A DNA stretch of 64,000 nt from Novakomyces olei (taxonomy: Eukaryota). The number at the start of each line of letters is the position of its first letter. Positions within the stretch are counted from its first letter, which is position 1. The notes under the pieces are model-generated. The model searched no databases, was not told the origin of the DNA, and saw only the letters and a list, made by a program, of their open reading frames with translations. Shown here piece by piece: positions 1 through 64,000 of the stretch. The stretch spans positions 1 through 64,000 of the forward strand of contig JADEYG010000009.1 of NCBI GenBank assembly GCA_016906335.1. The letters are read 5' to 3'. A program made the translations under genes and the position numbers.

Positions 1-119
1 CTAACTAACCCTAACTAACCCTAACTAACCCTAACTAACCCTAACTAACCCTGACTAACCCTGACTAACCCTGACTAACCCTGACTAACCCTAACCCTAA
101 CTAACCCTAACCCTAACCC
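1..119. repeat. Telomere repeat array (C-rich strand on +), chromosome left end
   Basis: (CTAACTAACC)x5 at 1-50, (CTGACTAACC)x4 at 51-90, then mixed CCCTAA/CCCTAACTAA to ~119. G-strand units are TTAGTTAGGG, TTAGTCAGGG and TTAGGG. Confidence 0.95.
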
Positions 120-450
120 ATTATTATACATACATTACTTTACCATACATTATTCCTCCATACATTATTCTACCATATATTATTATACATACATTACTTT
201 ACAATACATTATTTTACTATATATTATTATACCACACATTATTATACATACATTATTCCTCCATACATTATTCCTCCATACATTATTATACATACATTAC
301 TTTACAATACATTATTATACCATACATTATTATACCATACATTATTATACATACATTATTCCTATACATTAAATTACCATACATTATTATACTATACATT
401 ATTATACATACATTGCTTTACAATAAATTATTCTACTATACATTATTATA
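120..450. repeat. Telomere-adjacent degenerate AT-rich minisatellite (~17-18 bp, CATACATTATT core)
   Basis: Many imperfect tandem copies of 'catacattatt(a/c)...' directly inside the telomere. Confidence 0.85.
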
Positions 451-881
451 ATGCCACATAAAATGCATCCTGCGCCGTCATGAGCTTTTTATAAATCTTT
501 AAACCCATATATCTCCATAATTACTAATCCAATCTTGTAAACAAGTATATATTTACACTCCTACTGCACCCCTCTATCCAACCATACACTTTTTGTAAAA
601 ACACTTGTTCATTCGACGTTTTGTCACCTCTACACATGGACTACACACTCTTAATTTTTCTTATTTTTCTGACGTTTTTCTTATTATACTTTATTACTAT
701 GGGGCTCTCTCTATAATATTTTTATTATATTATCAGATAGCTATAATATGTGTAGACCATCTTGTATAATAATTATATTTTATAAATTCAGCAACCCTAC
801 CCTCGCCGCAATATGGTTTGCCAATGTTTTGGAATTAAGGCGGAAACTATTTTTGCTCTTACGTCGTTCTTACCCCCGTTT

Positions 882-1180
882 ATGCCAATTTCCTTAGCAT
901 TCCCGCGCAATTTCCCATATTATAATTTGGAATTTAGTCGGAAAATTCTCCCTAAAAAACCCTGCCTCCACGTTTCTCCTACCATTCTTATTAGAATTAC
1001 GCCATAATTCGCGGGAATGCTAAGGAAATTGGCATGACCCCCCCCTCATACATTAATTATTTTTCGAAATGGAATTATGGCGTAAAGGAAAAGCGAAAAC
1101 CCTGACTAGAATTATACATAATAAGAATCACATTACATAAAAATGGAATTTCGCCATAATTCCGGTTTGAATATATCTAG
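882..1180 (+). repeat. Subtelomeric structured repeat, copy 1 (inverted repeat plus ~190-bp unit ending ...GAATATATCTAG)
   Basis: 992-1180 is near-identical to 2782-2969, and its 3' half also occurs at 2691-2784. A perfect 26-bp inverted repeat lies at 882-907/1010-1035. Confidence 0.85.
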
Positions 1181-2305
1181 TTAATTGAGCGCAGTAAATC
1201 AATCCAGATAATATCGTATTAAATCCATTAGGCGGTTTCCAGCCTTTTGAAGCATCTCCTTGATATAAATAAGCACATGATGCACAAAAGCTTAAGAGTG
1301 CAGAATCAAAATCGTTGTTTTTAATTGGTTGTTTTAAAAGATATAAACCAATATAAAAAAGAAACCGTCGCGCAGTATCAAATAGACCAGCTTTGATTGC
1401 AAGTACAGTCCCCTCGACATTAGCCCTTTGAGCGTCGTCACAGTTCAACATCAGTCGAGTAATGAAAAATCGAATTGCCTGAGCCCAGTACGAAAAATAT
1501 CTTTTCTTAGTCGCAGGTAAAGTTGTTCGTCGAAAGTGGCGCACTCGTCCAGAATTGTCCGGCACAAAACTACTCAGTCTAGTCGCCATAGCTGAAGTCA
1601 TTTTCATATTGCTTTCATCAAATATATTGTTATATAAAAGCTCGATTTGTTCATCAATACTGTCAAGCACTGTGGATTCGAAATTGCTCAGGTTTTCCGT
1701 TTGTAAACAGACTCGATCAAACCCAAACTTCGTGACCCACGGTGGAATGTCTCTTTGATCGACATCACTTTCTGTTGCAGCACTGGGAAGGGTTATAAGG
1801 GTCTTTTCCAAGAACTTTCCTACAACGCCCTCCGCGGCTGAATTTGAGCTTGGTTTTAAACCATCTTTCGCAGCAACACGAAATATTTCAGAAATTGATT
1901 CTCTGTAAAACAAGTTTGTAGGGGTGAACAAACAATATGATCTTTTGATGTTCGAACAGTATGTTCTTTTGAGATATGCTGCTCAATGACCTTTCGCGAT
2001 GTTGAAGCAGCATCATAGCAAAAACTGCAGTAGTAGCCTTGGCAAACCTTTAGAAATAATAACGGTTCAACCACTTCACGCAGGCTCGGCGTGCTCCAAT
2101 ATATATTCAAAACAGGAGCGATATTCACGTCGTTTGCATTAATTACAGAAAGTGCAATTTGAAGTTCAGTTGACTTTAGCTTATGCGCCTGACGCAAATG
2201 CCTTTCGGCTGCGTTGGTTCCAACCTCGACCTTTACGCATGCCCGACAAGCCTTGCAAGCAACTACCTTTAAACCAAAGGCCTCCTCGATTCCCAAGTAC
2301 TCCAT
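1177..2305 (-). pseudogene. Truncated, frameshifted N-terminus of a telomere-linked helicase (TLH/RecQ-type) gene with an OrsD/DUF3505-like zinc-finger domain
   Basis: ORF 2305-1856 has two C2H2-like motifs (CxxC...HxxxxH) and 'LQTCF...KYF'. Overlapping ORF 1931-1128 has 'PPW', 'SALLSFCA' and 'WKPPNGFNTILSGLIYCAQL', resembling fungal TLH N-termini. It reads toward the telomere, changes frame near 1860-1900 and is cut by the repeat at ~1180, with no helicase motifs present. Confidence 0.6.
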
Positions 2306-2394
2306 GACTGAGTATATCTGTTCAAGTCTTTAATTACTACTAGAAACATGCTGTAATCTATTTTCGATATAATGCGAATCTTATTATTAATAGT

Positions 2395-2969
2395 GTGAAT
2401 TTCCTTTCCGTCGTCGCGATTTTTACCATATATTAACCTGGAATTATGCAGTAAAATCTACCCTCGAAAACCCTGTTTGACTATTTGTTATTCAATTCTT
2501 ATTAGAATTACGCCGTAATTCGCGACGACGAGCAGCAAATTCACATGACCCCCCTCCCATACATTAATTAATTTTCAAACTGGAATTACGCCGTAATTCT
2601 ACGTAGAACACCCTAACAAAAAATATAGCTAATAAAAACTACGATACATATATTTCGAATTACGGCGTAATTCGCGCAGGAATATGTATAGGAAAAGCGA
2701 AAACCCTGACTAGAATTATACATAATAAGAATCACATTACATAAAAATGGAATTTCGCCATAATTCCGGTTTGAATATATCTAGAATTACGCCATAATTC
2801 GCGGGAATGCTAAGGAAATTGGCATGACCCCCCCTCATACATTAATTATTTTTCGAAATGGAATTATGGCGTAAAGGAAAAGCGAAAACCCTGACTAGAA
2901 TTATACATAATAAGAATCACATTACATAAAAATGGAATTTCGCCATAATTCCGTCTTGAATATATCTAG
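2395..2969 (+). repeat. Subtelomeric structured repeat, diverged copy plus tandem copies
   Basis: Diverged inverted repeat 2395-2420/2520-2546; GAATTAC-GCC-GTAATTC palindromes at 2505, 2583 and 2657; units ending in CTAG at 2784 and 2969. Confidence 0.8.
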
Positions 2970-3944
2970 GCCTTCAATAACCGATTTGTCCTTAACGCGC
3001 TCCTCTTGGAGCGACGCGATCTGCGCCTGCAGCGTCTGCAGAAACGCGTTCAAGTCCTCTTGACTCATCGTAATTCAATAATTCGTTTGTGCTGCTAAAC
3101 CGTAGCAAAGCACCCTTCGTCGCAACAACTTAGTGCGAAATAAAACTTGTAAATCGAAATTTGTGTACGCCTCCGTGCGTGACACCTTTCAACGCCGTGT
3201 AAATCTGTAGCTTAGACGAGCTCACGGGCTTATAATAGTGTAAGGTGGCCCTTAGAGGGGAGCACCGCGGTGTAAACTCGCGTGTCGCTACAGGCGAACA
3301 CGGACTGTCCTTTGCGAGACCGCTCGACAAAGGAAGTTCAATCGGGTACCGCGCGAAGCGAGTACCGAGAAACGGGAACGTAGACTTGCGCCCGGCGCAA
3401 GAACTAAGGAAAAGGAAAAGGACGTTGTCCTTGAAAAGGCGACGGCGCTTCTCTAAAGCTTACCTGCTACAAGGTTATGTAGCAACTTTGAGATTATAAG
3501 CCCGTGGAGAGAGTTCTCTCCATGGGCGACTATGTAGACTATCCTATGAGGCTTAGCGGCTCGCTTAGCCACTTCGCGGCCTAAGCCTCATCCCACCACG
3601 ATCTCAATGCGATGGTCCCAGACCATCCGCATTGGGAAAGCGGTGGCGAGCTATGAACTCTATGGATCGATCTATCTAGCTTCGTAGCGATGCGCGATCG
3701 CTACTACTACTGTCATGCGCCGCGACGTGCCTACGTCGCGCGGGCATGGACGTGGACCTGCTTCGCGCGAGCCAGGTCCAACCTGCTCGCGAGCTAGGCC
3801 ACTTACGCGCTTCGCGCGAGTAATGTCCAACATTACCTCGCGCGAGCTATTTAGATCTATCTAGCCTGAAGTCATCGCCTTTGGCGCTACAGGACTTCAG
3901 GCGTCGTTCGCTGTCGTGGTTCACGCGAGGCGGGGATCATGACA
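2966..3944 (-). mobile_element. LTR retrotransposon D remnant: 5' LTR (~3239-3944), PBS and first ~33 gag codons; inserted in the integrase of element C and truncated by the subtelomere
   Basis: On the minus strand it starts TGTCATG at 3944, exactly where C integrase homology (HNVLNETL) stops, and ends CCTTACA at 3239. The PBS at 3236-3223 is complementary to 3506-3493. ATG 3068 gives MSQEDLNAFLQTLQAQIASLQEER, similar to the other gag N-termini. Confidence 0.7.
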
Positions 3945-5709
3945 TAAAGTCTCGTTAAGCACATTGTGAATCTTTATGTGGTGCGGTAATTCGATGCGGT
4001 AAGCCGATCGTCCAACGGATTCGAGAACTTTGAATGGTCCTATATGAGTGTGATCAAATTTATCACTGGGGCGATCGCTTCTGATGTGTTTCTTGCGTAT
4101 CCATACTAAATCTCCAGATTGATACTGTGGTCCCTGACGTACTCTGCGGTCGTAAAAACGTTTCATGTTTTCAGAGTTTTTCGTAATCATTTCCATAATT
4201 CTTTTAAAATGTTCGTTCCAGTCCTGAACGACACTGTTCGCTGAGGGATTCTCCGATATTGTAGGAGTCAGCGTAAAACGTGGTTGAAATCCATAGTTTG
4301 TAAAATAAGCCGAGGCTTTCGTAGTTGCACTCGTAGAGTTGTTCATTGCGATTTCGGCAAATGGTAACAAATGAATCCAGTTGTTTTGTAAATAATTCAA
4401 GTAGCATCTCAAATACTGTTCCAAAGTCTGATTCATCCTTTCTGTTTGTCCATCTGACTGTGGATGATGACTCGTAGACTTGTGTAATTTTATGCCAAGT
4501 TGCGCTGTAAGGCAGGTCCAAAATTTACTGACGAATCTTGGATCGCGGTCTGATATAATTTCGTCTGGTAGACCATGTAGTCGAACAATTTCACGAAGAA
4601 ACAAATTAGCCAAACTTTTTGCGTCAATTGTTTCCTTGCAGGCGATAAGATGAACCATTTTTGAGAATCGATCCACCACAACAAGAATACTGTCGTACCC
4701 TTGGGACTCTGGTAATTTGACAATAAAATCGAGCGACACAGAAATCCATGGTCGTGAGGCAGTAGGCAAAGGGTTCAACAATCCTGTTTTCTTTTGGCGA
4801 CTCACTTTGTTTCTTTTGCAAGTAGTACAAGCTTTCACGTAGTCAGTAACGTCTCTGACAACTCCAGGCCAAGTATAGTGTCTTTGCACAAGAGCCAAAG
4901 TCTTAGCTACACCAAAATGCCCAGCTAGCGGGTGATCGTGTGCGTTGGCCAGGACTTCCTTTCTGTTTTCTTCTGGTACAAAGTCCTTTAAAACTCCTTC
5001 TGGCAATTGGTTGGCCAACGTCTCAGCCGCATTCAATTCCAAATTTGTATCTGTAAATTTCTCATCGGGGAGCAATATCCTGTTTTGCTCTTGTTCGTAT
5101 GTATTAGTCTTTAAATCGTTTAGAGAGGAGCATCGACTAAGGGCATCAGCGGCTCCATTAGCAGCTCCTTTTCGGTAACTTATAATAAAATCGTATTCGG
5201 CCAGAATCTCAGACCATCTTGCTTGTCTTCGAGACAATTGCTTTGTAGTTCTGAATGTTTGTAGGTTTCGATGATCCGTGTAGACAAGTATTGGGTTTGG
5301 GTGACCTTGGAGGTAATGTCTCCAGGTTTTGAATGCCCAAACAATTGCGAGTAATTCCTTATCGTGGATATCGTAGTTCACTTCGGCCGGTGTGAGCTTC
5401 CTACTGATAAATGCCACAGGTCGACGGTGGTCTTCTGGTCCTTGCGTCAAAGCAGCGCCCAGCGCAAAGTCTGAAGCGTCTGTCTCTAGGATACATTCCA
5501 TTGACGGGTCATAATGTCGCAACATAACGTCTTTCTTAAAACAACTCTTTAAGTCATCGAAACTTCCTTGTTGCCTTTCAGTCCATTCGAATGTTTTATT
5601 CTTTCGTAGCGCCTGCGTTAGCGGCAGCGCTAGCTTTGCAAAGTCTTTGATAAACCTTCGGTAATAATTGCAAAATCCAAGAAACACTTGAACATCGTGG
5701 ACTGATTTT
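3945..5709 (-). pseudogene. pol: Element C pol, 3' part (RT thumb, RNase H, integrase), interrupted
   Basis: ETDASDFALGA (RNase H), HDHPLAGH...CTTC zinc finger, SLDF / SDRD / QTER catalytic core, IGPF module; cut by LTR D before any chromodomain. Confidence 0.93.
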
Positions 5710-6004
5710 TGTCAGGAGCTGACATGTGCCTGGCACAGAAGTTGCACTCGTGCAATTAGTGTGCAGGCATTAGTTTTTAGTATAGAATATTCTAGATAGT
5801 TTTGCTTAGTAATTTAGAACGCTAAGCGGAAGTATAAGTAGGGCCTTCTGGTATCTACTTTACTTACGCTTAGCCAACTAGTGAATATAACTGTTGTGCA
5901 ATTATTCTATTGTATTCTCCCTTTTCCCGCTAGCCGTTACGATAAGCGGCGTGCAATTAAGCAGTTGTACTCAGGCGTCGAGGTTCCTGTGACACGCACT
6001 GACA
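5710..6004 (+). repeat. 5' LTR of element B
   Basis: TG...CA ends, near-identical to 15830-16126, TATAAG at 5833. Confidence 0.95.
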
Positions 6005-6056
6005 GTGCTAAGCGTCCGTTTTAGTGGGACTAGGAAGAACATTTACGGTGGGAACG

Positions 6057-6962
6057 ATGGACCCCGCGAGTATGGAGGAGTTACAAAAGTTTTGCTCACA
6101 AGTGACCGACAGGCTGAAGTTCTTGGAACAAAAGAACACAGCGCTGACGGAGAGACTAGCAAGAGTGACTAGTGATGAGAACAGCACACGTGTGTCTGCC
6201 GGCCGCGAGCCGAAGATGGCGCCTCCGCCATTATTTTCCGGAGAGCGAGGGAAACTGAATGAATTTATCATGCAGACGAAAATGATAACCGATGTGCAGA
6301 GAGAAAGATACACGACCGAGAGACAAAAGGTTCTGTTTGCAGCATCGTACTTGCGTGGGGCCGCTTTTCGTTGGTGGGAGCCGCATATTTTGCGAGAGGA
6401 TGGAGAACTACTCGACGATTTTTCGCTGTTTTGCAACGAGCTACAACGCATGTTCGGAGATAGAGACATGAAGCGAACGGCACAGAGACAGCTTAGGCAG
6501 TTGAAACAAAAAAGCTCAGCATCGCATTATGCAGCTGAATTTGAAAGACTGAGCGCCTTTCTTGCGTGGAACGACGAGGCTCTAGCAGCGCAGTATTATG
6601 AGGGCCTTAAGGACAGTGTCAAGGATGAACTGGCACGAGCAGAATCGCCTAGAGATTTGAAAGCCCTTGTCGATGTGAGCATTAGAATCGACAACAGGCT
6701 GTTTGAGAGAAACCGCGACCGAGCCAGAATCTACAGAAGAGAACCATCGCCGGGAACAAGAGAGATGCCAATGGAAATCGACGTTATGAGAACACCGACA
6801 TTGTCAAGAGACGGCGAGAGAAAGTTCAAGCACGAAAAGCCTGTCGAGTGCTATAGATGCCACAAAAAGGGGCATATAGCAAAGCATTGCCGCGAAGAGA
6901 CGCGGACTGGAACAACGAAGAAATTTGAAACAAGGGACGACTCGGAAAAAGCAAACGCCTAA
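6057..6962 (+). CDS. gag: Gag of element B (retrotransposon gag domain plus CCHC zinc knuckle)
   Basis: EPKMAPPPLFSGER, AASYLRGAAFRW, PMEID, CYRCHKKGHIAKHC; first ATG at 6057. Confidence 0.93.
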   Translation: MDPASMEELQKFCSQVTDRLKFLEQKNTALTERLARVTSDENSTRVSAGREPKMAPPPLFSGERGKLNEFIMQTKMITDVQRERYTTERQKVLFAASYLRGAAFRWWEPHILREDGELLDDFSLFCNELQRMFGDRDMKRTAQRQLRQLKQKSSASHYAAEFERLSAFLAWNDEALAAQYYEGLKDSVKDELARAESPRDLKALVDVSIRIDNRLFERNRDRARIYRREPSPGTREMPMEIDVMRTPTLSRDGERKFKHEKPVECYRCHKKGHIAKHCREETRTGTTKKFETRDDSEKANA

Positions 6963-6970
6963 TCCAGGAG

Positions 6971-7686
6971 ATGGCTGCATTGGGCACAAATGACGAGAAA
7001 CCCATCAGAAAGGACAACAAACAAATTGAGGTGACAGCCGAACTGTGCGGAATAAGTTTCAGAGCATTGGTGGACTCTGGTGCACACCTGAACTTTATTA
7101 ACCCGCGGGTTGTCAATAAACTAAACATCGACATGAAGCAAATCAAAGAGCCAATCTTTGTACAGGTGGTGGACGGACGGCCATTGCCAGGAGGACCTGT
7201 CATACTTACAACGGGAGACCTTTCTTTGATAATAGACGACCGTCTTATGCCTACAAAATTCTACATGGCCGATATCGGGCGTCATGATATCATTCTTGGT
7301 ATACAGTGGTTGCACGACAACAACCCTTCGATTGATTGGAGAAAAGGAGCAATGTCGTTCAAAGAGGACGAAAAAACAGAGGAGATGTTGGAAATAAATC
7401 TTACGGAAACAAGAGAAAAGCAAGACGATATCCCGGAAGAATACAAGGACTACAAGGAAATATTTGCTAAAGAAAAGGCAGATTCGCTTCCTGAACATGG
7501 ATTATACGACCACGAGATAAGGCTGGTCGAAGGAGCCCAGATACCCTTTGGGCCAATTTACAGCACTGTACCCACTGAAGAAGAGAGAAAAAGGATATTG
7601 AGCGACCACCACGATCACCCGCTGGCGGGACACTTCGGATCGTCGCGAACATTGGAGTTAATCAAACGCCACTATGAATGGCCAGG
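6971..7686 (+). pseudogene. pol: Element B pol 5' part: aspartic protease fused in frame to the integrase N-terminus
   Basis: ALVDSGA and DIILG protease motifs; 'IPFGPIYS' (RT start) joins directly to 'TVPTEEERKRILSDHHDHPLAGHFG'; interrupted at WPG by element A. Confidence 0.9.
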
Positions 7687-8075
7687 TGTCACGAGTGTGA
7701 CATGGCCTTAAGTAAGACAGCGAATGCTGCATTACTTAAGGATAAGGACTATATAGTTTTATATAGTATTTCATAGCGATAGCACTAGGTAGTGCTATAC
7801 AGCACCACCTTGTGCTATTACTTAGTTTCATAGAAGTCGTAGTGTATAAAAGGCTTCGCGGAAGACTTTTTACACTACGCAATATCATAAGCTACAACTT
7901 GAAGTCTCCAGGTGTCTTAGGAGAATAGGCTTAGCTTCTAGCTGTAGTTCCCTTAGTCTTCACTTACCGGAACCCCTATCGAAAGGCAGCGTGCTATCTG
8001 CCGCCCAAGGGGATTACTCGTCGTCGCGGCTGAATTCAAGCCGTGAGTCACCTAGTTGCGGGCCGACCCGTAACA
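7687..8075 (+). repeat. 5' LTR of element A
   Basis: TGTCACG...CGTAACA ends; TATAAAA at 7845; three copies in the window. Confidence 0.97.
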
Positions 8076-8171
8076 GTATATTGCGTCCACGTATTCGATA
8101 CCGGTTCGGATCGAGTGGGTGAAGAGAACGAATCGAGAGGAAGTGCTAGTCAGTCAAACTAGGCTTACAAG

Positions 8172-9095
8172 ATGGAACAAGTTGATGTATCAGAGTTGAA
8201 CCGTTTTTACCGAGCAACAGAGGAGAGATTTGCGATAATGGAAGCGGAAAACAAGTCTTTGAAAGAAAAGTTGCGTAGGGGTCAGAACGAGTTGGACCCG
8301 CGCGAACGAACGAAAGTTTTGGAGCCGAAGATGGCTAGTCCGCCCTTGTTCACGGGCGAGAGAAGTAAAGTGGATGAGTATTTGACTCAGGTGAAAATGG
8401 TGGTAACAGCGCAGCCGCAGCGATACGCCACGGACCGTGCGCGAGTTATGTTTGCCGCCTCTTTCCTGAGAGGCATTGCCTTTCGTTGGTTTAAGCCTTT
8501 TGTTGCAAAGAACGACCCGGCAATGCTCGATGATTTTGAGCGGTACTGTGACAGCATCGAGAAGCTGTATGGTGACCGAGACATGCGCGCTTCGGCGCAA
8601 AAGGAGATAAGAAGGCTACGTCAGAAGGGTTCAGTCGCTCAGTATGCGTCTGATTTTGAACGTCTTAGAGCCTATTTCGATTGGAACAACGAAGCGTTGG
8701 TGTCCCAGTTTATGGAGGGACTGAAAGATTCGGTGAAGGACGAGCTCGCTCATTCAGAGCCGCCCACGGAGCTGAGCGAATTGATAGATCACTGCATCAG
8801 AATCGATACGAGGGTGTACGAGCGTGAAAAAGATAAGTCGCGTTTTCGAGGCAGGTTGGAGCCACGCCGCCCAGAACGTACAAGCAATTACACGCCTATG
8901 GAAATTGACACTGTGAGCGAGAAGAGAGTACCCGAAAGGAAGTCGATGTCTACGGGTGAGAAGAAATGTTTTAATTGCGGAAGGGCAGGTCACTTTGCAA
9001 GACAATGCAGAGACAACACTGTCAACTTCAAAGGCCGAGAGTATGGCTACGCAGATGAAAACTCACGAGAAGCAAAAAAAAAAGAAAGAGCCTAA
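8172..9095 (+). CDS. gag: Gag of element A
   Basis: EPKMASPPLFTGER, AASFLRGIAFRWF, PMEID, CFNCGRAGHFARQC. Confidence 0.95.
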   Translation: MEQVDVSELNRFYRATEERFAIMEAENKSLKEKLRRGQNELDPRERTKVLEPKMASPPLFTGERSKVDEYLTQVKMVVTAQPQRYATDRARVMFAASFLRGIAFRWFKPFVAKNDPAMLDDFERYCDSIEKLYGDRDMRASAQKEIRRLRQKGSVAQYASDFERLRAYFDWNNEALVSQFMEGLKDSVKDELAHSEPPTELSELIDHCIRIDTRVYEREKDKSRFRGRLEPRRPERTSNYTPMEIDTVSEKRVPERKSMSTGEKKCFNCGRAGHFARQCRDNTVNFKGREYGYADENSREAKKKERA

Positions 9096-9103
9096 TTCAA
9101 ACG

Positions 9104-12100
9104 ATGGTAGAATTGGGCGGAAATGAAATGCCATCAATGAAGAAGAGCATAGAATTGCGTTTGCACGAGCGGACTATGGGCATTGCGAAGTAAAGGTAGA
9201 GATCGAAGGCATAACGACGCCCTTGAAAGGTCTAGTTGACTCGGGGGCATCTTCGAATTTCATTCATCCACGTTTGGTGTGGAGGCACAAGATTAAAACC
9301 GAAAGCCTACGCCAGCCTATTGTTCTTAAGGTTGTTGACGGAAGATGCATATCGTCTGGACCGATTCAACGCCAGACAGAGACTCTAAAATGCGTAATTC
9401 AAGGGAAAGAAACTCCTACAAAGTTCAAGGTTACCGAAATTGGCGAACACGACATTATCTTGGGGATTTCGTGGCTTAAAGAATATAATCCGCGAATCAA
9501 TTGGTCTACGTCTACTGTCGAATTCGAGAACAAGGAGCCTGACGTTAAAACGGAGTATGTTTGCGCAACTATAGTGGAATCCGAGTCAGAGCAACCCGGT
9601 GCGGTAGTACTGCCAGAGGAATACCAGGATTTCAAGGACGTTTTTGGCAAGGCAGAGGCAAATCAGCTCCCACCTCATAGGTCGTTTGACCACGAGATCA
9701 AGCTAGAAGCAGACTCTAAAATACCATTCGGACCAGTGTATGCTATATCTAGAGATGAGCAGGAGGAATTGCGAAAATATCTTGAAGAAAACCTTGCTAG
9801 ACGATTCATTGCGCGCTCTACATCGCCAGCCGGAGCCCCAATCCTATTCGTCAAGAAAAAGGACGGCAGTCTCCGTTTGTGTGTCGATTACCGAGCGCTG
9901 AATAAGATAACAGTGAAGAATAGGTACCCACTACCACTTATTGATTCGCTCTTGGACAAACTATCTGGAGCCAAGTGGTTTACAAAGATTGATCTACGCG
10001 GGGCCTACAATCTTATTCGTATAAAGAAGGGGGACGAGTGGAAGACGGCTTTTCGCACTCGTTTTGGTCACTTTGAATACCGAGTAATGCCGTTTGGGCT
10101 GACAAACGCCCCGGCCACGTTTCAGGACTTCATGAACGACACATTTCGTGATTTACTAGATATTACAGTTTTGGTTTATCTAGATGATATTCTAGTCTAT
10201 TCAAAAACTAAAGAGCAGCACATTTATGACGTACGCCAAGTTTTGGGAAGGCTACGCGATCGAAAATTATATGCTAAAGGCGAAAAATGTGAATTCCATA
10301 AACAAGAGGTGTCATTTTTGGGTTACGTATTGTCTGTTACTGGAGTGTCTATGAGCAGGGACAAGACAGAGCCTATTGCGACTTGGCCAGCTCCAAAATC
10401 GGTACATGACATACAGGTATTTTTGGGATTTTGCAACTATTATCGGCGCTTCATACCGAACTTTGCGAAAACGGTGAAACCGATCACGAATCTATTAAAA
10501 AAGGACACACCCTTTTGTTGGAATGACGAAAGTGAGCAGGCTTTTAAAGCATTAAAAGACCTATTTGCTAAAGAAATTATGTTGCGACATTACGATCCGG
10601 AGAAACAATGTGTATTGGAGACTGATGCCTCCGACTACGCATTGGGAGCAGTGTTGCTACAAGAAAATGAAAACGGAAGAGAACCAATTGCATTTATCAG
10701 TCGGCAGATGGAAGCAGCCGAGATAAACTACGATATATATGAGAAGGAATTGTTGGCAATTGTTTGGGCCTTTAGGACTTGGCGCCATTACCTCCAAGGC
10801 CACCCAAAGAAGATTATCGTTTACACGGACCACCGTAATCTTCAAACTTTCACGACGGCAAAGGTACTGACGCGTCGACAAGCTCGCTGGCAAGAAACGC
10901 TGGCCGAATATAGCTTCGACATCGTTTACAGGCCGGGCATCAACAATGGAGGGGCAGATCCCCTCAGCCGACGGCCAGATTACGCTTTAACTAAAGATGG
11001 CAGCCACAGTAAGGCACAATTCCAGCCATTGCTATCGTCAAGCCAGCTGAAATGCTTCGCAACAGATGAGACCCAGCTTCTTGACGAGAGAAATTATGCT
11101 AAACCAGAGGAACGCAGGAGAATATTGGAGGCGTTCCACGACCACCCACTGGCAGGACATTTTGGCGAGGCCAGAACTCTGGAACTGATCACCAGGAACT
11201 ACAAATGGGACGGTATTACAAAAGATGTAAAGGAATATGTCAAAAATTGCCCTACATGCATTCGAAATAAGGTATCCCGAAGGATCAAAGCCGGCATGCT
11301 ACAGCCACTGAAGATTCCGGACAGGCCTTGGTCGTCAATATCAATCGATTTTATTGTTAAGTTACCTATTTCCGATGGTTACGATTCAATCCTTGTTGTA
11401 GTGGACCGTTTCTCGAAAATGGCGCACTTTATACCGTGCAAGGAAAAGATTTCTGCTACAGAAGTGGCATATTTATTTATTAAGCACATTTTCCGACTAC
11501 ACGGCCTCCCCGAAGAAATAGTATCGGACCGAGATACTCGTCTTGTTAGTAAGTTCTGGACTGCACTAGCCGAAAATCTACAAATAAAGCTATGCAAATC
11601 CACGAGTCATCACCCGCAAAGCGACGGGCAGACCGAAAGAACGAATCAGACCCTCGAACAATACTTGAGGTGTTACATTAATTATAATCAGAACAACTGG
11701 GCACGATTATTGCCGTTAGCTGAGTTTGCTATCAATAATGCACAAAGTGCCAGTACTAAAATGTCTCCATTTTTTATTGCCGTTGGTTATCACCCACGAT
11801 TTTCTTACGAGTTTCAAGCCACGAGCAATGTACCGGCCGCAAATGAGTTTACCGCGAAACTCCAGGAAAGATTTATGACTTTACGCGCCGAGTTACAGAA
11901 GGCTCAAGACCGAATGAAATTTTATTACGACGCTAAGCGACGCGACGCCGCTACTTACCAGCCAGGCGACCTAGTTTGGATTAGAAGACAGCACATTAAA
12001 TCCAAAAGGCCGTCAGACAAACTTGACCATACAAAAATTGGCCCCTTTCCCGTATTGGAAAAAATTGGCACGAGCGCATACCGTGTTAAACTGCCCGCGA

Positions 12101-12372
12101 CCATTAGAATCCATCCCGTGTTTAACGAAACACTGCTGGAACCGCACAAAGGAGATCGTTTTTCACGAGACGCGTCCAGTGCAACCGTACCTGACGTTAT
12201 CCAAGATGAGGAAGAATTCGAAGTAGACTACATATGCGATCACAAGGGATCGGGCTCGACAAGGCGCTATTTGGTTCATTGGAAGGGTTATACAGAAAAT
12301 GACCGCACATGGGAACCGGTAGCGAACTTAGGAAACGCTAGCGAAGCTTTAGCAGAGTATCTTAAACGCTAA
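9104..12372 (+). CDS. pol: Pol of element A: protease, RT, RNase H, integrase, chromodomain (apparent 1-bp frameshift near 9126)
   Basis: LVDSGA; LRLCVDYR; YLDD; ETDASD; HHCC finger; D,D35E core; GPF; C-terminal 'EFEVDYICDH...YLVHWKGY...TWEP' chromodomain. Confidence 0.95.
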
Positions 12373-12585
12373 AAAGTTTCATGCTGAATTATTTTATTTG
12401 ATTTTTGTTTAATGACGGCGGTATTTCAACCATACTGTCCTAAATTGCGAGCAGATGTTATTCAACTACTATGCAAACTGTTTTATTATACCGAATATTC
12501 GCAAAAAAAAAAAAAAAAAAAAAAAGGGGGGAAAACTGCGTGTTTGCATCGTTAATATATGTAATGTATGAGTTAGCACGATATA

Positions 12586-12664
12586 GTGCTAAGTCACACA
12601 CACTAGTGCCAAGTCACACACACTGGTGCTTTCTGGAACATTCCCACACAGAAAAACTATAAAT
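12586..12664 (+). promoter_or_regulatory. Putative internal promoter of ORF3: 20-bp tandem repeat, heat-shock element, TATA box
   Basis: AGTGCYAAGTCACACACACT x2 from 12586; TTCtgGAAcaTTC at 12631-12643; TATAAAT at 12658-12664; ATG at 12719. Confidence 0.6.
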
Positions 12665-12718
12665 ACAGTCGCACCCCCCGGTGCTATATCACTACTTTAC
12701 ACACATATTTTTGAAATT

Positions 12719-13822
12719 ATGGAGGGACAAGAAATCGACTTGACAGCCGACCTTGAGGAGGGGGGTGAGCGCCCGCAAAAGCGATCGCGGGGCGCTAAGA
12801 ATGTTGGAGAGCACATCTGCGCTCTCTGTCACAAAGGTCTTGGCAGAAAACAAGAGCTGCACCGACACCTAAAAGAAGTTCACCACGTTGACTTTAGACT
12901 GGCTGAACTTGTGTCGGAATGGGACCTCCGAACGTCGCGCATGCCGACCCACCGGACGGGTAGGAACATACTTTGGGCCGCGGCGGCTAAGGAGCATACA
13001 TGGCTTGAGACCGTTACAGAGTCTTGGAAAGACTGTTTCGAGCGGGAGCCAACGTGGCCGGTCGTCATGGAGGACGTTACGCAACACGACCTTCAACTTT
13101 TTAACATCCGCGACCGAGCAAGATACACGGATATTTCGGTGGCTCGGTTCGTGGCGGGGTTCGTTTACGGCGCGGAGAAAATCGAATGGTACGCGGCTTA
13201 CAATGTGCCGCCCTCGACGCAGGGCTTACTAACCTTGAGCCCGAGGGCCCTACCCGCTACAAATAATTACAAAAACCGCCCCGAAACGGACTGGAGCACG
13301 GTGGTCTCTCCGGCTGGGACGATCACGGACATACACGTGGACAACGTGTTCTTGGGTCACGTGTTGGTTTGCGTGCTGGGAAGGAAATTGGTATTCGCCT
13401 GGCCACCGTCGGCTGCGAACCTTGACTACTTCGCGCAGTACCACCACAAGGTGGGGGATATGTTTTTGTACCAGGGCATTCATGAGCTCCAGGGGCTACA
13501 TGTTTGTGACCTGAAGAAGGGATTCGCCTGCTACATGGGACCCGGTTGGCTCCATGCAGTGATCTCCTTGGAAAACAGTGCGCTCACTGGTTACAGCGTA
13601 ATACCAGTTGGGCAGGAAAACACTGTGGAACGCCTAGGGAGGTGGGAATTGGAGACACTGGCGGCGGATTCGGACAACTCCGTGGCATTGGCAAATGTCT
13701 ACGAGGAGCACACGATTGGGGCTCAGGGATGGAAAAGAGCCAGAGTGAAAGGGGCAGATAGATTAGGTAGAATCAGTAGAGAAGGCCTCAAAAAATTAGA
13801 GCCCACCCTGGGAGGGGGGTAA
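12719..13822 (+). CDS. Element A ORF3: C2H2 zinc finger plus JmjC-domain 2OG/Fe(II) dioxygenase (367 aa from first ATG)
   Basis: RPQKRSR (NLS-like); CALCHKGLGRKQELHRHLKEVH; 'GTITDIHVD', 'LGRKLVFAWPP' and 'PGWLHAVISLENS' parallel the KDM2/KDM7/Epe1-type JmjC motifs TDFHxD, GxKxxxxxPP and PxGWIHAV. Confidence 0.88.
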   Translation: MEGQEIDLTADLEEGGERPQKRSRGAKNVGEHICALCHKGLGRKQELHRHLKEVHHVDFRLAELVSEWDLRTSRMPTHRTGRNILWAAAAKEHTWLETVTESWKDCFEREPTWPVVMEDVTQHDLQLFNIRDRARYTDISVARFVAGFVYGAEKIEWYAAYNVPPSTQGLLTLSPRALPATNNYKNRPETDWSTVVSPAGTITDIHVDNVFLGHVLVCVLGRKLVFAWPPSAANLDYFAQYHHKVGDMFLYQGIHELQGLHVCDLKKGFACYMGPGWLHAVISLENSALTGYSVIPVGQENTVERLGRWELETLAADSDNSVALANVYEEHTIGAQGWKRARVKGADRLGRISREGLKKLEPTLGGG

Positions 13823-14211
13823 TGTCACGAGTGTGACATGGCCTTAAGTAAGACAGCGAATGCTGCATTACTTAAGGATAAGGACTATATAGTTTTATAT
13901 AGTATTTCATAGCGATAGCACTAGGTAGTGCTATACAGCACCACCTTGTGCTATTACTTAGTTTCATAGAAGTCGTAGTGTATAAAAGGCTTCGCGGAAG
14001 ACTTTTTACACTACGCAATATCATAAGCTACAACTTGAAGTCTCCAGGTGTCTTAGGAGAATAGGCTTAGCTTCTAGCTGTAGTTCCCTTAGTCTTCACT
14101 TACCGGAACCCCTATCGAAAGGCAGCGTGCTATCTGCCGCCCAAGGGGATTACTCGTCGTCGCGGCTGAATTCAAGCCGTGAGTCACCTAGTTGCGGGCC
14201 GACCCGTAACA
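13823..14211 (+). repeat. 3' LTR of element A
   Basis: Preceded by PPT GGGAGGGGGG-TAA; followed by TSD CCAGG. Confidence 0.97.
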
Positions 14212-15384
14212 CCAGGCCTACGAAAGGACGTGGAGGATTATATACAGGGGTGCCCCACCTGCAAGAGAAATAAAGTACCGAGAAGATCACCGTCAGGAGA
14301 ATTGCATTCCCTGCAAATACCAGAAAAACCGTGGGAATCAGTGTCTATTGATTTCATAGTGCAGCTACCGAAATCGAAGAACCAGGATTCTATTTTAGTG
14401 GTTGTGGACCGTTTGACAAAAATGTGCCATTTGATCCCATGTGATACTAGGATCACAGCACAGGGAACCGCACAGTTGTTTATACAGCACGTGTTTAGGT
14501 ACCACGGACTGCCCAAAGAAATTATTTCCGACAGAGACCCGAGGTTTGTAAGTCATTTTTGGAAGGGTCTGACTACAGGACTCGGAATCAAGCTATGCCA
14601 GTCAACTAGTCACCACCCGCAGACCAACGGACAAACGGAACGAACGAATCAGTCCTTGGAACAGTACTTACGATGCTACGCCAACTACAACCAGGACAAT
14701 TGGGTCGACCTGTTGCCATTTGCAGAATTTGCCTTAAATAATGCGGTGAACGCCAGTACAAAATTGTCCCCATTTTATGCAAATTACGGCTTCCATCCCA
14801 CAACGTTTACAGTGGGCAACAGGGAAACACAAACCCCCGCTGCCGACAACTGTTTGAAGAATTGGAACGAGGTCTTTAAAGGAATCCGAGAAGCGCTGGA
14901 CACAGCCAACAAACGTATGGCAATTTACTACAATCGAAAGAGACGAATCGGACGAGAATATAGCGTTGGAGATTTTGTTTGGATACAACCTAAATACATC
15001 AATAGCGACCGACCGAGTCCCAAGCTCGATCACAAAAGAATTGGGCCATTTAAGATTGTTGAAAGAATTGGCGTGTCAGCTTATCGCGTCGACTTACCTA
15101 CGAATATCCAAATACATAATGTCTTCAACGAATCACAATTAGAATTGAGCAAAGGCGACCGATTTAACAGAGATCATACGGAGACTACAGTACCGGATAT
15201 ACTACACGATCTCAAAGAGTACGAGGTCGAATATATATGCGGACATCGCGGACGAGGAGCTGGCAAACGCTACCTCGTCCACTGGAAAGGCTACAATGAA
15301 GAGGACAGAACATGGGAAAGCGCAGCCAACTTGACAAACGCGCAAGAAACCTTAGACGACTACAACAGAAAACTACGCTCATGA
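14212..15384 (+). pseudogene. pol: Element B pol 3' part: integrase core plus chromodomain
   Basis: Continues 'WPG-LRKDVEDYIQGCPTC'; SIDF / SDRD / QTER; ends with 'EYEVEYICGH...YLVHWKGY...TWES'. Confidence 0.93.
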
Positions 15385-15454
15385 ACTCACGTATTTCTTT
15401 ATTTGTTCTTTAGATCTTATTTAATTCTTACCTATACGTGTCCTTATTCTATTG

Positions 15455-15756
<302 letters not shown>

Positions 15757-15829
15757 ACATATACATGCCTTACACTGCACATAGTACTACATCTATTGCA
15801 GGACGTTTTAACCTTTGAAGGGGGGGTAA

Positions 15830-16126
15830 TGTCAGGAGCTGACATGTGCCTGGCACAGAAGTTGCACTCGTGCAATTAGTGTGCAGGCATTAGTTTTTAG
15901 TATAGAATATTCTAGATAGTTTTGCTTAGTAATTTAGAACGCTAAGCGGAAGTATAAGTAGGGCCTTCTGGTATCTACTTTACTTACGCTTAGCCAACTA
16001 GTGAATATAACTGTTGTGCAATTATTCTATTGTATTCTCCCTTTTCCCGCTAGCCGTTACGATAAGCGGCGTGCAATTAAGCAGTTGTACTCAGGCGTCG
16101 AGGTTCGCCTGTGACACGCACTGACA
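15830..16126 (+). repeat. 3' LTR of element B
   Basis: Matches 5710-6004; PPT upstream; TSD ATTTT downstream. Confidence 0.95.
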
Positions 16127-17438
16127 ATTTTGGTCTTTCCCAAGTCAGAATGGGATCTCGTTTCTCTTCACACATTGATATTCCATCTGTAGATAATATA
16201 AAGCCGAGAAATTCAACTTTGGTGCGATGAAACTCGCATTTTTCGCCTTTTGCATACAACTGGTTGGCTCTTAGGCGTCGTAGTACTTCCTGAACATCTT
16301 TCACGTGCGTTTCTTTGTCCTTTGAAAATATTAGAATATCATCAAGATATACTAAAACTTTGTAATCAAGCAAGTCTCTAAACACATCGTTCATGAGAGC
16401 TTGAAATGTCGCGGGTGCGTTCGTCAGTCCAAAGGGCATGACGCGATATTCGAAGTGGCCATATCTTGTCCTAAAGGCTGTTTTCCATTCATCACCTTTT
16501 TTGATTCTTATCAAGTTGTAGGCACCTCTCAAGTCGATCTTTGTCATGATCTTGGCTCCGGCTAGCTTGTCGATCAAATCGTCAATCCGGGGAATTGGAT
16601 ACTTGTTTTTGATAGTAATATTATTCAGTCCCCGATAGTCGACACATAATCTCAATTCTCCATTCTTCTTCGGCACAAATAGCACTGGTGCTCCTGCCGG
16701 TGACTTAGAGCGTTTAATAAATCCCTTTGCGAGGTTCTCATTTAAGTACTCGCGTAGGTATTCTTGTTCTTTCTGATTAACACTGTAAACGGGACCAAAA
16801 GGTATTTTTGCGTCCTTCAGTAGTTCAATCTCGTGGTCGTACGATCGATGCGGTGGTAGCACGTCGTTCTTTGGTTCTTCATAAACATCTCTGAACTCCT
16901 CATATTCTGGAGGCAATTCAATTTTCTCGTTTCCAATCTGACAGTCATCCTCGCTGTCTTGAATCATCATCTCGTTTATACTGTTAAGTTCAATAGATTC
17001 CAGCGTAGGCTGTCGTAACGTCAGGCGTCCTGTAATCCAATCAATATTGGGATTGTTCTTGGTCAACCATGGGATACCTAAGATCGCATCATGGTGTCCA
17101 ATTTGCGCCACATAAAAAATCTCAGTCGACCTAATACCTTGCACTTCAATAGGTATATCCTTGGTCGTTCTTCGTACTAGACCAGATGCCATTGCTCGGC
17201 CATCGGCTACTTTCACAAAAATAGGACTCTCTAGTCTCTTTGTCTCAATCTTTAGACGCCATATCACTCTTGGATGTATAAAATTTGCGTCTGCACCGCT
17301 ATCTAGCAAAGCGTGCAATTCCTTTTCTTCAAATTTGCATAACACTTCAAGCTTTCCGCTTGACAGTTTCTTATCTGGTGGCTTTCGCTCAATACCACCT
17401 AGCGACACCACCTCGGTCTCTAGGTCCGATCTTTTAAA
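16127..17438 (-). pseudogene. pol: Element C pol 5' part (protease plus reverse transcriptase)
   Basis: ALLDSGA, LRLCVDYR, MPFGL, YLDD; cut by B at 16127. Confidence 0.93.
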
Positions 17439-18433
17439 TCATGTACTTTCTTGCTTGGCACATTTCCATTCGTAAACGACTGCTTTGGAAAAGGCGCTTG
17501 GCAATTCTTGGACACATGTCCCTTCTCGTAGCACCGATAGCAGGTAACGTCCTTGCTCTGGTTTGGCTTCGAACTGCGCTCCATGGCGCCATACTTAGCG
17601 CCATAGTTTCTTGTATCAGTTTGTTGCGGGCGCGAGTATCGGCGTTTGGTAGCGTCATAATTAACGCTTGTCTCTTCGTCATCAATCCGTCTTGTCATCA
17701 GATTGTCAATCTCCATCGGTGTACTTCCATAATGCAGAGGTCTTGCATACTCCCTTTCACTGTAACTAAATCGCTGTCTAGCCTTGTTTCTCTCGAACAA
17801 ACGGCCATCGATCTTCACACATTCATCAATCAAGGTGCCCAAAAGTTCAGGCATTTCTCTCCTTGACAACTCATCTTTGATATTCTCTTTCAACCCATCG
17901 TAGAACTGAGCAACTAATGCATCATTGTTCCAGGTTAGCCAAGATTTCAATCTTTCAAACTCAGTCGCATACTGAGATACAGATCCTCTCTGTCTCAAGA
18001 GACGGATACTTCGCTCTGCTGTTCGTTTGACGTCCCGGTCTCCGAACATCCTCTCGAGCGTGTCACAAAAACAATTAAAATCGTCGAGAATAACTTCATT
18101 TTCGTTTCTCACATGAGGCTCAAACCATCTGAAAGCCGCTCCGCGAAGGTAAGACGCCGCAAACATCACTTGCTGTCGCGCCGAGCGATAGCGATCTGGT
18201 TGACTGCCAATAATCATCCTCACGCAGGTCAAAAATTCACCAGTTTTCGAGCGTTCGCCGGAAAAGAATGGTGGTGGTGCCATTTTAGGCTCCTTCGACC
18301 CTCGTTCCTGCACGGTTCCCTTAGCGATACCGAGTTGGTCAGCGAGAGTGCGGTTCTCTTTCTCCAGCCGTTCCAAACGCGCTGTGGTTTGCTCAAGAAA
18401 CCTATTCAACTGCTCAAAATCCGCTGCCGACAT
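17420..18433 (-). CDS. gag: Gag of element C
   Basis: EPKMAPPPFFSGER, AASYLRGAAFRWF, PMEID, CYRCYEKGHVSKNC. Confidence 0.95.
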   Translation of the reverse strand: MSAADFEQLNRFLEQTTARLERLEKENRTLADQLGIAKGTVQERGSKEPKMAPPPFFSGERSKTGEFLTCVRMIIGSQPDRYRSARQQVMFAASYLRGAAFRWFEPHVRNENEVILDDFNCFCDTLERMFGDRDVKRTAERSIRLLRQRGSVSQYATEFERLKSWLTWNNDALVAQFYDGLKENIKDELSRREMPELLGTLIDECVKIDGRLFERNKARQRFSYSEREYARPLHYGSTPMEIDNLMTRRIDDEETSVNYDATKRRYSRPQQTDTRNYGAKYGAMERSSKPNQSKDVTCYRCYEKGHVSKNCQAPFPKQSFTNGNVPSKKVHDLKDRT

Positions 18434-18471
18434 CGTTGTATCCTCGAATCAGAATCGTGGACGTGTAATAC

Positions 18472-18875
18472 TGTTATGGGGGCTTTACTTCCAAAAAGTC
18501 GTAAAGGTGCAATAAGGTGAATATGCCAGATCTCACGCTGGCTCTGTTGAGGATACGTGGAAAGTAGGGAACCTAGTAATAGAAAACCAAAATATTGCAC
18601 ACCAAGATTTGATTACACGTAGCGAACATAAGAGGGGAGTGTCCCATTCTTATGACGCTCCGTGGGGCTTTGCCCGAGAAACTAATCAAACTAAACTAAT
18701 TAAACTAACTAAGTTGCTATCTAAAAATAGAAGCTAAGAGTTATAAATAGAACTATAAATAGAACTAATTAAAAATAGAAGTCGTAACACAAAATAAAGT
18801 GAAACAAAACAAATTAAAGGATGTAAAAGCGCTATCTTCAGCGCTAGCTAGCGCCTCATATAGCGCACCGTAACA
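18472..18875 (-). repeat. 5' LTR of element C
   Basis: Imperfect terminal IR TGTTACGG/CCATAACA; abuts the interrupted JmjC ORF at 18876; PBS and gag follow on the minus strand. Confidence 0.85.
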
Positions 18876-19946
18876 GGCTCGGTTCGTGGCGGGGTTCGTT
18901 TACGGCGCGGAGAAAATCGAATGGTACGCGGCTTACAATGTGCCGCCCTCGACGCAGGGCTTACTAACCTTGAGCCCGAGGGCCCTACCCGCTACAAATA
19001 ATTACAAAAACCGCCCCGAAACGGACTGGAGCACGGTGGTCTCTCCGGCTGGGACGATCACGGACATACACGTGGACAACGTGTTCTTGGGTCACGTGTT
19101 GGTTTGCGTGCTGGGAAGGAAATTGGTATTCGCCTGGCCACCGTCGGCTGCGAACCTTGACTACTTCGCGCAGTACCACCACAAGGTGGGGGATATGTTT
19201 TTGTACCAGGGCATTCATGAGCTCCAGGGGCTACATGTTTGTGACCTGAAGAAGGGATTCGCCTGCTACATGGGACCCGGTTGGCTCCATGCAGTGATCT
19301 CCTTGGAAAACAGTGCGCTCACTGGTTACAGCGTAATACCAGTTGGGCAGGAAAACACTGTGGAACGCCTAGTGAGGTGGGAATTGGAGACACTGGCGGC
19401 GGATTCGGACAACTCCGTGGCATTGGCAAATGTCTACGAGGAGCACACGATTGGGGCTCAGGAATGGAAAAGAGCCAGAGTGAAAGGGGCAGATAGATTA
19501 GGTAGAATCAGTAGAGAAGGCCTCAAAAAATTAGAGCCCACCCTGGGAGGGGGGTAATGTCACGAGTGTGACATGGCCTTAAGTAAGACAGCGAATGCTG
19601 CATTACTTAGGGATAAGGACTATATAGTTTTATATAGTATTTCATAGCGATAGCACTAGGTAGTGCTATACAGCACCACCTTGTGCTATTACTTAGTTTC
19701 ATAGAAGTCGTAGTGTATAAAAGGCTTCGCGGAAGACTTTTTACACTACGCAATATCATAAGCTACAACTTGAAGTCTCCAGGTGTCTTAGGAGAATAGG
19801 CTTAGCTTCTAGCTGTAGTTCCCTTAGTCTTCACTCACCGGAACCCCTATCGAAAGGCAGCGTGCTATCTGCCGCCCAAGGGGATTACTCGTCGTCGCGG
19901 CTGAACTCAAGCCGTGAGTCACCTAGTTGCGGGCCGACCCGTAACA
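18876..19946 (+). mobile_element. Second copy of family A (A'): 3' part of JmjC ORF, PPT and 3' LTR (19558-19946)
   Basis: Matches 13141-14211 with few substitutions (by eye, two in the ORF giving G/V and G/E, and three in the LTR). Its downstream flank differs from A, so it is an independent insertion. Confidence 0.95.
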
Positions 19947-20872
19947 AGCACCCAAGAAGATGGGTATATTATGTTCAAACAGGCGAATTTGCTTACAATA
20001 ACACGGTCCACAAAGCGACAGGAATGAGTCCTTACGACCTGCTGTGGCAATTCAAGCCTCCTCCACCCTTTACACAACAACCACCGAGGACACAACAACC
20101 AACACCAAACCAACAGCAGGTACAACAGGTTATCGCGCGTCTAACACGCGCAGCACAGCAAGCTAAAAAATATTATGATCGGAAACGAGGCCAGACTCTT
20201 ACCTTGTCGAGAGGAGCCTCCGTCCTCGTCCGAGAGCCAAGGTTGCGCCCTCGAACCTATCGAAAACTCAAACCTCTTTATACTGGACCTCATGAAATTG
20301 TCGGAGAGATAAACCCCCAGACTTATAAAGTCCAGACGCCATCGGGTACGGAAACATACCACGAAAGCAGACTACTTCCTGCTCAGGAATATCACAACGA
20401 CGCAATCATCAGACCTAATATTAGCGTCTATTCTTACAATCGAGCACCTGCGCTGGTCGATCAGCAACGTGGGATAAAACACGTTAAGTTCCCCGGCGAG
20501 GATTCCGTCTGGATGCGAGACGAAGACCTCGAGGGCTACCAACTCCCATTTCTTCGAACTTAGAAGTGGAAGGGGCAGGATGTAAGTACTATGCTACCTT
20601 GCTTCCTATATAGGCAATAATTACCTTTTACCTTTTACCTTGTACAAGGACAACGCTTTGCTCCTTGTGATAAGGCCTTGTCCCTTGTCCTCAAGGGAAC
20701 ACCTTGTTATCCCTTTATTCCGTTCGCCTCGTTCCTTGTTCTTTGTTTCTCACATAGTATAAATAGATGCCTCTGACCCCCTTGAGGGCAGAGTAGTTAA
20801 TTCTTGAATTGATTCTATTACTATCTATTCTTGCCCAGTCCAGCGCGCGATCACGAAGATCAACCGCTAACA
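19947..20872 (+). mobile_element. Gypsy element E remnant: integrase C-terminus (to 20563), PPT, 3' LTR ~20581-20872
   Basis: 'EFAYNNTVHKATGMSPY' and 'KLKPLYTGPHEI'; purine tract GAAGTGGAAGGGGCAGGA then TGTAAG...GCTAACA; TATAAATA at ~20758. Confidence 0.8.
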
Positions 20873-21381
20873 TATTATTATTATTATTATTATAAGGGGA
20901 TAATAGATTCATATTTCAACACTTTATTTTTTATTTTATGCTAGTGTTGTATAATGAGTATTACTAGTTACGTTATTTTTACGTTATTGGTACATTATGG
21001 TGTTACTATACGGTGTTACGTTACGGTGTTACGTTACGGTGTTACGTTACGGTGTTACGTTACGGTGTTACGTTACGGTGTTACGTTACGGTGCTACGTT
21101 ACGTATGGAGAATGTTGAATATAGAAGGTTGGAATTTGCTCTTATGGTAGATTAAATGAATTAGATACTCTAGATTGCTTCAGCTGAATCCCCCGAGGGT
21201 GTGAGGGTTCGCTTGAGCTATATATATGTAACTATGTATTTTTGAGTGAGTATTCTATAAAGCTAAAAGTCAAACAACTGACACTCATGGTTGAGTTGTC
21301 TTAGCCGGTCAGTGAGTCGGCGAGTGTATTATTATTATTATTATTATTATTATAAGGGGATAATAGATTCATATTTCAACA
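20873..21381 (+). mobile_element. Small non-coding LTR element F (TRIM-like): partial LTR 20873-20921, ~190-bp interior, complete LTR 21113-21381
   Basis: Same end '(TAT)n-AAGGGGATAATAGATTCATATTTCAACA' at 20921 and 21381; start TGTTGAATAT at 21113 is complementary to that end; interior has a (GTTACGTTACGGT)n 13-mer. Confidence 0.7.
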
Positions 21382-22027
21382 GAGAAAAAGCAAATGATAA
21401 GTAATCCAAGGCAGGAGGAAGAAGTAAGAATAACAAAGATTTATTTATGTGCTTTAGTTCAGTATATATTTGAAATAATCACTGTCTTTACATGGATTGT
21501 GAATTCTAGGAGAAATGAAAATTACGCAGAGGCGTTATGCAGTAGCGATAAAGGACCAACAACAGTATAATTGTTTCAGTTATCCCGTTCGTAGAATGTA
21601 TTTAAAATTTTATCATCTCAGCATACTTTTCTTCAGCAGCCTTCCATTCATTATTATTGTCGCCTGCCAATTTGACAAATAAAATATGCTGCTCATTATT
21701 TATCATTCAGTTTTGTTAGAGATTCAAATTAGTTATTTTTGAATTGATATAACTCTGTAGCATTGATTGCCCCAAAAAGTCTTGTGTTACAGATTTACTT
21801 CCACATCATCTAATAACTAGTTTCATGCAAGTCCAGGTTATCGATAATCATATGCTTAGCTTGAAGTTGTACTGCAGATGGCTTGATAATATTTTAGTGT
21901 TCATAAACTACAATATATTGCAAAAGCGAAATTAGCATGCGATAAGTTTGATATAGATTGTAGAGCATATCGATGATCTATGGCTTCAAACACAATTGAC
22001 CCAACCAACCTCCACGGCTTCGATAAT

Positions 22028-22843
22028 CTATTTTATGTATATCAGCTCGCCATGCAGCATGTGAAAAAACGCCACATCCGTATTTGCCCACTCTAGGTAT
22101 TGTTCAGCTACACGCTTGATATCGTCCGGCGTGGCTTCCGTAGATTTAAGTATTTCATTGTACAGTGTCCCAGATGATATACGTTCAGCCCATAGCTTTC
22201 CCCACCATTGCTTCTCTGGCTTCTCTGAAAAATTCCAGCAACTCGACGTTGGGCGGCATTTACCAAGCTCAAGCCCAGCTTCCTTGACCCAATAAAGAAA
22301 GCGCCTGCCGGCATTAGGCTCTCCTCCGGCAGCTCGCGCAGTAGTAATATATATATTATTAAACCACGTCAGGCCAGAGAATTCAGGAAAAAATCTAAAT
22401 GTGTCATAGTCCGTATCTCGTACGGCCACAACCCCGCCTGGACGCGCCACGCGCGCCAGTTCACGTAAAGCGTCAGGTTGACGTCCGCAATGCTGCAAGA
22501 CCTGGTGAGCGTATACTATATCGAACGAATTGTCAGCAAATTGCAAGTTGAAAATGTCTCCTATCTGAAATTTCACTCTGTCACAAACACCCATCTCGTC
22601 AGCCAGCAAGCGTGCCTTGTTCAGTATATCTTCACCGGTATCTACGCCAATAACGGTTCCGTGTGGAGCATATTTGGCAAAATCCGTGGTTATCGTTCCG
22701 GGGCCACAGCCAACATCGAGTATTTTGCTGTCGTCCGTCAGATAAGGCAAAACAAAACGAGCAGAGTTGTTCACCGTTCTCCAACTATGTGACTGTATAG
22801 CGCCACTTTCATGCCCATGTACATATCTTGAGCCCTCTGTCAT
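22028..22843 (-). CDS. Class I SAM-dependent methyltransferase (UbiE-like)
   Basis: ILDVGCGPG motif I, 'FADNSFDIV' and 'RVARPGG'. Confidence 0.92.
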   Translation of the reverse strand: MTEGSRYVHGHESGAIQSHSWRTVNNSARFVLPYLTDDSKILDVGCGPGTITTDFAKYAPHGTVIGVDTGEDILNKARLLADEMGVCDRVKFQIGDIFNLQFADNSFDIVYAHQVLQHCGRQPDALRELARVARPGGVVAVRDTDYDTFRFFPEFSGLTWFNNIYITTARAAGGEPNAGRRFLYWVKEAGLELGKCRPTSSCWNFSEKPEKQWWGKLWAERISSGTLYNEILKSTEATPDDIKRVAEQYLEWANTDVAFFHMLHGELIYIK

Positions 22844-23822
22844 GGTGACTTTAAGCGGCGCGAGATAAAGCTCTTGGGTCTGTATTCAAAACGTAAAGCA
22901 TTGCTCGTACCGAAACCACTTTCTGTATGAACAGAGCCATTTTATAGCGAACTTATCGTTTGGGCATCTGTCCGGTTCGCTGGAAACGATATTGGACGAT
23001 TGAAAATCAATTGTGATAAATTTAGGGTTAGTTAGGGTTAGTCACGACTACTTAAATAAAGCAAATAGTAAACGTTCAGCGCTTGTTGCATACAAAGATC
23101 TGTATGGTATGTACGCGTGCAAAGTAAATTGCGGATGCTCAAACGGCAACAAACCAATTTGTTGCGTAAAACTGCAAGCTATCCCAGCTTCTATGTTTAA
23201 TAAAGTTAATCCAATAATGCGATTAAATATTTTACGCGTCGCGCGGCACCAAAATTACAAGCAACCAACGATATAAGAACCGTACTTAAATGATAATGAA
23301 CAATCAAGTAATAACGGTATCCGTATACATAAATGTACCTAAAAATACACCCATATTTTCCATGATTTCTATACCATTAAAAATAGGAACAGCGTTTAAA
23401 AATTATTAATAGGGGGGGAAACTTTAGGATACTAAAAAGCCCAGGGCAAAACAAACTCAATCGTTTCTGCGAGTCTGAACGTCTTGTACACACTCTTTTT
23501 GTGCATTCAACGCGAAAGGCAGCGGCGTTGCTTCCTCTCAAGTAGCACAGATATATTTAATTGCCGTGTAAGTCTTGTTTCATACACGGAAGCATTGTTT
23601 CCAAATCGGGGCTTGTTTCCCAGAATCTCGGCAAGTGCTAAACAAAGCTGTTTCAAGATCTTTTGTTTCCGACATTGACATTCTGACGAGGATTCCGGTT
23701 TTTTAGTCCGGTTTGCATACACTCGTCTGCTGTCTGTCTCGCGTAGTCCATCTTTTGTTTCCGGCTGGTTTGAAATCGTTCGTTTCCCTACTATATATAA
23801 CCTCCGTGTCCTCGGTACAGCG

Positions 23823-25692
23823 ATGCTCTCTTTAGGGCTCTCTTTAGGGCTTTGTTCTTTCCTGGTCACCCTTCTTCAGCTGCTTTCTTCAGTGGACGCT
23901 GCGCTTAGGTCTACTGAGGAATGGCGAACACGGTCTATTTATCAAGTGATGACCGACCGTTTCGCGCTTCCTGACGGATCCACTTCTAAGAACTGTGCAA
24001 TTGGTCGAAGGCCCTTTTGTGGCGGCACTTGGGCCGGAATCGAGCAGCGACTTGACTATATTGCTGACATGGGCTTTGATGCTGTAAGTCTATATTTCTT
24101 TTTATTGAAAACCATAATATTCGTTCAGGGTTATTCTATTATCTCTAAATTGGAGATTGAAGCATGTTTTAACGATACGCCTGTGTCTCCTACCTTTTCC
24201 CTATCACGTCAGTATTATATCAGAATTCTGTTGCTTGCAAAGTCGCAGGACTGACATCTAGATCTGGATTTCACCGATTTCCAAGAACGTTAATGGCACA
24301 TCCCAAGATGGTGAACCTTACCACGGCTACTGGGTCAACGATTTTTATACATTAAACGATCATTTTGGCAATGAAGACTCACTGAAAAGTTTGATTTCGG
24401 CCGCGCACGATCGCGACATTTGGGTGATGGTTGATGTTGTGCTTAATAACGAGGCAGCGCAGGGCCCACCACAGAGTATTGATTACTCTTTAATGAAACC
24501 CTTCGACCGAAAAGAATATTATCATGATTTCTGCTGGATCGACTGGGCTAATGAAACTGCTGTGCTTGATTGCTGGAGCGGTGATGAAAGTCTGCCTCTG
24601 CCCGATTTGGATGATAGCAATGAGCAAGTCATTGAAGGGCTTGAACGGTACTTGAGTTGGATCGGTGACAGTTTTGAAGTGGACGGTTTCCGTTTTGATG
24701 CAGTAAAGTCTATGCCGAATAACATTTTCCCCGGGTTTGTTAATGCTTCAGGCGGTTATTGCATTGGTGAGCTTTACGATGCCAATGTGGAACTTTCATG
24801 TTCTTACCAAAACAACACTCTGCCTGGTGTGCTAAACTTTCCTCTCTACTACGGAATGACGTACGCTTTCAACGGTACCGGAATGAGTGTCATGATTGAC
24901 ACTATTGCAGCACAGCGAGGCAACTGCAGTAATACTCTGCTGCTCGGTACGTTCTCAGAGAATCACGATTTGCCAAGATTTGCTTCCGTGACTGCCGATC
25001 AAGGTCGGGCTATGAATATGTTGGCTTTCCTAATGCTATGGGACGGAATCCCTGTTCTTTATTACGGAGCCGAACAGCATTTGAATGGGGCTGATGATCC
25101 TTATAATCGTGAGCCATTATGGACAACAGATTATGATACCACAAACCCTTATTATTCAACTGTTCGGCTCTGCAATGCGTTCCGTAAATCTGTGATTCAG
25201 CAGGATCCGAGCTGGATCGATACTCAATCAACTATTCTCTCCTGGTCAGATTGGCAAATTATCTTTCAGCGAGGTGATGTTTTGTCGATTATGGGCAACT
25301 GGGGAGTGGATCGCGATTGGAACGTTACAGTGAGCAATCATACTTATGACGCCGGCGAAGTCTTGGTTGATATTGTTCAACGTGAGAATATTACTGTTGA
25401 TTCTAGTGGAAATATTGGACCCGTGAGTATTCACAATGGCCAACCACGTATCTTGTACCCAGCGACCCGTTTTAATTGGTCTATTGTATCTGCAAATACT
25501 ACGAGTCTAAAGACTCCTGATTTTACACAAACGACTACAATGACTACAGACTATTTTGCGCCTACTTATTCTCAGACTCATCAAGTAGGAGGTACTTCCG
25601 CCGGGAATGCAATGAGTCACAGTACCTGGCTCTTGGGTCCAGCCCTGGGGGCAGCATTTGTTTGTTTATTTGCCGGTATTCTGTTCATTTAG
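23823..25692 (+). CDS. Secreted, probably GPI-anchored GH13 alpha-amylase-like protein; intron 24084-24261
   Basis: Signal peptide, WRTRSIYQVMTDRF, GFDA|IWISP across GTAAGT...CTGAC...TAG, YHGYW, RFDAVK, IGEL, ENHD, Thr-rich stalk and hydrophobic C-terminus. Confidence 0.93.
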
Positions 25693-26831
25693 ATGGGATG
25701 ATTTGTATCATGTATTTTGCTAGGACATTTACTTCACTATAAATTATTTACTCACACTCATGTACACTTTTATCACCTAACATTAATTTCGGCAATTTCT
25801 GGGAGGGTAAAACTAATCTAAACGGGACGTGACCCTCTTGCCTGTCTAGTATGCGTCCCATTGTTTTATTTTCCTAGAGTATCAACTTTATTATCAAGAG
25901 TCATTTTGAATAATTACATGTCCATTATTACATACTGCTTTATTGTTAATTATACTGCCGTCAATGATCTTAACCATACTTGTCCATTTCCTATTCGTCC
26001 ACCGAGGTCTGGCACTTGTATGCAAAGTCGCAGAGTGCAAAAACTCTAAAACTCACAGGTAATTATTTGGTAATGCGATGATAAAAATCTACGCTAAAAT
26101 CACGCTGGTCATTACAGAATCATTAGATCCAGTAAAGAAATGGCATATGCGTAAACAGACCACGGGATATCCAGGATCAATCCTAATAGATAAGAGTTAC
26201 ACGTGCTTTTTATTCAACAGTCACCATCGAATCAGACTTCGTATTTGCAGAGGCTGATACATACTTCGTAGTCGCAATCGCATTTTCGCCATATATGCTG
26301 TACTTTTGTGGAACCGGTCCTCGGGAAGTTTTTGAGGACTTGTAATCGCCAACCTTTTCGTCTTTATTGATCTCGTCTAGTTTTCGTAGATTTTATTTCT
26401 TTTTGTTCCCAAAGTACGTAGATGCCTCTTCTATTAGACACGACAGAAACGATTTCTTTTTCGGATCATGTGTCTGTGAGCCTATTTTCAATGTTAGAAT
26501 TTACAAATACTCACAACAAACCTTCTTCAAAATGATCAGCCGTCTGCCCAGATCTTAAGCTCTTTATCCGCTGCACGTGCTGGTGCGTTCTCGCGGCCGC
26601 GCGGTGAAAAGACTGGCTGCGTAGCAACTAAAAACTGGTTAGACATATGTACTACGGTCTGGAAAAATCACGAAACAAACTTACCTGGCCACTCACATAC
26701 TGTGCAACCAACTGAATTATTACACGGTCTGGCCGAATCATGCCGTGTGACTGCCGCCGCCTCTAGCTTTATCACAAGTCTCTTATTTGATTTATGAGAC
26801 GCGCTGGTAATATGATGAATATAAATGATAA

Positions 26832-27050
26832 TATAAAAATATAAAAATATAAAAATATAAAAATATAAAAATATAAAAATATAAAAATATAAAAATATAA
26901 AAATATAAAAATATAAAAATATAAAAATATAAAAATATAAAAATATAAAAATATAAAAATATAAAAATATAAAAATATAAAAATATAAAAATATAAAAAT
27001 ATAAAAATATAAAAATATAAAAATATAAAAATATAAAAATATAAAAATAT
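26832..27050. repeat. Perfect 8-bp tandem repeat (ATATAAAA)n
   Basis: Directly visible. Confidence 0.95.
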
Positions 27051-27495
27051 GTATACGACTGGTATGGAGCAACGAATTCAACTGGGAAGTTACATGATAT
27101 TTTGGCTGGCTTCTATGAACCTTTTCCCTCTTTCTATAGCGCTACAAATTTCTGGTAGAAACTAAAGGGTTACTTTCCGTGCGTTTTATTGCCTACATTA
27201 TATGTGAATTCCCGCTTCATCCCCGCAATTTTCATGTGCTATATTAGTAATTAATTGGACTAAAGTAATTCTATCAGACCCGAGACAATATTCGGAACGA
27301 GAAAGCAAATTGCACTAGTGAATCTTGCTAAAGCAATGCGTATCTGACAAGCAAACATTGTTTACGTTCTTCAACCTTTTGCTTTTGTTTTTTGATTTTT
27401 CCTTCCTCTCCTCGGTCTCCGCAAACACTCGTTGATTTTTATTCTCCATTTATTAGTGATTATTTTTCTACAATTCAGCTTTTGTCTTCTCAACA

Positions 27496-29253
27496 ATGAA
27501 CTTTTTATTTGCCGCTACCGGTAGCCAGTACTCGAAGCGCAAGCGTGCCTATAGGGCGTGTGACAATTGCCGTAAACGCCGACGAAAATGTGAAGTTGTA
27601 AAGGGCTCAGATATATGCTTCAACTGCAAAAGGAGCAATATGACATGCGTCTGGTCCGATCAGGCCGACGCTGTCGCCGTCGGCGACAACACGAGTGAAG
27701 CCGAGAACGGAGCACCCGCTAGCAAACGTATGCAACTTCAACCTGGCGGCTTTAATGCCGAGTCCAGCGCGATCTCCTCCTCTTCAAGGGACGACGAAGA
27801 AGGCATATTTGAGTCCTCTACTACCCGGCCTGGTGTTGAGCGCAAACCGGATTTAACTCAGTTCATTGGACTCAGCAATCCTCTTATGGGATTATTGTGC
27901 GAAGATCCGTCCATGCTTTTAGGCGCTCGGAGGTTAGGGTTACAGCTTACATGGAGCCGCGAGGAGAACAAGAGGTGCCTCGGCGACTTGGATCCGGATA
28001 TATACTATTTTCTGAAAAGCAAAGGCGAACTAAACCCTGCTTTTGGCCCAAAGTTAAGGCGCAAGTATACGTCATTGTTTTTAAAGTACGTGTATCCCCT
28101 TTACCCCGTCGTGGATCTGGCTCTTATCACGGAAATAGCGGCAACGGGGCAATCGACACAACTCCCATTATTGCTGGTTAATTCTATCTTATTAGCAGGT
28201 GTCCGTTTTGATGAAAGTACTGAGCAAAGAAGAGTCGATTGTGAGGATTTGTTTCGGCGTTGCTCGTTACTTACACTAGTGGAAACTGATAAAATGGTTT
28301 TGGCTGCTGCCTACCTGCTCATGTCCACTCATCAGGAAGGCCATCAGGGAGCTAATACATCGGCCGAGCTTATCGCTAAAGCCAATAATCTATGTGTGGA
28401 GATTGGGCTACATGCATCTGACTATTCTGGCCTTGATCATCTATCGGATCATCGATTGCGATCCCGTATCTTTTGGACTTCTTATTGCTGTGACCGGCTT
28501 TCGGCTTCTACTAATGGCAGAATGCTTGTTTATAATCGTCTTGACTTTGAAAAACATGAGCCTGCTCAAGATGATTTTGATTCTTATGAAGATTATCTTG
28601 TATTTCACGATTGGTATTCGCTCTGTACACTTAATGAACGGATAATTCTTGCCCGCTACCGGGCTCCTGGGTCAAGGGAACTTGATCCAGATTTGGAAGC
28701 TCATCTGCTGTCATGGACGCCTAATGAAGGGTACAATGATATCTTCTTGAACTACCTTGTTCGAGCTCATCAAATGACGATGATTGCCTTTTACCGTACA
28801 ATGTTATCTCCTTCTTCGTTTATTGAGCAGCCACAAATTTCTGCAGTTGCTCAAATTCAATCTTGTTGTGCTCAAGTAATAACGGCTCCAGTTTTGCACA
28901 AGGGTCTTATTACTGTTCACGCAATCGTACACGCTCTGTCAGTATATCATATAGAAATGCTTCTATTGAGCGATGAAAAAGAACTTTCAGAGTTGCGCAA
29001 TTTGATGGAAAAGTCAATAGAATTGCTTCGGGAACTTTCTCCTACTTGGTGGCTTGCTGCGGCGGCTGTCAAGCTTTGTAAAAGAGCCTTGGAAAACATT
29101 CCAAAGCAAAGGGAACATTTTGCTGGTCTCACGGACGATAATACGGCAGAGCATATGGATGAATTAGACATTACAATGGCTGATTTCTTGTCGGTGGCCC
29201 TGTCAAACCCTTCAAGTCTTAATAATCGGTATCCTTTTTTTACAAGCTTTTAG
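27496..29253 (+). CDS. Zn(II)2Cys6 transcription factor with fungal TF middle-homology region
   Basis: ACDNCRKRRRKC...CFNC...C; 'GLH...RSRIFWTSYCCDR...GR'. Confidence 0.93.
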   Translation: MNFLFAATGSQYSKRKRAYRACDNCRKRRRKCEVVKGSDICFNCKRSNMTCVWSDQADAVAVGDNTSEAENGAPASKRMQLQPGGFNAESSAISSSSRDDEEGIFESSTTRPGVERKPDLTQFIGLSNPLMGLLCEDPSMLLGARRLGLQLTWSREENKRCLGDLDPDIYYFLKSKGELNPAFGPKLRRKYTSLFLKYVYPLYPVVDLALITEIAATGQSTQLPLLLVNSILLAGVRFDESTEQRRVDCEDLFRRCSLLTLVETDKMVLAAAYLLMSTHQEGHQGANTSAELIAKANNLCVEIGLHASDYSGLDHLSDHRLRSRIFWTSYCCDRLSASTNGRMLVYNRLDFEKHEPAQDDFDSYEDYLVFHDWYSLCTLNERIILARYRAPGSRELDPDLEAHLLSWTPNEGYNDIFLNYLVRAHQMTMIAFYRTMLSPSSFIEQPQISAVAQIQSCCAQVITAPVLHKGLITVHAIVHALSVYHIEMLLLSDEKELSELRNLMEKSIELLRELSPTWWLAAAAVKLCKRALENIPKQREHFAGLTDDNTAEHMDELDITMADFLSVALSNPSSLNNRYPFFTSF

Positions 29254-29705
29254 AGCAATTAGAGACATTATACATATTTTTATCGGTGGGCGGCTTGTTA
29301 TAAGAAAAATCTTTTTTTTTTTTTTTTTTTTTTTTTTTCAATTATGGTTTAGTAAGGTAATTTATTGATTTTGCAAATGCTAATGTACTCAATGTCACTT
29401 TGAAGTGGCGCAAAACCGTCCACCGATTGAGCTCTTTTTGATTTTATACTTTTATAATCTAGAGCATTTAAATGTAGCTGCTCCCTTCCGTTAAGCAGAC
29501 AAACAGACCCAATATCTTGGATCTTAAAACAATTAATAACTTTTAAATTCATATATCTCAAATATGTAGTTTAACTGCACTTTCCCATCAATATTGACAA
29601 AACAAATACTAATATTTTGATTAACAAATAGAATGACCATGTAGACCCAGAACAAATCATACGATAGTAAAACCGATCAGAAAACATATTCAAATCTGAT
29701 CAAAA

Positions 29706-31802
29706 TCAAACAACCTCCATCTTTTCGTTACTTTTTGTTCGACAATTGCTCTCCTCGTAAAATTGAACGATATCATTGTTCTCCGTTTTCTGTTTCCCTT
29801 CATTTACAATATTATCCATATTCTGCTCATAAAAGCTCCCTGTCTCTTGAATCTCGATTGCACTGTAATCATTATCCACGTTTCCTTCAGCTCCAATCTC
29901 GTCCGCAGGCTGACGTTGCGATTTGCGAGTACGTTTAAGCGAATATTTTTTTACAAACAAAGAGGATACAAATCCGGCTGCGGCAACAGGAACAAGAGCG
30001 ATCCATAAAATGCGTAAAGAATCGCTAAATCCACTAAGCACTTGATCCCGGAGAGAGATTGGCTCAAGAGTAAAGAGTTTTTGGTACTCCAAGTCAGACA
30101 CTTGGCGAATATCAAACCCAGGGATTCCAGACAAGTGCTTTTGAATCTCATTATTTACAATTGCTCCGCTGACAGCGATACCCACAGAAGCACCAATAGA
30201 TCGAAAAAGTAAAAGCGAAGCAGTGGTTGAAGCCATCTTATCGCCCGGCATAGCAGCTTGAATACAGATGATCGGAGCAGGGAACATAGGACCTGCTCCC
30301 AGGGCAGCTAGCAAAGGAAAAACTTCTTGGATTGCCCGGGAAGAGTTCCATCGCAATAGTGTCATAAGGCCATGGCCGACGACCATTAGGGCCCAACTGA
30401 ACCACATAACCTGTCGGCAGTCTCCTGTATAGGAGATCAGTAATCCACCCGCCAGCGCAGTTATTGAAGTTCCAATAGCATAAGGCAGCATTTGCACACC
30501 AGACAGTGTAGGGCCGGATCCAGTTACGCCTTGATAATATATAGGAAGGTAGAAACTAACTGCGTAAAACGCAAATAATTGAAAAAAGGCACACAACATT
30601 GTAGCCGCTGTCGTTCGAGTTTTGAAGAGTCTTGCAGGAATAACCGCATCACGCTTTGTGTAAATTTCATTCACGATTGCGATTATAATAAGAGCGATTC
30701 CGATGATGAGATACGTCAGCACTCCAGCCGTTGCCCCTGAAATTAATATCTCCGATAAATAGAAATTTGCTTGTTTGTAATTATATAAATATTTTGTATA
30801 GATTATTTACGAGATTCACGAAACTTACAAGAAGCGCTCTGTGACCCGAACGTGAGGCCCAACAAAAACAGGATCGTACCTGTAACAATGCTGAAAATTC
30901 CAATAAAATCAAACGTTTCCATGAACTGTCGCAATGTTGTATGTGGCGTTTTATGCAAATTCAGATTGAAAAATATAATTGCAATAGCGATAAAACCCAC
31001 CGGCAGATTTATGAAAAAACACCATCGCCAGCTTGCATGCTCGGCAATTATACCTCCAATTATTGGTCCTAATACGGATGCAATACCTACAAACATTAGT
31101 CTTGACTATGTTGAAGACTACACAAATCACAATTTAATCAAAATAATATAAAATAAAATAAAATATAAAGCCCTACCCCAAGTGCTGGAAATAAATCCTC
31201 CAAATTTACCGCGGTCTTCTAAAGTCGTGATATCACCAATGACCAGCTGAATGACCCCAATAAGCCCACCTCCGCCGCAGCCTTGCACCACTCTCGCAGC
31301 AATAAGCCAATTCATGTTTTGAGCAGCCCCACAAAGAGCACTTCCTAACAAAAACATCAGGATGCAGCCGTAGAGAATGGGCTTTCGTCCGCAAAGCTCA
31401 CTACTTTTGCCGTAAAAAGGCTGAAGACTTGCGGAAGCCATAGTGTATGATGTTCCGACCCATGAATACATAGAAGAACCATCAAGGTCGGCAACAATAG
31501 TGGGAAGGGCCTGTTGTTAGATTTTCTCCAGTATACGGATATAATTATACACATAATTCACACATTTACATGGGGTAAAGTGCTATTGTTCTTACGGTAG
31601 TGACGATAGTATTATCAAGGGCGGCCAGAAAAGTGGCAAGCATAAACCCAAAAAATACAATCAGAATACGGTTCTGAGGCAGATCAATCTCCTCTTCAAC
31701 AAACCTGTTCTTGTCATGATGTCCGCTTTTTTTCGTCGATCGAATATCTGTCGTTTGACCATCAGCGGCACGTTCAACGCTACCGGCGCCTTCAGCTGGC
31801 AT
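29706..31802 (-). CDS. MFS drug:H+ antiporter (DHA2/14-TM type), multi-exon
   Basis: [37 protein letters not shown] and [10 protein letters not shown] spread over four ORF fragments separated by GT-AG introns. Confidence 0.9.
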
Positions 31803-34469
31803 GATTAATCGAGTTGGCCTAATTCCTTTCAACTCCTTCTTCTTCTGCCCCCCCTGCTCTTTCTTTTAGTCTTTATTAAATCTTTTGAATGATTTCCAAA
31901 AAGTATAGGCTTTCCTTCGCCTCTAGAAAACCCGCCGCGCGCCACCAACAAACCTCCGTTCCTTCTCCCCTCTCCCCCACGAAGTCTGGGCGATAGTCCA
32001 GTTTGCTTTACACTCAAGATACTCGTTGTCTCTTTACGAAAAGTGCCGCGTTTAAAGCATTTAACAGTTTTAAATACAAGATTCAGATTTTCTCCAAGGT
32101 CATTGACTATAGAGGTTTCTGCTTGCCGCCCACTCAACGGGATTATAATTAAATAGATCTAGTCAATGATAAAAGAGCCGATAGTATTAGAGATCGCAGA
32201 TTAATTACTAATAAAAACCCCACTGTAATTTATGTTTCCACATTCATTTCGCATATGCCGACGGCGGCTATCTTTTTAATATACCTCCCGCCATTTCAAG
32301 TAATTCTCAAGATTCTTATCACAAACTTGGGATAATTTGACTACGATTTGTATGACGATAGCCAAACGTAAGAAATGTAGGAGGAATTAATAACTATATA
32401 TCAAATACTGCTGCTATCTTTGCCTACGCCAATTGACGGTCTAATGGTGAATGCTGATGTCCGATAGTGAGCAGGCAGATGTGAATACTGATTAGGATGT
32501 ATTCTTTAATCTGGTCAATAAACTATACAATTGAAGGCTGTGGCCGCCGTAGAGATTTTCAAGTAGGCATTAATGGATTAATACTGAGCAAAATTTAAAA
32601 CATGTCAAAGAATTCAATCAGATTAATTGGTGGCAGATATGAGAACGAGTTCTCCTAAATTGGCAATAGCGGCAACTGCAAGGACGAACAGCAGGCTTGT
32701 GAACCGCGCTTTGCGTTACCATTTTTCATTTCTGGTGTGAAACTGACAGGCAGAGAACAGGACGGTTATCGGACAGCAGTCGTCCGTGGTTCAATTTATT
32801 TACTCTATTGATGGCTCTGTTATAATTGCAAAACAATGTCACACGATTTAAATTATAATTATATAGGAGCCGAATCCCAAGTTTAGGGTAATTTTACACA
32901 GATGCATCACAGGCTTTACTGAAAAATAGACTCCTTATAATACATATGATTGCTTGTGTATACCGCACAGGTATCCTCGCTAAATCCCAGTCACATACTA
33001 AAAAGTCTCGCTAACGATCATCAAATCTCTCGTAACCACGCGGCGCTCGCTTTGGCATTACTTGTGGCCAGTCAGTCATCGGTCACCAGACTTGCGCTCG
33101 TGCGTGTAGGGTCGAGACTGTAAGGGTGCGATGGCAGAATATTCTTGAGATAGTGGCGCTCAAACGGAGAGTGTATAGGGGACCGGGTACTGAGAGTAAA
33201 TATTTTGATGTAGACCCTAGGCTGCCAGCAAACATGGCGCTAGCCTTGTTCTGCTCGCCTGCTACATCTTCATCACATATGAAACCCAGCATCATCGTCA
33301 TATTACTTGTAATAATACTTGTGGGTGAACGTTATGTAACCAAGTATGGGCGAGATCAGGCGCGATTTTCATACTGCTTACAGATATGCTCTAGTCCAGA
33401 ATTATTCCATCAGTCTCGCGTTATAATTAAAGCCCTATGCTAATCGTTAAATTTTGTAATCCACCCTATTATAATACTTATCCGGCACCCATCTTCCTCG
33501 CTGAGAACCAACGGCGGCAAAGGAGACATTTTCACTTGTTGAAGAAGGCCCTGTTTCGTTTTCACACGTCTTTCAAACTGCTTCTCGACTCAGTCAAAGA
33601 GCGTCTGACAAACTACTTTTTGAGCAAATCCTGTGGTCTCCCATTAGTCTTTCGTTGCCAGCAAAAAGAAGAAAAGAAGAAAAACGCCTCATCCACCACC
33701 ATGTTGTCTCCACGCTCTCTCGTCTATTGATCAAGACAAGAGACGATCTCTGCAGAAGGACGACTCTTACCTAGCTGCTGTCTAGTCCGTCTTGTTTTAC
33801 GAGCTATTCCTCTCCAAATCGTCTTGTTGCTTCTTCCTCTTGTTGTTGTTCCCCCTGTCTTAACTCATCGGAATCCTGACCGGAATATTAACGCTGGAGT
33901 CCTCATCGGAGTCCTGAAAGTTTCTGTTTGTTGAACTAGTCGGATCTTTGTGTGATTTGGTATTTGTTTACCAGATTCAACTAGTCACCAGCCTTCACTC
34001 ATACCCCTTCATACTTAACTCAGACCTCACCAGACGTCGAGTCGGTAAGGCCTGCGTTTCCGCTAGCTTTTATCGTCAAAACTCTGGGGTTTCTTTTATG
34101 TTTTAACCGCCTTTTGGCGGCCAAAATATAGTCGGGCACTCAAACATCTTTTATCGGCTTATCGCTAACGGGCTTTTCCTTTTTCTGACACTGTATTCAT
34201 TACTTTTCGATCGACGATTCACGTTTGGGTCGTTGGCGGTTTACACTTTAATCTTTGATCTTTGAAATTTGAGTCTATTGATTCGCTTTTCATATTGGTC
34301 CACTGAGAGCTCAGACTCGTATCGAAATATCGTGTTCGAGTCGACGCATTTCATTGTTCGGCCTTCTTTTACGCGCTTTTGATAATTTTATTTTTGTAAG
34401 CGTACGATTACGTCTGGTTACGTTGGTCGTTCTTTTCTTGGTCGTTAAATACTGGCTCAAATTTACAGA

Positions 34470-35885
34470 ATGATGCCAGTCGGACATCAGCAAAACGGCC
34501 ATTACCCAATCAACTACTTGCAAACTTTTGCGTCTGCCTCAAACAGTTCTATCCAAGGTGTGATAAAGAGTCATGAGCATTCTGCTTCGTATGGAGGGAG
34601 AAAAGAAGACTGGCTTGATTCTATCATTGATGCATGTGAAGTTGTACTGCTCTCCCTGTTCTCATCTCAGGGCGCGTCTGTGTCTTCCTCACCTTCCAAA
34701 CCTACTGAGCAAACCTACCGCAAGGAGGCAGGCAAATCTTCACGCAAAGGAATGCCTCTCCGAACATTTATAGCGGAAACGATTCGTCGTACACAAACGA
34801 GCTTGTGTACGCTAAAACTGAGTATCCTCTACCTGTTTCTTTTCAAATCCAAGCTGGCCGAAAAGGAGCGGTTTTCTGAGCAACAGGGAGGCAATAAGAC
34901 TTCTTCCAGTCTGCTTTTGAAAGCCTCGAGTTGTTTTGATGGTGCAAAGTCTTCTAAAATACAGTCTGCTCATACCTGTGGACGTAAAATGTTTTTGGCG
35001 GCGCTTTTAATAGCCACCAAATTCCACCAAGACAGAACTTTCTCCAACACGGCTTGGTCAAAACTCTCCGGGTTAAGTTCGTACCAGCTTTTGACCCTTG
35101 AAGGGTCCTTTCTTCACGTTATCAATTGGCAACTATTTGTGCCTCCTGAAACGTGGAGCCGTTGGTCTTCCACTATGAGTCTGCTTTGCGAGTATACTGC
35201 AATGCACCGAAGTTGTCGAATCCCCAAGGATTATTGGTCTCTTTGGGCCGTCTATTTTACCCGCTGCTCTCCGTGCTCGAGGAACCTGGTGGCGGTCAAA
35301 ATTGTCTCTGAATTGAATCAGCGACTGATTCTTTTAAAGACCTGCAGGTCTATTGGTACGGCTAATTGCGCTTCATCTTCATTGTCTTCTCATAAAAACT
35401 ATTGGGTACTTTCTCCGCCAGTTGAACCTCAGCAACAAAACTGTGTGGAGGGTAATACTACCAGTGTCCAACAGCAGGATAATGAATGGACGGAAATGCA
35501 AAAATACGTTAACGAACCTTCGTCAGACGAAGCAAATGCTCTTCCTTCACCGGTTTCTATTGTGTCTACTTCGGTCGATCGTCTAACGCCTCCGCCTTCG
35601 CTTTTAATGGCTTCTCCTTCTGCTATTAACTTTTCCTCTGATGATAGCAGTACTGTACCATCAGCCAACGCGTGGGACCAGTCTCATTCGTGCAATCCTA
35701 AACTCGTATCCTCTACATCATCTTGTCCTACGGGTTTGTCCCTACCTGCTATGTCTGATGCGGCTAAAGATACATTCGGTACGGGAACAAAACGGTCAGC
35801 TCGTGACTCGTTTGATTCGTTTGACAGCGATAAAGATGATTGTAATGATGGAAGGCGGTATAAACGTGCTCAAGTAGCTGAATAA
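34470..35885 (+). CDS. Pho85-type cyclin (Clg1/Pcl-like)
   Basis: 'LRTFIAETIRRTQTS...L..SILYL' and 'CGRKMFLAALLIATKFHQDRTFSNTAWSKLSGL...E..FL..INWQL'. Confidence 0.88.
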   Translation: MMPVGHQQNGHYPINYLQTFASASNSSIQGVIKSHEHSASYGGRKEDWLDSIIDACEVVLLSLFSSQGASVSSSPSKPTEQTYRKEAGKSSRKGMPLRTFIAETIRRTQTSLCTLKLSILYLFLFKSKLAEKERFSEQQGGNKTSSSLLLKASSCFDGAKSSKIQSAHTCGRKMFLAALLIATKFHQDRTFSNTAWSKLSGLSSYQLLTLEGSFLHVINWQLFVPPETWSRWSSTMSLLCEYTAMHRSCRIPKDYWSLWAVYFTRCSPCSRNLVAVKIVSELNQRLILLKTCRSIGTANCASSSLSSHKNYWVLSPPVEPQQQNCVEGNTTSVQQQDNEWTEMQKYVNEPSSDEANALPSPVSIVSTSVDRLTPPPSLLMASPSAINFSSDDSSTVPSANAWDQSHSCNPKLVSSTSSCPTGLSLPAMSDAAKDTFGTGTKRSARDSFDSFDSDKDDCNDGRRYKRAQVAE

Positions 35886-36428
35886 GAAATTGTGTTACTC
35901 TAATTCGTAATTGTCATTTGTAGATCATCTCCGCTCGGTAAAGTGTACTGTAGATTGTGTATTTAAGCTTTTTACTACAGATTTGGTGGCTACATTTTTT
36001 GCTTGTAGAAGGGGACAAGTTATGTATATTATCGAGCTATTATTTTCACCTTTATAATCTCTTACTCATATATTGATGTAATTCTTAGACGTATAGCAGA
36101 AGACGCCGAAGAAAATCCTCAGTTTCGGAATTTAGGGTTAGTTAGGGTTTGTAAACGTCAGGGAAAACAGTGGCGATAGTGGCGATAGTCATACAATACA
36201 AATTCTCTATGGCGTTCAGGTAAGCTAAATTATAGTAATCAGTTGGAAGTTATTCTAAGGCTTCACGTATTCGTCACTTTCATATTCTTTTGTGCTTTGC
36301 ATTCAAAATTCATTTTCAACTTTTGCTAAACTGTGGAATTGTCGCCCATCAACTAAAAATAATAGCTCTGATTATCAAAATATAAAATCTCGCCTCAATA
36401 ATGAAAAACACTACCCCAAACCTTGCGA

Positions 36429-39143
36429 TTAATCATAGAGATCATCATTCTCCTCATCATTATCCTCCACGGCATCTGTCATGTCCTCGTCAGGTGAAAC
36501 CATTCCGGACCCGGACACCTCATGATTCGGCTCGACAACCAAATGGTTATTGCTAACATCAACATGAGCAGTTTCACCATCAAGGATTTGGCCATTGAGT
36601 AGGAGAATGGCCATTTTGTTCAAGATTTCGTTTTGAATCAGCCGATTCAATGGCCGAGCTCCGTATTGCGGAGAATACCCGGCTTGGCCTAGCCAGTCAC
36701 GTGCAGCATCAGACAGTTTAATAATAACATTACGATTATTTTGATGCAGTCTCTTTTGCACTTCTGCCAGTCTGTTATCCACGATTCTGCGGATATCGCG
36801 CTTAGCCAGCCGATTGAATATAATGATATTCGAAATACGGTTCAAAAACTCTGGTCGGAAAAACCGTCGAATGGCCTCCATTACTAGTTCACGAGTAGCT
36901 GGGTCAATTTTGCCATCGGTAGAAGTTGAATTAGTTAAAAATTCAGCTCCCAGGTTTGATGTCATTATAATGACTGCATTCTTTGCATCAACAACGTGTC
37001 CCTGGCCCGAAGTTATACGGCCATCATCCATTAATTGCAATAAAACTGTCAACACTTCTGGTGCAGCCTTTTCAATTTCATCAAAGAGAATCACGGAAAA
37101 CGGGTGTCGACGTAATTGCTCCGTCAATTGTCCACCGGCCTCGTGGCCCACATATCCTGGCGGAGCTCCAATCAACCGGGAAACACTGTGCTTTTCCATA
37201 TACTCAGACATATCGATCCGGATCATGGCATTTTCATCGTCAAATAAAAACGCAGCCAGCTCCTTAGTAAGCAGAGTTTTACCCGTTCCACTGGGCCCAC
37301 AAAACAGGAAAGAAGCAATTGGCTGATTAGGGTTAGACAGGCCACTGCGGCTGAGGCGGATAGCATTGGCAACTGCCTTGACTGCTTCTTGCTGGCCAAC
37401 CACCCGGGCAGACAAGTACTTTTCCATGTTCAACAGCTTTTCTTTCTCCGTAGTCTTAAGTCGCGTAACCGGAATTCCAGTCCACCGGGCAACAATCTCA
37501 TTTATTTGATCAACGCCCACTACGTCAGTAGACAGCTGCTCGTCCGCTTGGCCTGAGGCTGCCCGCTCCAGATCCTGTTGCATTTTAGCGCGCTCCAACT
37601 CGTCAATACGTTTCTGCATCTCTGGAATGACGTAATACTCCAGGTCGGCAGCGGTAGCCAGATCCTGTCGGCGACGAGCATCTTGAGCCTTGAATTTAAG
37701 CTCGTCCAATCGTTTACGTGCATTCTGCACCTCATCGCCCCTCCGCTTCTCTGCCTCGTATTTTTCCTTGAGCGGTCGCAGCTCTTCTTCGATATTGGCC
37801 GCTTCTTTACGAGCTGTTTCCAATCGCTCTTTGCTAGCAGGATCCTTTTCCCTCTCTAATGCGTGTATTTCTACCTGCAGGCGCAAGAGATTACGCTCCA
37901 GCAAGTCAACTTCCTCCGGTTGAGAGTCTTTTGCCACTCGTACAGCTGCAGCTGCCTCATCAATCAGGTCAATTGCCGAGTCAGGTAGCCTACGAGAGGT
38001 CAAGTATCGGGATGCCAAGGTGGCGGCGGCCACCAGTGCTGAATCAGATATGGTTACACCGTGGTGTACCTCGTATTTCTCCTTGAGACCTCGTAGAATA
38101 GAGATACAATCTGCCACTGAAGGTTCCTTGACCATAACGATCTGGAACCGGCGTTCAAACGCAGCGTCCTTTTCAATGTACTTTCTATACTCGTCGAGTG
38201 TAGTTGCTCCGATACAATGCAATTTGCCTCGGGCAAGCATGGGCTTGAGCAGATTGGCTGCGTCCATTCCGCCATCACCTGAACTGCCAGCGCCCATTAG
38301 CAAATGGATCTCATCAACGAAAAGAACAATCATCTCGTCCGACTGTTCAATCTCGGAAAGCACCGATTTAATGCGCTCCTCAAACTCTCCACGGAACTTT
38401 GAGCCGGCTACTAAACTGCCTACATCAAGAGACAATAGCCGGCAGTTTGCTAGGCTGGCGGGTACATCGCTGTTCACAATTCGCTGAGCCAGTCCCTCAG
38501 CAATTGCCGTTTTACCAACGCCGGGATCACCGATCAGGACAGGGTTGTTTTTAGTGCGCCGACTAAGAACCCGGATAGTCCGTCGAATCTCTTCTTCTCG
38601 TCCAATCACAGGGTCAAGATCGCCCTTACGCGCGGCCGCTGTAAGATCCAAAGTATACTTGGCCAGAGCTTCAAAGCCCTCTTCCGCATCTTTGGACTCA
38701 ACGTGCCGGTTGCCCCGGATCTGTGTTAGCGCCTGCTCAATTGCATTCGGCCGCACTCCGGCTTCTTCGAACAATGGCTTTATTGAAGAGTCTTCCGCTA
38801 ACGCCGCGATCAAATGATCTACAGACACAAACGAATCACGCTGCTTCTTCATCAGATTCTGAGCGGAACGGATAACTTTGGCCAATGCTGATCCGAGTCC
38901 AATTTGTTCAGGCGGCGGGTCTTGGGCAGGTTGCCGGACGAGCAGCCGGTTAACGGCCCTTTCGAACTTTGCTATATCACCTCCAGTCTTATCAATTACA
39001 CTGCGTAGCAAGTTGTCCGGTTCTGCCAGGATTCCAGCGACGAGATGAACCGGCTGAACTTGCGAATGCGCATACGTCGAAGCATTTTCCTGAGCTGCTT
39101 CGAGTGCCTTTGTAGCCTTGTTTGTCAATTGCAAATTGTTCAT
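36429..39143 (-). CDS. HSP104: Hsp104/ClpB disaggregase
   Basis: Clp-N domain, two AAA+ modules ([16 protein letters not shown]), RIDMSEY, GARPL and acidic C-terminus DDLYD; ATG 39143. Confidence 0.97.
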
Positions 39144-39280
39144 GATTGTCAATGACGGTTGCGTACGGATGAAGGGTATGACAAAATATATATATATTTC
39201 CACAACGCTATATATACGCACACTGTACGCTCACGTGTTATCCTTATCGGGCAACCCACGCAAAAGTATCGGTGTTTTCA

Positions 39281-39332
39281 CCAGAATATTCCAAGCCTGG
39301 AGAGTTCCAGGGTTTTCCGGCTGATCCTCGAA
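39281..39332 (-). promoter_or_regulatory. Heat-shock-element-like nGAAn arrays upstream of HSP104
   Basis: aGAAtaTTCc and further TTC/GAA-like units (gagagTTCcagggttTTCc) 140-190 bp upstream of the ATG; TATATATA boxes closer in. Confidence 0.55.
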
Positions 39333-39441
39333 GTATTGCTTGGATATGGAGATTAGTCGGTAGCGCAGAATAATAAGCAGTCGTTGTACGCAAAAAAGTA
39401 ACCCCAAACCGGTTTGACTGTAGTAATATTGCATCATATAC

Positions 39442-39548
39442 AATAGCACTGCCTAATAGAATAGCTCTGCCTATTAGAATAGCTCTGCCTATTAGAATAG
39501 CACTGCCTAATAGAATAGCTCTGCCTATTAGAATAGCTCTGCCTAATA
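39442..39548. repeat. 18-bp minisatellite (AATAGCWCTGCCTAWTAG) x~6 in the HSP104/dipeptidase divergent promoter
   Basis: Directly visible. Confidence 0.9.
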
Positions 39549-39575
39549 TTAAAGGCGCGTAGCGCAATTAAAGCA

Positions 39576-41162
39576 ATGGAAAAAGCGGCAGAGAGCACGT
39601 CAGTGCGCTCGGTCGCACAGCGACGCCATAGTTACCGCATTGGTTCCGTTATTTTGGTTTCTGTGGTTGCTTTGCTGTCTCTCTTGGCATGGACCTCCCC
39701 ATTGCGTGCTCGCTCGTGTGCTCAAGATGAAGCGGTAAAGCGGGCAATGGCAGCGCTCAAGCGTGCGCCATTAATCGACGGGCACAACGATCTACCGTTT
39801 TTCACCCGTGAATTTTACCACAACCGTATAAATAACGCAACCACTTTTCCTTTTGTCGATGGGCTTGAGGGCCATGTAGACCTTAAGCGACTGAGGCAGG
39901 GCCGCGTTGGAGGCCAATTTTGGAGCCTTTATGTTGACTGCCCCTCGCCTGAAAAGCCATGGAATCGCCAGGGCGAATATGAGCGTGTATGGGAGACACT
40001 GGAACAGATTGATGTGACCAAGAGGCTACTTGCATTGTACAGCGACGATTTGCTGTTTGCTTCCTCTGTAGAGGAAGTAGGCAAGGCTTTTGCTAATGGG
40101 AAAATTGCTAGCATGATGGGTATTGAAGGTACAGCTTTCAACTCGACAGCTTGCTTCGTGTATACTGATAATAGGTTTGCATCAAATTGGAGGCAGTTTA
40201 GCTGTATTGCGGAGATACTACGAGCTCGGAGTGCGATATGGTAATTACGCTTGTATTCTTCTTTAACCCTCTCCCCCCCCCTTCCCCTGTTTGGGCCTGT
40301 TTGGGCCTGTTTGGGCCATATCTTTGTCCTGCAAAGCAACTAACAATAGCTACCCTTACACACAACTGTGACAACGAATTCGCGGACGCAGCGATGGGTG
40401 GTCATCGCGTCAACAAGGGTTTATCTCCTTTGGGCCGCGCTGCTGTTCATGAAATGAACCGCCTTGGAATGATGGTTGATATAAGTCATGTGTCGGCGGA
40501 GACAATGGCTCAGGCGATTGAGATCAGTAGAGCACCTGTGATATTTTCACATTCTTCTTCTTACGCCGTGAATCCTCGTAAGCCCTTGCCGTGATCGTGA
40601 AATCATTTGGTTCTTTTATATACTCTCGAAGAATTACTATATTTCCAAGTTTTGTTTTGCGCTACACTAAAACTTTTTGTGTTTGCGTTGTTGTTTTGTT
40701 GTTTATAAGCTTTTAAGGCTTATATCTTACCATATTTTGTTCTCTGCAATATGATTTTCTTGATTTTTATTCTGACCAACAGACCCAAGGAACGTTCCAG
40801 ACGAGATACTTAAACAGCTTTTGGAAAAAGACGGCGTAGTTATGGTCAATTTCTACCCTGAATTTATTGCGAATCCCCCAAGCAGTGCTACTATTGATAC
40901 AGTAGTCGAGCATATTCTTCACATTCGTAACGTTACAAGCAGCTCGCGATACATTGGCATCGGCGCCGATTTTGATGGTATTGAATCAGTTCCCAAAGGT
41001 CTTGAGGACGTGTCGAAATACCCTGATCTTTTTATTAAACTATCTGAAAAAGGGCTTTCGGAAAGCGAATTACGTGGCATTGCTGGTGAGAATTTGTTAC
41101 GAGTATGGAGCAAAGTGGAGAAGGTTGCAGCTTCACTCACAGATTTGCCATATGAGCAATAG
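39576..41162 (+). CDS. Membrane dipeptidase (peptidase M19), multi-exon
   Basis: N-terminal [51 protein letters not shown]. Confidence 0.93.
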
Positions 41163-41609
41163 CATTGTTCAAGAGTATAATTTGGGTCTTATTGATTGTA
41201 GAACGTGGTTTCACTGCACGACTGTTTACATCAATGTATAGCATTAAATGAAACATAGACCATTTTTTCACAACAGGTGCTTAAATCTGTATCTTAAAGT
41301 TCTCGATTAGCCTTAAAATATATTGTTTTCTGTTCTTCCAAGGTAATTTATATCCATAATGGCTCATTTAGGGTTATTTAGGGTTAGTTTTTATGGACAT
41401 ACAATGTCTCAACAGTTTGCAATGTTTCATTTCAGGGTTAGTTAGGGCTTGTTAGGGTTTAATTTTCGGCATAACCTGACTATTAAATATTTTTTTCCAT
41501 TCATTATAAAGCTGTTGATTTAGTGGCTTTGTTTACATTATGCGAGAGCTCTGTTGGATAAATTGAATTTATTGTAATGAATTATAGATGAAAGCGCAAT
41601 CCACAAAAC

Positions 41610-42854
41610 ATGCGACAAGACGTACGGGAAAGTATTGAAGCCTTCTCAGAACTGCTCACTGCAGCACGAGGTTTTCGAACCAGCCTTGCATCAATTTCGA
41701 TTGCTGCTTCAGCTTTTGGCAGTGCTTTAGAGCGCTGCGCTCGTTGTTCTGGAGCTGAAGATTGTGCAGATGGACTATTAGCGGTTTCGGGTCTTTTACA
41801 TGTAACGGGAAATCTTCATAGTGTTTTGGGCAATTTAGTCCACAAGGGATTTGAGATGCCGTTGATGGAGCGACTGGACTGGTACCAAATGGTCGCGCAA
41901 TCCCAAGAGGAAACTTTTGCGAAAGAACTTCGAAACAAAACCCAGAAATTAAAGCAGATGGAAGCAAAACACTATGAAAGTACTCGGCGTCCACGCGACC
42001 TACATTCTTTTCGGCAAAGCCTTGTTGGCATGGGAGGGTTAGCGGATGAAATTGAAAGGGATAAGTTGGACCATTTAAAGGGTGTTAAGGATTCTATGCA
42101 GCAGGCCTGGAATTCGATACTTGACCGTAGTGCGTTTCTAGCGAGAGCGCATGTTGAAGTTTATGAAGGTGTTGCCAAAAAAGGTTGGACAGGTGGAGGT
42201 TTAGATGCAGTTTTAATGCTGGGTTCTGACCCATTCGCTCCTGAGCTGGAAGAAGCCGATGATGCAATCTTGGAGTTGAATGCTTCGGACGATGAACGAG
42301 CCTTCAACCGGACATTTCACAGTCAGCAGCAAACAACGGGTTCTAATAATGATCTTGGCCTTTTCTCAATTTTGCCAGCAAACTCTTTGTTCTTTGCGGA
42401 CACGCCAAATGGCAAGAGCCCTGCTTATTGTACTGAACAGGCTTCATTATCCTCGCCTGACGCGGAGGAAGTATCAAAAGCGAGGACCGAATTGATGATG
42501 GAGACGGACACAAGGAGTGCTAGGACGCAATTAGACTTAGACTACGACAACAAAGATCAAGGGAAAAGTTTGCAAGAAGCGAATAGGTACGGAACGGATA
42601 ATCACGAGAGTACGTGTCATAAAGCAGATACGTTTATCATCGGTGAAAATCACAGTCATGAAGAAACGTCAGGCGATACTTTGGATCTTTGTGCGAATCA
42701 AAAGGCGCACGATCCTAATTATGAGGCAGATTTGTCTAGTACGCGTTTAAAGCGCTTAGGCTCGAATGGCCTTTCATGTATTGATAACCTATATCCTCGT
42801 GAAGGAATGAGCGCTGCCCATCCGCTACAATCTTCTCCGCGCACCGCATCTTGA
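41610..42854 (+). CDS. Ivy1-like I-BAR/IMD-domain protein
   Basis: 'SIEAFSELLTAARGFRTSLASISIAASAFGSALERCAR...GL..VSGL...N...L...FEMPL' helical N-terminus resembling the fungal Ivy1 family; low-complexity tail. Confidence 0.7.
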   Translation: MRQDVRESIEAFSELLTAARGFRTSLASISIAASAFGSALERCARCSGAEDCADGLLAVSGLLHVTGNLHSVLGNLVHKGFEMPLMERLDWYQMVAQSQEETFAKELRNKTQKLKQMEAKHYESTRRPRDLHSFRQSLVGMGGLADEIERDKLDHLKGVKDSMQQAWNSILDRSAFLARAHVEVYEGVAKKGWTGGGLDAVLMLGSDPFAPELEEADDAILELNASDDERAFNRTFHSQQQTTGSNNDLGLFSILPANSLFFADTPNGKSPAYCTEQASLSSPDAEEVSKARTELMMETDTRSARTQLDLDYDNKDQGKSLQEANRYGTDNHESTCHKADTFIIGENHSHEETSGDTLDLCANQKAHDPNYEADLSSTRLKRLGSNGLSCIDNLYPREGMSAAHPLQSSPRTAS

Positions 42855-44052
42855 GCCCAAGCGTTGATGGTTCGTTTACAGAGTTGTTGTACTGAATTTA
42901 CAGAGTTGTTGTACTGAATATACCCGGAGGATTGGATTCATAATTAGATATTGTTTTAATGAAAGCTGTTGATTTTCTATACAGATCAAGACTGTTTGTA
43001 TTATTTATATGATAGAATTTTTTTTGAAATACAAAAATAATTTTTGCCTGTACTATTTAAAATCACCGCGATACTATTAAACTTCTTATATTCCCGTTGG
43101 GGGGGTTAATCAAGCGCGAATCATAAACTAGCCTAAGCCCATATGAGACGTCTAAAAGTTTGGCCAATGGTTTGTAATTCCAATAGAATAGTTTATGCAC
43201 TTTTAGAATCGCAATAGATGTCGTGATAATAAACTCGCATGATTATGGCCACAAATGAACACGATTGTATTAATGAAAGAGGATTAGAAAAAATGCCGTC
43301 TGTGATATTACTTTCTATCGTAACCGTGAACAATCGGGCTCTGACCGCCGAGCTAGTCTATTTACAAAATATTAGGAGCAGAGAAATTTCTTCAATGGTC
43401 ATATTACAAAATTACGCAACTTATAGAAACTTTGCTCCCGTTCTATATTTATCACGTAATTCTCAATTACAGTTTTATTCTTGTTGTGGTACAAATTTAC
43501 GATCCTTTACTATAGACACGACGCGGACACACGATCAGTAAACTAGGATGAAGCATTTCGAGTCGACAAAATTAAAAGCAACTTCTTTCAAAAGGAAGAT
43601 TAAAGCAACAATCAACAATTATTGGCGCTCACCCAGCACATAATTGAAAATAAAAACAATAAAAGCCAACAAAAATAAGTTATAGCGCAACTGTGAATGA
43701 GAGCAGTGTATTTAGATGAATATACGATTTCAAGAAACAAACCTCAAAAACAAATATTATGTACAAAACGAAACACTTCGAGAGCCGTAAGAACAGATAG
43801 CAGGCAATAGACTATAGTACATGAAGAAACATATGTACTATTAGTTGTAATTCAAATGTAGGGTATATAATACACGTAATTGGCCGATGAATAAACTCTG
43901 TAAAAGAATGAATAAATCAATAAATAAATAAATAATAATAAAATAAACGAATGATCGATATAAATAACCAAAAAATCGACTGATCAGGAACCAAGTTGGT
44001 TGATGAAATAAATCGCTATGCTGTGAATCATACAAAAAACATCCAAAAAGTC

Positions 44053-45669
44053 TCAATGTACAAAAGGCAGGGAGCGCTGCTGCCTCGTTGCAGTCTTGAA
44101 CTCACGCAAAACTTGCCATCCACCTTCTTGATCCTCCACGTGACCCTCTTCCACCGGCACAGCATTAGACGGCGTAAGAATAGACGGCTCTGAGATAAAG
44201 GGCTGTCCATTATTGCGCGGAGACGTAATGCCATTGATACGAGGAGCAATTGGTGATAGAACGCGGTGTTGCTGTTTTGCGTCCGGGCTCTGTTTGATGA
44301 TCCGTGGCGAAAGAACCTTCGAGGCCACTTTTACCTGATCTCTATGCGGAATAGAGTGTTTTTGTCGCCGATTTTGGAACCAAATTTGTACAGTTCTCGG
44401 GTGCATATCCAGTTCTGTAGCAATTGCGTTTCTCAGCTCTGTGCTAGGAAACGACGTATTAAAATAAATTTTATTTAATAACTGTAGCTGCTCTGGCGTA
44501 GCCCGACGTCTCTTTGGCCGAGTAGTGCCTCCACGTGGAGGCAGGGCCACAGTAAAACTGGGCGACAAAGTCTGATCGTTCAAAGAATTAGTTGCTTTTG
44601 ATGGCTCTGGATTTGATATCAAACTTGAATGGTTGTCGGCTTCATCTGTAGCCACTGCTCTTGCTGACGATCGGGCAGCTTTAAACTTTGTCGCTGCTGA
44701 TGCGTCATACGGAACAAAGATATCGGGATTCGATCGTACAGGCGGCACTGAAGTCCAGCCCCGGTCAGATGTTGAATAGTGAGCATTTGGAAGACTTGGA
44801 TTCAGTGAGGAAGAGGAGGAAGAAGAAAAACTGGAAGTCCTTCCATCTGCACAAGGTCCTGGATTATGTGAAGCCTGAACAGGGGCCTGGGCACCATTCA
44901 GAGATGAGTGAAAATGCGGATTCGGGTAAGCCGAATTTTGATAGTTTGAATGTTGATAATTGAGACTCGAACTAGCACTGAAAGGTGAAAAGGCGCCGTT
45001 AATAACACTGAGAGCCGGTGATGGCTGCTGGGTCCAAGAAAATGGCGGGTTTGTCGTATTAGCAGGTAAGGAATCCGATCTTTTGGCTGCTTCATATTCA
45101 CTGAAGCTCGACGACCATCGCGGCTGGGAAACAAAAGTTCCTGTCACTGGAGAGTTTAGCATTGAGCCACGGAGCTCCGATCTGTCTTGAACATGAACTG
45201 GTACAGAGCTTCGTGCTGCGTCTCGCAAAGAAGACGAGGAAAAAGAGTCGCCAACGGCACCCGTGGGCCTTCTAGTCCATGTGTGATAATTGTGCGACTG
45301 AGGGTACTGGCTATCGGTGCTATTGGCCCTGTACGCTAAATTTTGCGGACTGTACGGAGCCGGCTCGTTTGGCACTTGCGAGTCACGTATGACATCACCC
45401 AGGATTGAAGCGACACCGGGCAGAGCAACAGATCCTGTCCCGTTGCCCGCCTTTGACTCTCTAGCGGGAGGAAACATTGACGAGGTATGGTTAAGTGTCG
45501 TTGGCGGTAGAGGGGCAAACGGTGACGTAGGCGTAAGTTGCTGTTGCTTGTAAATTTGATCGGGTTGTGGGTACCGATTGTACCTATCGACAGCAATATG
45601 CTTCGGTGAAGCAGGAGAGAGCCATTGTGAAGAGTTTCTGGGACTTTTGCTTGTCATGCAGGCAGCCAT
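44053..45669 (-). CDS. Homeodomain transcription factor (Yox1-like)
   Basis: PKRRRATPEQL...FPS...R..IA..L.M..RTVQIWFQNRRQK; Ser/Pro-rich N-terminus. Confidence 0.9.
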   Translation of the reverse strand: MAACMTSKSPRNSSQWLSPASPKHIAVDRYNRYPQPDQIYKQQQLTPTSPFAPLPPTTLNHTSSMFPPARESKAGNGTGSVALPGVASILGDVIRDSQVPNEPAPYSPQNLAYRANSTDSQYPQSHNYHTWTRRPTGAVGDSFSSSSLRDAARSSVPVHVQDRSELRGSMLNSPVTGTFVSQPRWSSSFSEYEAAKRSDSLPANTTNPPFSWTQQPSPALSVINGAFSPFSASSSLNYQHSNYQNSAYPNPHFHSSLNGAQAPVQASHNPGPCADGRTSSFSSSSSSSLNPSLPNAHYSTSDRGWTSVPPVRSNPDIFVPYDASAATKFKAARSSARAVATDEADNHSSLISNPEPSKATNSLNDQTLSPSFTVALPPRGGTTRPKRRRATPEQLQLLNKIYFNTSFPSTELRNAIATELDMHPRTVQIWFQNRRQKHSIPHRDQVKVASKVLSPRIIKQSPDAKQQHRVLSPIAPRINGITSPRNNGQPFISEPSILTPSNAVPVEEGHVEDQEGGWQVLREFKTATRQQRSLPFVH

Positions 45670-47725
45670 CAGTTTGGGGAAAGAAATCCGGGAAAAGGGT
45701 TGACAAAAGCTGCAAAACAATCACAGTTCCAAAACTGACTTTGAAACTCGACAAAACCAAAAAAATATATCGGTCGGTGGATGTATACTGGCAGGAGGAT
45801 CAAACGTTCAATGTCCCCCCGGACCTGCAAAACGAGATAGTTCAACAATCTTCTCACAAACAAAGGGGACTAACAGAAAGCTGTAACACGAGGATTCCGT
45901 TAAAGACTAGAGCTAGTGCCCTGCGATCAAAGGCGAAGGAGAGAAGAGTCTGGTGAGGTAGAAGCAAAAATTGGCAAGATCGCAAGAGATCGGCAATGGA
46001 AAGGCGAGATGGCTTATTTAATAATAATAGTTATTAATCTGAAGGAAACCAACCATATAAAATGACGATAATAACCATTTAATTTTAAGTTCATTTTATA
46101 TCGCTCTGCATGCGGTGCTAGAACCAGATTAATACTAAAAAGTATACACATTGCCGTTTATTACTTGGCGTGTTGAATGCCACGTGACGTATATTCTACG
46201 AACAGAAAACAGAGCAATATACCGTTCCGAGAAATGTCCGGCTCTAGTACCGCGCGATCTCAGGCTAGTGGGGGGGAAACAAAAAAAAGCAAAGGAATGC
46301 TCCAATCATGGAAAACCAATTTATTATTGTACCTGAATTGGTACAGCAATTGCGCACAAAAGCATGTAAATTGAAGAAAAAATGTTTGCGCTTTTGCCGA
46401 TCGACTATGAGCCTTGCCGCATACGCAATATATATCGCGTTTCTTTACCGGATATTAATATAAGCTTAATATTAATTTAATAAACGACTAATATAGAATT
46501 TACCTGCAAATGTCAGTCACATGTTTATACCAAAATTACTTTGTTATTTATACAAGTACAATTCTTTACTTTTCGCTCTAGCGAACCGAGTGATGTCTGC
46601 AGCTATTTAGTGAATTGGCTATTTGGTTACGCAAAAGCTGAATCTTCTTTCCCGCCATCCGGAGTTCCGGTCACTAAACAGGTAAAAGGTGTGATAGTTA
46701 TGTAAATTCTAGGATTTTACTTTACTGTCTCAGCGGATGTGTAGAGTCCCGTGCTAAAGTTGGACAGCAACGTTTAGCGACGGTGTCATTACTGATGAGT
46801 TAGTTCCGTACTGGATATATTTGATCACGGCACACTTGCATACGAAGCAGCTCAATAAATATTCTCAAAATGGTCCGAGGTTAGAGCGATTTGCAGATTA
46901 ATTGCTATTTACAACCTTCATACATGAAAACCGATATTAAACAACGAAAGGCTAAGCTGGAGGTCGTAAACTCGGATGCCTATAAGCAATGATGCTGCCA
47001 ATAATATTTTTGATAATTCTATTCACGATCTTTAATGTATAATATATTACTTGCGTAATCGGTCTTCATGAACTTTGGCACTAATATTCCAAAACAAGCA
47101 CGCCAAGGTATTAATCGTATTGTTCTGCGACTAAACACCCAGCGATTCTTGCGCACTAGACATTACTTTAAAGATTTACTCATATAATAAACAAAAAAAT
47201 GTGCGGTTATTCTCTGATTTCTTTTACCTGCAAGAGCGAGCATGGAGACGAGCAAGCTCTCGAGTCGTCTCCGCATCTCGTAGTTGCATAGACTAATACG
47301 GCGAGCCAACGTATCTGCTGCTCATGAGGCAACGCTGATGACTAGAGTGGTTCGTAAGTTTTGGCTACAGAATTAGCATGTGTTGAAAAATGAAATTGAT
47401 CAGTTTCTTCATTTATAAACTATTGTACGTACTCACATCGAGCGCTTTTGTCTCTGTCGTTCTAGAGATGTATGGGAATGGCTGATCGTCCAAGTTATTT
47501 TGGCGCCTTTGCTCCTGATGGCCATGTAGCATTAGGTCTACATTGCCCTTCAAAATTGACTATTGCTCGTGTTGTGGACTGTTTATACACTCAGACTTAA
47601 AGCATTGAAAATGAATAGCTCTGTACTTGTGCATTTGTAAAATTTTAGACGTCACCCTTACGGATCATCGTCAATTGCATTAAAGAGGCTGGCTTTCATC
47701 CATTCCATAATTATTCTCATCTAAT

Positions 47726-48748
47726 CTAGCCTTCAAACAGACTGCTATTATAATACTCAAAGTCTTGGTCTACTGCCAAATCTTTTCGAATTTCTTTTCT
47801 TTCTTGCGCAGTCGGCGATTGCGATTGAAACCTTGAACGCGGTGAATGCCGAGCTCGAGCTTGCTCAGATTTTTTTGCTAATAATCGCGAAATTGCCTGC
47901 TCCAATCGCTGTCTCCGCCTTGAATTATCTGCAAAGCGAACGTTTGCCATTCTCAAAAGAGTCCTCAAATATACCGCTGTCACAATCGGCTCAACAGAGG
48001 TCTTTTCCGTTTCCAATCCAGCCACTTCATACGCTATCGGTGCATCAAAACGCAGTGAGCAACGAACGCCCACAGTATACTTGCGACCGTTTCGTGACAC
48101 AACGATTCCGCTCTCTCGGAAACCTGACGCAATGCACTCTGCCACAAAAGTCTGTGCTGCCTCTAAATTTCGGGCTTGAACGTGCAGGATCTGTGACGAG
48201 GGTTAATGAGAAAAAGCAAACAATAAATCTCAAAGATAAGTATTGTTTCAAACGGTAAAGAATAACTGTGAAATGTAGAAATGTAATTAATATACCAGTG
48301 GCTCAAACTTGCAGTGCACGAGCCGCTGTTGGTCGTAATTCACGGTTACAATGGCGTCCGGCTCGTCTACACAAGTTGAATCAAGTTTTCCAGCTGTATT
48401 CACACTGTTCCCTAGTAACTGAACAAACAGATCTTCGTCTGGTTGGCAAAGCTCATCATGAGCGAATGGCTCATGGCGTACGCATAGCCAATGGCCGCCC
48501 GATCCCTTGGCGGCTATTGAAGCCGAAGCATCTGATGTCGCAGTACCGTCAGATAATTGTTCTGGCCTTGCGTCGCAATAAACAGCGAAGCGGCCAGAGC
48601 AGCTCGACGTTGTGACTAAATTCGGGTGCGAGTTAATTAGCTCTAAAAGCGGGAAAATTGGCGAATCTGGATGCCCTTTAGGCGAAGCGTCTGCATGATC
48701 TGATTGCAGATTTTGGATTATGTCGGCCTTGATTGCATCAAAGTCCAT
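47726..48748 (-). CDS. TYW3: tRNA wybutosine-synthesizing protein 3, spliced
   Basis: DASPKG.PD, VTTSSCSGR, KFEP, then ASGFRESG, VGVRCSLRFDAP and AN.RF..N. Confidence 0.92.
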
Positions 48749-48768
48749 GTCCAATTTAATTTAATTTT

Positions 48769-48795
48769 CTTAACTATTATTACTATTATTATTAC

Positions 48796-48858
<63 letters not shown>
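48769..48858. repeat. (TAT)n microsatellite upstream of TYW3
   Basis: Directly visible. Confidence 0.9.
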
Positions 48859-48860
<2 letters not shown>

Positions 48861-49289
48861 GATACTATTCCTTGCTTGTTCCCCATCTTTGAACGGGCGC
48901 GTTCGACTGCAAATTGACTCACCTTTGACGGGCGCAGTCTGCCCATTTTTAGCGACAGACTGTTCCAAATTTCAGCCAGCGCCCTCCGCTCTTGTACTCG
49001 GGGCTTTTCCAGGCAAAATGCATAAGAATTGCACAACTCAAAGGTCGGTGAAGGGCGTTCTTTGTTTACCGGTTTAGGTAAACCGCGCTTACAAGGCAGC
49101 ATGCGCCATTGCCCTTGTGCCTTATATATAATGCGGGAAATGGAGGCAAAGAGCATTTTATGATTTGTAATATCTGCAATATTCTGGAAGGTGTTTGTCT
49201 TTTCAAAACTCGAGTCTTGCCCGTTGTTTCCTTGTCTTCCGTGTCCAAAAGGCAAAGGCACAGCTTGAACTTTTTCTTATCCCTCAATA

Positions 49290-49905
49290 ATGGACGCAAT
49301 ACCCACTTCCACAATTCCTGCTATATTGCTGTCTTCGAGCACAATTGCTCTTGCAACAGGGACCAGTACTAATACTGCCCTCCCGGTGCCTTCAAGAGTA
49401 GCTGCCGCCGGCTCTAATAACGGCAATACTGGAAGTAATGGCTCTGGATCATCCTCGGGCTCGTTAAGCCATTCTGCTTTAATGTAAGTCAAGACAATGG
49501 TGGATGCGGAGGAGAGAAACACGATACAGAAAAGAAGGCATTTATTTATTTATTTTTATTCATTGTCGATTTATTTATTATTTATTATGATCAGATTTAA
49601 CCTTTAGTGCCATTGCCGTCGTTCTTACAGTGACTGTTCCAATTGCGATCCTGAGTCTGTTCATCTACTTCTTCCGCCGCAAACGTCTCCGCGCTCAGCA
49701 GATCCAGAAACCTTTCAGCCCTCAGGTACCGACAAAACTGGAACCAATAAACTCTAAAGCGGACAACGTTCAAGTGTCCAGTCGTCCTGCGGCCTCTCAT
49801 ACTTTCTCATCTGTCCCGCCTCCAATGCGGCGCGCTGACCCCCCTCGATACTTTGAAATTCCTATTGCTGGCAACACGAAAATGATGAACAGTCGAGACG
49901 CGTAG
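49290..49905 (+). CDS. Small single-pass membrane protein (Ser/Thr/Gly-rich N-terminus, TM, basic stop-transfer), intron ~49484-49606
   Basis: GTAAGT donor after 'LSHSAL', TAG acceptor, then 'AIAVVLTVTVPIAILSLFIYFF-RRKR'. Confidence 0.7.
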
Positions 49906-50706
49906 GCGGGCAGAATCAACAGCTGCTCCGTATAGCTTTACGTGTTGGTGTGGCTTTATGCGTTGGGTCCAGAGTCGCTTTTCACGTGCGATTAGTTCGT
50001 TTGGATGAGCTGTTTGGTGTGCTTTTAATCCATGGTGTGACTTGGATTTAATTAATTAAATTAAATTAAATTAAACTAAATTAGATTAGATTAAGTTAAA
50101 TTACACGTCTTTTCACAATAAATATCAATAAATAGCAAAAATCTACTGAAAAATGATGATCCATCAATGTTGAAAAGTTTACATTAGCAGCCGCGTAGCC
50201 TGACCAAAACTATAATGTCACTGTGAACGTGTCACTGTGAGCAGTGTTTGAATATAATAATGTTGAAAATAATAATAATAATAAATACCTGTGAAAAGGG
50301 TTTGCTTAATTTAATAGATGCTAGTCACGCAACACAACGTCCAGTTCCTTTACTGGCTTGTGTATTGTCATGACGCAAAAAAAGAAATTAATAAAATCGT
50401 TAGTAGTTACCAATGTAGATGCAAATTGAGGTAGAATTGCCCATCAGTGTAGAATCAAAAGCTATTGAGTATAATAGAAGAGTTGGTAAATACTTTGCCT
50501 GCAGTCTCAAGTCGTACTATAAAAAGAGACATTAATTGAAATGAGAAGCGGAAAGATGATGTGGAAACTGAAAAATAATAAATTGGAAAATAATCAAAAA
50601 TAAATAGACAAATAATAAGAGATGAATAGTAAATAGATGAATAATTAAAACCACAATGTATCGTTTCTGCTCCAAACAGAAATGTCTCCGAGAAACGGCA
50701 ATCTGC

Positions 50707-53700
50707 TCAGTCCCAAAGAGTATTTACAACTTTAGGCGCCAAAGGCCGCCGGCGCTGCTCAACAGTCTGCGGTTGATCCACTGAAGACGCGAGCGAAGAA
50801 TGCTTTGTATCAATCCCAGAATCGCGATTGTATTTTGTTTGAAGATTGTGCAGTTGTACATTCTCCTTACTTGCGTTTTCCCCTTCATTATGGTCGCCAT
50901 CATTGTCCGTGATGGAGGCAATTTCATTCCATTTACGCTCCTTAAAAATGGCTTTAAACTCATTCACTACTCGCTCAAACGAGGAAGCAGCTCCCTTGAC
51001 TTGAGAGAAAATAGCACGTGAGCCCGAAGTGCCCCATTGTATCACTTGAATACTAAACTTGAGTCCCTTGATGTTTAGAGCATTTCGTGATTTGATAGTG
51101 GCCCCTAGAGCCTTTGTCGCAGGATCCTGTATGACCCGGGTTATTCCTACATCCATGCCCTCCCATTTCTTTAGTAAAAGGTAAATATTGCTACGAAGCT
51201 CAGGCGCGTCCAGCGCGCTCGCTTGCAAGATTGCACTTGCTGGTCGGATGTTGAATAACCGAGAGAGGAACGATCGATTGTAAAGACCCGAGCCAGAATT
51301 TGGTGCAGAAGCGCTGTTCGCAAAAGACCAGCGGTCGTCATTTTGCACTGCAGAGTCTAAAGCGTCCGGCGGAGGAGTCGGAGCTTGATCACGAGCAGCA
51401 ATGGTTTTATTCGACACATTGCTGCTGCTACTATTACCGCCCAGTACACTCCATCGGCCCGATCGGCGCCGGCTCGGCAGTTGCACGTTTGGCGAGTCTG
51501 TACTTGCTGAGGAAGGTGCGGGAGGAGCCGGAGCGGACCGGTTCGGTGCAAGGTTTCGGCTCTTTCTCCGGAATATCCCAAATACGCGTTCTTCCATACT
51601 TGGAGCAGCGGCACTAGCATTAGCAGTTGCAGCCGAGTTCAATTCAGGCGGAGAAACGGGAGTCAGTGGAGCAGAAAAGGCACGCTTTGAAGACGTTGCT
51701 GCCCGTGGAGGATCAACGATACGTATATGAGAGGACGACGGGATCGTTTCCGATGCCGGCCTGACTTGGATCGGAGCGGGCCGGGATTTCTGTTTCCTTG
51801 TTGGTGAAGTTTCAGACATAGTTTCAGTCTCTGTGGCCACATGATATTGCTCACTCTGATTGCTATTGTCATTCCTGTTCTTTGGTAGGGACAGAGCCAG
51901 TGCAGGAGCACGTTCACTGCTAGAATCATTGTGCTGTTTTGCATCTCTTTCGCCTGGTTTTGCCAAGCTTTTGTCTGTGAAATTGCCAGCAGCGGCAATT
52001 TCACTAGGGTTAGTGTTAGTGTTAGTACTCTCGTCCCGCGTGCTCCGTTTCCGCATAACCATTGTGGCACGGTTACGGAATCGGCCCTCTTCAGCATCGG
52101 CAAACCGTTCCTGATACTGTTGTTGCTCTTCCCTGATACGAGGCATTGTGGGCGTAGTTTGCAGTCGCGTAACACTCCATAAATCATCCAGTTCAAGGGC
52201 AATATTATCCTGCAAAAATTGTTGCCTTTTACTCAATTGCTCTCCGTCTTTCTGCGTAGAAGAGGTCTCTTTTCTGCCTTTGCTAAAATTAGGTGCAACT
52301 GGTGGAAGAGGCCTGGGCACACTGGGCTTGGACTGATCCGAATGATTAAATGCCTCATCTATTTCTGCAGCAAATTGCTCAGAAACTTGTCGGCGCTGAC
52401 GCTCCGCTGATTCCGATGAACTCGGAGTGTTTGATCGGCTTCTGTTCCCTCGACGAGCCGATCGGTGCGGAGTCCGTTTGACTCCACCAATTGCATTCGT
52501 TTCCAGCCTCGATTTGCGTTTTGTAGGTGTATTTGCATTGTTCATCTCCCGGTCGGCACTTTCTCCGTCGTCATTATTATCATTATTGTTCTTATTATTA
52601 TTAGCTGGATCATCATCCAGCGTACCAGCTGCATTAGACCATAAAGCAAATTCGTCAAATCCATTGACGTCGCTGGTTAGTGAGAGCATCTGCTGGGGAA
52701 TTGCCGCCGGGGTCTTCTTTTCATGAGCCACTGAAGGACGGCGAGATTGGCTTGAGCGCCTAGACCGGTCGACACGCACGTTAGTGCTCCGTTTCCTCCG
52801 ATGCGATGAAAGCGGGCGCCGGTGAGATGAAGATTTAGATACTACAGAGGACCGTGAGTCCCTTCGGCCGTGATGATGGGCATTGCTACTGCCACTACTA
52901 TTGCCTCCGGCCACACTACGAATGCTCTTTGTACTGCGAACACTTCGGCGGGACACGGATTTACGAACCGGTCGATTCGCAATTGCCGAGGAAGAAGTTG
53001 GGGAAATGTTTAGTCCGGGATTGCCGCCGGCCAATGCGCCAATTACGCGTGTGGGTGACATTTCCGAATCGACTCCATAGTTTTCCAGTCGATCATGGCG
53101 ATACCGCATTAGTAGACAGTAAAACTGCTTCTCCGTGTTGGGCTCGTCCGATAAGAGCTGTTTAACGAGACTAGATCTTTTTTCCCCACGCCATAGAATC
53201 ATGAGACTCTTTAGTATTTCTCTGTCAATAGAGGCTTCATCTGCCACTGGGTGATCCACGAGGGAATAAGGCGGAGGTCGAGGAGCAAGTTTTGCTGCTG
53301 TTGTAGTGCCAACAAGTCCATGGTGCTTCTTAAGGAAAGGATGGTTCATAATCTCAGGCATTTTGATCCGTGTCTCTGGATCGACATCAAGCATACGCCA
53401 AATAAGGTCTTTAGCCTCAGTGGAGAGTTCTGGTGGCATTATAAAGTGGCCAGCTTTAACTTTTAGCAGTAGCGAACGGATGTTTTCGTCGTCAAACGGC
53501 AAATGGCCCGTGAGAAGAGCAAAAAGGATAATTCCACAAGACCAAATGTCGCTAGAGGCGCCATGATAAGTTTTCCCTGCAACAATTTCGGGAGAAGCAT
53601 AATGCGGAGAGCCACAGCTCGTTTCCAGCATCTTTCCTAGCGGTTCCAGTGCCGCCATTCCAAAATCTGCAATTTTTATGTTTTTCTCTTTGTCCAGAAG

Positions 53701-54321
53701 CAAGTTTTCCGGTTTTAAATCACGGTGGCAAATATGGAAACGGTGACAATAATCAACACCACTCACAATCTGGCTGAAATAATTTGCAGCTTCGGGCTCA
53801 GGCAATTTGCCTTTAGACACGAGATAATCAAAAAGCTCGCCGCCCTCAATGTACTCCAAAACAAGGTACAATTCGCCACGGTTTTCCCATACATCATATA
53901 GCCGCATAACCGAAGGATGCTCAATAAGTTTCATGATTACAATCTCGCGTTCGATTCCATACGCGAATCCGGGTCCACGTTCCGGTGATTTACCCTTGTT
54001 TGCTGGAGAAGTAGAGGCTTGAGCAAGACTTTTGGGAACAATTTTAACAGCTGCTAGTTTCCCTGTCATTACATGCTTGGCCAGCCTCACGCGTCCAGAG
54101 GACCCACGACCCAAAGTACGTCCAAGTCTCCAGGGTCCAATCTGTGTTTTATGACGCGAAGAGCCATTTGAATTGGTGCTGCATTGTGAAATTTGCGAAA
54201 TTCGTTTGTCTTCTACGCGTTGACCGCGTGGAGATGAACGGAGCTGGTTCAAGTTCGCCGGCCGACCGAGATGCAAGCCGTCTTCCTCAAAATTCTGAGG
54301 TCCAGCAGAGACGGACGCCAT
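50707..54321 (-). CDS. Nim1-family Ser/Thr kinase (Hsl1/Gin4/Cdr2-like)
   Basis: IGPWRLGRTLGRGSSGRV, GIEREIVIMKLIEHP, HRDLKPEN, DFG, TSCGSPHYASPE; C-terminal KA1-like domain. Confidence 0.93.
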   Translation of the reverse strand: MASVSAGPQNFEEDGLHLGRPANLNQLRSSPRGQRVEDKRISQISQCSTNSNGSSRHKTQIGPWRLGRTLGRGSSGRVRLAKHVMTGKLAAVKIVPKSLAQASTSPANKGKSPERGPGFAYGIEREIVIMKLIEHPSVMRLYDVWENRGELYLVLEYIEGGELFDYLVSKGKLPEPEAANYFSQIVSGVDYCHRFHICHRDLKPENLLLDKEKNIKIADFGMAALEPLGKMLETSCGSPHYASPEIVAGKTYHGASSDIWSCGIILFALLTGHLPFDDENIRSLLLKVKAGHFIMPPELSTEAKDLIWRMLDVDPETRIKMPEIMNHPFLKKHHGLVGTTTAAKLAPRPPPYSLVDHPVADEASIDREILKSLMILWRGEKRSSLVKQLLSDEPNTEKQFYCLLMRYRHDRLENYGVDSEMSPTRVIGALAGGNPGLNISPTSSSAIANRPVRKSVSRRSVRSTKSIRSVAGGNSSGSSNAHHHGRRDSRSSVVSKSSSHRRPLSSHRRKRSTNVRVDRSRRSSQSRRPSVAHEKKTPAAIPQQMLSLTSDVNGFDEFALWSNAAGTLDDDPANNNKNNNDNNDDGESADREMNNANTPTKRKSRLETNAIGGVKRTPHRSARRGNRSRSNTPSSSESAERQRRQVSEQFAAEIDEAFNHSDQSKPSVPRPLPPVAPNFSKGRKETSSTQKDGEQLSKRQQFLQDNIALELDDLWSVTRLQTTPTMPRIREEQQQYQERFADAEEGRFRNRATMVMRKRSTRDESTNTNTNPSEIAAAGNFTDKSLAKPGERDAKQHNDSSSERAPALALSLPKNRNDNSNQSEQYHVATETETMSETSPTRKQKSRPAPIQVRPASETIPSSSHIRIVDPPRAATSSKRAFSAPLTPVSPPELNSAATANASAAAPSMEERVFGIFRRKSRNLAPNRSAPAPPAPSSASTDSPNVQLPSRRRSGRWSVLGGNSSSSNVSNKTIAARDQAPTPPPDALDSAVQNDDRWSFANSASAPNSGSGLYNRSFLSRLFNIRPASAILQASALDAPELRSNIYLLLKKWEGMDVGITRVIQDPATKALGATIKSRNALNIKGLKFSIQVIQWGTSGSRAIFSQVKGAASSFERVVNEFKAIFKERKWNEIASITDNDGDHNEGENASKENVQLHNLQTKYNRDSGIDTKHSSLASSVDQPQTVEQRRRPLAPKVVNTLWD

Positions 54322-56258
54322 GTAAGCTGAGCCGGAGCTTTATTGGAGCCAAAGAGGAACAACTGCAGATAGACAAAAGGTGCCTTGGAACAAACGCTTT
54401 CAAACAAAGCCCAGCTTTCCTTGTTCAGTTTAGAATTAATGATTCCTTGAACTTGTTTAAGCTCTGTGTAATCGAATGTAGTCCGAGATCAGACAACGAA
54501 CAAGAAAAAGTTCCCTCGAATAGAATCGAGAGCCGTAGTAAAAGTCAAATTTCCGGCCTGCCGGTCCAAGTCGATCTCGGTGGTATTCAGCCGCGGATTG
54601 TGCAAAAGAAGAAAATAAACCAGATTTGAAGGAAGAAGAGACAATCTGGAGTAAAGACTCTGGTCAAAGAACGAATGGACGATCCGCAAATAGGACTTTA
54701 ACGTTAGCCATGAAGGTAAATTTTTCATACTCTAAAAGAGCCGCTATGCGGTACAACACGAGCCACTCACAACCACGTCAGTGCTGTTCTAATAACACCG
54801 CTGATGGAGATTGTAGGCTCTTCCAACAATCGCGGAAACGATTGTTGTCAGTAGTGTTGTTTGCTTTCAGAGCCCCTGTGTTTTATTTTGTATTGTTATT
54901 ACAAAATGCAGACAAAAAGTAAAACAAATTAAAAACAAACCAGAAAAATGTAAGAGAAATACCAGAGTAAAAGAAAAATACCGGGCCAGTGTATGAGTAA
55001 ACACTATAATAATGCCCTTACAATATTTAATTGGTAGAAATCACTCCTAAACACTCTAATTCATACCAAGGAATTTGGGCAATAAGCCCGAACAAAAGGT
55101 AGCTAGTTCAAGTACACAAAACAACTATATGTATCCTCAGCAATTGCTATCATAAATTTATTTATTGAGGCTATCTGCTTTGCCCATTCGCGCTCTTCTT
55201 CTCTGTCATAGATTTACGAATCGAGTGCCATGTGCTCATTCCGTGGCTCTTTCAAAAAACACGTGCACCAGATTGGAAAACGCGTAAACAAATAGCCGGA
55301 ATCCGACTTGCATATTTGGCACTTTTTTACAAGTATTACTGCATATAGAATTACTTGAGATTCCTATGGAAACGCGTTCCAGTGCGCGGATACGGAACGC
55401 GTATTTGCGGGTGCGATTGATTGGTTTTGGTGCTTTCGTTTCCCATTCGGCTCGGGAACTTTCGATATCGGGATGAATCTTTACTGGTTGAATCTATGTA
55501 GATTATATAGCCTCATCGTTGTGCACTCCCGTCAATGCGGATGGCTTTGTGTACATTAAACTGGCATTTGCATGACATATTCTAAGTAATGGCGATCTTG
55601 GATAGGTTGTTGCATCATCGGACAGGCATTAGTCTAAAGTCATACTTTGTGTCTTCCCGCGCCATATTGCATGCATGGTAGCATCGAAACTGAAGTATTT
55701 GCTTTATATCGCCCTTACGCAGTAAAATGCTCATAGCGTTTAGATTATTTATTTTCGGCGATGGCGCTTGTAGTCTGGAAAGTCCTTTTATCGATATATG
55801 TTTATCACCGTTTTCTCCATATTACTATTTCGCTATATAGGCGTACTATAATTTTAGGGCTCATACTAAAAAGCATTAGTACCGATTAGCAACGATTCAG
55901 GAACAGGCTCTCTTGATTAAAGAGCGTTCATGATGGACTTTGTTGAAAGCCTTCATCGATCATACCTTCTATAGCAAAATCAACGAAATTTGGATTTTGG
56001 GTTTTATGTTCAAGATATGCAAATTGGCTTCTCTTGCGACTAAACTCAGGTACACATGAAGATATTCAAGTGCATTGGAAATATTAAAGTATACAGTGGA
56101 CGGAAAACACCAATCTCTGAAAATACATGTATATAAAAATTAATAATAAACGCCTTGTAAATTATTTAACACCTCAACCATAATGAAAGAATGATTGTTC
56201 TCCCATTAATTATTAATAAAATATAATCTCATTGTAGTACGTCTAATTGACGAAACAG

Positions 56259-56876
56259 TTAAGGCAAGCATGCACATGCCGTCTTTGTCATATGTCTCCT
56301 TAAAGCATCGCGCCTTGTAAATGTGCTGGCACAGCGGCTACATGCAAAAGGCTTTTCTGCCAGGTGAATGCGCTGATGCCTCCGCAAATCATGATTTCGT
56401 ACAAACTTCTTATTGCACGCATCGCACTTGAAAGGGCGATTTAAAGCCGGCTCGTAATTAGTTTTATCCAAATCTATGCCGCTAATGATCCATTGTTTAA
56501 TCATCACCTTGTCTGAAGGCGCAGATGTTCGCTTATCATCTTGTACGGCCGGTGCGACGCTACCACCTAATCCTTCCAGCTCGGCAAAAGATTCGTATAC
56601 CATACTGGCATCAAGCGATCTTTGCTCTGTCGCAGAAGCATAGACTGAAATCAAATGTGTACTCAAATCCGTAGCTAATTCTCGCTCTTCACGATAAAGC
56701 GGCTGCTGCTGTATTTGCTGCTGTTGCCGACTTGTTGGCTCTAATGACATAAATTCTTGCTGATAAGGTCCTGGCTGAAACATTGCATACTCTGGCATGC
56801 CAAAATAATACTGATTATCCGCCAATTTGTATGAAGCGAGTTCATTGTGTAACGAATTATCTCGGACAAGAGCCAT
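56259..56876 (-). CDS. Two-finger C2H2 zinc-finger transcription factor
   Basis: RPFKCDAC...F.R.HDLRRH..IH-LAEKPFACSRC...F.R.DALRRH. Confidence 0.88.
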   Translation of the reverse strand: MALVRDNSLHNELASYKLADNQYYFGMPEYAMFQPGPYQQEFMSLEPTSRQQQQIQQQPLYREERELATDLSTHLISVYASATEQRSLDASMVYESFAELEGLGGSVAPAVQDDKRTSAPSDKVMIKQWIISGIDLDKTNYEPALNRPFKCDACNKKFVRNHDLRRHQRIHLAEKPFACSRCASTFTRRDALRRHMTKTACACLP

Positions 56877-58749
56877 TGCGACAAACAGCGTAGTGCATAA
56901 GACGTGTTTGAAATTCAAAATTGGTTCTATTTGATCTTGCAAACTGTTCCTTTCTCGTTCATAAGCATTTGCTTTCAACCCTCGTCCTGCTGAATGCAAA
57001 GTGCCTGCCTTTCAGGAGAACGGAACAAACAATGCAATGGACTAATGTGTGTGAAGATAGTACACCAGAGGAACTTCCGGTGGACTATATACGACTAGTT
57101 GTCTGATGCAAACGGTCCAGACCATTGAGGACATACAAACCCTTTTCTAATTTATCCGTTTCTTCCTGCTTACCTTTCCGGGACAAATCTCACGCAACTT
57201 TAGTATAAGTGTCCAATCGTATACCGATAAGGATAATGCGCAGAAGGCGTTAGTATTACGTATGCAAGGTGCGCAAATTAAACATTTAAGAAACAGCACA
57301 AAGGCGATTCTCTCCTTGTCTCATCTGCGCTAAACCGGTTCAACTAATGGTTTGTATTATACTATAATACTGCCGCACAAGCAATAACATATAGGCTGGA
57401 TACATGCAGGTAGTTTAAAAAGTTAATACTGGTTCAAAAATGAAGATCATCAAAACAATCATTAGCCTGCTAATAGTAAGCGGTGTTGCGCAAAGTCCAC
57501 GTGCTTCATAACCCCGCTCATAGACGAAGCAAAGGCTGAGCATTGTTCGTTATCTCGTCTGTTTTAGTATATAATAAGTTATCATAATTTATGCGAGTCG
57601 ATTATCAAACGTCTTATTGGCTGGCAAATGTGATAGACAACGCCATTATGTAATGATCAGCGAATTGATTATAGCAACAGAATTGATACTCGCAACCGTC
57701 TTACCACTTTACACTTGTTCCACGGCTGATTGTGTAAGATCGACTCACAATGGTTACAAAGGAAGATAAGCAAAGCGTCAATTTAGATCAGCACAAATAT
57801 CACATGTATTACAGTCCAATGCGCTTAACCGCAAATAATGTGTAGTCAAATTTTTACAACTAGTACTGATCGAGTATTTGATGGTCAAAAACATAACGCA
57901 GCGCTAGGGATCTTGCGCTTGAATGTAAAGAAGAACATAAATTTGAATACTTCGTTACTCGATACGGTTTAGACTTCGAATGCTCTTTTCCATTTGTGAT
58001 CTTTTCCGGCTAAGTCGAACTTCTCGGATAGCTTACATAATTTGATTTAGACGTGATCCCATACCATCCCATCCCATCGTATTTCAAGTATAATCTAGAA
58101 TTAAAACCATTTTTGTACAACAAAAATCTCTCTGCGGTCTTGCGTATAGATACGCTTTTGCTTTGCCGTCAGGGACGAATCCAGGTTCTTCCAATCGGAT
58201 TGTCAATCATATGGATCGCTAAAATCTTTTCCTGTTCTATTCAAAAAATTTGAAAACTTATAAATTTTGGACATGAATAATTATTTCTAGGCAATTGAAT
58301 TCATTCTTTACGTTCTAGAAGTATAACCTAATATATTCACGATATATCATCTCAGCCAGCTAGAGCATGATGACTGTTGGTTTAAGAGTACTAATTACAA
58401 GTATTGTTCTTTAGTAAAAACTTGCATTTTGCAGCACGCGGGATCTTTTTGTGGCATAAACATTGGTGCTCAAACAATGCAACATGAAAAATATAAAGCA
58501 CACAAAAATTTATATATTTATCATAGCAATCAGTGCGACGAACTATTCACATGCAATTGGCAGTCAAAGAGCGTTGGCTGTGTATAGCCAGCCTGATCAC
58601 CGCGCTCGATATCTCATCTGCCCATGCTATTTCGAAATCTTTTGACATGTCAGACGGCTTGAATCTGGCAATAAACGATAATGTATAATTTGTTCATTAT
58701 ATAGAAGGACAAATCTATTCATGGTATTCATCCACACTATCTTTGCCCT

Positions 58750-59277
58750 TCACGCTCGGCCGGTAGCTGCTTCAATATGGCTATTAGCATTGTTAAGCGT
58801 TGTTTCCAGATAATCACGCCTCTTTGATAGCGATTCAAGAGTGCTATCTGTTTTCTTTGCTTCAGCGTCGATTTCATCAAGGACGCTAGACTTCCCCGCT
58901 AATGAGAACCTGTAACAAAATTATTATTAGCAGCCAGTTATACCAGCATTATGGAATTGTCAGTGTACATACATTTTCCCAACGCCTTTATACATTCGAG
59001 CATCTGAGGGCAATTCATCTATTTCTTTGCGAGTAAGCTCCAACAGCCGTTTCTCCCGTAAACGTGTAGCCGTGAGCTGGCTTACTTGGCCTAGTTCCTG
59101 GCGCGAAACTGACGCCTTATTTTCAATCTCGGCTAGCACCTAACAAAGATAGATCTCATTACGCGGTCGGATTAAGGCTACTTGCCGCTGCCGACGCGAG
59201 TTTTGTGCCATTTAGTTTTGTTCAGCCAAAATCAAAATTCTTACCTTTCTAAGTGCGTCATTCGAAAGAGCCGACAT
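58750..59277 (-). CDS. PFD1: Prefoldin subunit 1 (three exons; absent from the ORF track)
   Basis: Manual splice gives MSALSNDALRK|VLAEIENK...LLELTRKEIDELPSDARMYKGVGKM|FSL...KRRDYLETTL; GTAAG/GTATG donors and AG acceptors. Confidence 0.85.
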
Positions 59278-59502
59278 TACAAGTGTCAGCTGCTGATGCT
59301 GGAGACTGTGAACTCGTCTCTTGAGGACGAAAGACAATGCGAAGCCTGTAGTAAAGGAAGAATATTTTAGTATATTGTATGGTGGTCAGTCCTTAATTTA
59401 ACTAATTATTTCGATAAATGTGCGAGTATATTATTATACGTACGAAATTGCTCAAATTAATTTGTGTCAAGGGCATTTTATTAATGGCTTCAATGACAAT
59501 GT

Positions 59503-60908
59503 ATGGCTGAAGAGCAGGACACGGAGGAAAAACTGGGTATTGTTGCCTCATTGTGCCCGCATTTCGAGACGAGTTTTTTACTTGACACTCTCATTGAACA
59601 CGAGGGAGATGTTGAGGCGACCGTGCAAAGTTTATACGGACTAAAGCGGAGACGGTCCGATCAAGAGTCTCAAAACTCGCCTTCCAAACGGCACCAGGAT
59701 GCTTTTTCGCGTCTTGTGAAAAGCCAAGAGCAATCTCCCAAACGTATAGCTGCACAAGCCTTGCATTTGTATAAGCCAGATGTTGTAGAGGCACAGACGC
59801 CGTGCTCATTGATTCTAAACGTACTACCCCGCGATTTGGCGCGCAATCTACTAGTACGTATGCTGGGAGAAGCTGACTCTTGGAGTCGAAATACGTTTAC
59901 TCGTAAGTTTTGATCTATTTAAAGTTTTGTCAAATTTAAATGTTTAAATGGTGATAGTTTCGTTGAATTTCGTTCCTTTGGAATCAAAATATTTGCAACT
60001 GTTTACCTATATTGGTTTGTAGCCTTTACTTTCTTGCCGTTTTTTATACCAGCCTTTTGAATTGAATACTGTTGTCTTTTTGTTTTTATATGTTCCGCCT
60101 TTCCACTATTTATACGCGGCATTGTATTGAATATGTATTCTAATACATTTCAGTATTTGATCGAGTCGTTTCTTCGCCACACAAAGCTGCCTTTTACATT
60201 GACCCCAAGGGTCATAGCAGAGGCGCAGAATACTCATACAATGGTACAACTCTCGCAGACAAACGTATGTTTGTACCCGAGATGGAACAGGCACGGGACA
60301 TCGTCGAGACAGAAGTCAATCGTGTAATCGCTTCTCGTAAAAGGCAGCCGTTAGAAATAAAGCAACGTTGGACTTCTAATTCTGTTTTTGCAAATTTATA
60401 CGACGGTCCTCAAGATTCCGTGGGCTTTCACGCCGACCATTTGACTTATCTCGGCCCCAAACCACTCATTGCTGGTCTGAGTCTTGGATGTGAGAGAGAA
60501 TTCCGATTAAAACACACTCGAGCCGGCTCGGAACATGAACGCGCTATCGGCATTCATTTGCCGCACAACAGCTTAGTTGTAATGCATGCAGGAGTGCAGG
60601 AAGAATGGAAGCATTCCATTCACCCGGCACGAACAGTGTCACCGCATTCCGTTGCGGGTATTAAACGGATAAGTCTAACCTTTCGACACTATCGGCAGTC
60701 GTTTGCGCCAGAAAGGATTCCGCGTTGCAAATGTGGGATACCCGCTGTATTGCGAACGGTCATGCGTGGCACAGGCGGTAATATAGGCCGGTATTTTTGG
60801 TCTTGTGATGCGGACAAGATTGCAAAGGATTCAAAGGAGTCGCGCAAGGGCTGCAGTTTTTTCGAGTTTGCAAATATCGACGAAGACGGGGAGCTTGTTT
60901 GCAACTAG
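59503..60908 (+). CDS. CUE-like domain, AlkB-type 2OG-Fe(II) dioxygenase and GRF zinc finger, spliced
   Basis: N-terminal 'LLDTL..HEGDVEATV..L'; N.Y...DSVGFHAD; SLG..R.F; WKHSI; RISLTFR; PRCKCG...GRYFWSC...CSFF. Confidence 0.85.
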
Positions 60909-61143
60909 GATTTATGAATTAGAAATGAAATATATATGCATATGTTTTGCTAATGAATGTAAGTTGCCGTATTTTCACGGGACCCGTGAGTATACAATAG
61001 ACCATTTCTGTTTGGGTATTGTTATACAGCGTCGAGAAAGAGGAATTATGGAAAAAGTTTAGATGATTCAAAACAATACGAGTTTAGTTTATTTCGAATG
61101 GTCCTACTTTTTGGCAACGGCTCAAACCCAATGTTAATTATAT

Positions 61144-62579
61144 CTAGACTTGTTGTGAATGCTGGAGCTTTTGTTTTTGCATAGCCTCGACAATGAAGGA
61201 CATCTCATTCTCGCCTAATCGTCGTCGTACAGAGCGATTTTTCTTCAATAGCTCCTTGCGTGCTTCCTTGCGTGCAACAAATTGTGGATCAAGACGGTTC
61301 TGTTCAAGAATACGCTCCATAATTTCGCGTTCTCTCGCCAAATAGTATTGCCGGCCCCAAGCGACTCGTGCCCGGCGCGATGTCACAGAGTGAAGCTCTG
61401 GGATTACGGCCTCGGGAATCGGTGACTCGAATGTAGCTTCGAATGTTTGTTCATTAACTACATTTGGCTTTGTGTCCACTTTCTCCTCTATAAACTGTTA
61501 GAATAAAATTTTGAAGATGGAAAAAGAAAAGGGAATAAAATAAAACTAAATTCTTAAAGGAAGAGATATATCAGATAATTTGGGAAAAAAAAGTATTGTC
61601 GTAAAAGACTGTTTAATAGGCAAGATCCAAATTTCGTATCATATTGTACAGATAGGTCAATATCAAACGTTTCAAACGAATCTAAAGTCACCGAATTGAA
61701 AAATAGAAGGCTTGAATATGGAGAAAAAGACCGTTCATGGCCCTAATCACAAAAATATTAAAGCCCTAAAACTTACCCTTTTGTTCTGGCGGTGGCCTTT
61801 GTGGCCACGGAATAGTTCTGTTTTCTCCAACCACCCACCGGTTGAAGAGAGCTCTGCCATTATGGAAATATACTTTTCCTGCCTCGAACTCAGAAACTGG
61901 AACCCTAGCCAAATTAACATGATACAGAAAAAGTCGTCTCTTACCTTATGATATTATCATTTTCATCCAAAATTTCCTCTAGTAACTGAATATCGTGGTA
62001 GTTTATAGGCCCGGGTACAGTGATATGATCGGTACCCAATTGCTCCCGAGCCGCCTCAGGAACCTCTTGAACTTGCTTCAAAGTTAGAATATACAATAAT
62101 TATATTCAAATATACCATATTAACACCATCGATGAAGACTTCGTTTTTCAGTTTGTCCACCTTAATAATGGAACCTTCCCTTCCTTTATGTAGACCATTG
62201 AGCACACGTACCTTTAGCTAGTTAGATCATGTTAAACATAAACTTAAAAACTAAACAAAAACAGATCAAGAGAATCGCAACCAGAACGCTCCACGAGCAA
62301 TTGCGACTCAATGGAAACACTTTCGAATCTTACATTATCACCCACAGCAAAAAGCCAGCAGCGTATACGGTCCACCGGACGAACCGGGTTAACTTGCATC
62401 ATTCGGTATTTAAGAGAAAAGATTGAAGAAGTCACTTGCGGCAGATGGTCTGGTTTCCACATATGGCCGAACGGACCTTTCTCCGATGGAACTTCACCGG
62501 GCAAGGGCTTCGGCATTCCGGGCTTTTTGACCAGATCCTTGATGCGCTGAATGCGCCGCAGCGCCCGACCGCGAAGCAT
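61144..62579 (-). CDS. Mitochondrial ribosomal protein uL24m (MRPL40-like), multi-exon
   Basis: 'W....GDN|VRVLNGLHKGREGSIIKVDKLKNEVFIDGVN' KOW region when spliced; later 'T...TFESPIP..VI.EL'. Confidence 0.75.
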
Positions 62580-63307
62580 GGTCTCCAGACTAAGCCAAGT
62601 TTTCCAAGCAGATTTTTATAGCCGATGAATAAATTGTCATATAAATTAAATTTAAGGCTAGAAAATAATTATTCGTCGCAGCTCTTGTACAATCTAGTTT
62701 TATATTATAAGACCAGAAATTAAAGGTTAAAAGTGCACTAGAAAGAATACATAAATCAAGGTGGATACCAGAGTATTACTTTATGCTTATCGTGCAGTCC
62801 TGTGTGGGTCTTTATGTTTTATCATTAGTTCACTCCGTTCACGTCACAAGACACAGGCGATTACCGTTGCCAATATCAATTGTCTTTCACGATAAAGAGC
62901 TCTTAAAACTCGCGCCTTACTTTGTCCAGTCTGTATCACGATTCGGGTATTGAAGGTTTAGAAACCCGTTAGAAATCGAGTTTAATATTAACAAGAGCAA
63001 TGCGCCCCTATATCGTTATCAGTAAGATTTTGGTTATAGACCAGTCAATGGTTATCGATTATACCGTATATTTTAAACGTATTCGTATATTTTAAACGTA
63101 TTCTGTGGTGACGACTAGCGTATAAACGTAGTATCATCGCCCTCACCATAAGGTGAACAAGAGAACTGGAGCAAAGCGTGAAGGCTGTTTACGATAGGGA
63201 GCATAAGTAACCACCAGCGAGTCCCGAAATCAATGGATGATTGAACTCTGCCTCCAGGTTTGTGACGTTTTCGGGTAGCTTACCTTCCTGGGCTTGAAAC
63301 CCTTACA

Positions 63308-64000
63308 ATGACCAGCAAGAGACAGCGTCTCGAGAAATTGCTGCAGACTAATAGCGCCAAACGTGAATCTCTGGCCGGACTGGTTCGTCACCACAACCGA
63401 TGCAAATACTTGTTAAAGCTAACTTGGGTTTGAAGGCGTATCAATTGTACCAAACGACAGTGGAGGAGTACGTGCAGGATCTCGCATTGCAAACGTATCG
63501 AGGCCGAGAAACGCGGCAGCAATTGCAGAAACTGGGACTCAAATTGGACCATCCCGCGCCTGGAGTCGATATACACGGTCGGCCTTTTCAAACACCAAAC
63601 ACGGCACCGTACTATAAGTGCAAGTACTGTTCAAGAGAGATCGTTGCCATCCGATTCGCACCTCATTTGGAAAAATGTTTGGGCATAAGCGGACGGCAGA
63701 GCTCTCGCAACGCCACAAGAAAGTATCACCTCCATACCGTTTGCCCGCATATTCAGGATCTATGCTTGCCATTGTGCCGCACTATCTACCAGTGCATGGC
63801 TTGAATTCATTACAAATTATTTCTTTATTCTTCGTCTTTCCATTTTTTTTTACGTTTTAAAGATATATTGTTGTAAAATGCTACATCTCTCTGCATGTTC
63901 TAACCAAAGAATTGGCTCGAATTCTGCTTCAGCCAGCCCCTACGCCAATAGGAAGGGCGCTTCAGATGATGATGATGGGGATGGAGATGACGATGAGTCC
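63308..64000 (+). CDS. SGF11: SAGA deubiquitination-module subunit Sgf11, spliced, runs off the window
   Basis: 'DIHG...YYKCKYCSREIVAIRFAPHLEKCLGISGR.SSR.A' Sgf11 zinc finger. Confidence 0.88.

Follow-up and report, generated by a model that had tools for sequence, protein, structure and literature searches.

Foamy viruses possess an internal promoter (IP) that drives the tas and bet genes and whose regulation is linked to that of the LTR (PMC13220597, PMC8670036). In the yeast element Ty1, internal initiation gives rise to a subgenomic RNA, Ty1i, and thereby to a protein of its own, the restriction factor p22 (10.1101/176248). Promoters bearing heat shock elements (HSEs) have been found by experiment to confer heat induction on ONSEN of Arabidopsis and on four families of Macrostomum (PMC12801592); the same source also refers to activation of MAGGY, a fungal chromovirus, by heat. 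The HSE-bearing Mag, CsRN1 and Gmr1 families of Macrostomum lignano and ONSEN are treated in PMC12801592 and PMC13602373, and PMC3978060 makes no mention of heat shock element, HSE or LTR promoter. Ty3/gypsy elements may carry additional open reading frames in the interval from pol to the 3' LTR, as described for the aORFs of plants (PMC7264820) and for the gene brtn of Boty/BcGypsy1 from Botrytis (PMC8365987). Among the matches listed in a limited literature search, no description of a JmjC-carrying retrotransposon was found.

Against this background, we put forward that the 346-bp spacer between pol and an additional gene, ORF3, in a fungal Ty3/gypsy element, here termed element B, may act as an internal promoter for RNA polymerase II, with a layout resembling that of the promoter in the element's own LTRs, a reading to which we assign a probability of about 0.58.

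Element B occupies positions 7687-14211 of the 64-kb stretch of Novakomyces olei DNA that was analysed as a whole (the window) and, like all of its features given below, is read on the forward strand. It is a young Ty3/gypsy chromovirus, as its LTRs, target duplication, gag, order of the pol domains and C-terminal chromodomain show, and it is nested within an older element. The 5' LTR (7687-8075, 389 bp) is 100% identical to the 3' LTR (13823-14211); both have TG...CA ends, next to which the target-site duplication CCAGG is found at 7682-7686 and again at 14212-14216. The 5' LTR contains TATAAAAG at 7845 and, in U3, two 20-bp units of the form [T/C]AGCAC-N6-GTGCTA (7780-7819), the counterparts of which lie at 13916-13955 in the 3' LTR. 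The open frame of gag (8163-9095, ATG at 8172) contains the Pfam domains Retrotrans_gag, Ty3_capsid and zf-CCHC. The pol open frame (9127-12372, stop codon at 12370-12372) specifies reverse transcriptase, RNase H, integrase, an SH3 domain and the chromodomain, with Pfam domains called on 10087-12372. The polypurine tract GGGAGGGGGG (13811-13820) is situated within the end of ORF3, directly 5' of TAA and the 3' LTR, and the same arrangement of polypurine tract, TAA and 3' LTR is present in a related element of the window, element A.

ORF3 (12719-13822, 367 aa) is a real extra gene of element B, with a C2H2 finger and a KDM2/7-like JmjC domain. It is located between pol and the 3' LTR, that is at the same position as the plant aORFs and brtn; unlike brtn and many plant aORFs, which run antisense or lack a known fold, ORF3 is sense-oriented, with a JmjC fold. 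The JmjC identity proposed in the earlier note is corroborated by profile, conserved residues and fold in agreement, despite the failure of ORF3 to pass the curated Pfam thresholds for JmjC and Cupin_8. Its sole match was to Cupin_8 (E 0.074; 13.4 bits versus a cut-off of 27.4), and the JmjC_2 threshold was passed by one of the 23 scanned relatives (P0006). The HxD...H metal triad (H206, D208 and H279) and the 2-oxoglutarate-binding lysine K223 are conserved without or almost without exception across 55 sequences. When compared with PDB sequences, the family profile matched KDM7, KDM2A and PHF8 at 1e-14 to 1e-10 (best value 2.6e-14). A structure model of ORF3 (pLDDT 88) retrieved ceKDM7A as the top Foldseek hit (2e-14), with KIAA1718, PHF8 and KDM2A next. 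The modelled JmjC fold is accordingly nearest to the KDM2/KDM7/PHF8 group, and by its sequence ORF3 is to be placed in a divergent branch of JmjC. We regard it as a histone-demethylase-like, predicted enzyme with putative demethylase activity.

A 90-95% identical relative (run X4) differs in ORF3 at 13 listed positions, nine of them synonymous; for pol, 12 of the 15 listed differences are synonymous. Conserved residues, profile matches, predicted fold and mostly synonymous differences all suggest that ORF3 is worth expressing. Its intactness in element B itself proves little because the element is so young, as is evident from its identical LTRs. A word-indexed protein search found no relatives of ORF3, and a single-query search of metagenome, viral and prokaryote genome contigs found none either. 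With the integrase as query, 78 distant chromovirus loci of at most 55% identity were obtained from metagenomes; when ORF3 and 54 aligned homologues were compared with these loci (tblastn, E <= 1e-3), 0 relatives were detected, many of the loci having little DNA 3' of pol.

All features that the earlier note had listed for the spacer were found in place upon direct reading. Past the pol stop codon an A23 G6 tract is encountered (12503-12531, with A23 at 12503-12525 and G6 at 12526-12531), which may serve as a promoter element of the poly(dA:dT) type or represent a polypurine tract, either a second or a vestigial one; element A likewise has an A-run 3' of pol (15722-15756). Further downstream, a 20-bp sequence is duplicated in tandem (12586-12605 and 12606-12625) and followed by GTGC. 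Tandem Repeats Finder reports this region as 12584-12630 with period 20, 2.3 copies and 88% matches. Together with its surroundings, the duplication (12586-12629) makes up three in-register, enhancer-like units of 20 bp (12574-12633), and a fourth unit is present at 12669-12688, 3' of the TATA box. All four units contain CAC-N6-GTGCY, and the spacer and the U3 region of the LTR have the 20-bp register of these units in common. In the whole window, CAC-N6-GTGCY is matched 18 times versus 2.43 expected, a number that none of 100 shuffles reached, and 17 of the 18 matches fall into the spacer or into the three LTR copies of this element. The more stringent TAGCAC-N6-GTGCTA, with up to one mismatch allowed, is matched eight times versus 0.18 expected. 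The spacer repeat array is thus beyond chance. Local alignment of the spacer with the LTR U3 of element B scored 24, as compared with 17.3 +/- 2.2 for shuffles, six of 300 of which reached 24, and is modestly significant; alignment with the LTR of element A is not significant (126 of 300 shuffles reach the score).

Two side observations concern shorter motifs. GTGCTAT occurs 22 times in the window versus 7.5 expected, 12 of these occurrences coming from the three LTR copies; two matches upstream of an Hsp104-type gene are too few to interpret. STRE-like AGGGG and AP-1-like TAAGTCA, both short and common motifs, were spotted by eye in the spacer region.

The spacer also contains candidate core promoter elements. 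The TATA box TATAAATA (12658-12665, with TATAAAT at 12658-12664) lies 61 nt 5' of the ORF3 start codon (12719-12721) and matches the 8-base consensus TATAWAWR, although such octamers are commonplace, with 121 matches in the window. About 34 nt 3' of the TATA box follows a CTACTTTAC/TTTACAC motif that is also present 3' of TATA in the LTRs. This post-TATA motif, common to the LTRs (CTACTTTACAC, 12692-12702), marks the predicted start-site region. CTACTTTAC itself occurs three times in the window versus 0.5 expected, once in the spacer and once in each of the two LTRs of element A. The composite pattern TATAWR-N12-32-YTTTACWY gives nine matches versus 0.73 expected, but it was chosen post hoc, after the sites had been seen, and three of the matches fit by construction. 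The nine sites are the five LTR copies, the spacer, a pre-gag site in a third, minus-strand element and two others.

Taken in order, A23G6, three 20-bp units, TATA box, fourth unit and the CTACTTTAC/TTTACAC motif would constitute a promoter from which transcription may start near 12690-12702 and proceed as far as the poly(A) site in the 3' LTR. The predicted product is a subgenomic mRNA of approximately 1.3-1.5 kb with ORF3 at its first AUG. In fact, the 148 nt from 12571 to 12718 are free of ATG and seven ATGs are present between the pol stop codon and 12570, so that ORF3 is the first AUG only on an mRNA starting in the spacer. Core elements, AUG-free leader and upstream repeats, the features expected of an internal RNA polymerase II promoter, can therefore all be read from the spacer.

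If ORF3 were expressed in the manner of a retroviral env gene, from a genomic RNA that starts at the LTR promoter and is then spliced, the TATA box, the heat-shock-type motif and the repeats of the spacer would have no promoter role. Extra 3' ORFs of gypsy-like elements and retroviruses are usually expressed from spliced subgenomic RNAs, and two candidate YAG acceptors are present, at about 12650 and 12667, from which the sequence is ATG-free onward to ORF3. However, the intron would be about 4.5 kb long, typical fungal introns are far shorter than this, and no convincing branch-point motif was seen by eye in the spacer. Furthermore, splicing does not explain why the LTR repeat motif and the post-TATA motif recur between pol and ORF3, and we consider it very improbable.

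The order of the motifs bears another possibility, namely that the spacer is a relic without a present promoter role. It would then be what remained of a former 3' LTR, namely U3 and the start of R, together with a vestigial polypurine tract, after 3' transduction of a flanking JmjC gene by read-through; alternatively, A23G6 would act as a second plus-strand primer site, with ORF3 perhaps being silent cargo. The purine tract with its G6, followed by AAAAC and TG, does resemble the genuine junction in elements A and B, G6-7 TAA TG, and U3-like units, a TATA box and an R-start-like motif come next, in the order of an LTR. On the other hand, the amplification of the 20-bp units to three in tandem suggests continuing use, the ATG-free leader has been kept, and the excess of synonymous differences in ORF3 of the 90-95% relative (9 of 13) likewise speaks against silent cargo. 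A relic origin is also compatible with promoter function at present; we rate the absence of such a function as improbable.

The window holds no second copy of the spacer, which matches the rest only at A-runs. DNA contigs of runs X1 and X2 cover it, with no listed difference, and the contigs of the 90-95% relative (run X4) lie outside 12381-13200 only.

For the internal promoter, as set out above, the shared motif has a further consequence. The earlier note had claimed that ORF3 is transcribed independently of the LTR. The internal promoter is supported by the sequence architecture of the spacer; independence is weakened: because the spacer carries the LTR's own repeated motif, co-regulation of ORF3 with the LTR is suggested instead. 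Since CAC-N6-GTGCY is common to both, the factor that drives the LTR probably also drives ORF3. Against the promoter reading as a whole it has to be held that CAC-N6-GTGCY could act at the RNA level or be a functionless remnant of an old LTR.

The earlier note had furthermore ascribed ORF3 transcription to heat. Between the 20-bp repeats and the TATA box, 14 nt 5' of the latter, the spacer contains a perfect three-unit HSE-type motif (12631-12643; TTCTGGAACATTC / TTCnnGAAnnTTC / TTCtgGAAcaTTC) in which three nGAAn units of alternating orientation adjoin one another at 5-bp spacing, with agreement at 9/9 positions. The motif thus has the canonical form, and by its sequence it may pass as a legitimate HSF site, the function of which is hypothetical. 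On this basis it was proposed that HSF bound to TTCtgGAAcaTTC acts as a promoter switch under heat or proteotoxic stress, activating ORF3 without the LTR and enabling a silenced copy to reactivate itself. The perfect register and the place shortly before the TATA box are in favor of this proposal, as is a probability of about 0.005 for a chance match within the 346-bp spacer if taken in isolation. Further points in its favor are the demethylase-like cargo and the heat induction that HSEs in LTR retrotransposon promoters confer elsewhere (PMC12801592).

The frequency of the motif, however, is at chance level. On both strands of the window, two perfect three-unit HSEs stand against 0.98 expected, 25 of 100 shuffles reach two, and with one mismatch allowed there are 25 versus 23.9 expected. 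The only other perfect copy (29027-29039) is coding and lies within a gene for a Zn2Cys6 transcription factor. The motif was, moreover, picked after 64 kb had been read, so that many motifs and places were effectively tried. The spacer HSE is no longer than the three units required, the 5-bp blocks on either side depart from the pattern (10/12 positions for four units), and the LTR of element B has no HSE even when one mismatch is allowed. A gene of the Hsp104/ClpB type (36429-39143, minus strand) has no perfect triple upstream; it has instead an imperfect array at 39305 (13/18 positions, six units) that is joint best in the window. In this window, a perfect triple is thus neither required nor enough. 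With neither excess nor further units found, the spacer HSE is not beyond chance. In addition, the LTR enhancer motif in the spacer argues for co-regulation rather than independence, and we judge HSF-dependent activation of ORF3 unlikely.

A more far-reaching reading would see in the element a self-contained anti-silencing circuit. Under heat or proteotoxic stress an LTR-like internal promoter with its HSF site would remain accessible or be opened and would express a C2H2-JmjC demethylase. Its finger would guide this protein to the CAC-N6-GTGCY repeats, taken to be unique to the LTR and internal promoter of the element, and the removal of repressive histone methylation from the element's own copies would re-arm the LTR. 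We deem this scheme extremely improbable.

If the spacer promoter works, a fungal retrotransposon would express a chromatin-modifying enzyme from a second promoter that employs the same cis-motif as its LTR. This would be a simple and testable case in which a transposon controls a cargo gene directed against silencing, and the CAC-N6-GTGCY units would serve as a well-defined bait for identifying the factor, of host or element origin, that drives this family.

Element B would also possess a fungal counterpart of the foamy virus internal promoter. The two would have in common a second promoter within a reverse-transcribing element that is located 3' of the structural and enzymatic genes and serves accessory or regulatory proteins. 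The foamy virus IP, however, resides within env and is controlled by a transactivator that the virus itself encodes, whereas the candidate promoter of element B, predicted from sequence, occupies a fungal retrotransposon's non-coding spacer and is followed by cargo for a JmjC-like enzyme. With Ty1i, the predicted ORF3 transcript would share an internal start in a fungal LTR retrotransposon and a product of its own. Ty1 is of the copia type and Ty1i starts inside gag, yielding a truncated Gag that restrains the element; in element B, by contrast, a separate gene is preceded by its own TATA box and enhancer-like repeats. The HSEs of ONSEN and the Macrostomum families, finally, belong to the LTR and control the element in its entirety, while the LTR of element B is devoid of an HSE and a single minimal, putative one is found in an internal spacer.

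The 346-bp spacer that separates the pol stop from the extra gene ORF3 in element B, a young chromovirus, contains every feature listed for it in the earlier note, each in its place. The last base of the pol frame is 12372, an A23 run occupies 12503-12525 with G6 directly after it, 12586-12605 and 12606-12625 are two copies of a 20-bp unit (Tandem Repeats Finder: period 20, 2.3 copies, 88% matches), and a motif of the heat-shock element (HSE) type, TTCTGGAACATTC, lies at 12631-12643, followed by TATAAAT at 12658 and the ORF3 ATG at 12719. It is plausible that the spacer acts as an internal promoter, a reading to which we assign a probability of about 0.6, and the case for this candidate promoter is one of anatomy. 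A-tract, repeated enhancer-like units, TATA box and a start region at about 12690-12702 would form an internal promoter of the LTR type, from which a subgenomic mRNA would extend to the 3' LTR's poly(A) site, ORF3 being the first reading frame on it. The start window predicted earlier, 12685-12700, fits this putative start region.

Self-comparison of the window and the junction sequences place the bounds of element B at 7687-14211. Its two LTRs of 389 bp are 100% identical, start with TG and end with CA, and CCAGG is duplicated on both sides of the element. Its gene content is that of a Ty3/gypsy chromovirus: gag is followed by a pol frame (9127-12372) that encodes RT, RNase H, integrase, an SH3-like domain and a chromodomain. 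Contigs from the sequencing runs X1 and X2 carry one extra A after 9125 (site 9125-9128), past the gag stop (9095) and ahead of the open pol frame, which starts at 9127; owing to the missing A, which reflects either a one-base deletion or a homopolymer error, the pol frame relative to gag differs in the window copy. Element B is inserted within the integrase zinc-binding domain of element A (5710-16126), an older relative whose integrase frame is broken at 7686 and continues from 14212, and whose LTRs (5710-6004 and 15830-16126) are 99.3% identical by self-comparison. In element A the protease is followed almost at once by the integrase zinc domain, and since no RT or RNase H match was found between the two, the element seems to have lost internal sequence by deletion. 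From its pol to its LTR runs low-complexity AT sequence without an extra ORF, in which an (AAT)n array (simple repeats at 15624-15776) precedes an A-run of about 36. As element A, which lacks ORF3, likewise shows a long A-run in the stretch from pol to PPT, the A-tract as such is a family trait. The region 3.9-20.6 kb, in which at least four chromovirus copies are nested, also holds a third copy of element B, truncated (18876-19946, 99.5% identical), which adjoins a minus-strand gypsy element (gag 17420-18433, RT 16077-17192). Because this copy comprises only the last 226 codons (3' 60%) of ORF3 and the LTR, the pol-ORF3 spacer is single, with no second copy in the 64-kb window.

ORF3 extends from 12719 to 13822; its final TAA directly adjoins the 3' LTR and the polypurine tract GGGAGGGGGG falls within its last codons. 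A Pfam scan yielded nothing above Pfam thresholds, the top sub-threshold matches being Cupin_8 (E 0.074) and, at residues 32-55, one weak C2H2 finger. HMMER, run in full over 1.84 billion representatives, returned 152 relatives at E <= 1e-3, the best with 32% identity (E 1.2e-28); the nearest named ones come from short contigs of Tilletia species, where they are annotated as hypothetical proteins. When ORF3 is aligned with 54 of the 152, H206 is invariant and D208, K223 and H279 are kept in at least 90% of sequences, these residues being the metal triad and 2-oxoglutarate lysine of JmjC enzymes. The profile of the family alignment matches KDM7, KDM2A and PHF8 chains (2.6e-14 to 4.5e-10), the same enzymes are the best Foldseek matches of the AlphaFold model (pLDDT 88.0, pTM 0.86; ceKDM7A at 2.1e-14), and a language-model atlas places ORF3 near fungal JmjC clusters (score 0.97). 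The designation as a JmjC ORF therefore holds, in the sense of a divergent branch. The host itself is a fungus, its later window genes including a Zn2Cys6/Fungal_trans factor and a kinase with a Fungal_KA1 domain; a further, unrelated host gene is the ORF at 60267-60908, in which a GRF zinc ribbon accompanies an AlkB-like 2OG-Fe(II) oxygenase domain. Contigs from the food metagenome X4, 90-95% identical to element B, cover parts of pol, ORF3 and LTR; synonymous changes make up 9 of the 13 listed differences in ORF3 and 12 of the 15 listed in pol, which gives a modest hint that ORF3 is maintained like pol. An X1 contig is about 88% identical to ORF3 over 12905-13216 (38 differences in 312 nt) and unrelated upstream of 12905, which points to a further, more diverged ORF3-like sequence in different surroundings in the same organism.

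The most solid feature of the candidate promoter is a newly found motif common to spacer and LTR. The tandem duplication belongs to a larger array in 20-bp register (12574-12593, 12594-12613, 12614-12633), in which CAC fills positions 4-6 and GTGC positions 13-16 of every unit. Just past the TATA box lies a fourth spacer unit (12669-12688), and two adjacent units of the same design are found in the LTR U3 (7780-7799 and 7800-7819). CAC-N6-GTGCY occurs 18 times in the window against 2.43 expected, a count reached in none of 100 shuffles; the three LTR copies account for 12 of the matches and the spacer for five, and one lies elsewhere. All eight matches to TAGCAC-N6-GTGCTA with at most one mismatch (0.18 expected) lie in LTR copies or the spacer, and local alignment of spacer and LTR picks the repeat part (score 24; shuffled 17.3 +/- 2.2, with 24 reached in 6 of 300). 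Because the repeated spacer motif is the LTR's own, the factor acting on the LTR would switch on ORF3 jointly with it. Transcription of ORF3 independently of the LTR, as the earlier note had it, is thus disfavoured, the shared motif pointing to co-regulation.

Past the TATA box, the 9-mer CTACTTTAC at 12692 is one of three in the window (0.5 expected), the others occurring only past the TATA box of element A's two LTRs. TATAWR followed after 12-32 nt by YTTTACWY has nine matches against 0.73 expected, namely the spacer, all five LTRs of elements A and B, a third-element site and two others, of which only the third-element site is independent since the pattern was composed after three sites had been seen; this site precedes the gag ATG of that minus-strand third element by about 390-430 nt. 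The order of parts in the spacer (purine tract ending in G6, TG, U3-like units, TATA box, R-start-like motif) resembles a degenerate PPT-LTR junction and for this reason suggests that the promoter may derive from an ancient 3' LTR, with the JmjC gene acquired downstream of it. That such a spacer is now a relic without present function seems improbable to us. On the genomic RNA ORF3 lies behind all of gag and pol; seven ATGs occur within the first 200 nt past the pol stop and none in the 148 nt ahead of the ORF3 ATG. Splicing from the LTR transcript could also express ORF3 and acceptor-like YAGs are present, but the intron would measure about 4.5 kb, unusually long in fungi, and we consider this route very improbable.

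Control of the proposed internal promoter by HSF is a legitimate but weak hypothesis and, judged from the motif, rather unlikely. The pattern TTCnnGAAnnTTC occurs twice in the window, both strands counted, against 0.98 expected (two or more in 25 of 100 shuffles), and 25 times against 23.9 expected when one mismatch is allowed. The second perfect HSE (29027-29039) lies within the coding sequence of a Zn2Cys6 gene (27496-29253). A long simple repeat, a perfect array of 8-bp period and about 300 bp, is located at 26769-27072. The HSE at 12631 has exactly three units, the adjoining 5-bp units failing to fit, and the LTR of element B has no match even with one mismatch permitted. From the window rate, the chance of a perfect HSE within the 346-bp spacer is about 0.005, a figure to be read with the fact that the motif was picked after viewing 64 kb in which many motifs and upstream regions could catch the eye. 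In yeast HSP104 counts among the classical targets of HSF, and an Hsp104/ClpB-type disaggregase gene (36429-39143, minus strand, 904 aa) serves as an internal control. Upstream of it (39144-39560) there is no perfect triple; instead an imperfect six-unit array at about 39305-39335 (13 of 18 positions, three perfect units) ties as the best such array of the window. On this evidence a likely genuine heat-shock promoter can do without a perfect triple here, and a perfect triple does not suffice to mark one. Beyond the HSE-like array, an 18-bp unit is repeated in 6.2 tandem copies (39438-39548).

No published JmjC gene in a retrotransposon was found among the literature matches listed, and none of 78 distantly related metagenome chromovirus loci, many of which extend only a little past pol, has an ORF3 relative. 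Plants (PMC7264820) and Botrytis (PMC8365987) provide known cases of an additional gene placed between pol and 3' LTR, and also known are internal promoters for accessory products in foamy viruses (PMC13220597, PMC8670036) and yeast Ty1 (10.1101/176248). HSEs confer heat inducibility on ONSEN and four Macrostomum families, in each case from within the LTR (PMC12801592, PMC13602373), whereas in element B the LTR lacks a match and the HSE lies in the spacer.
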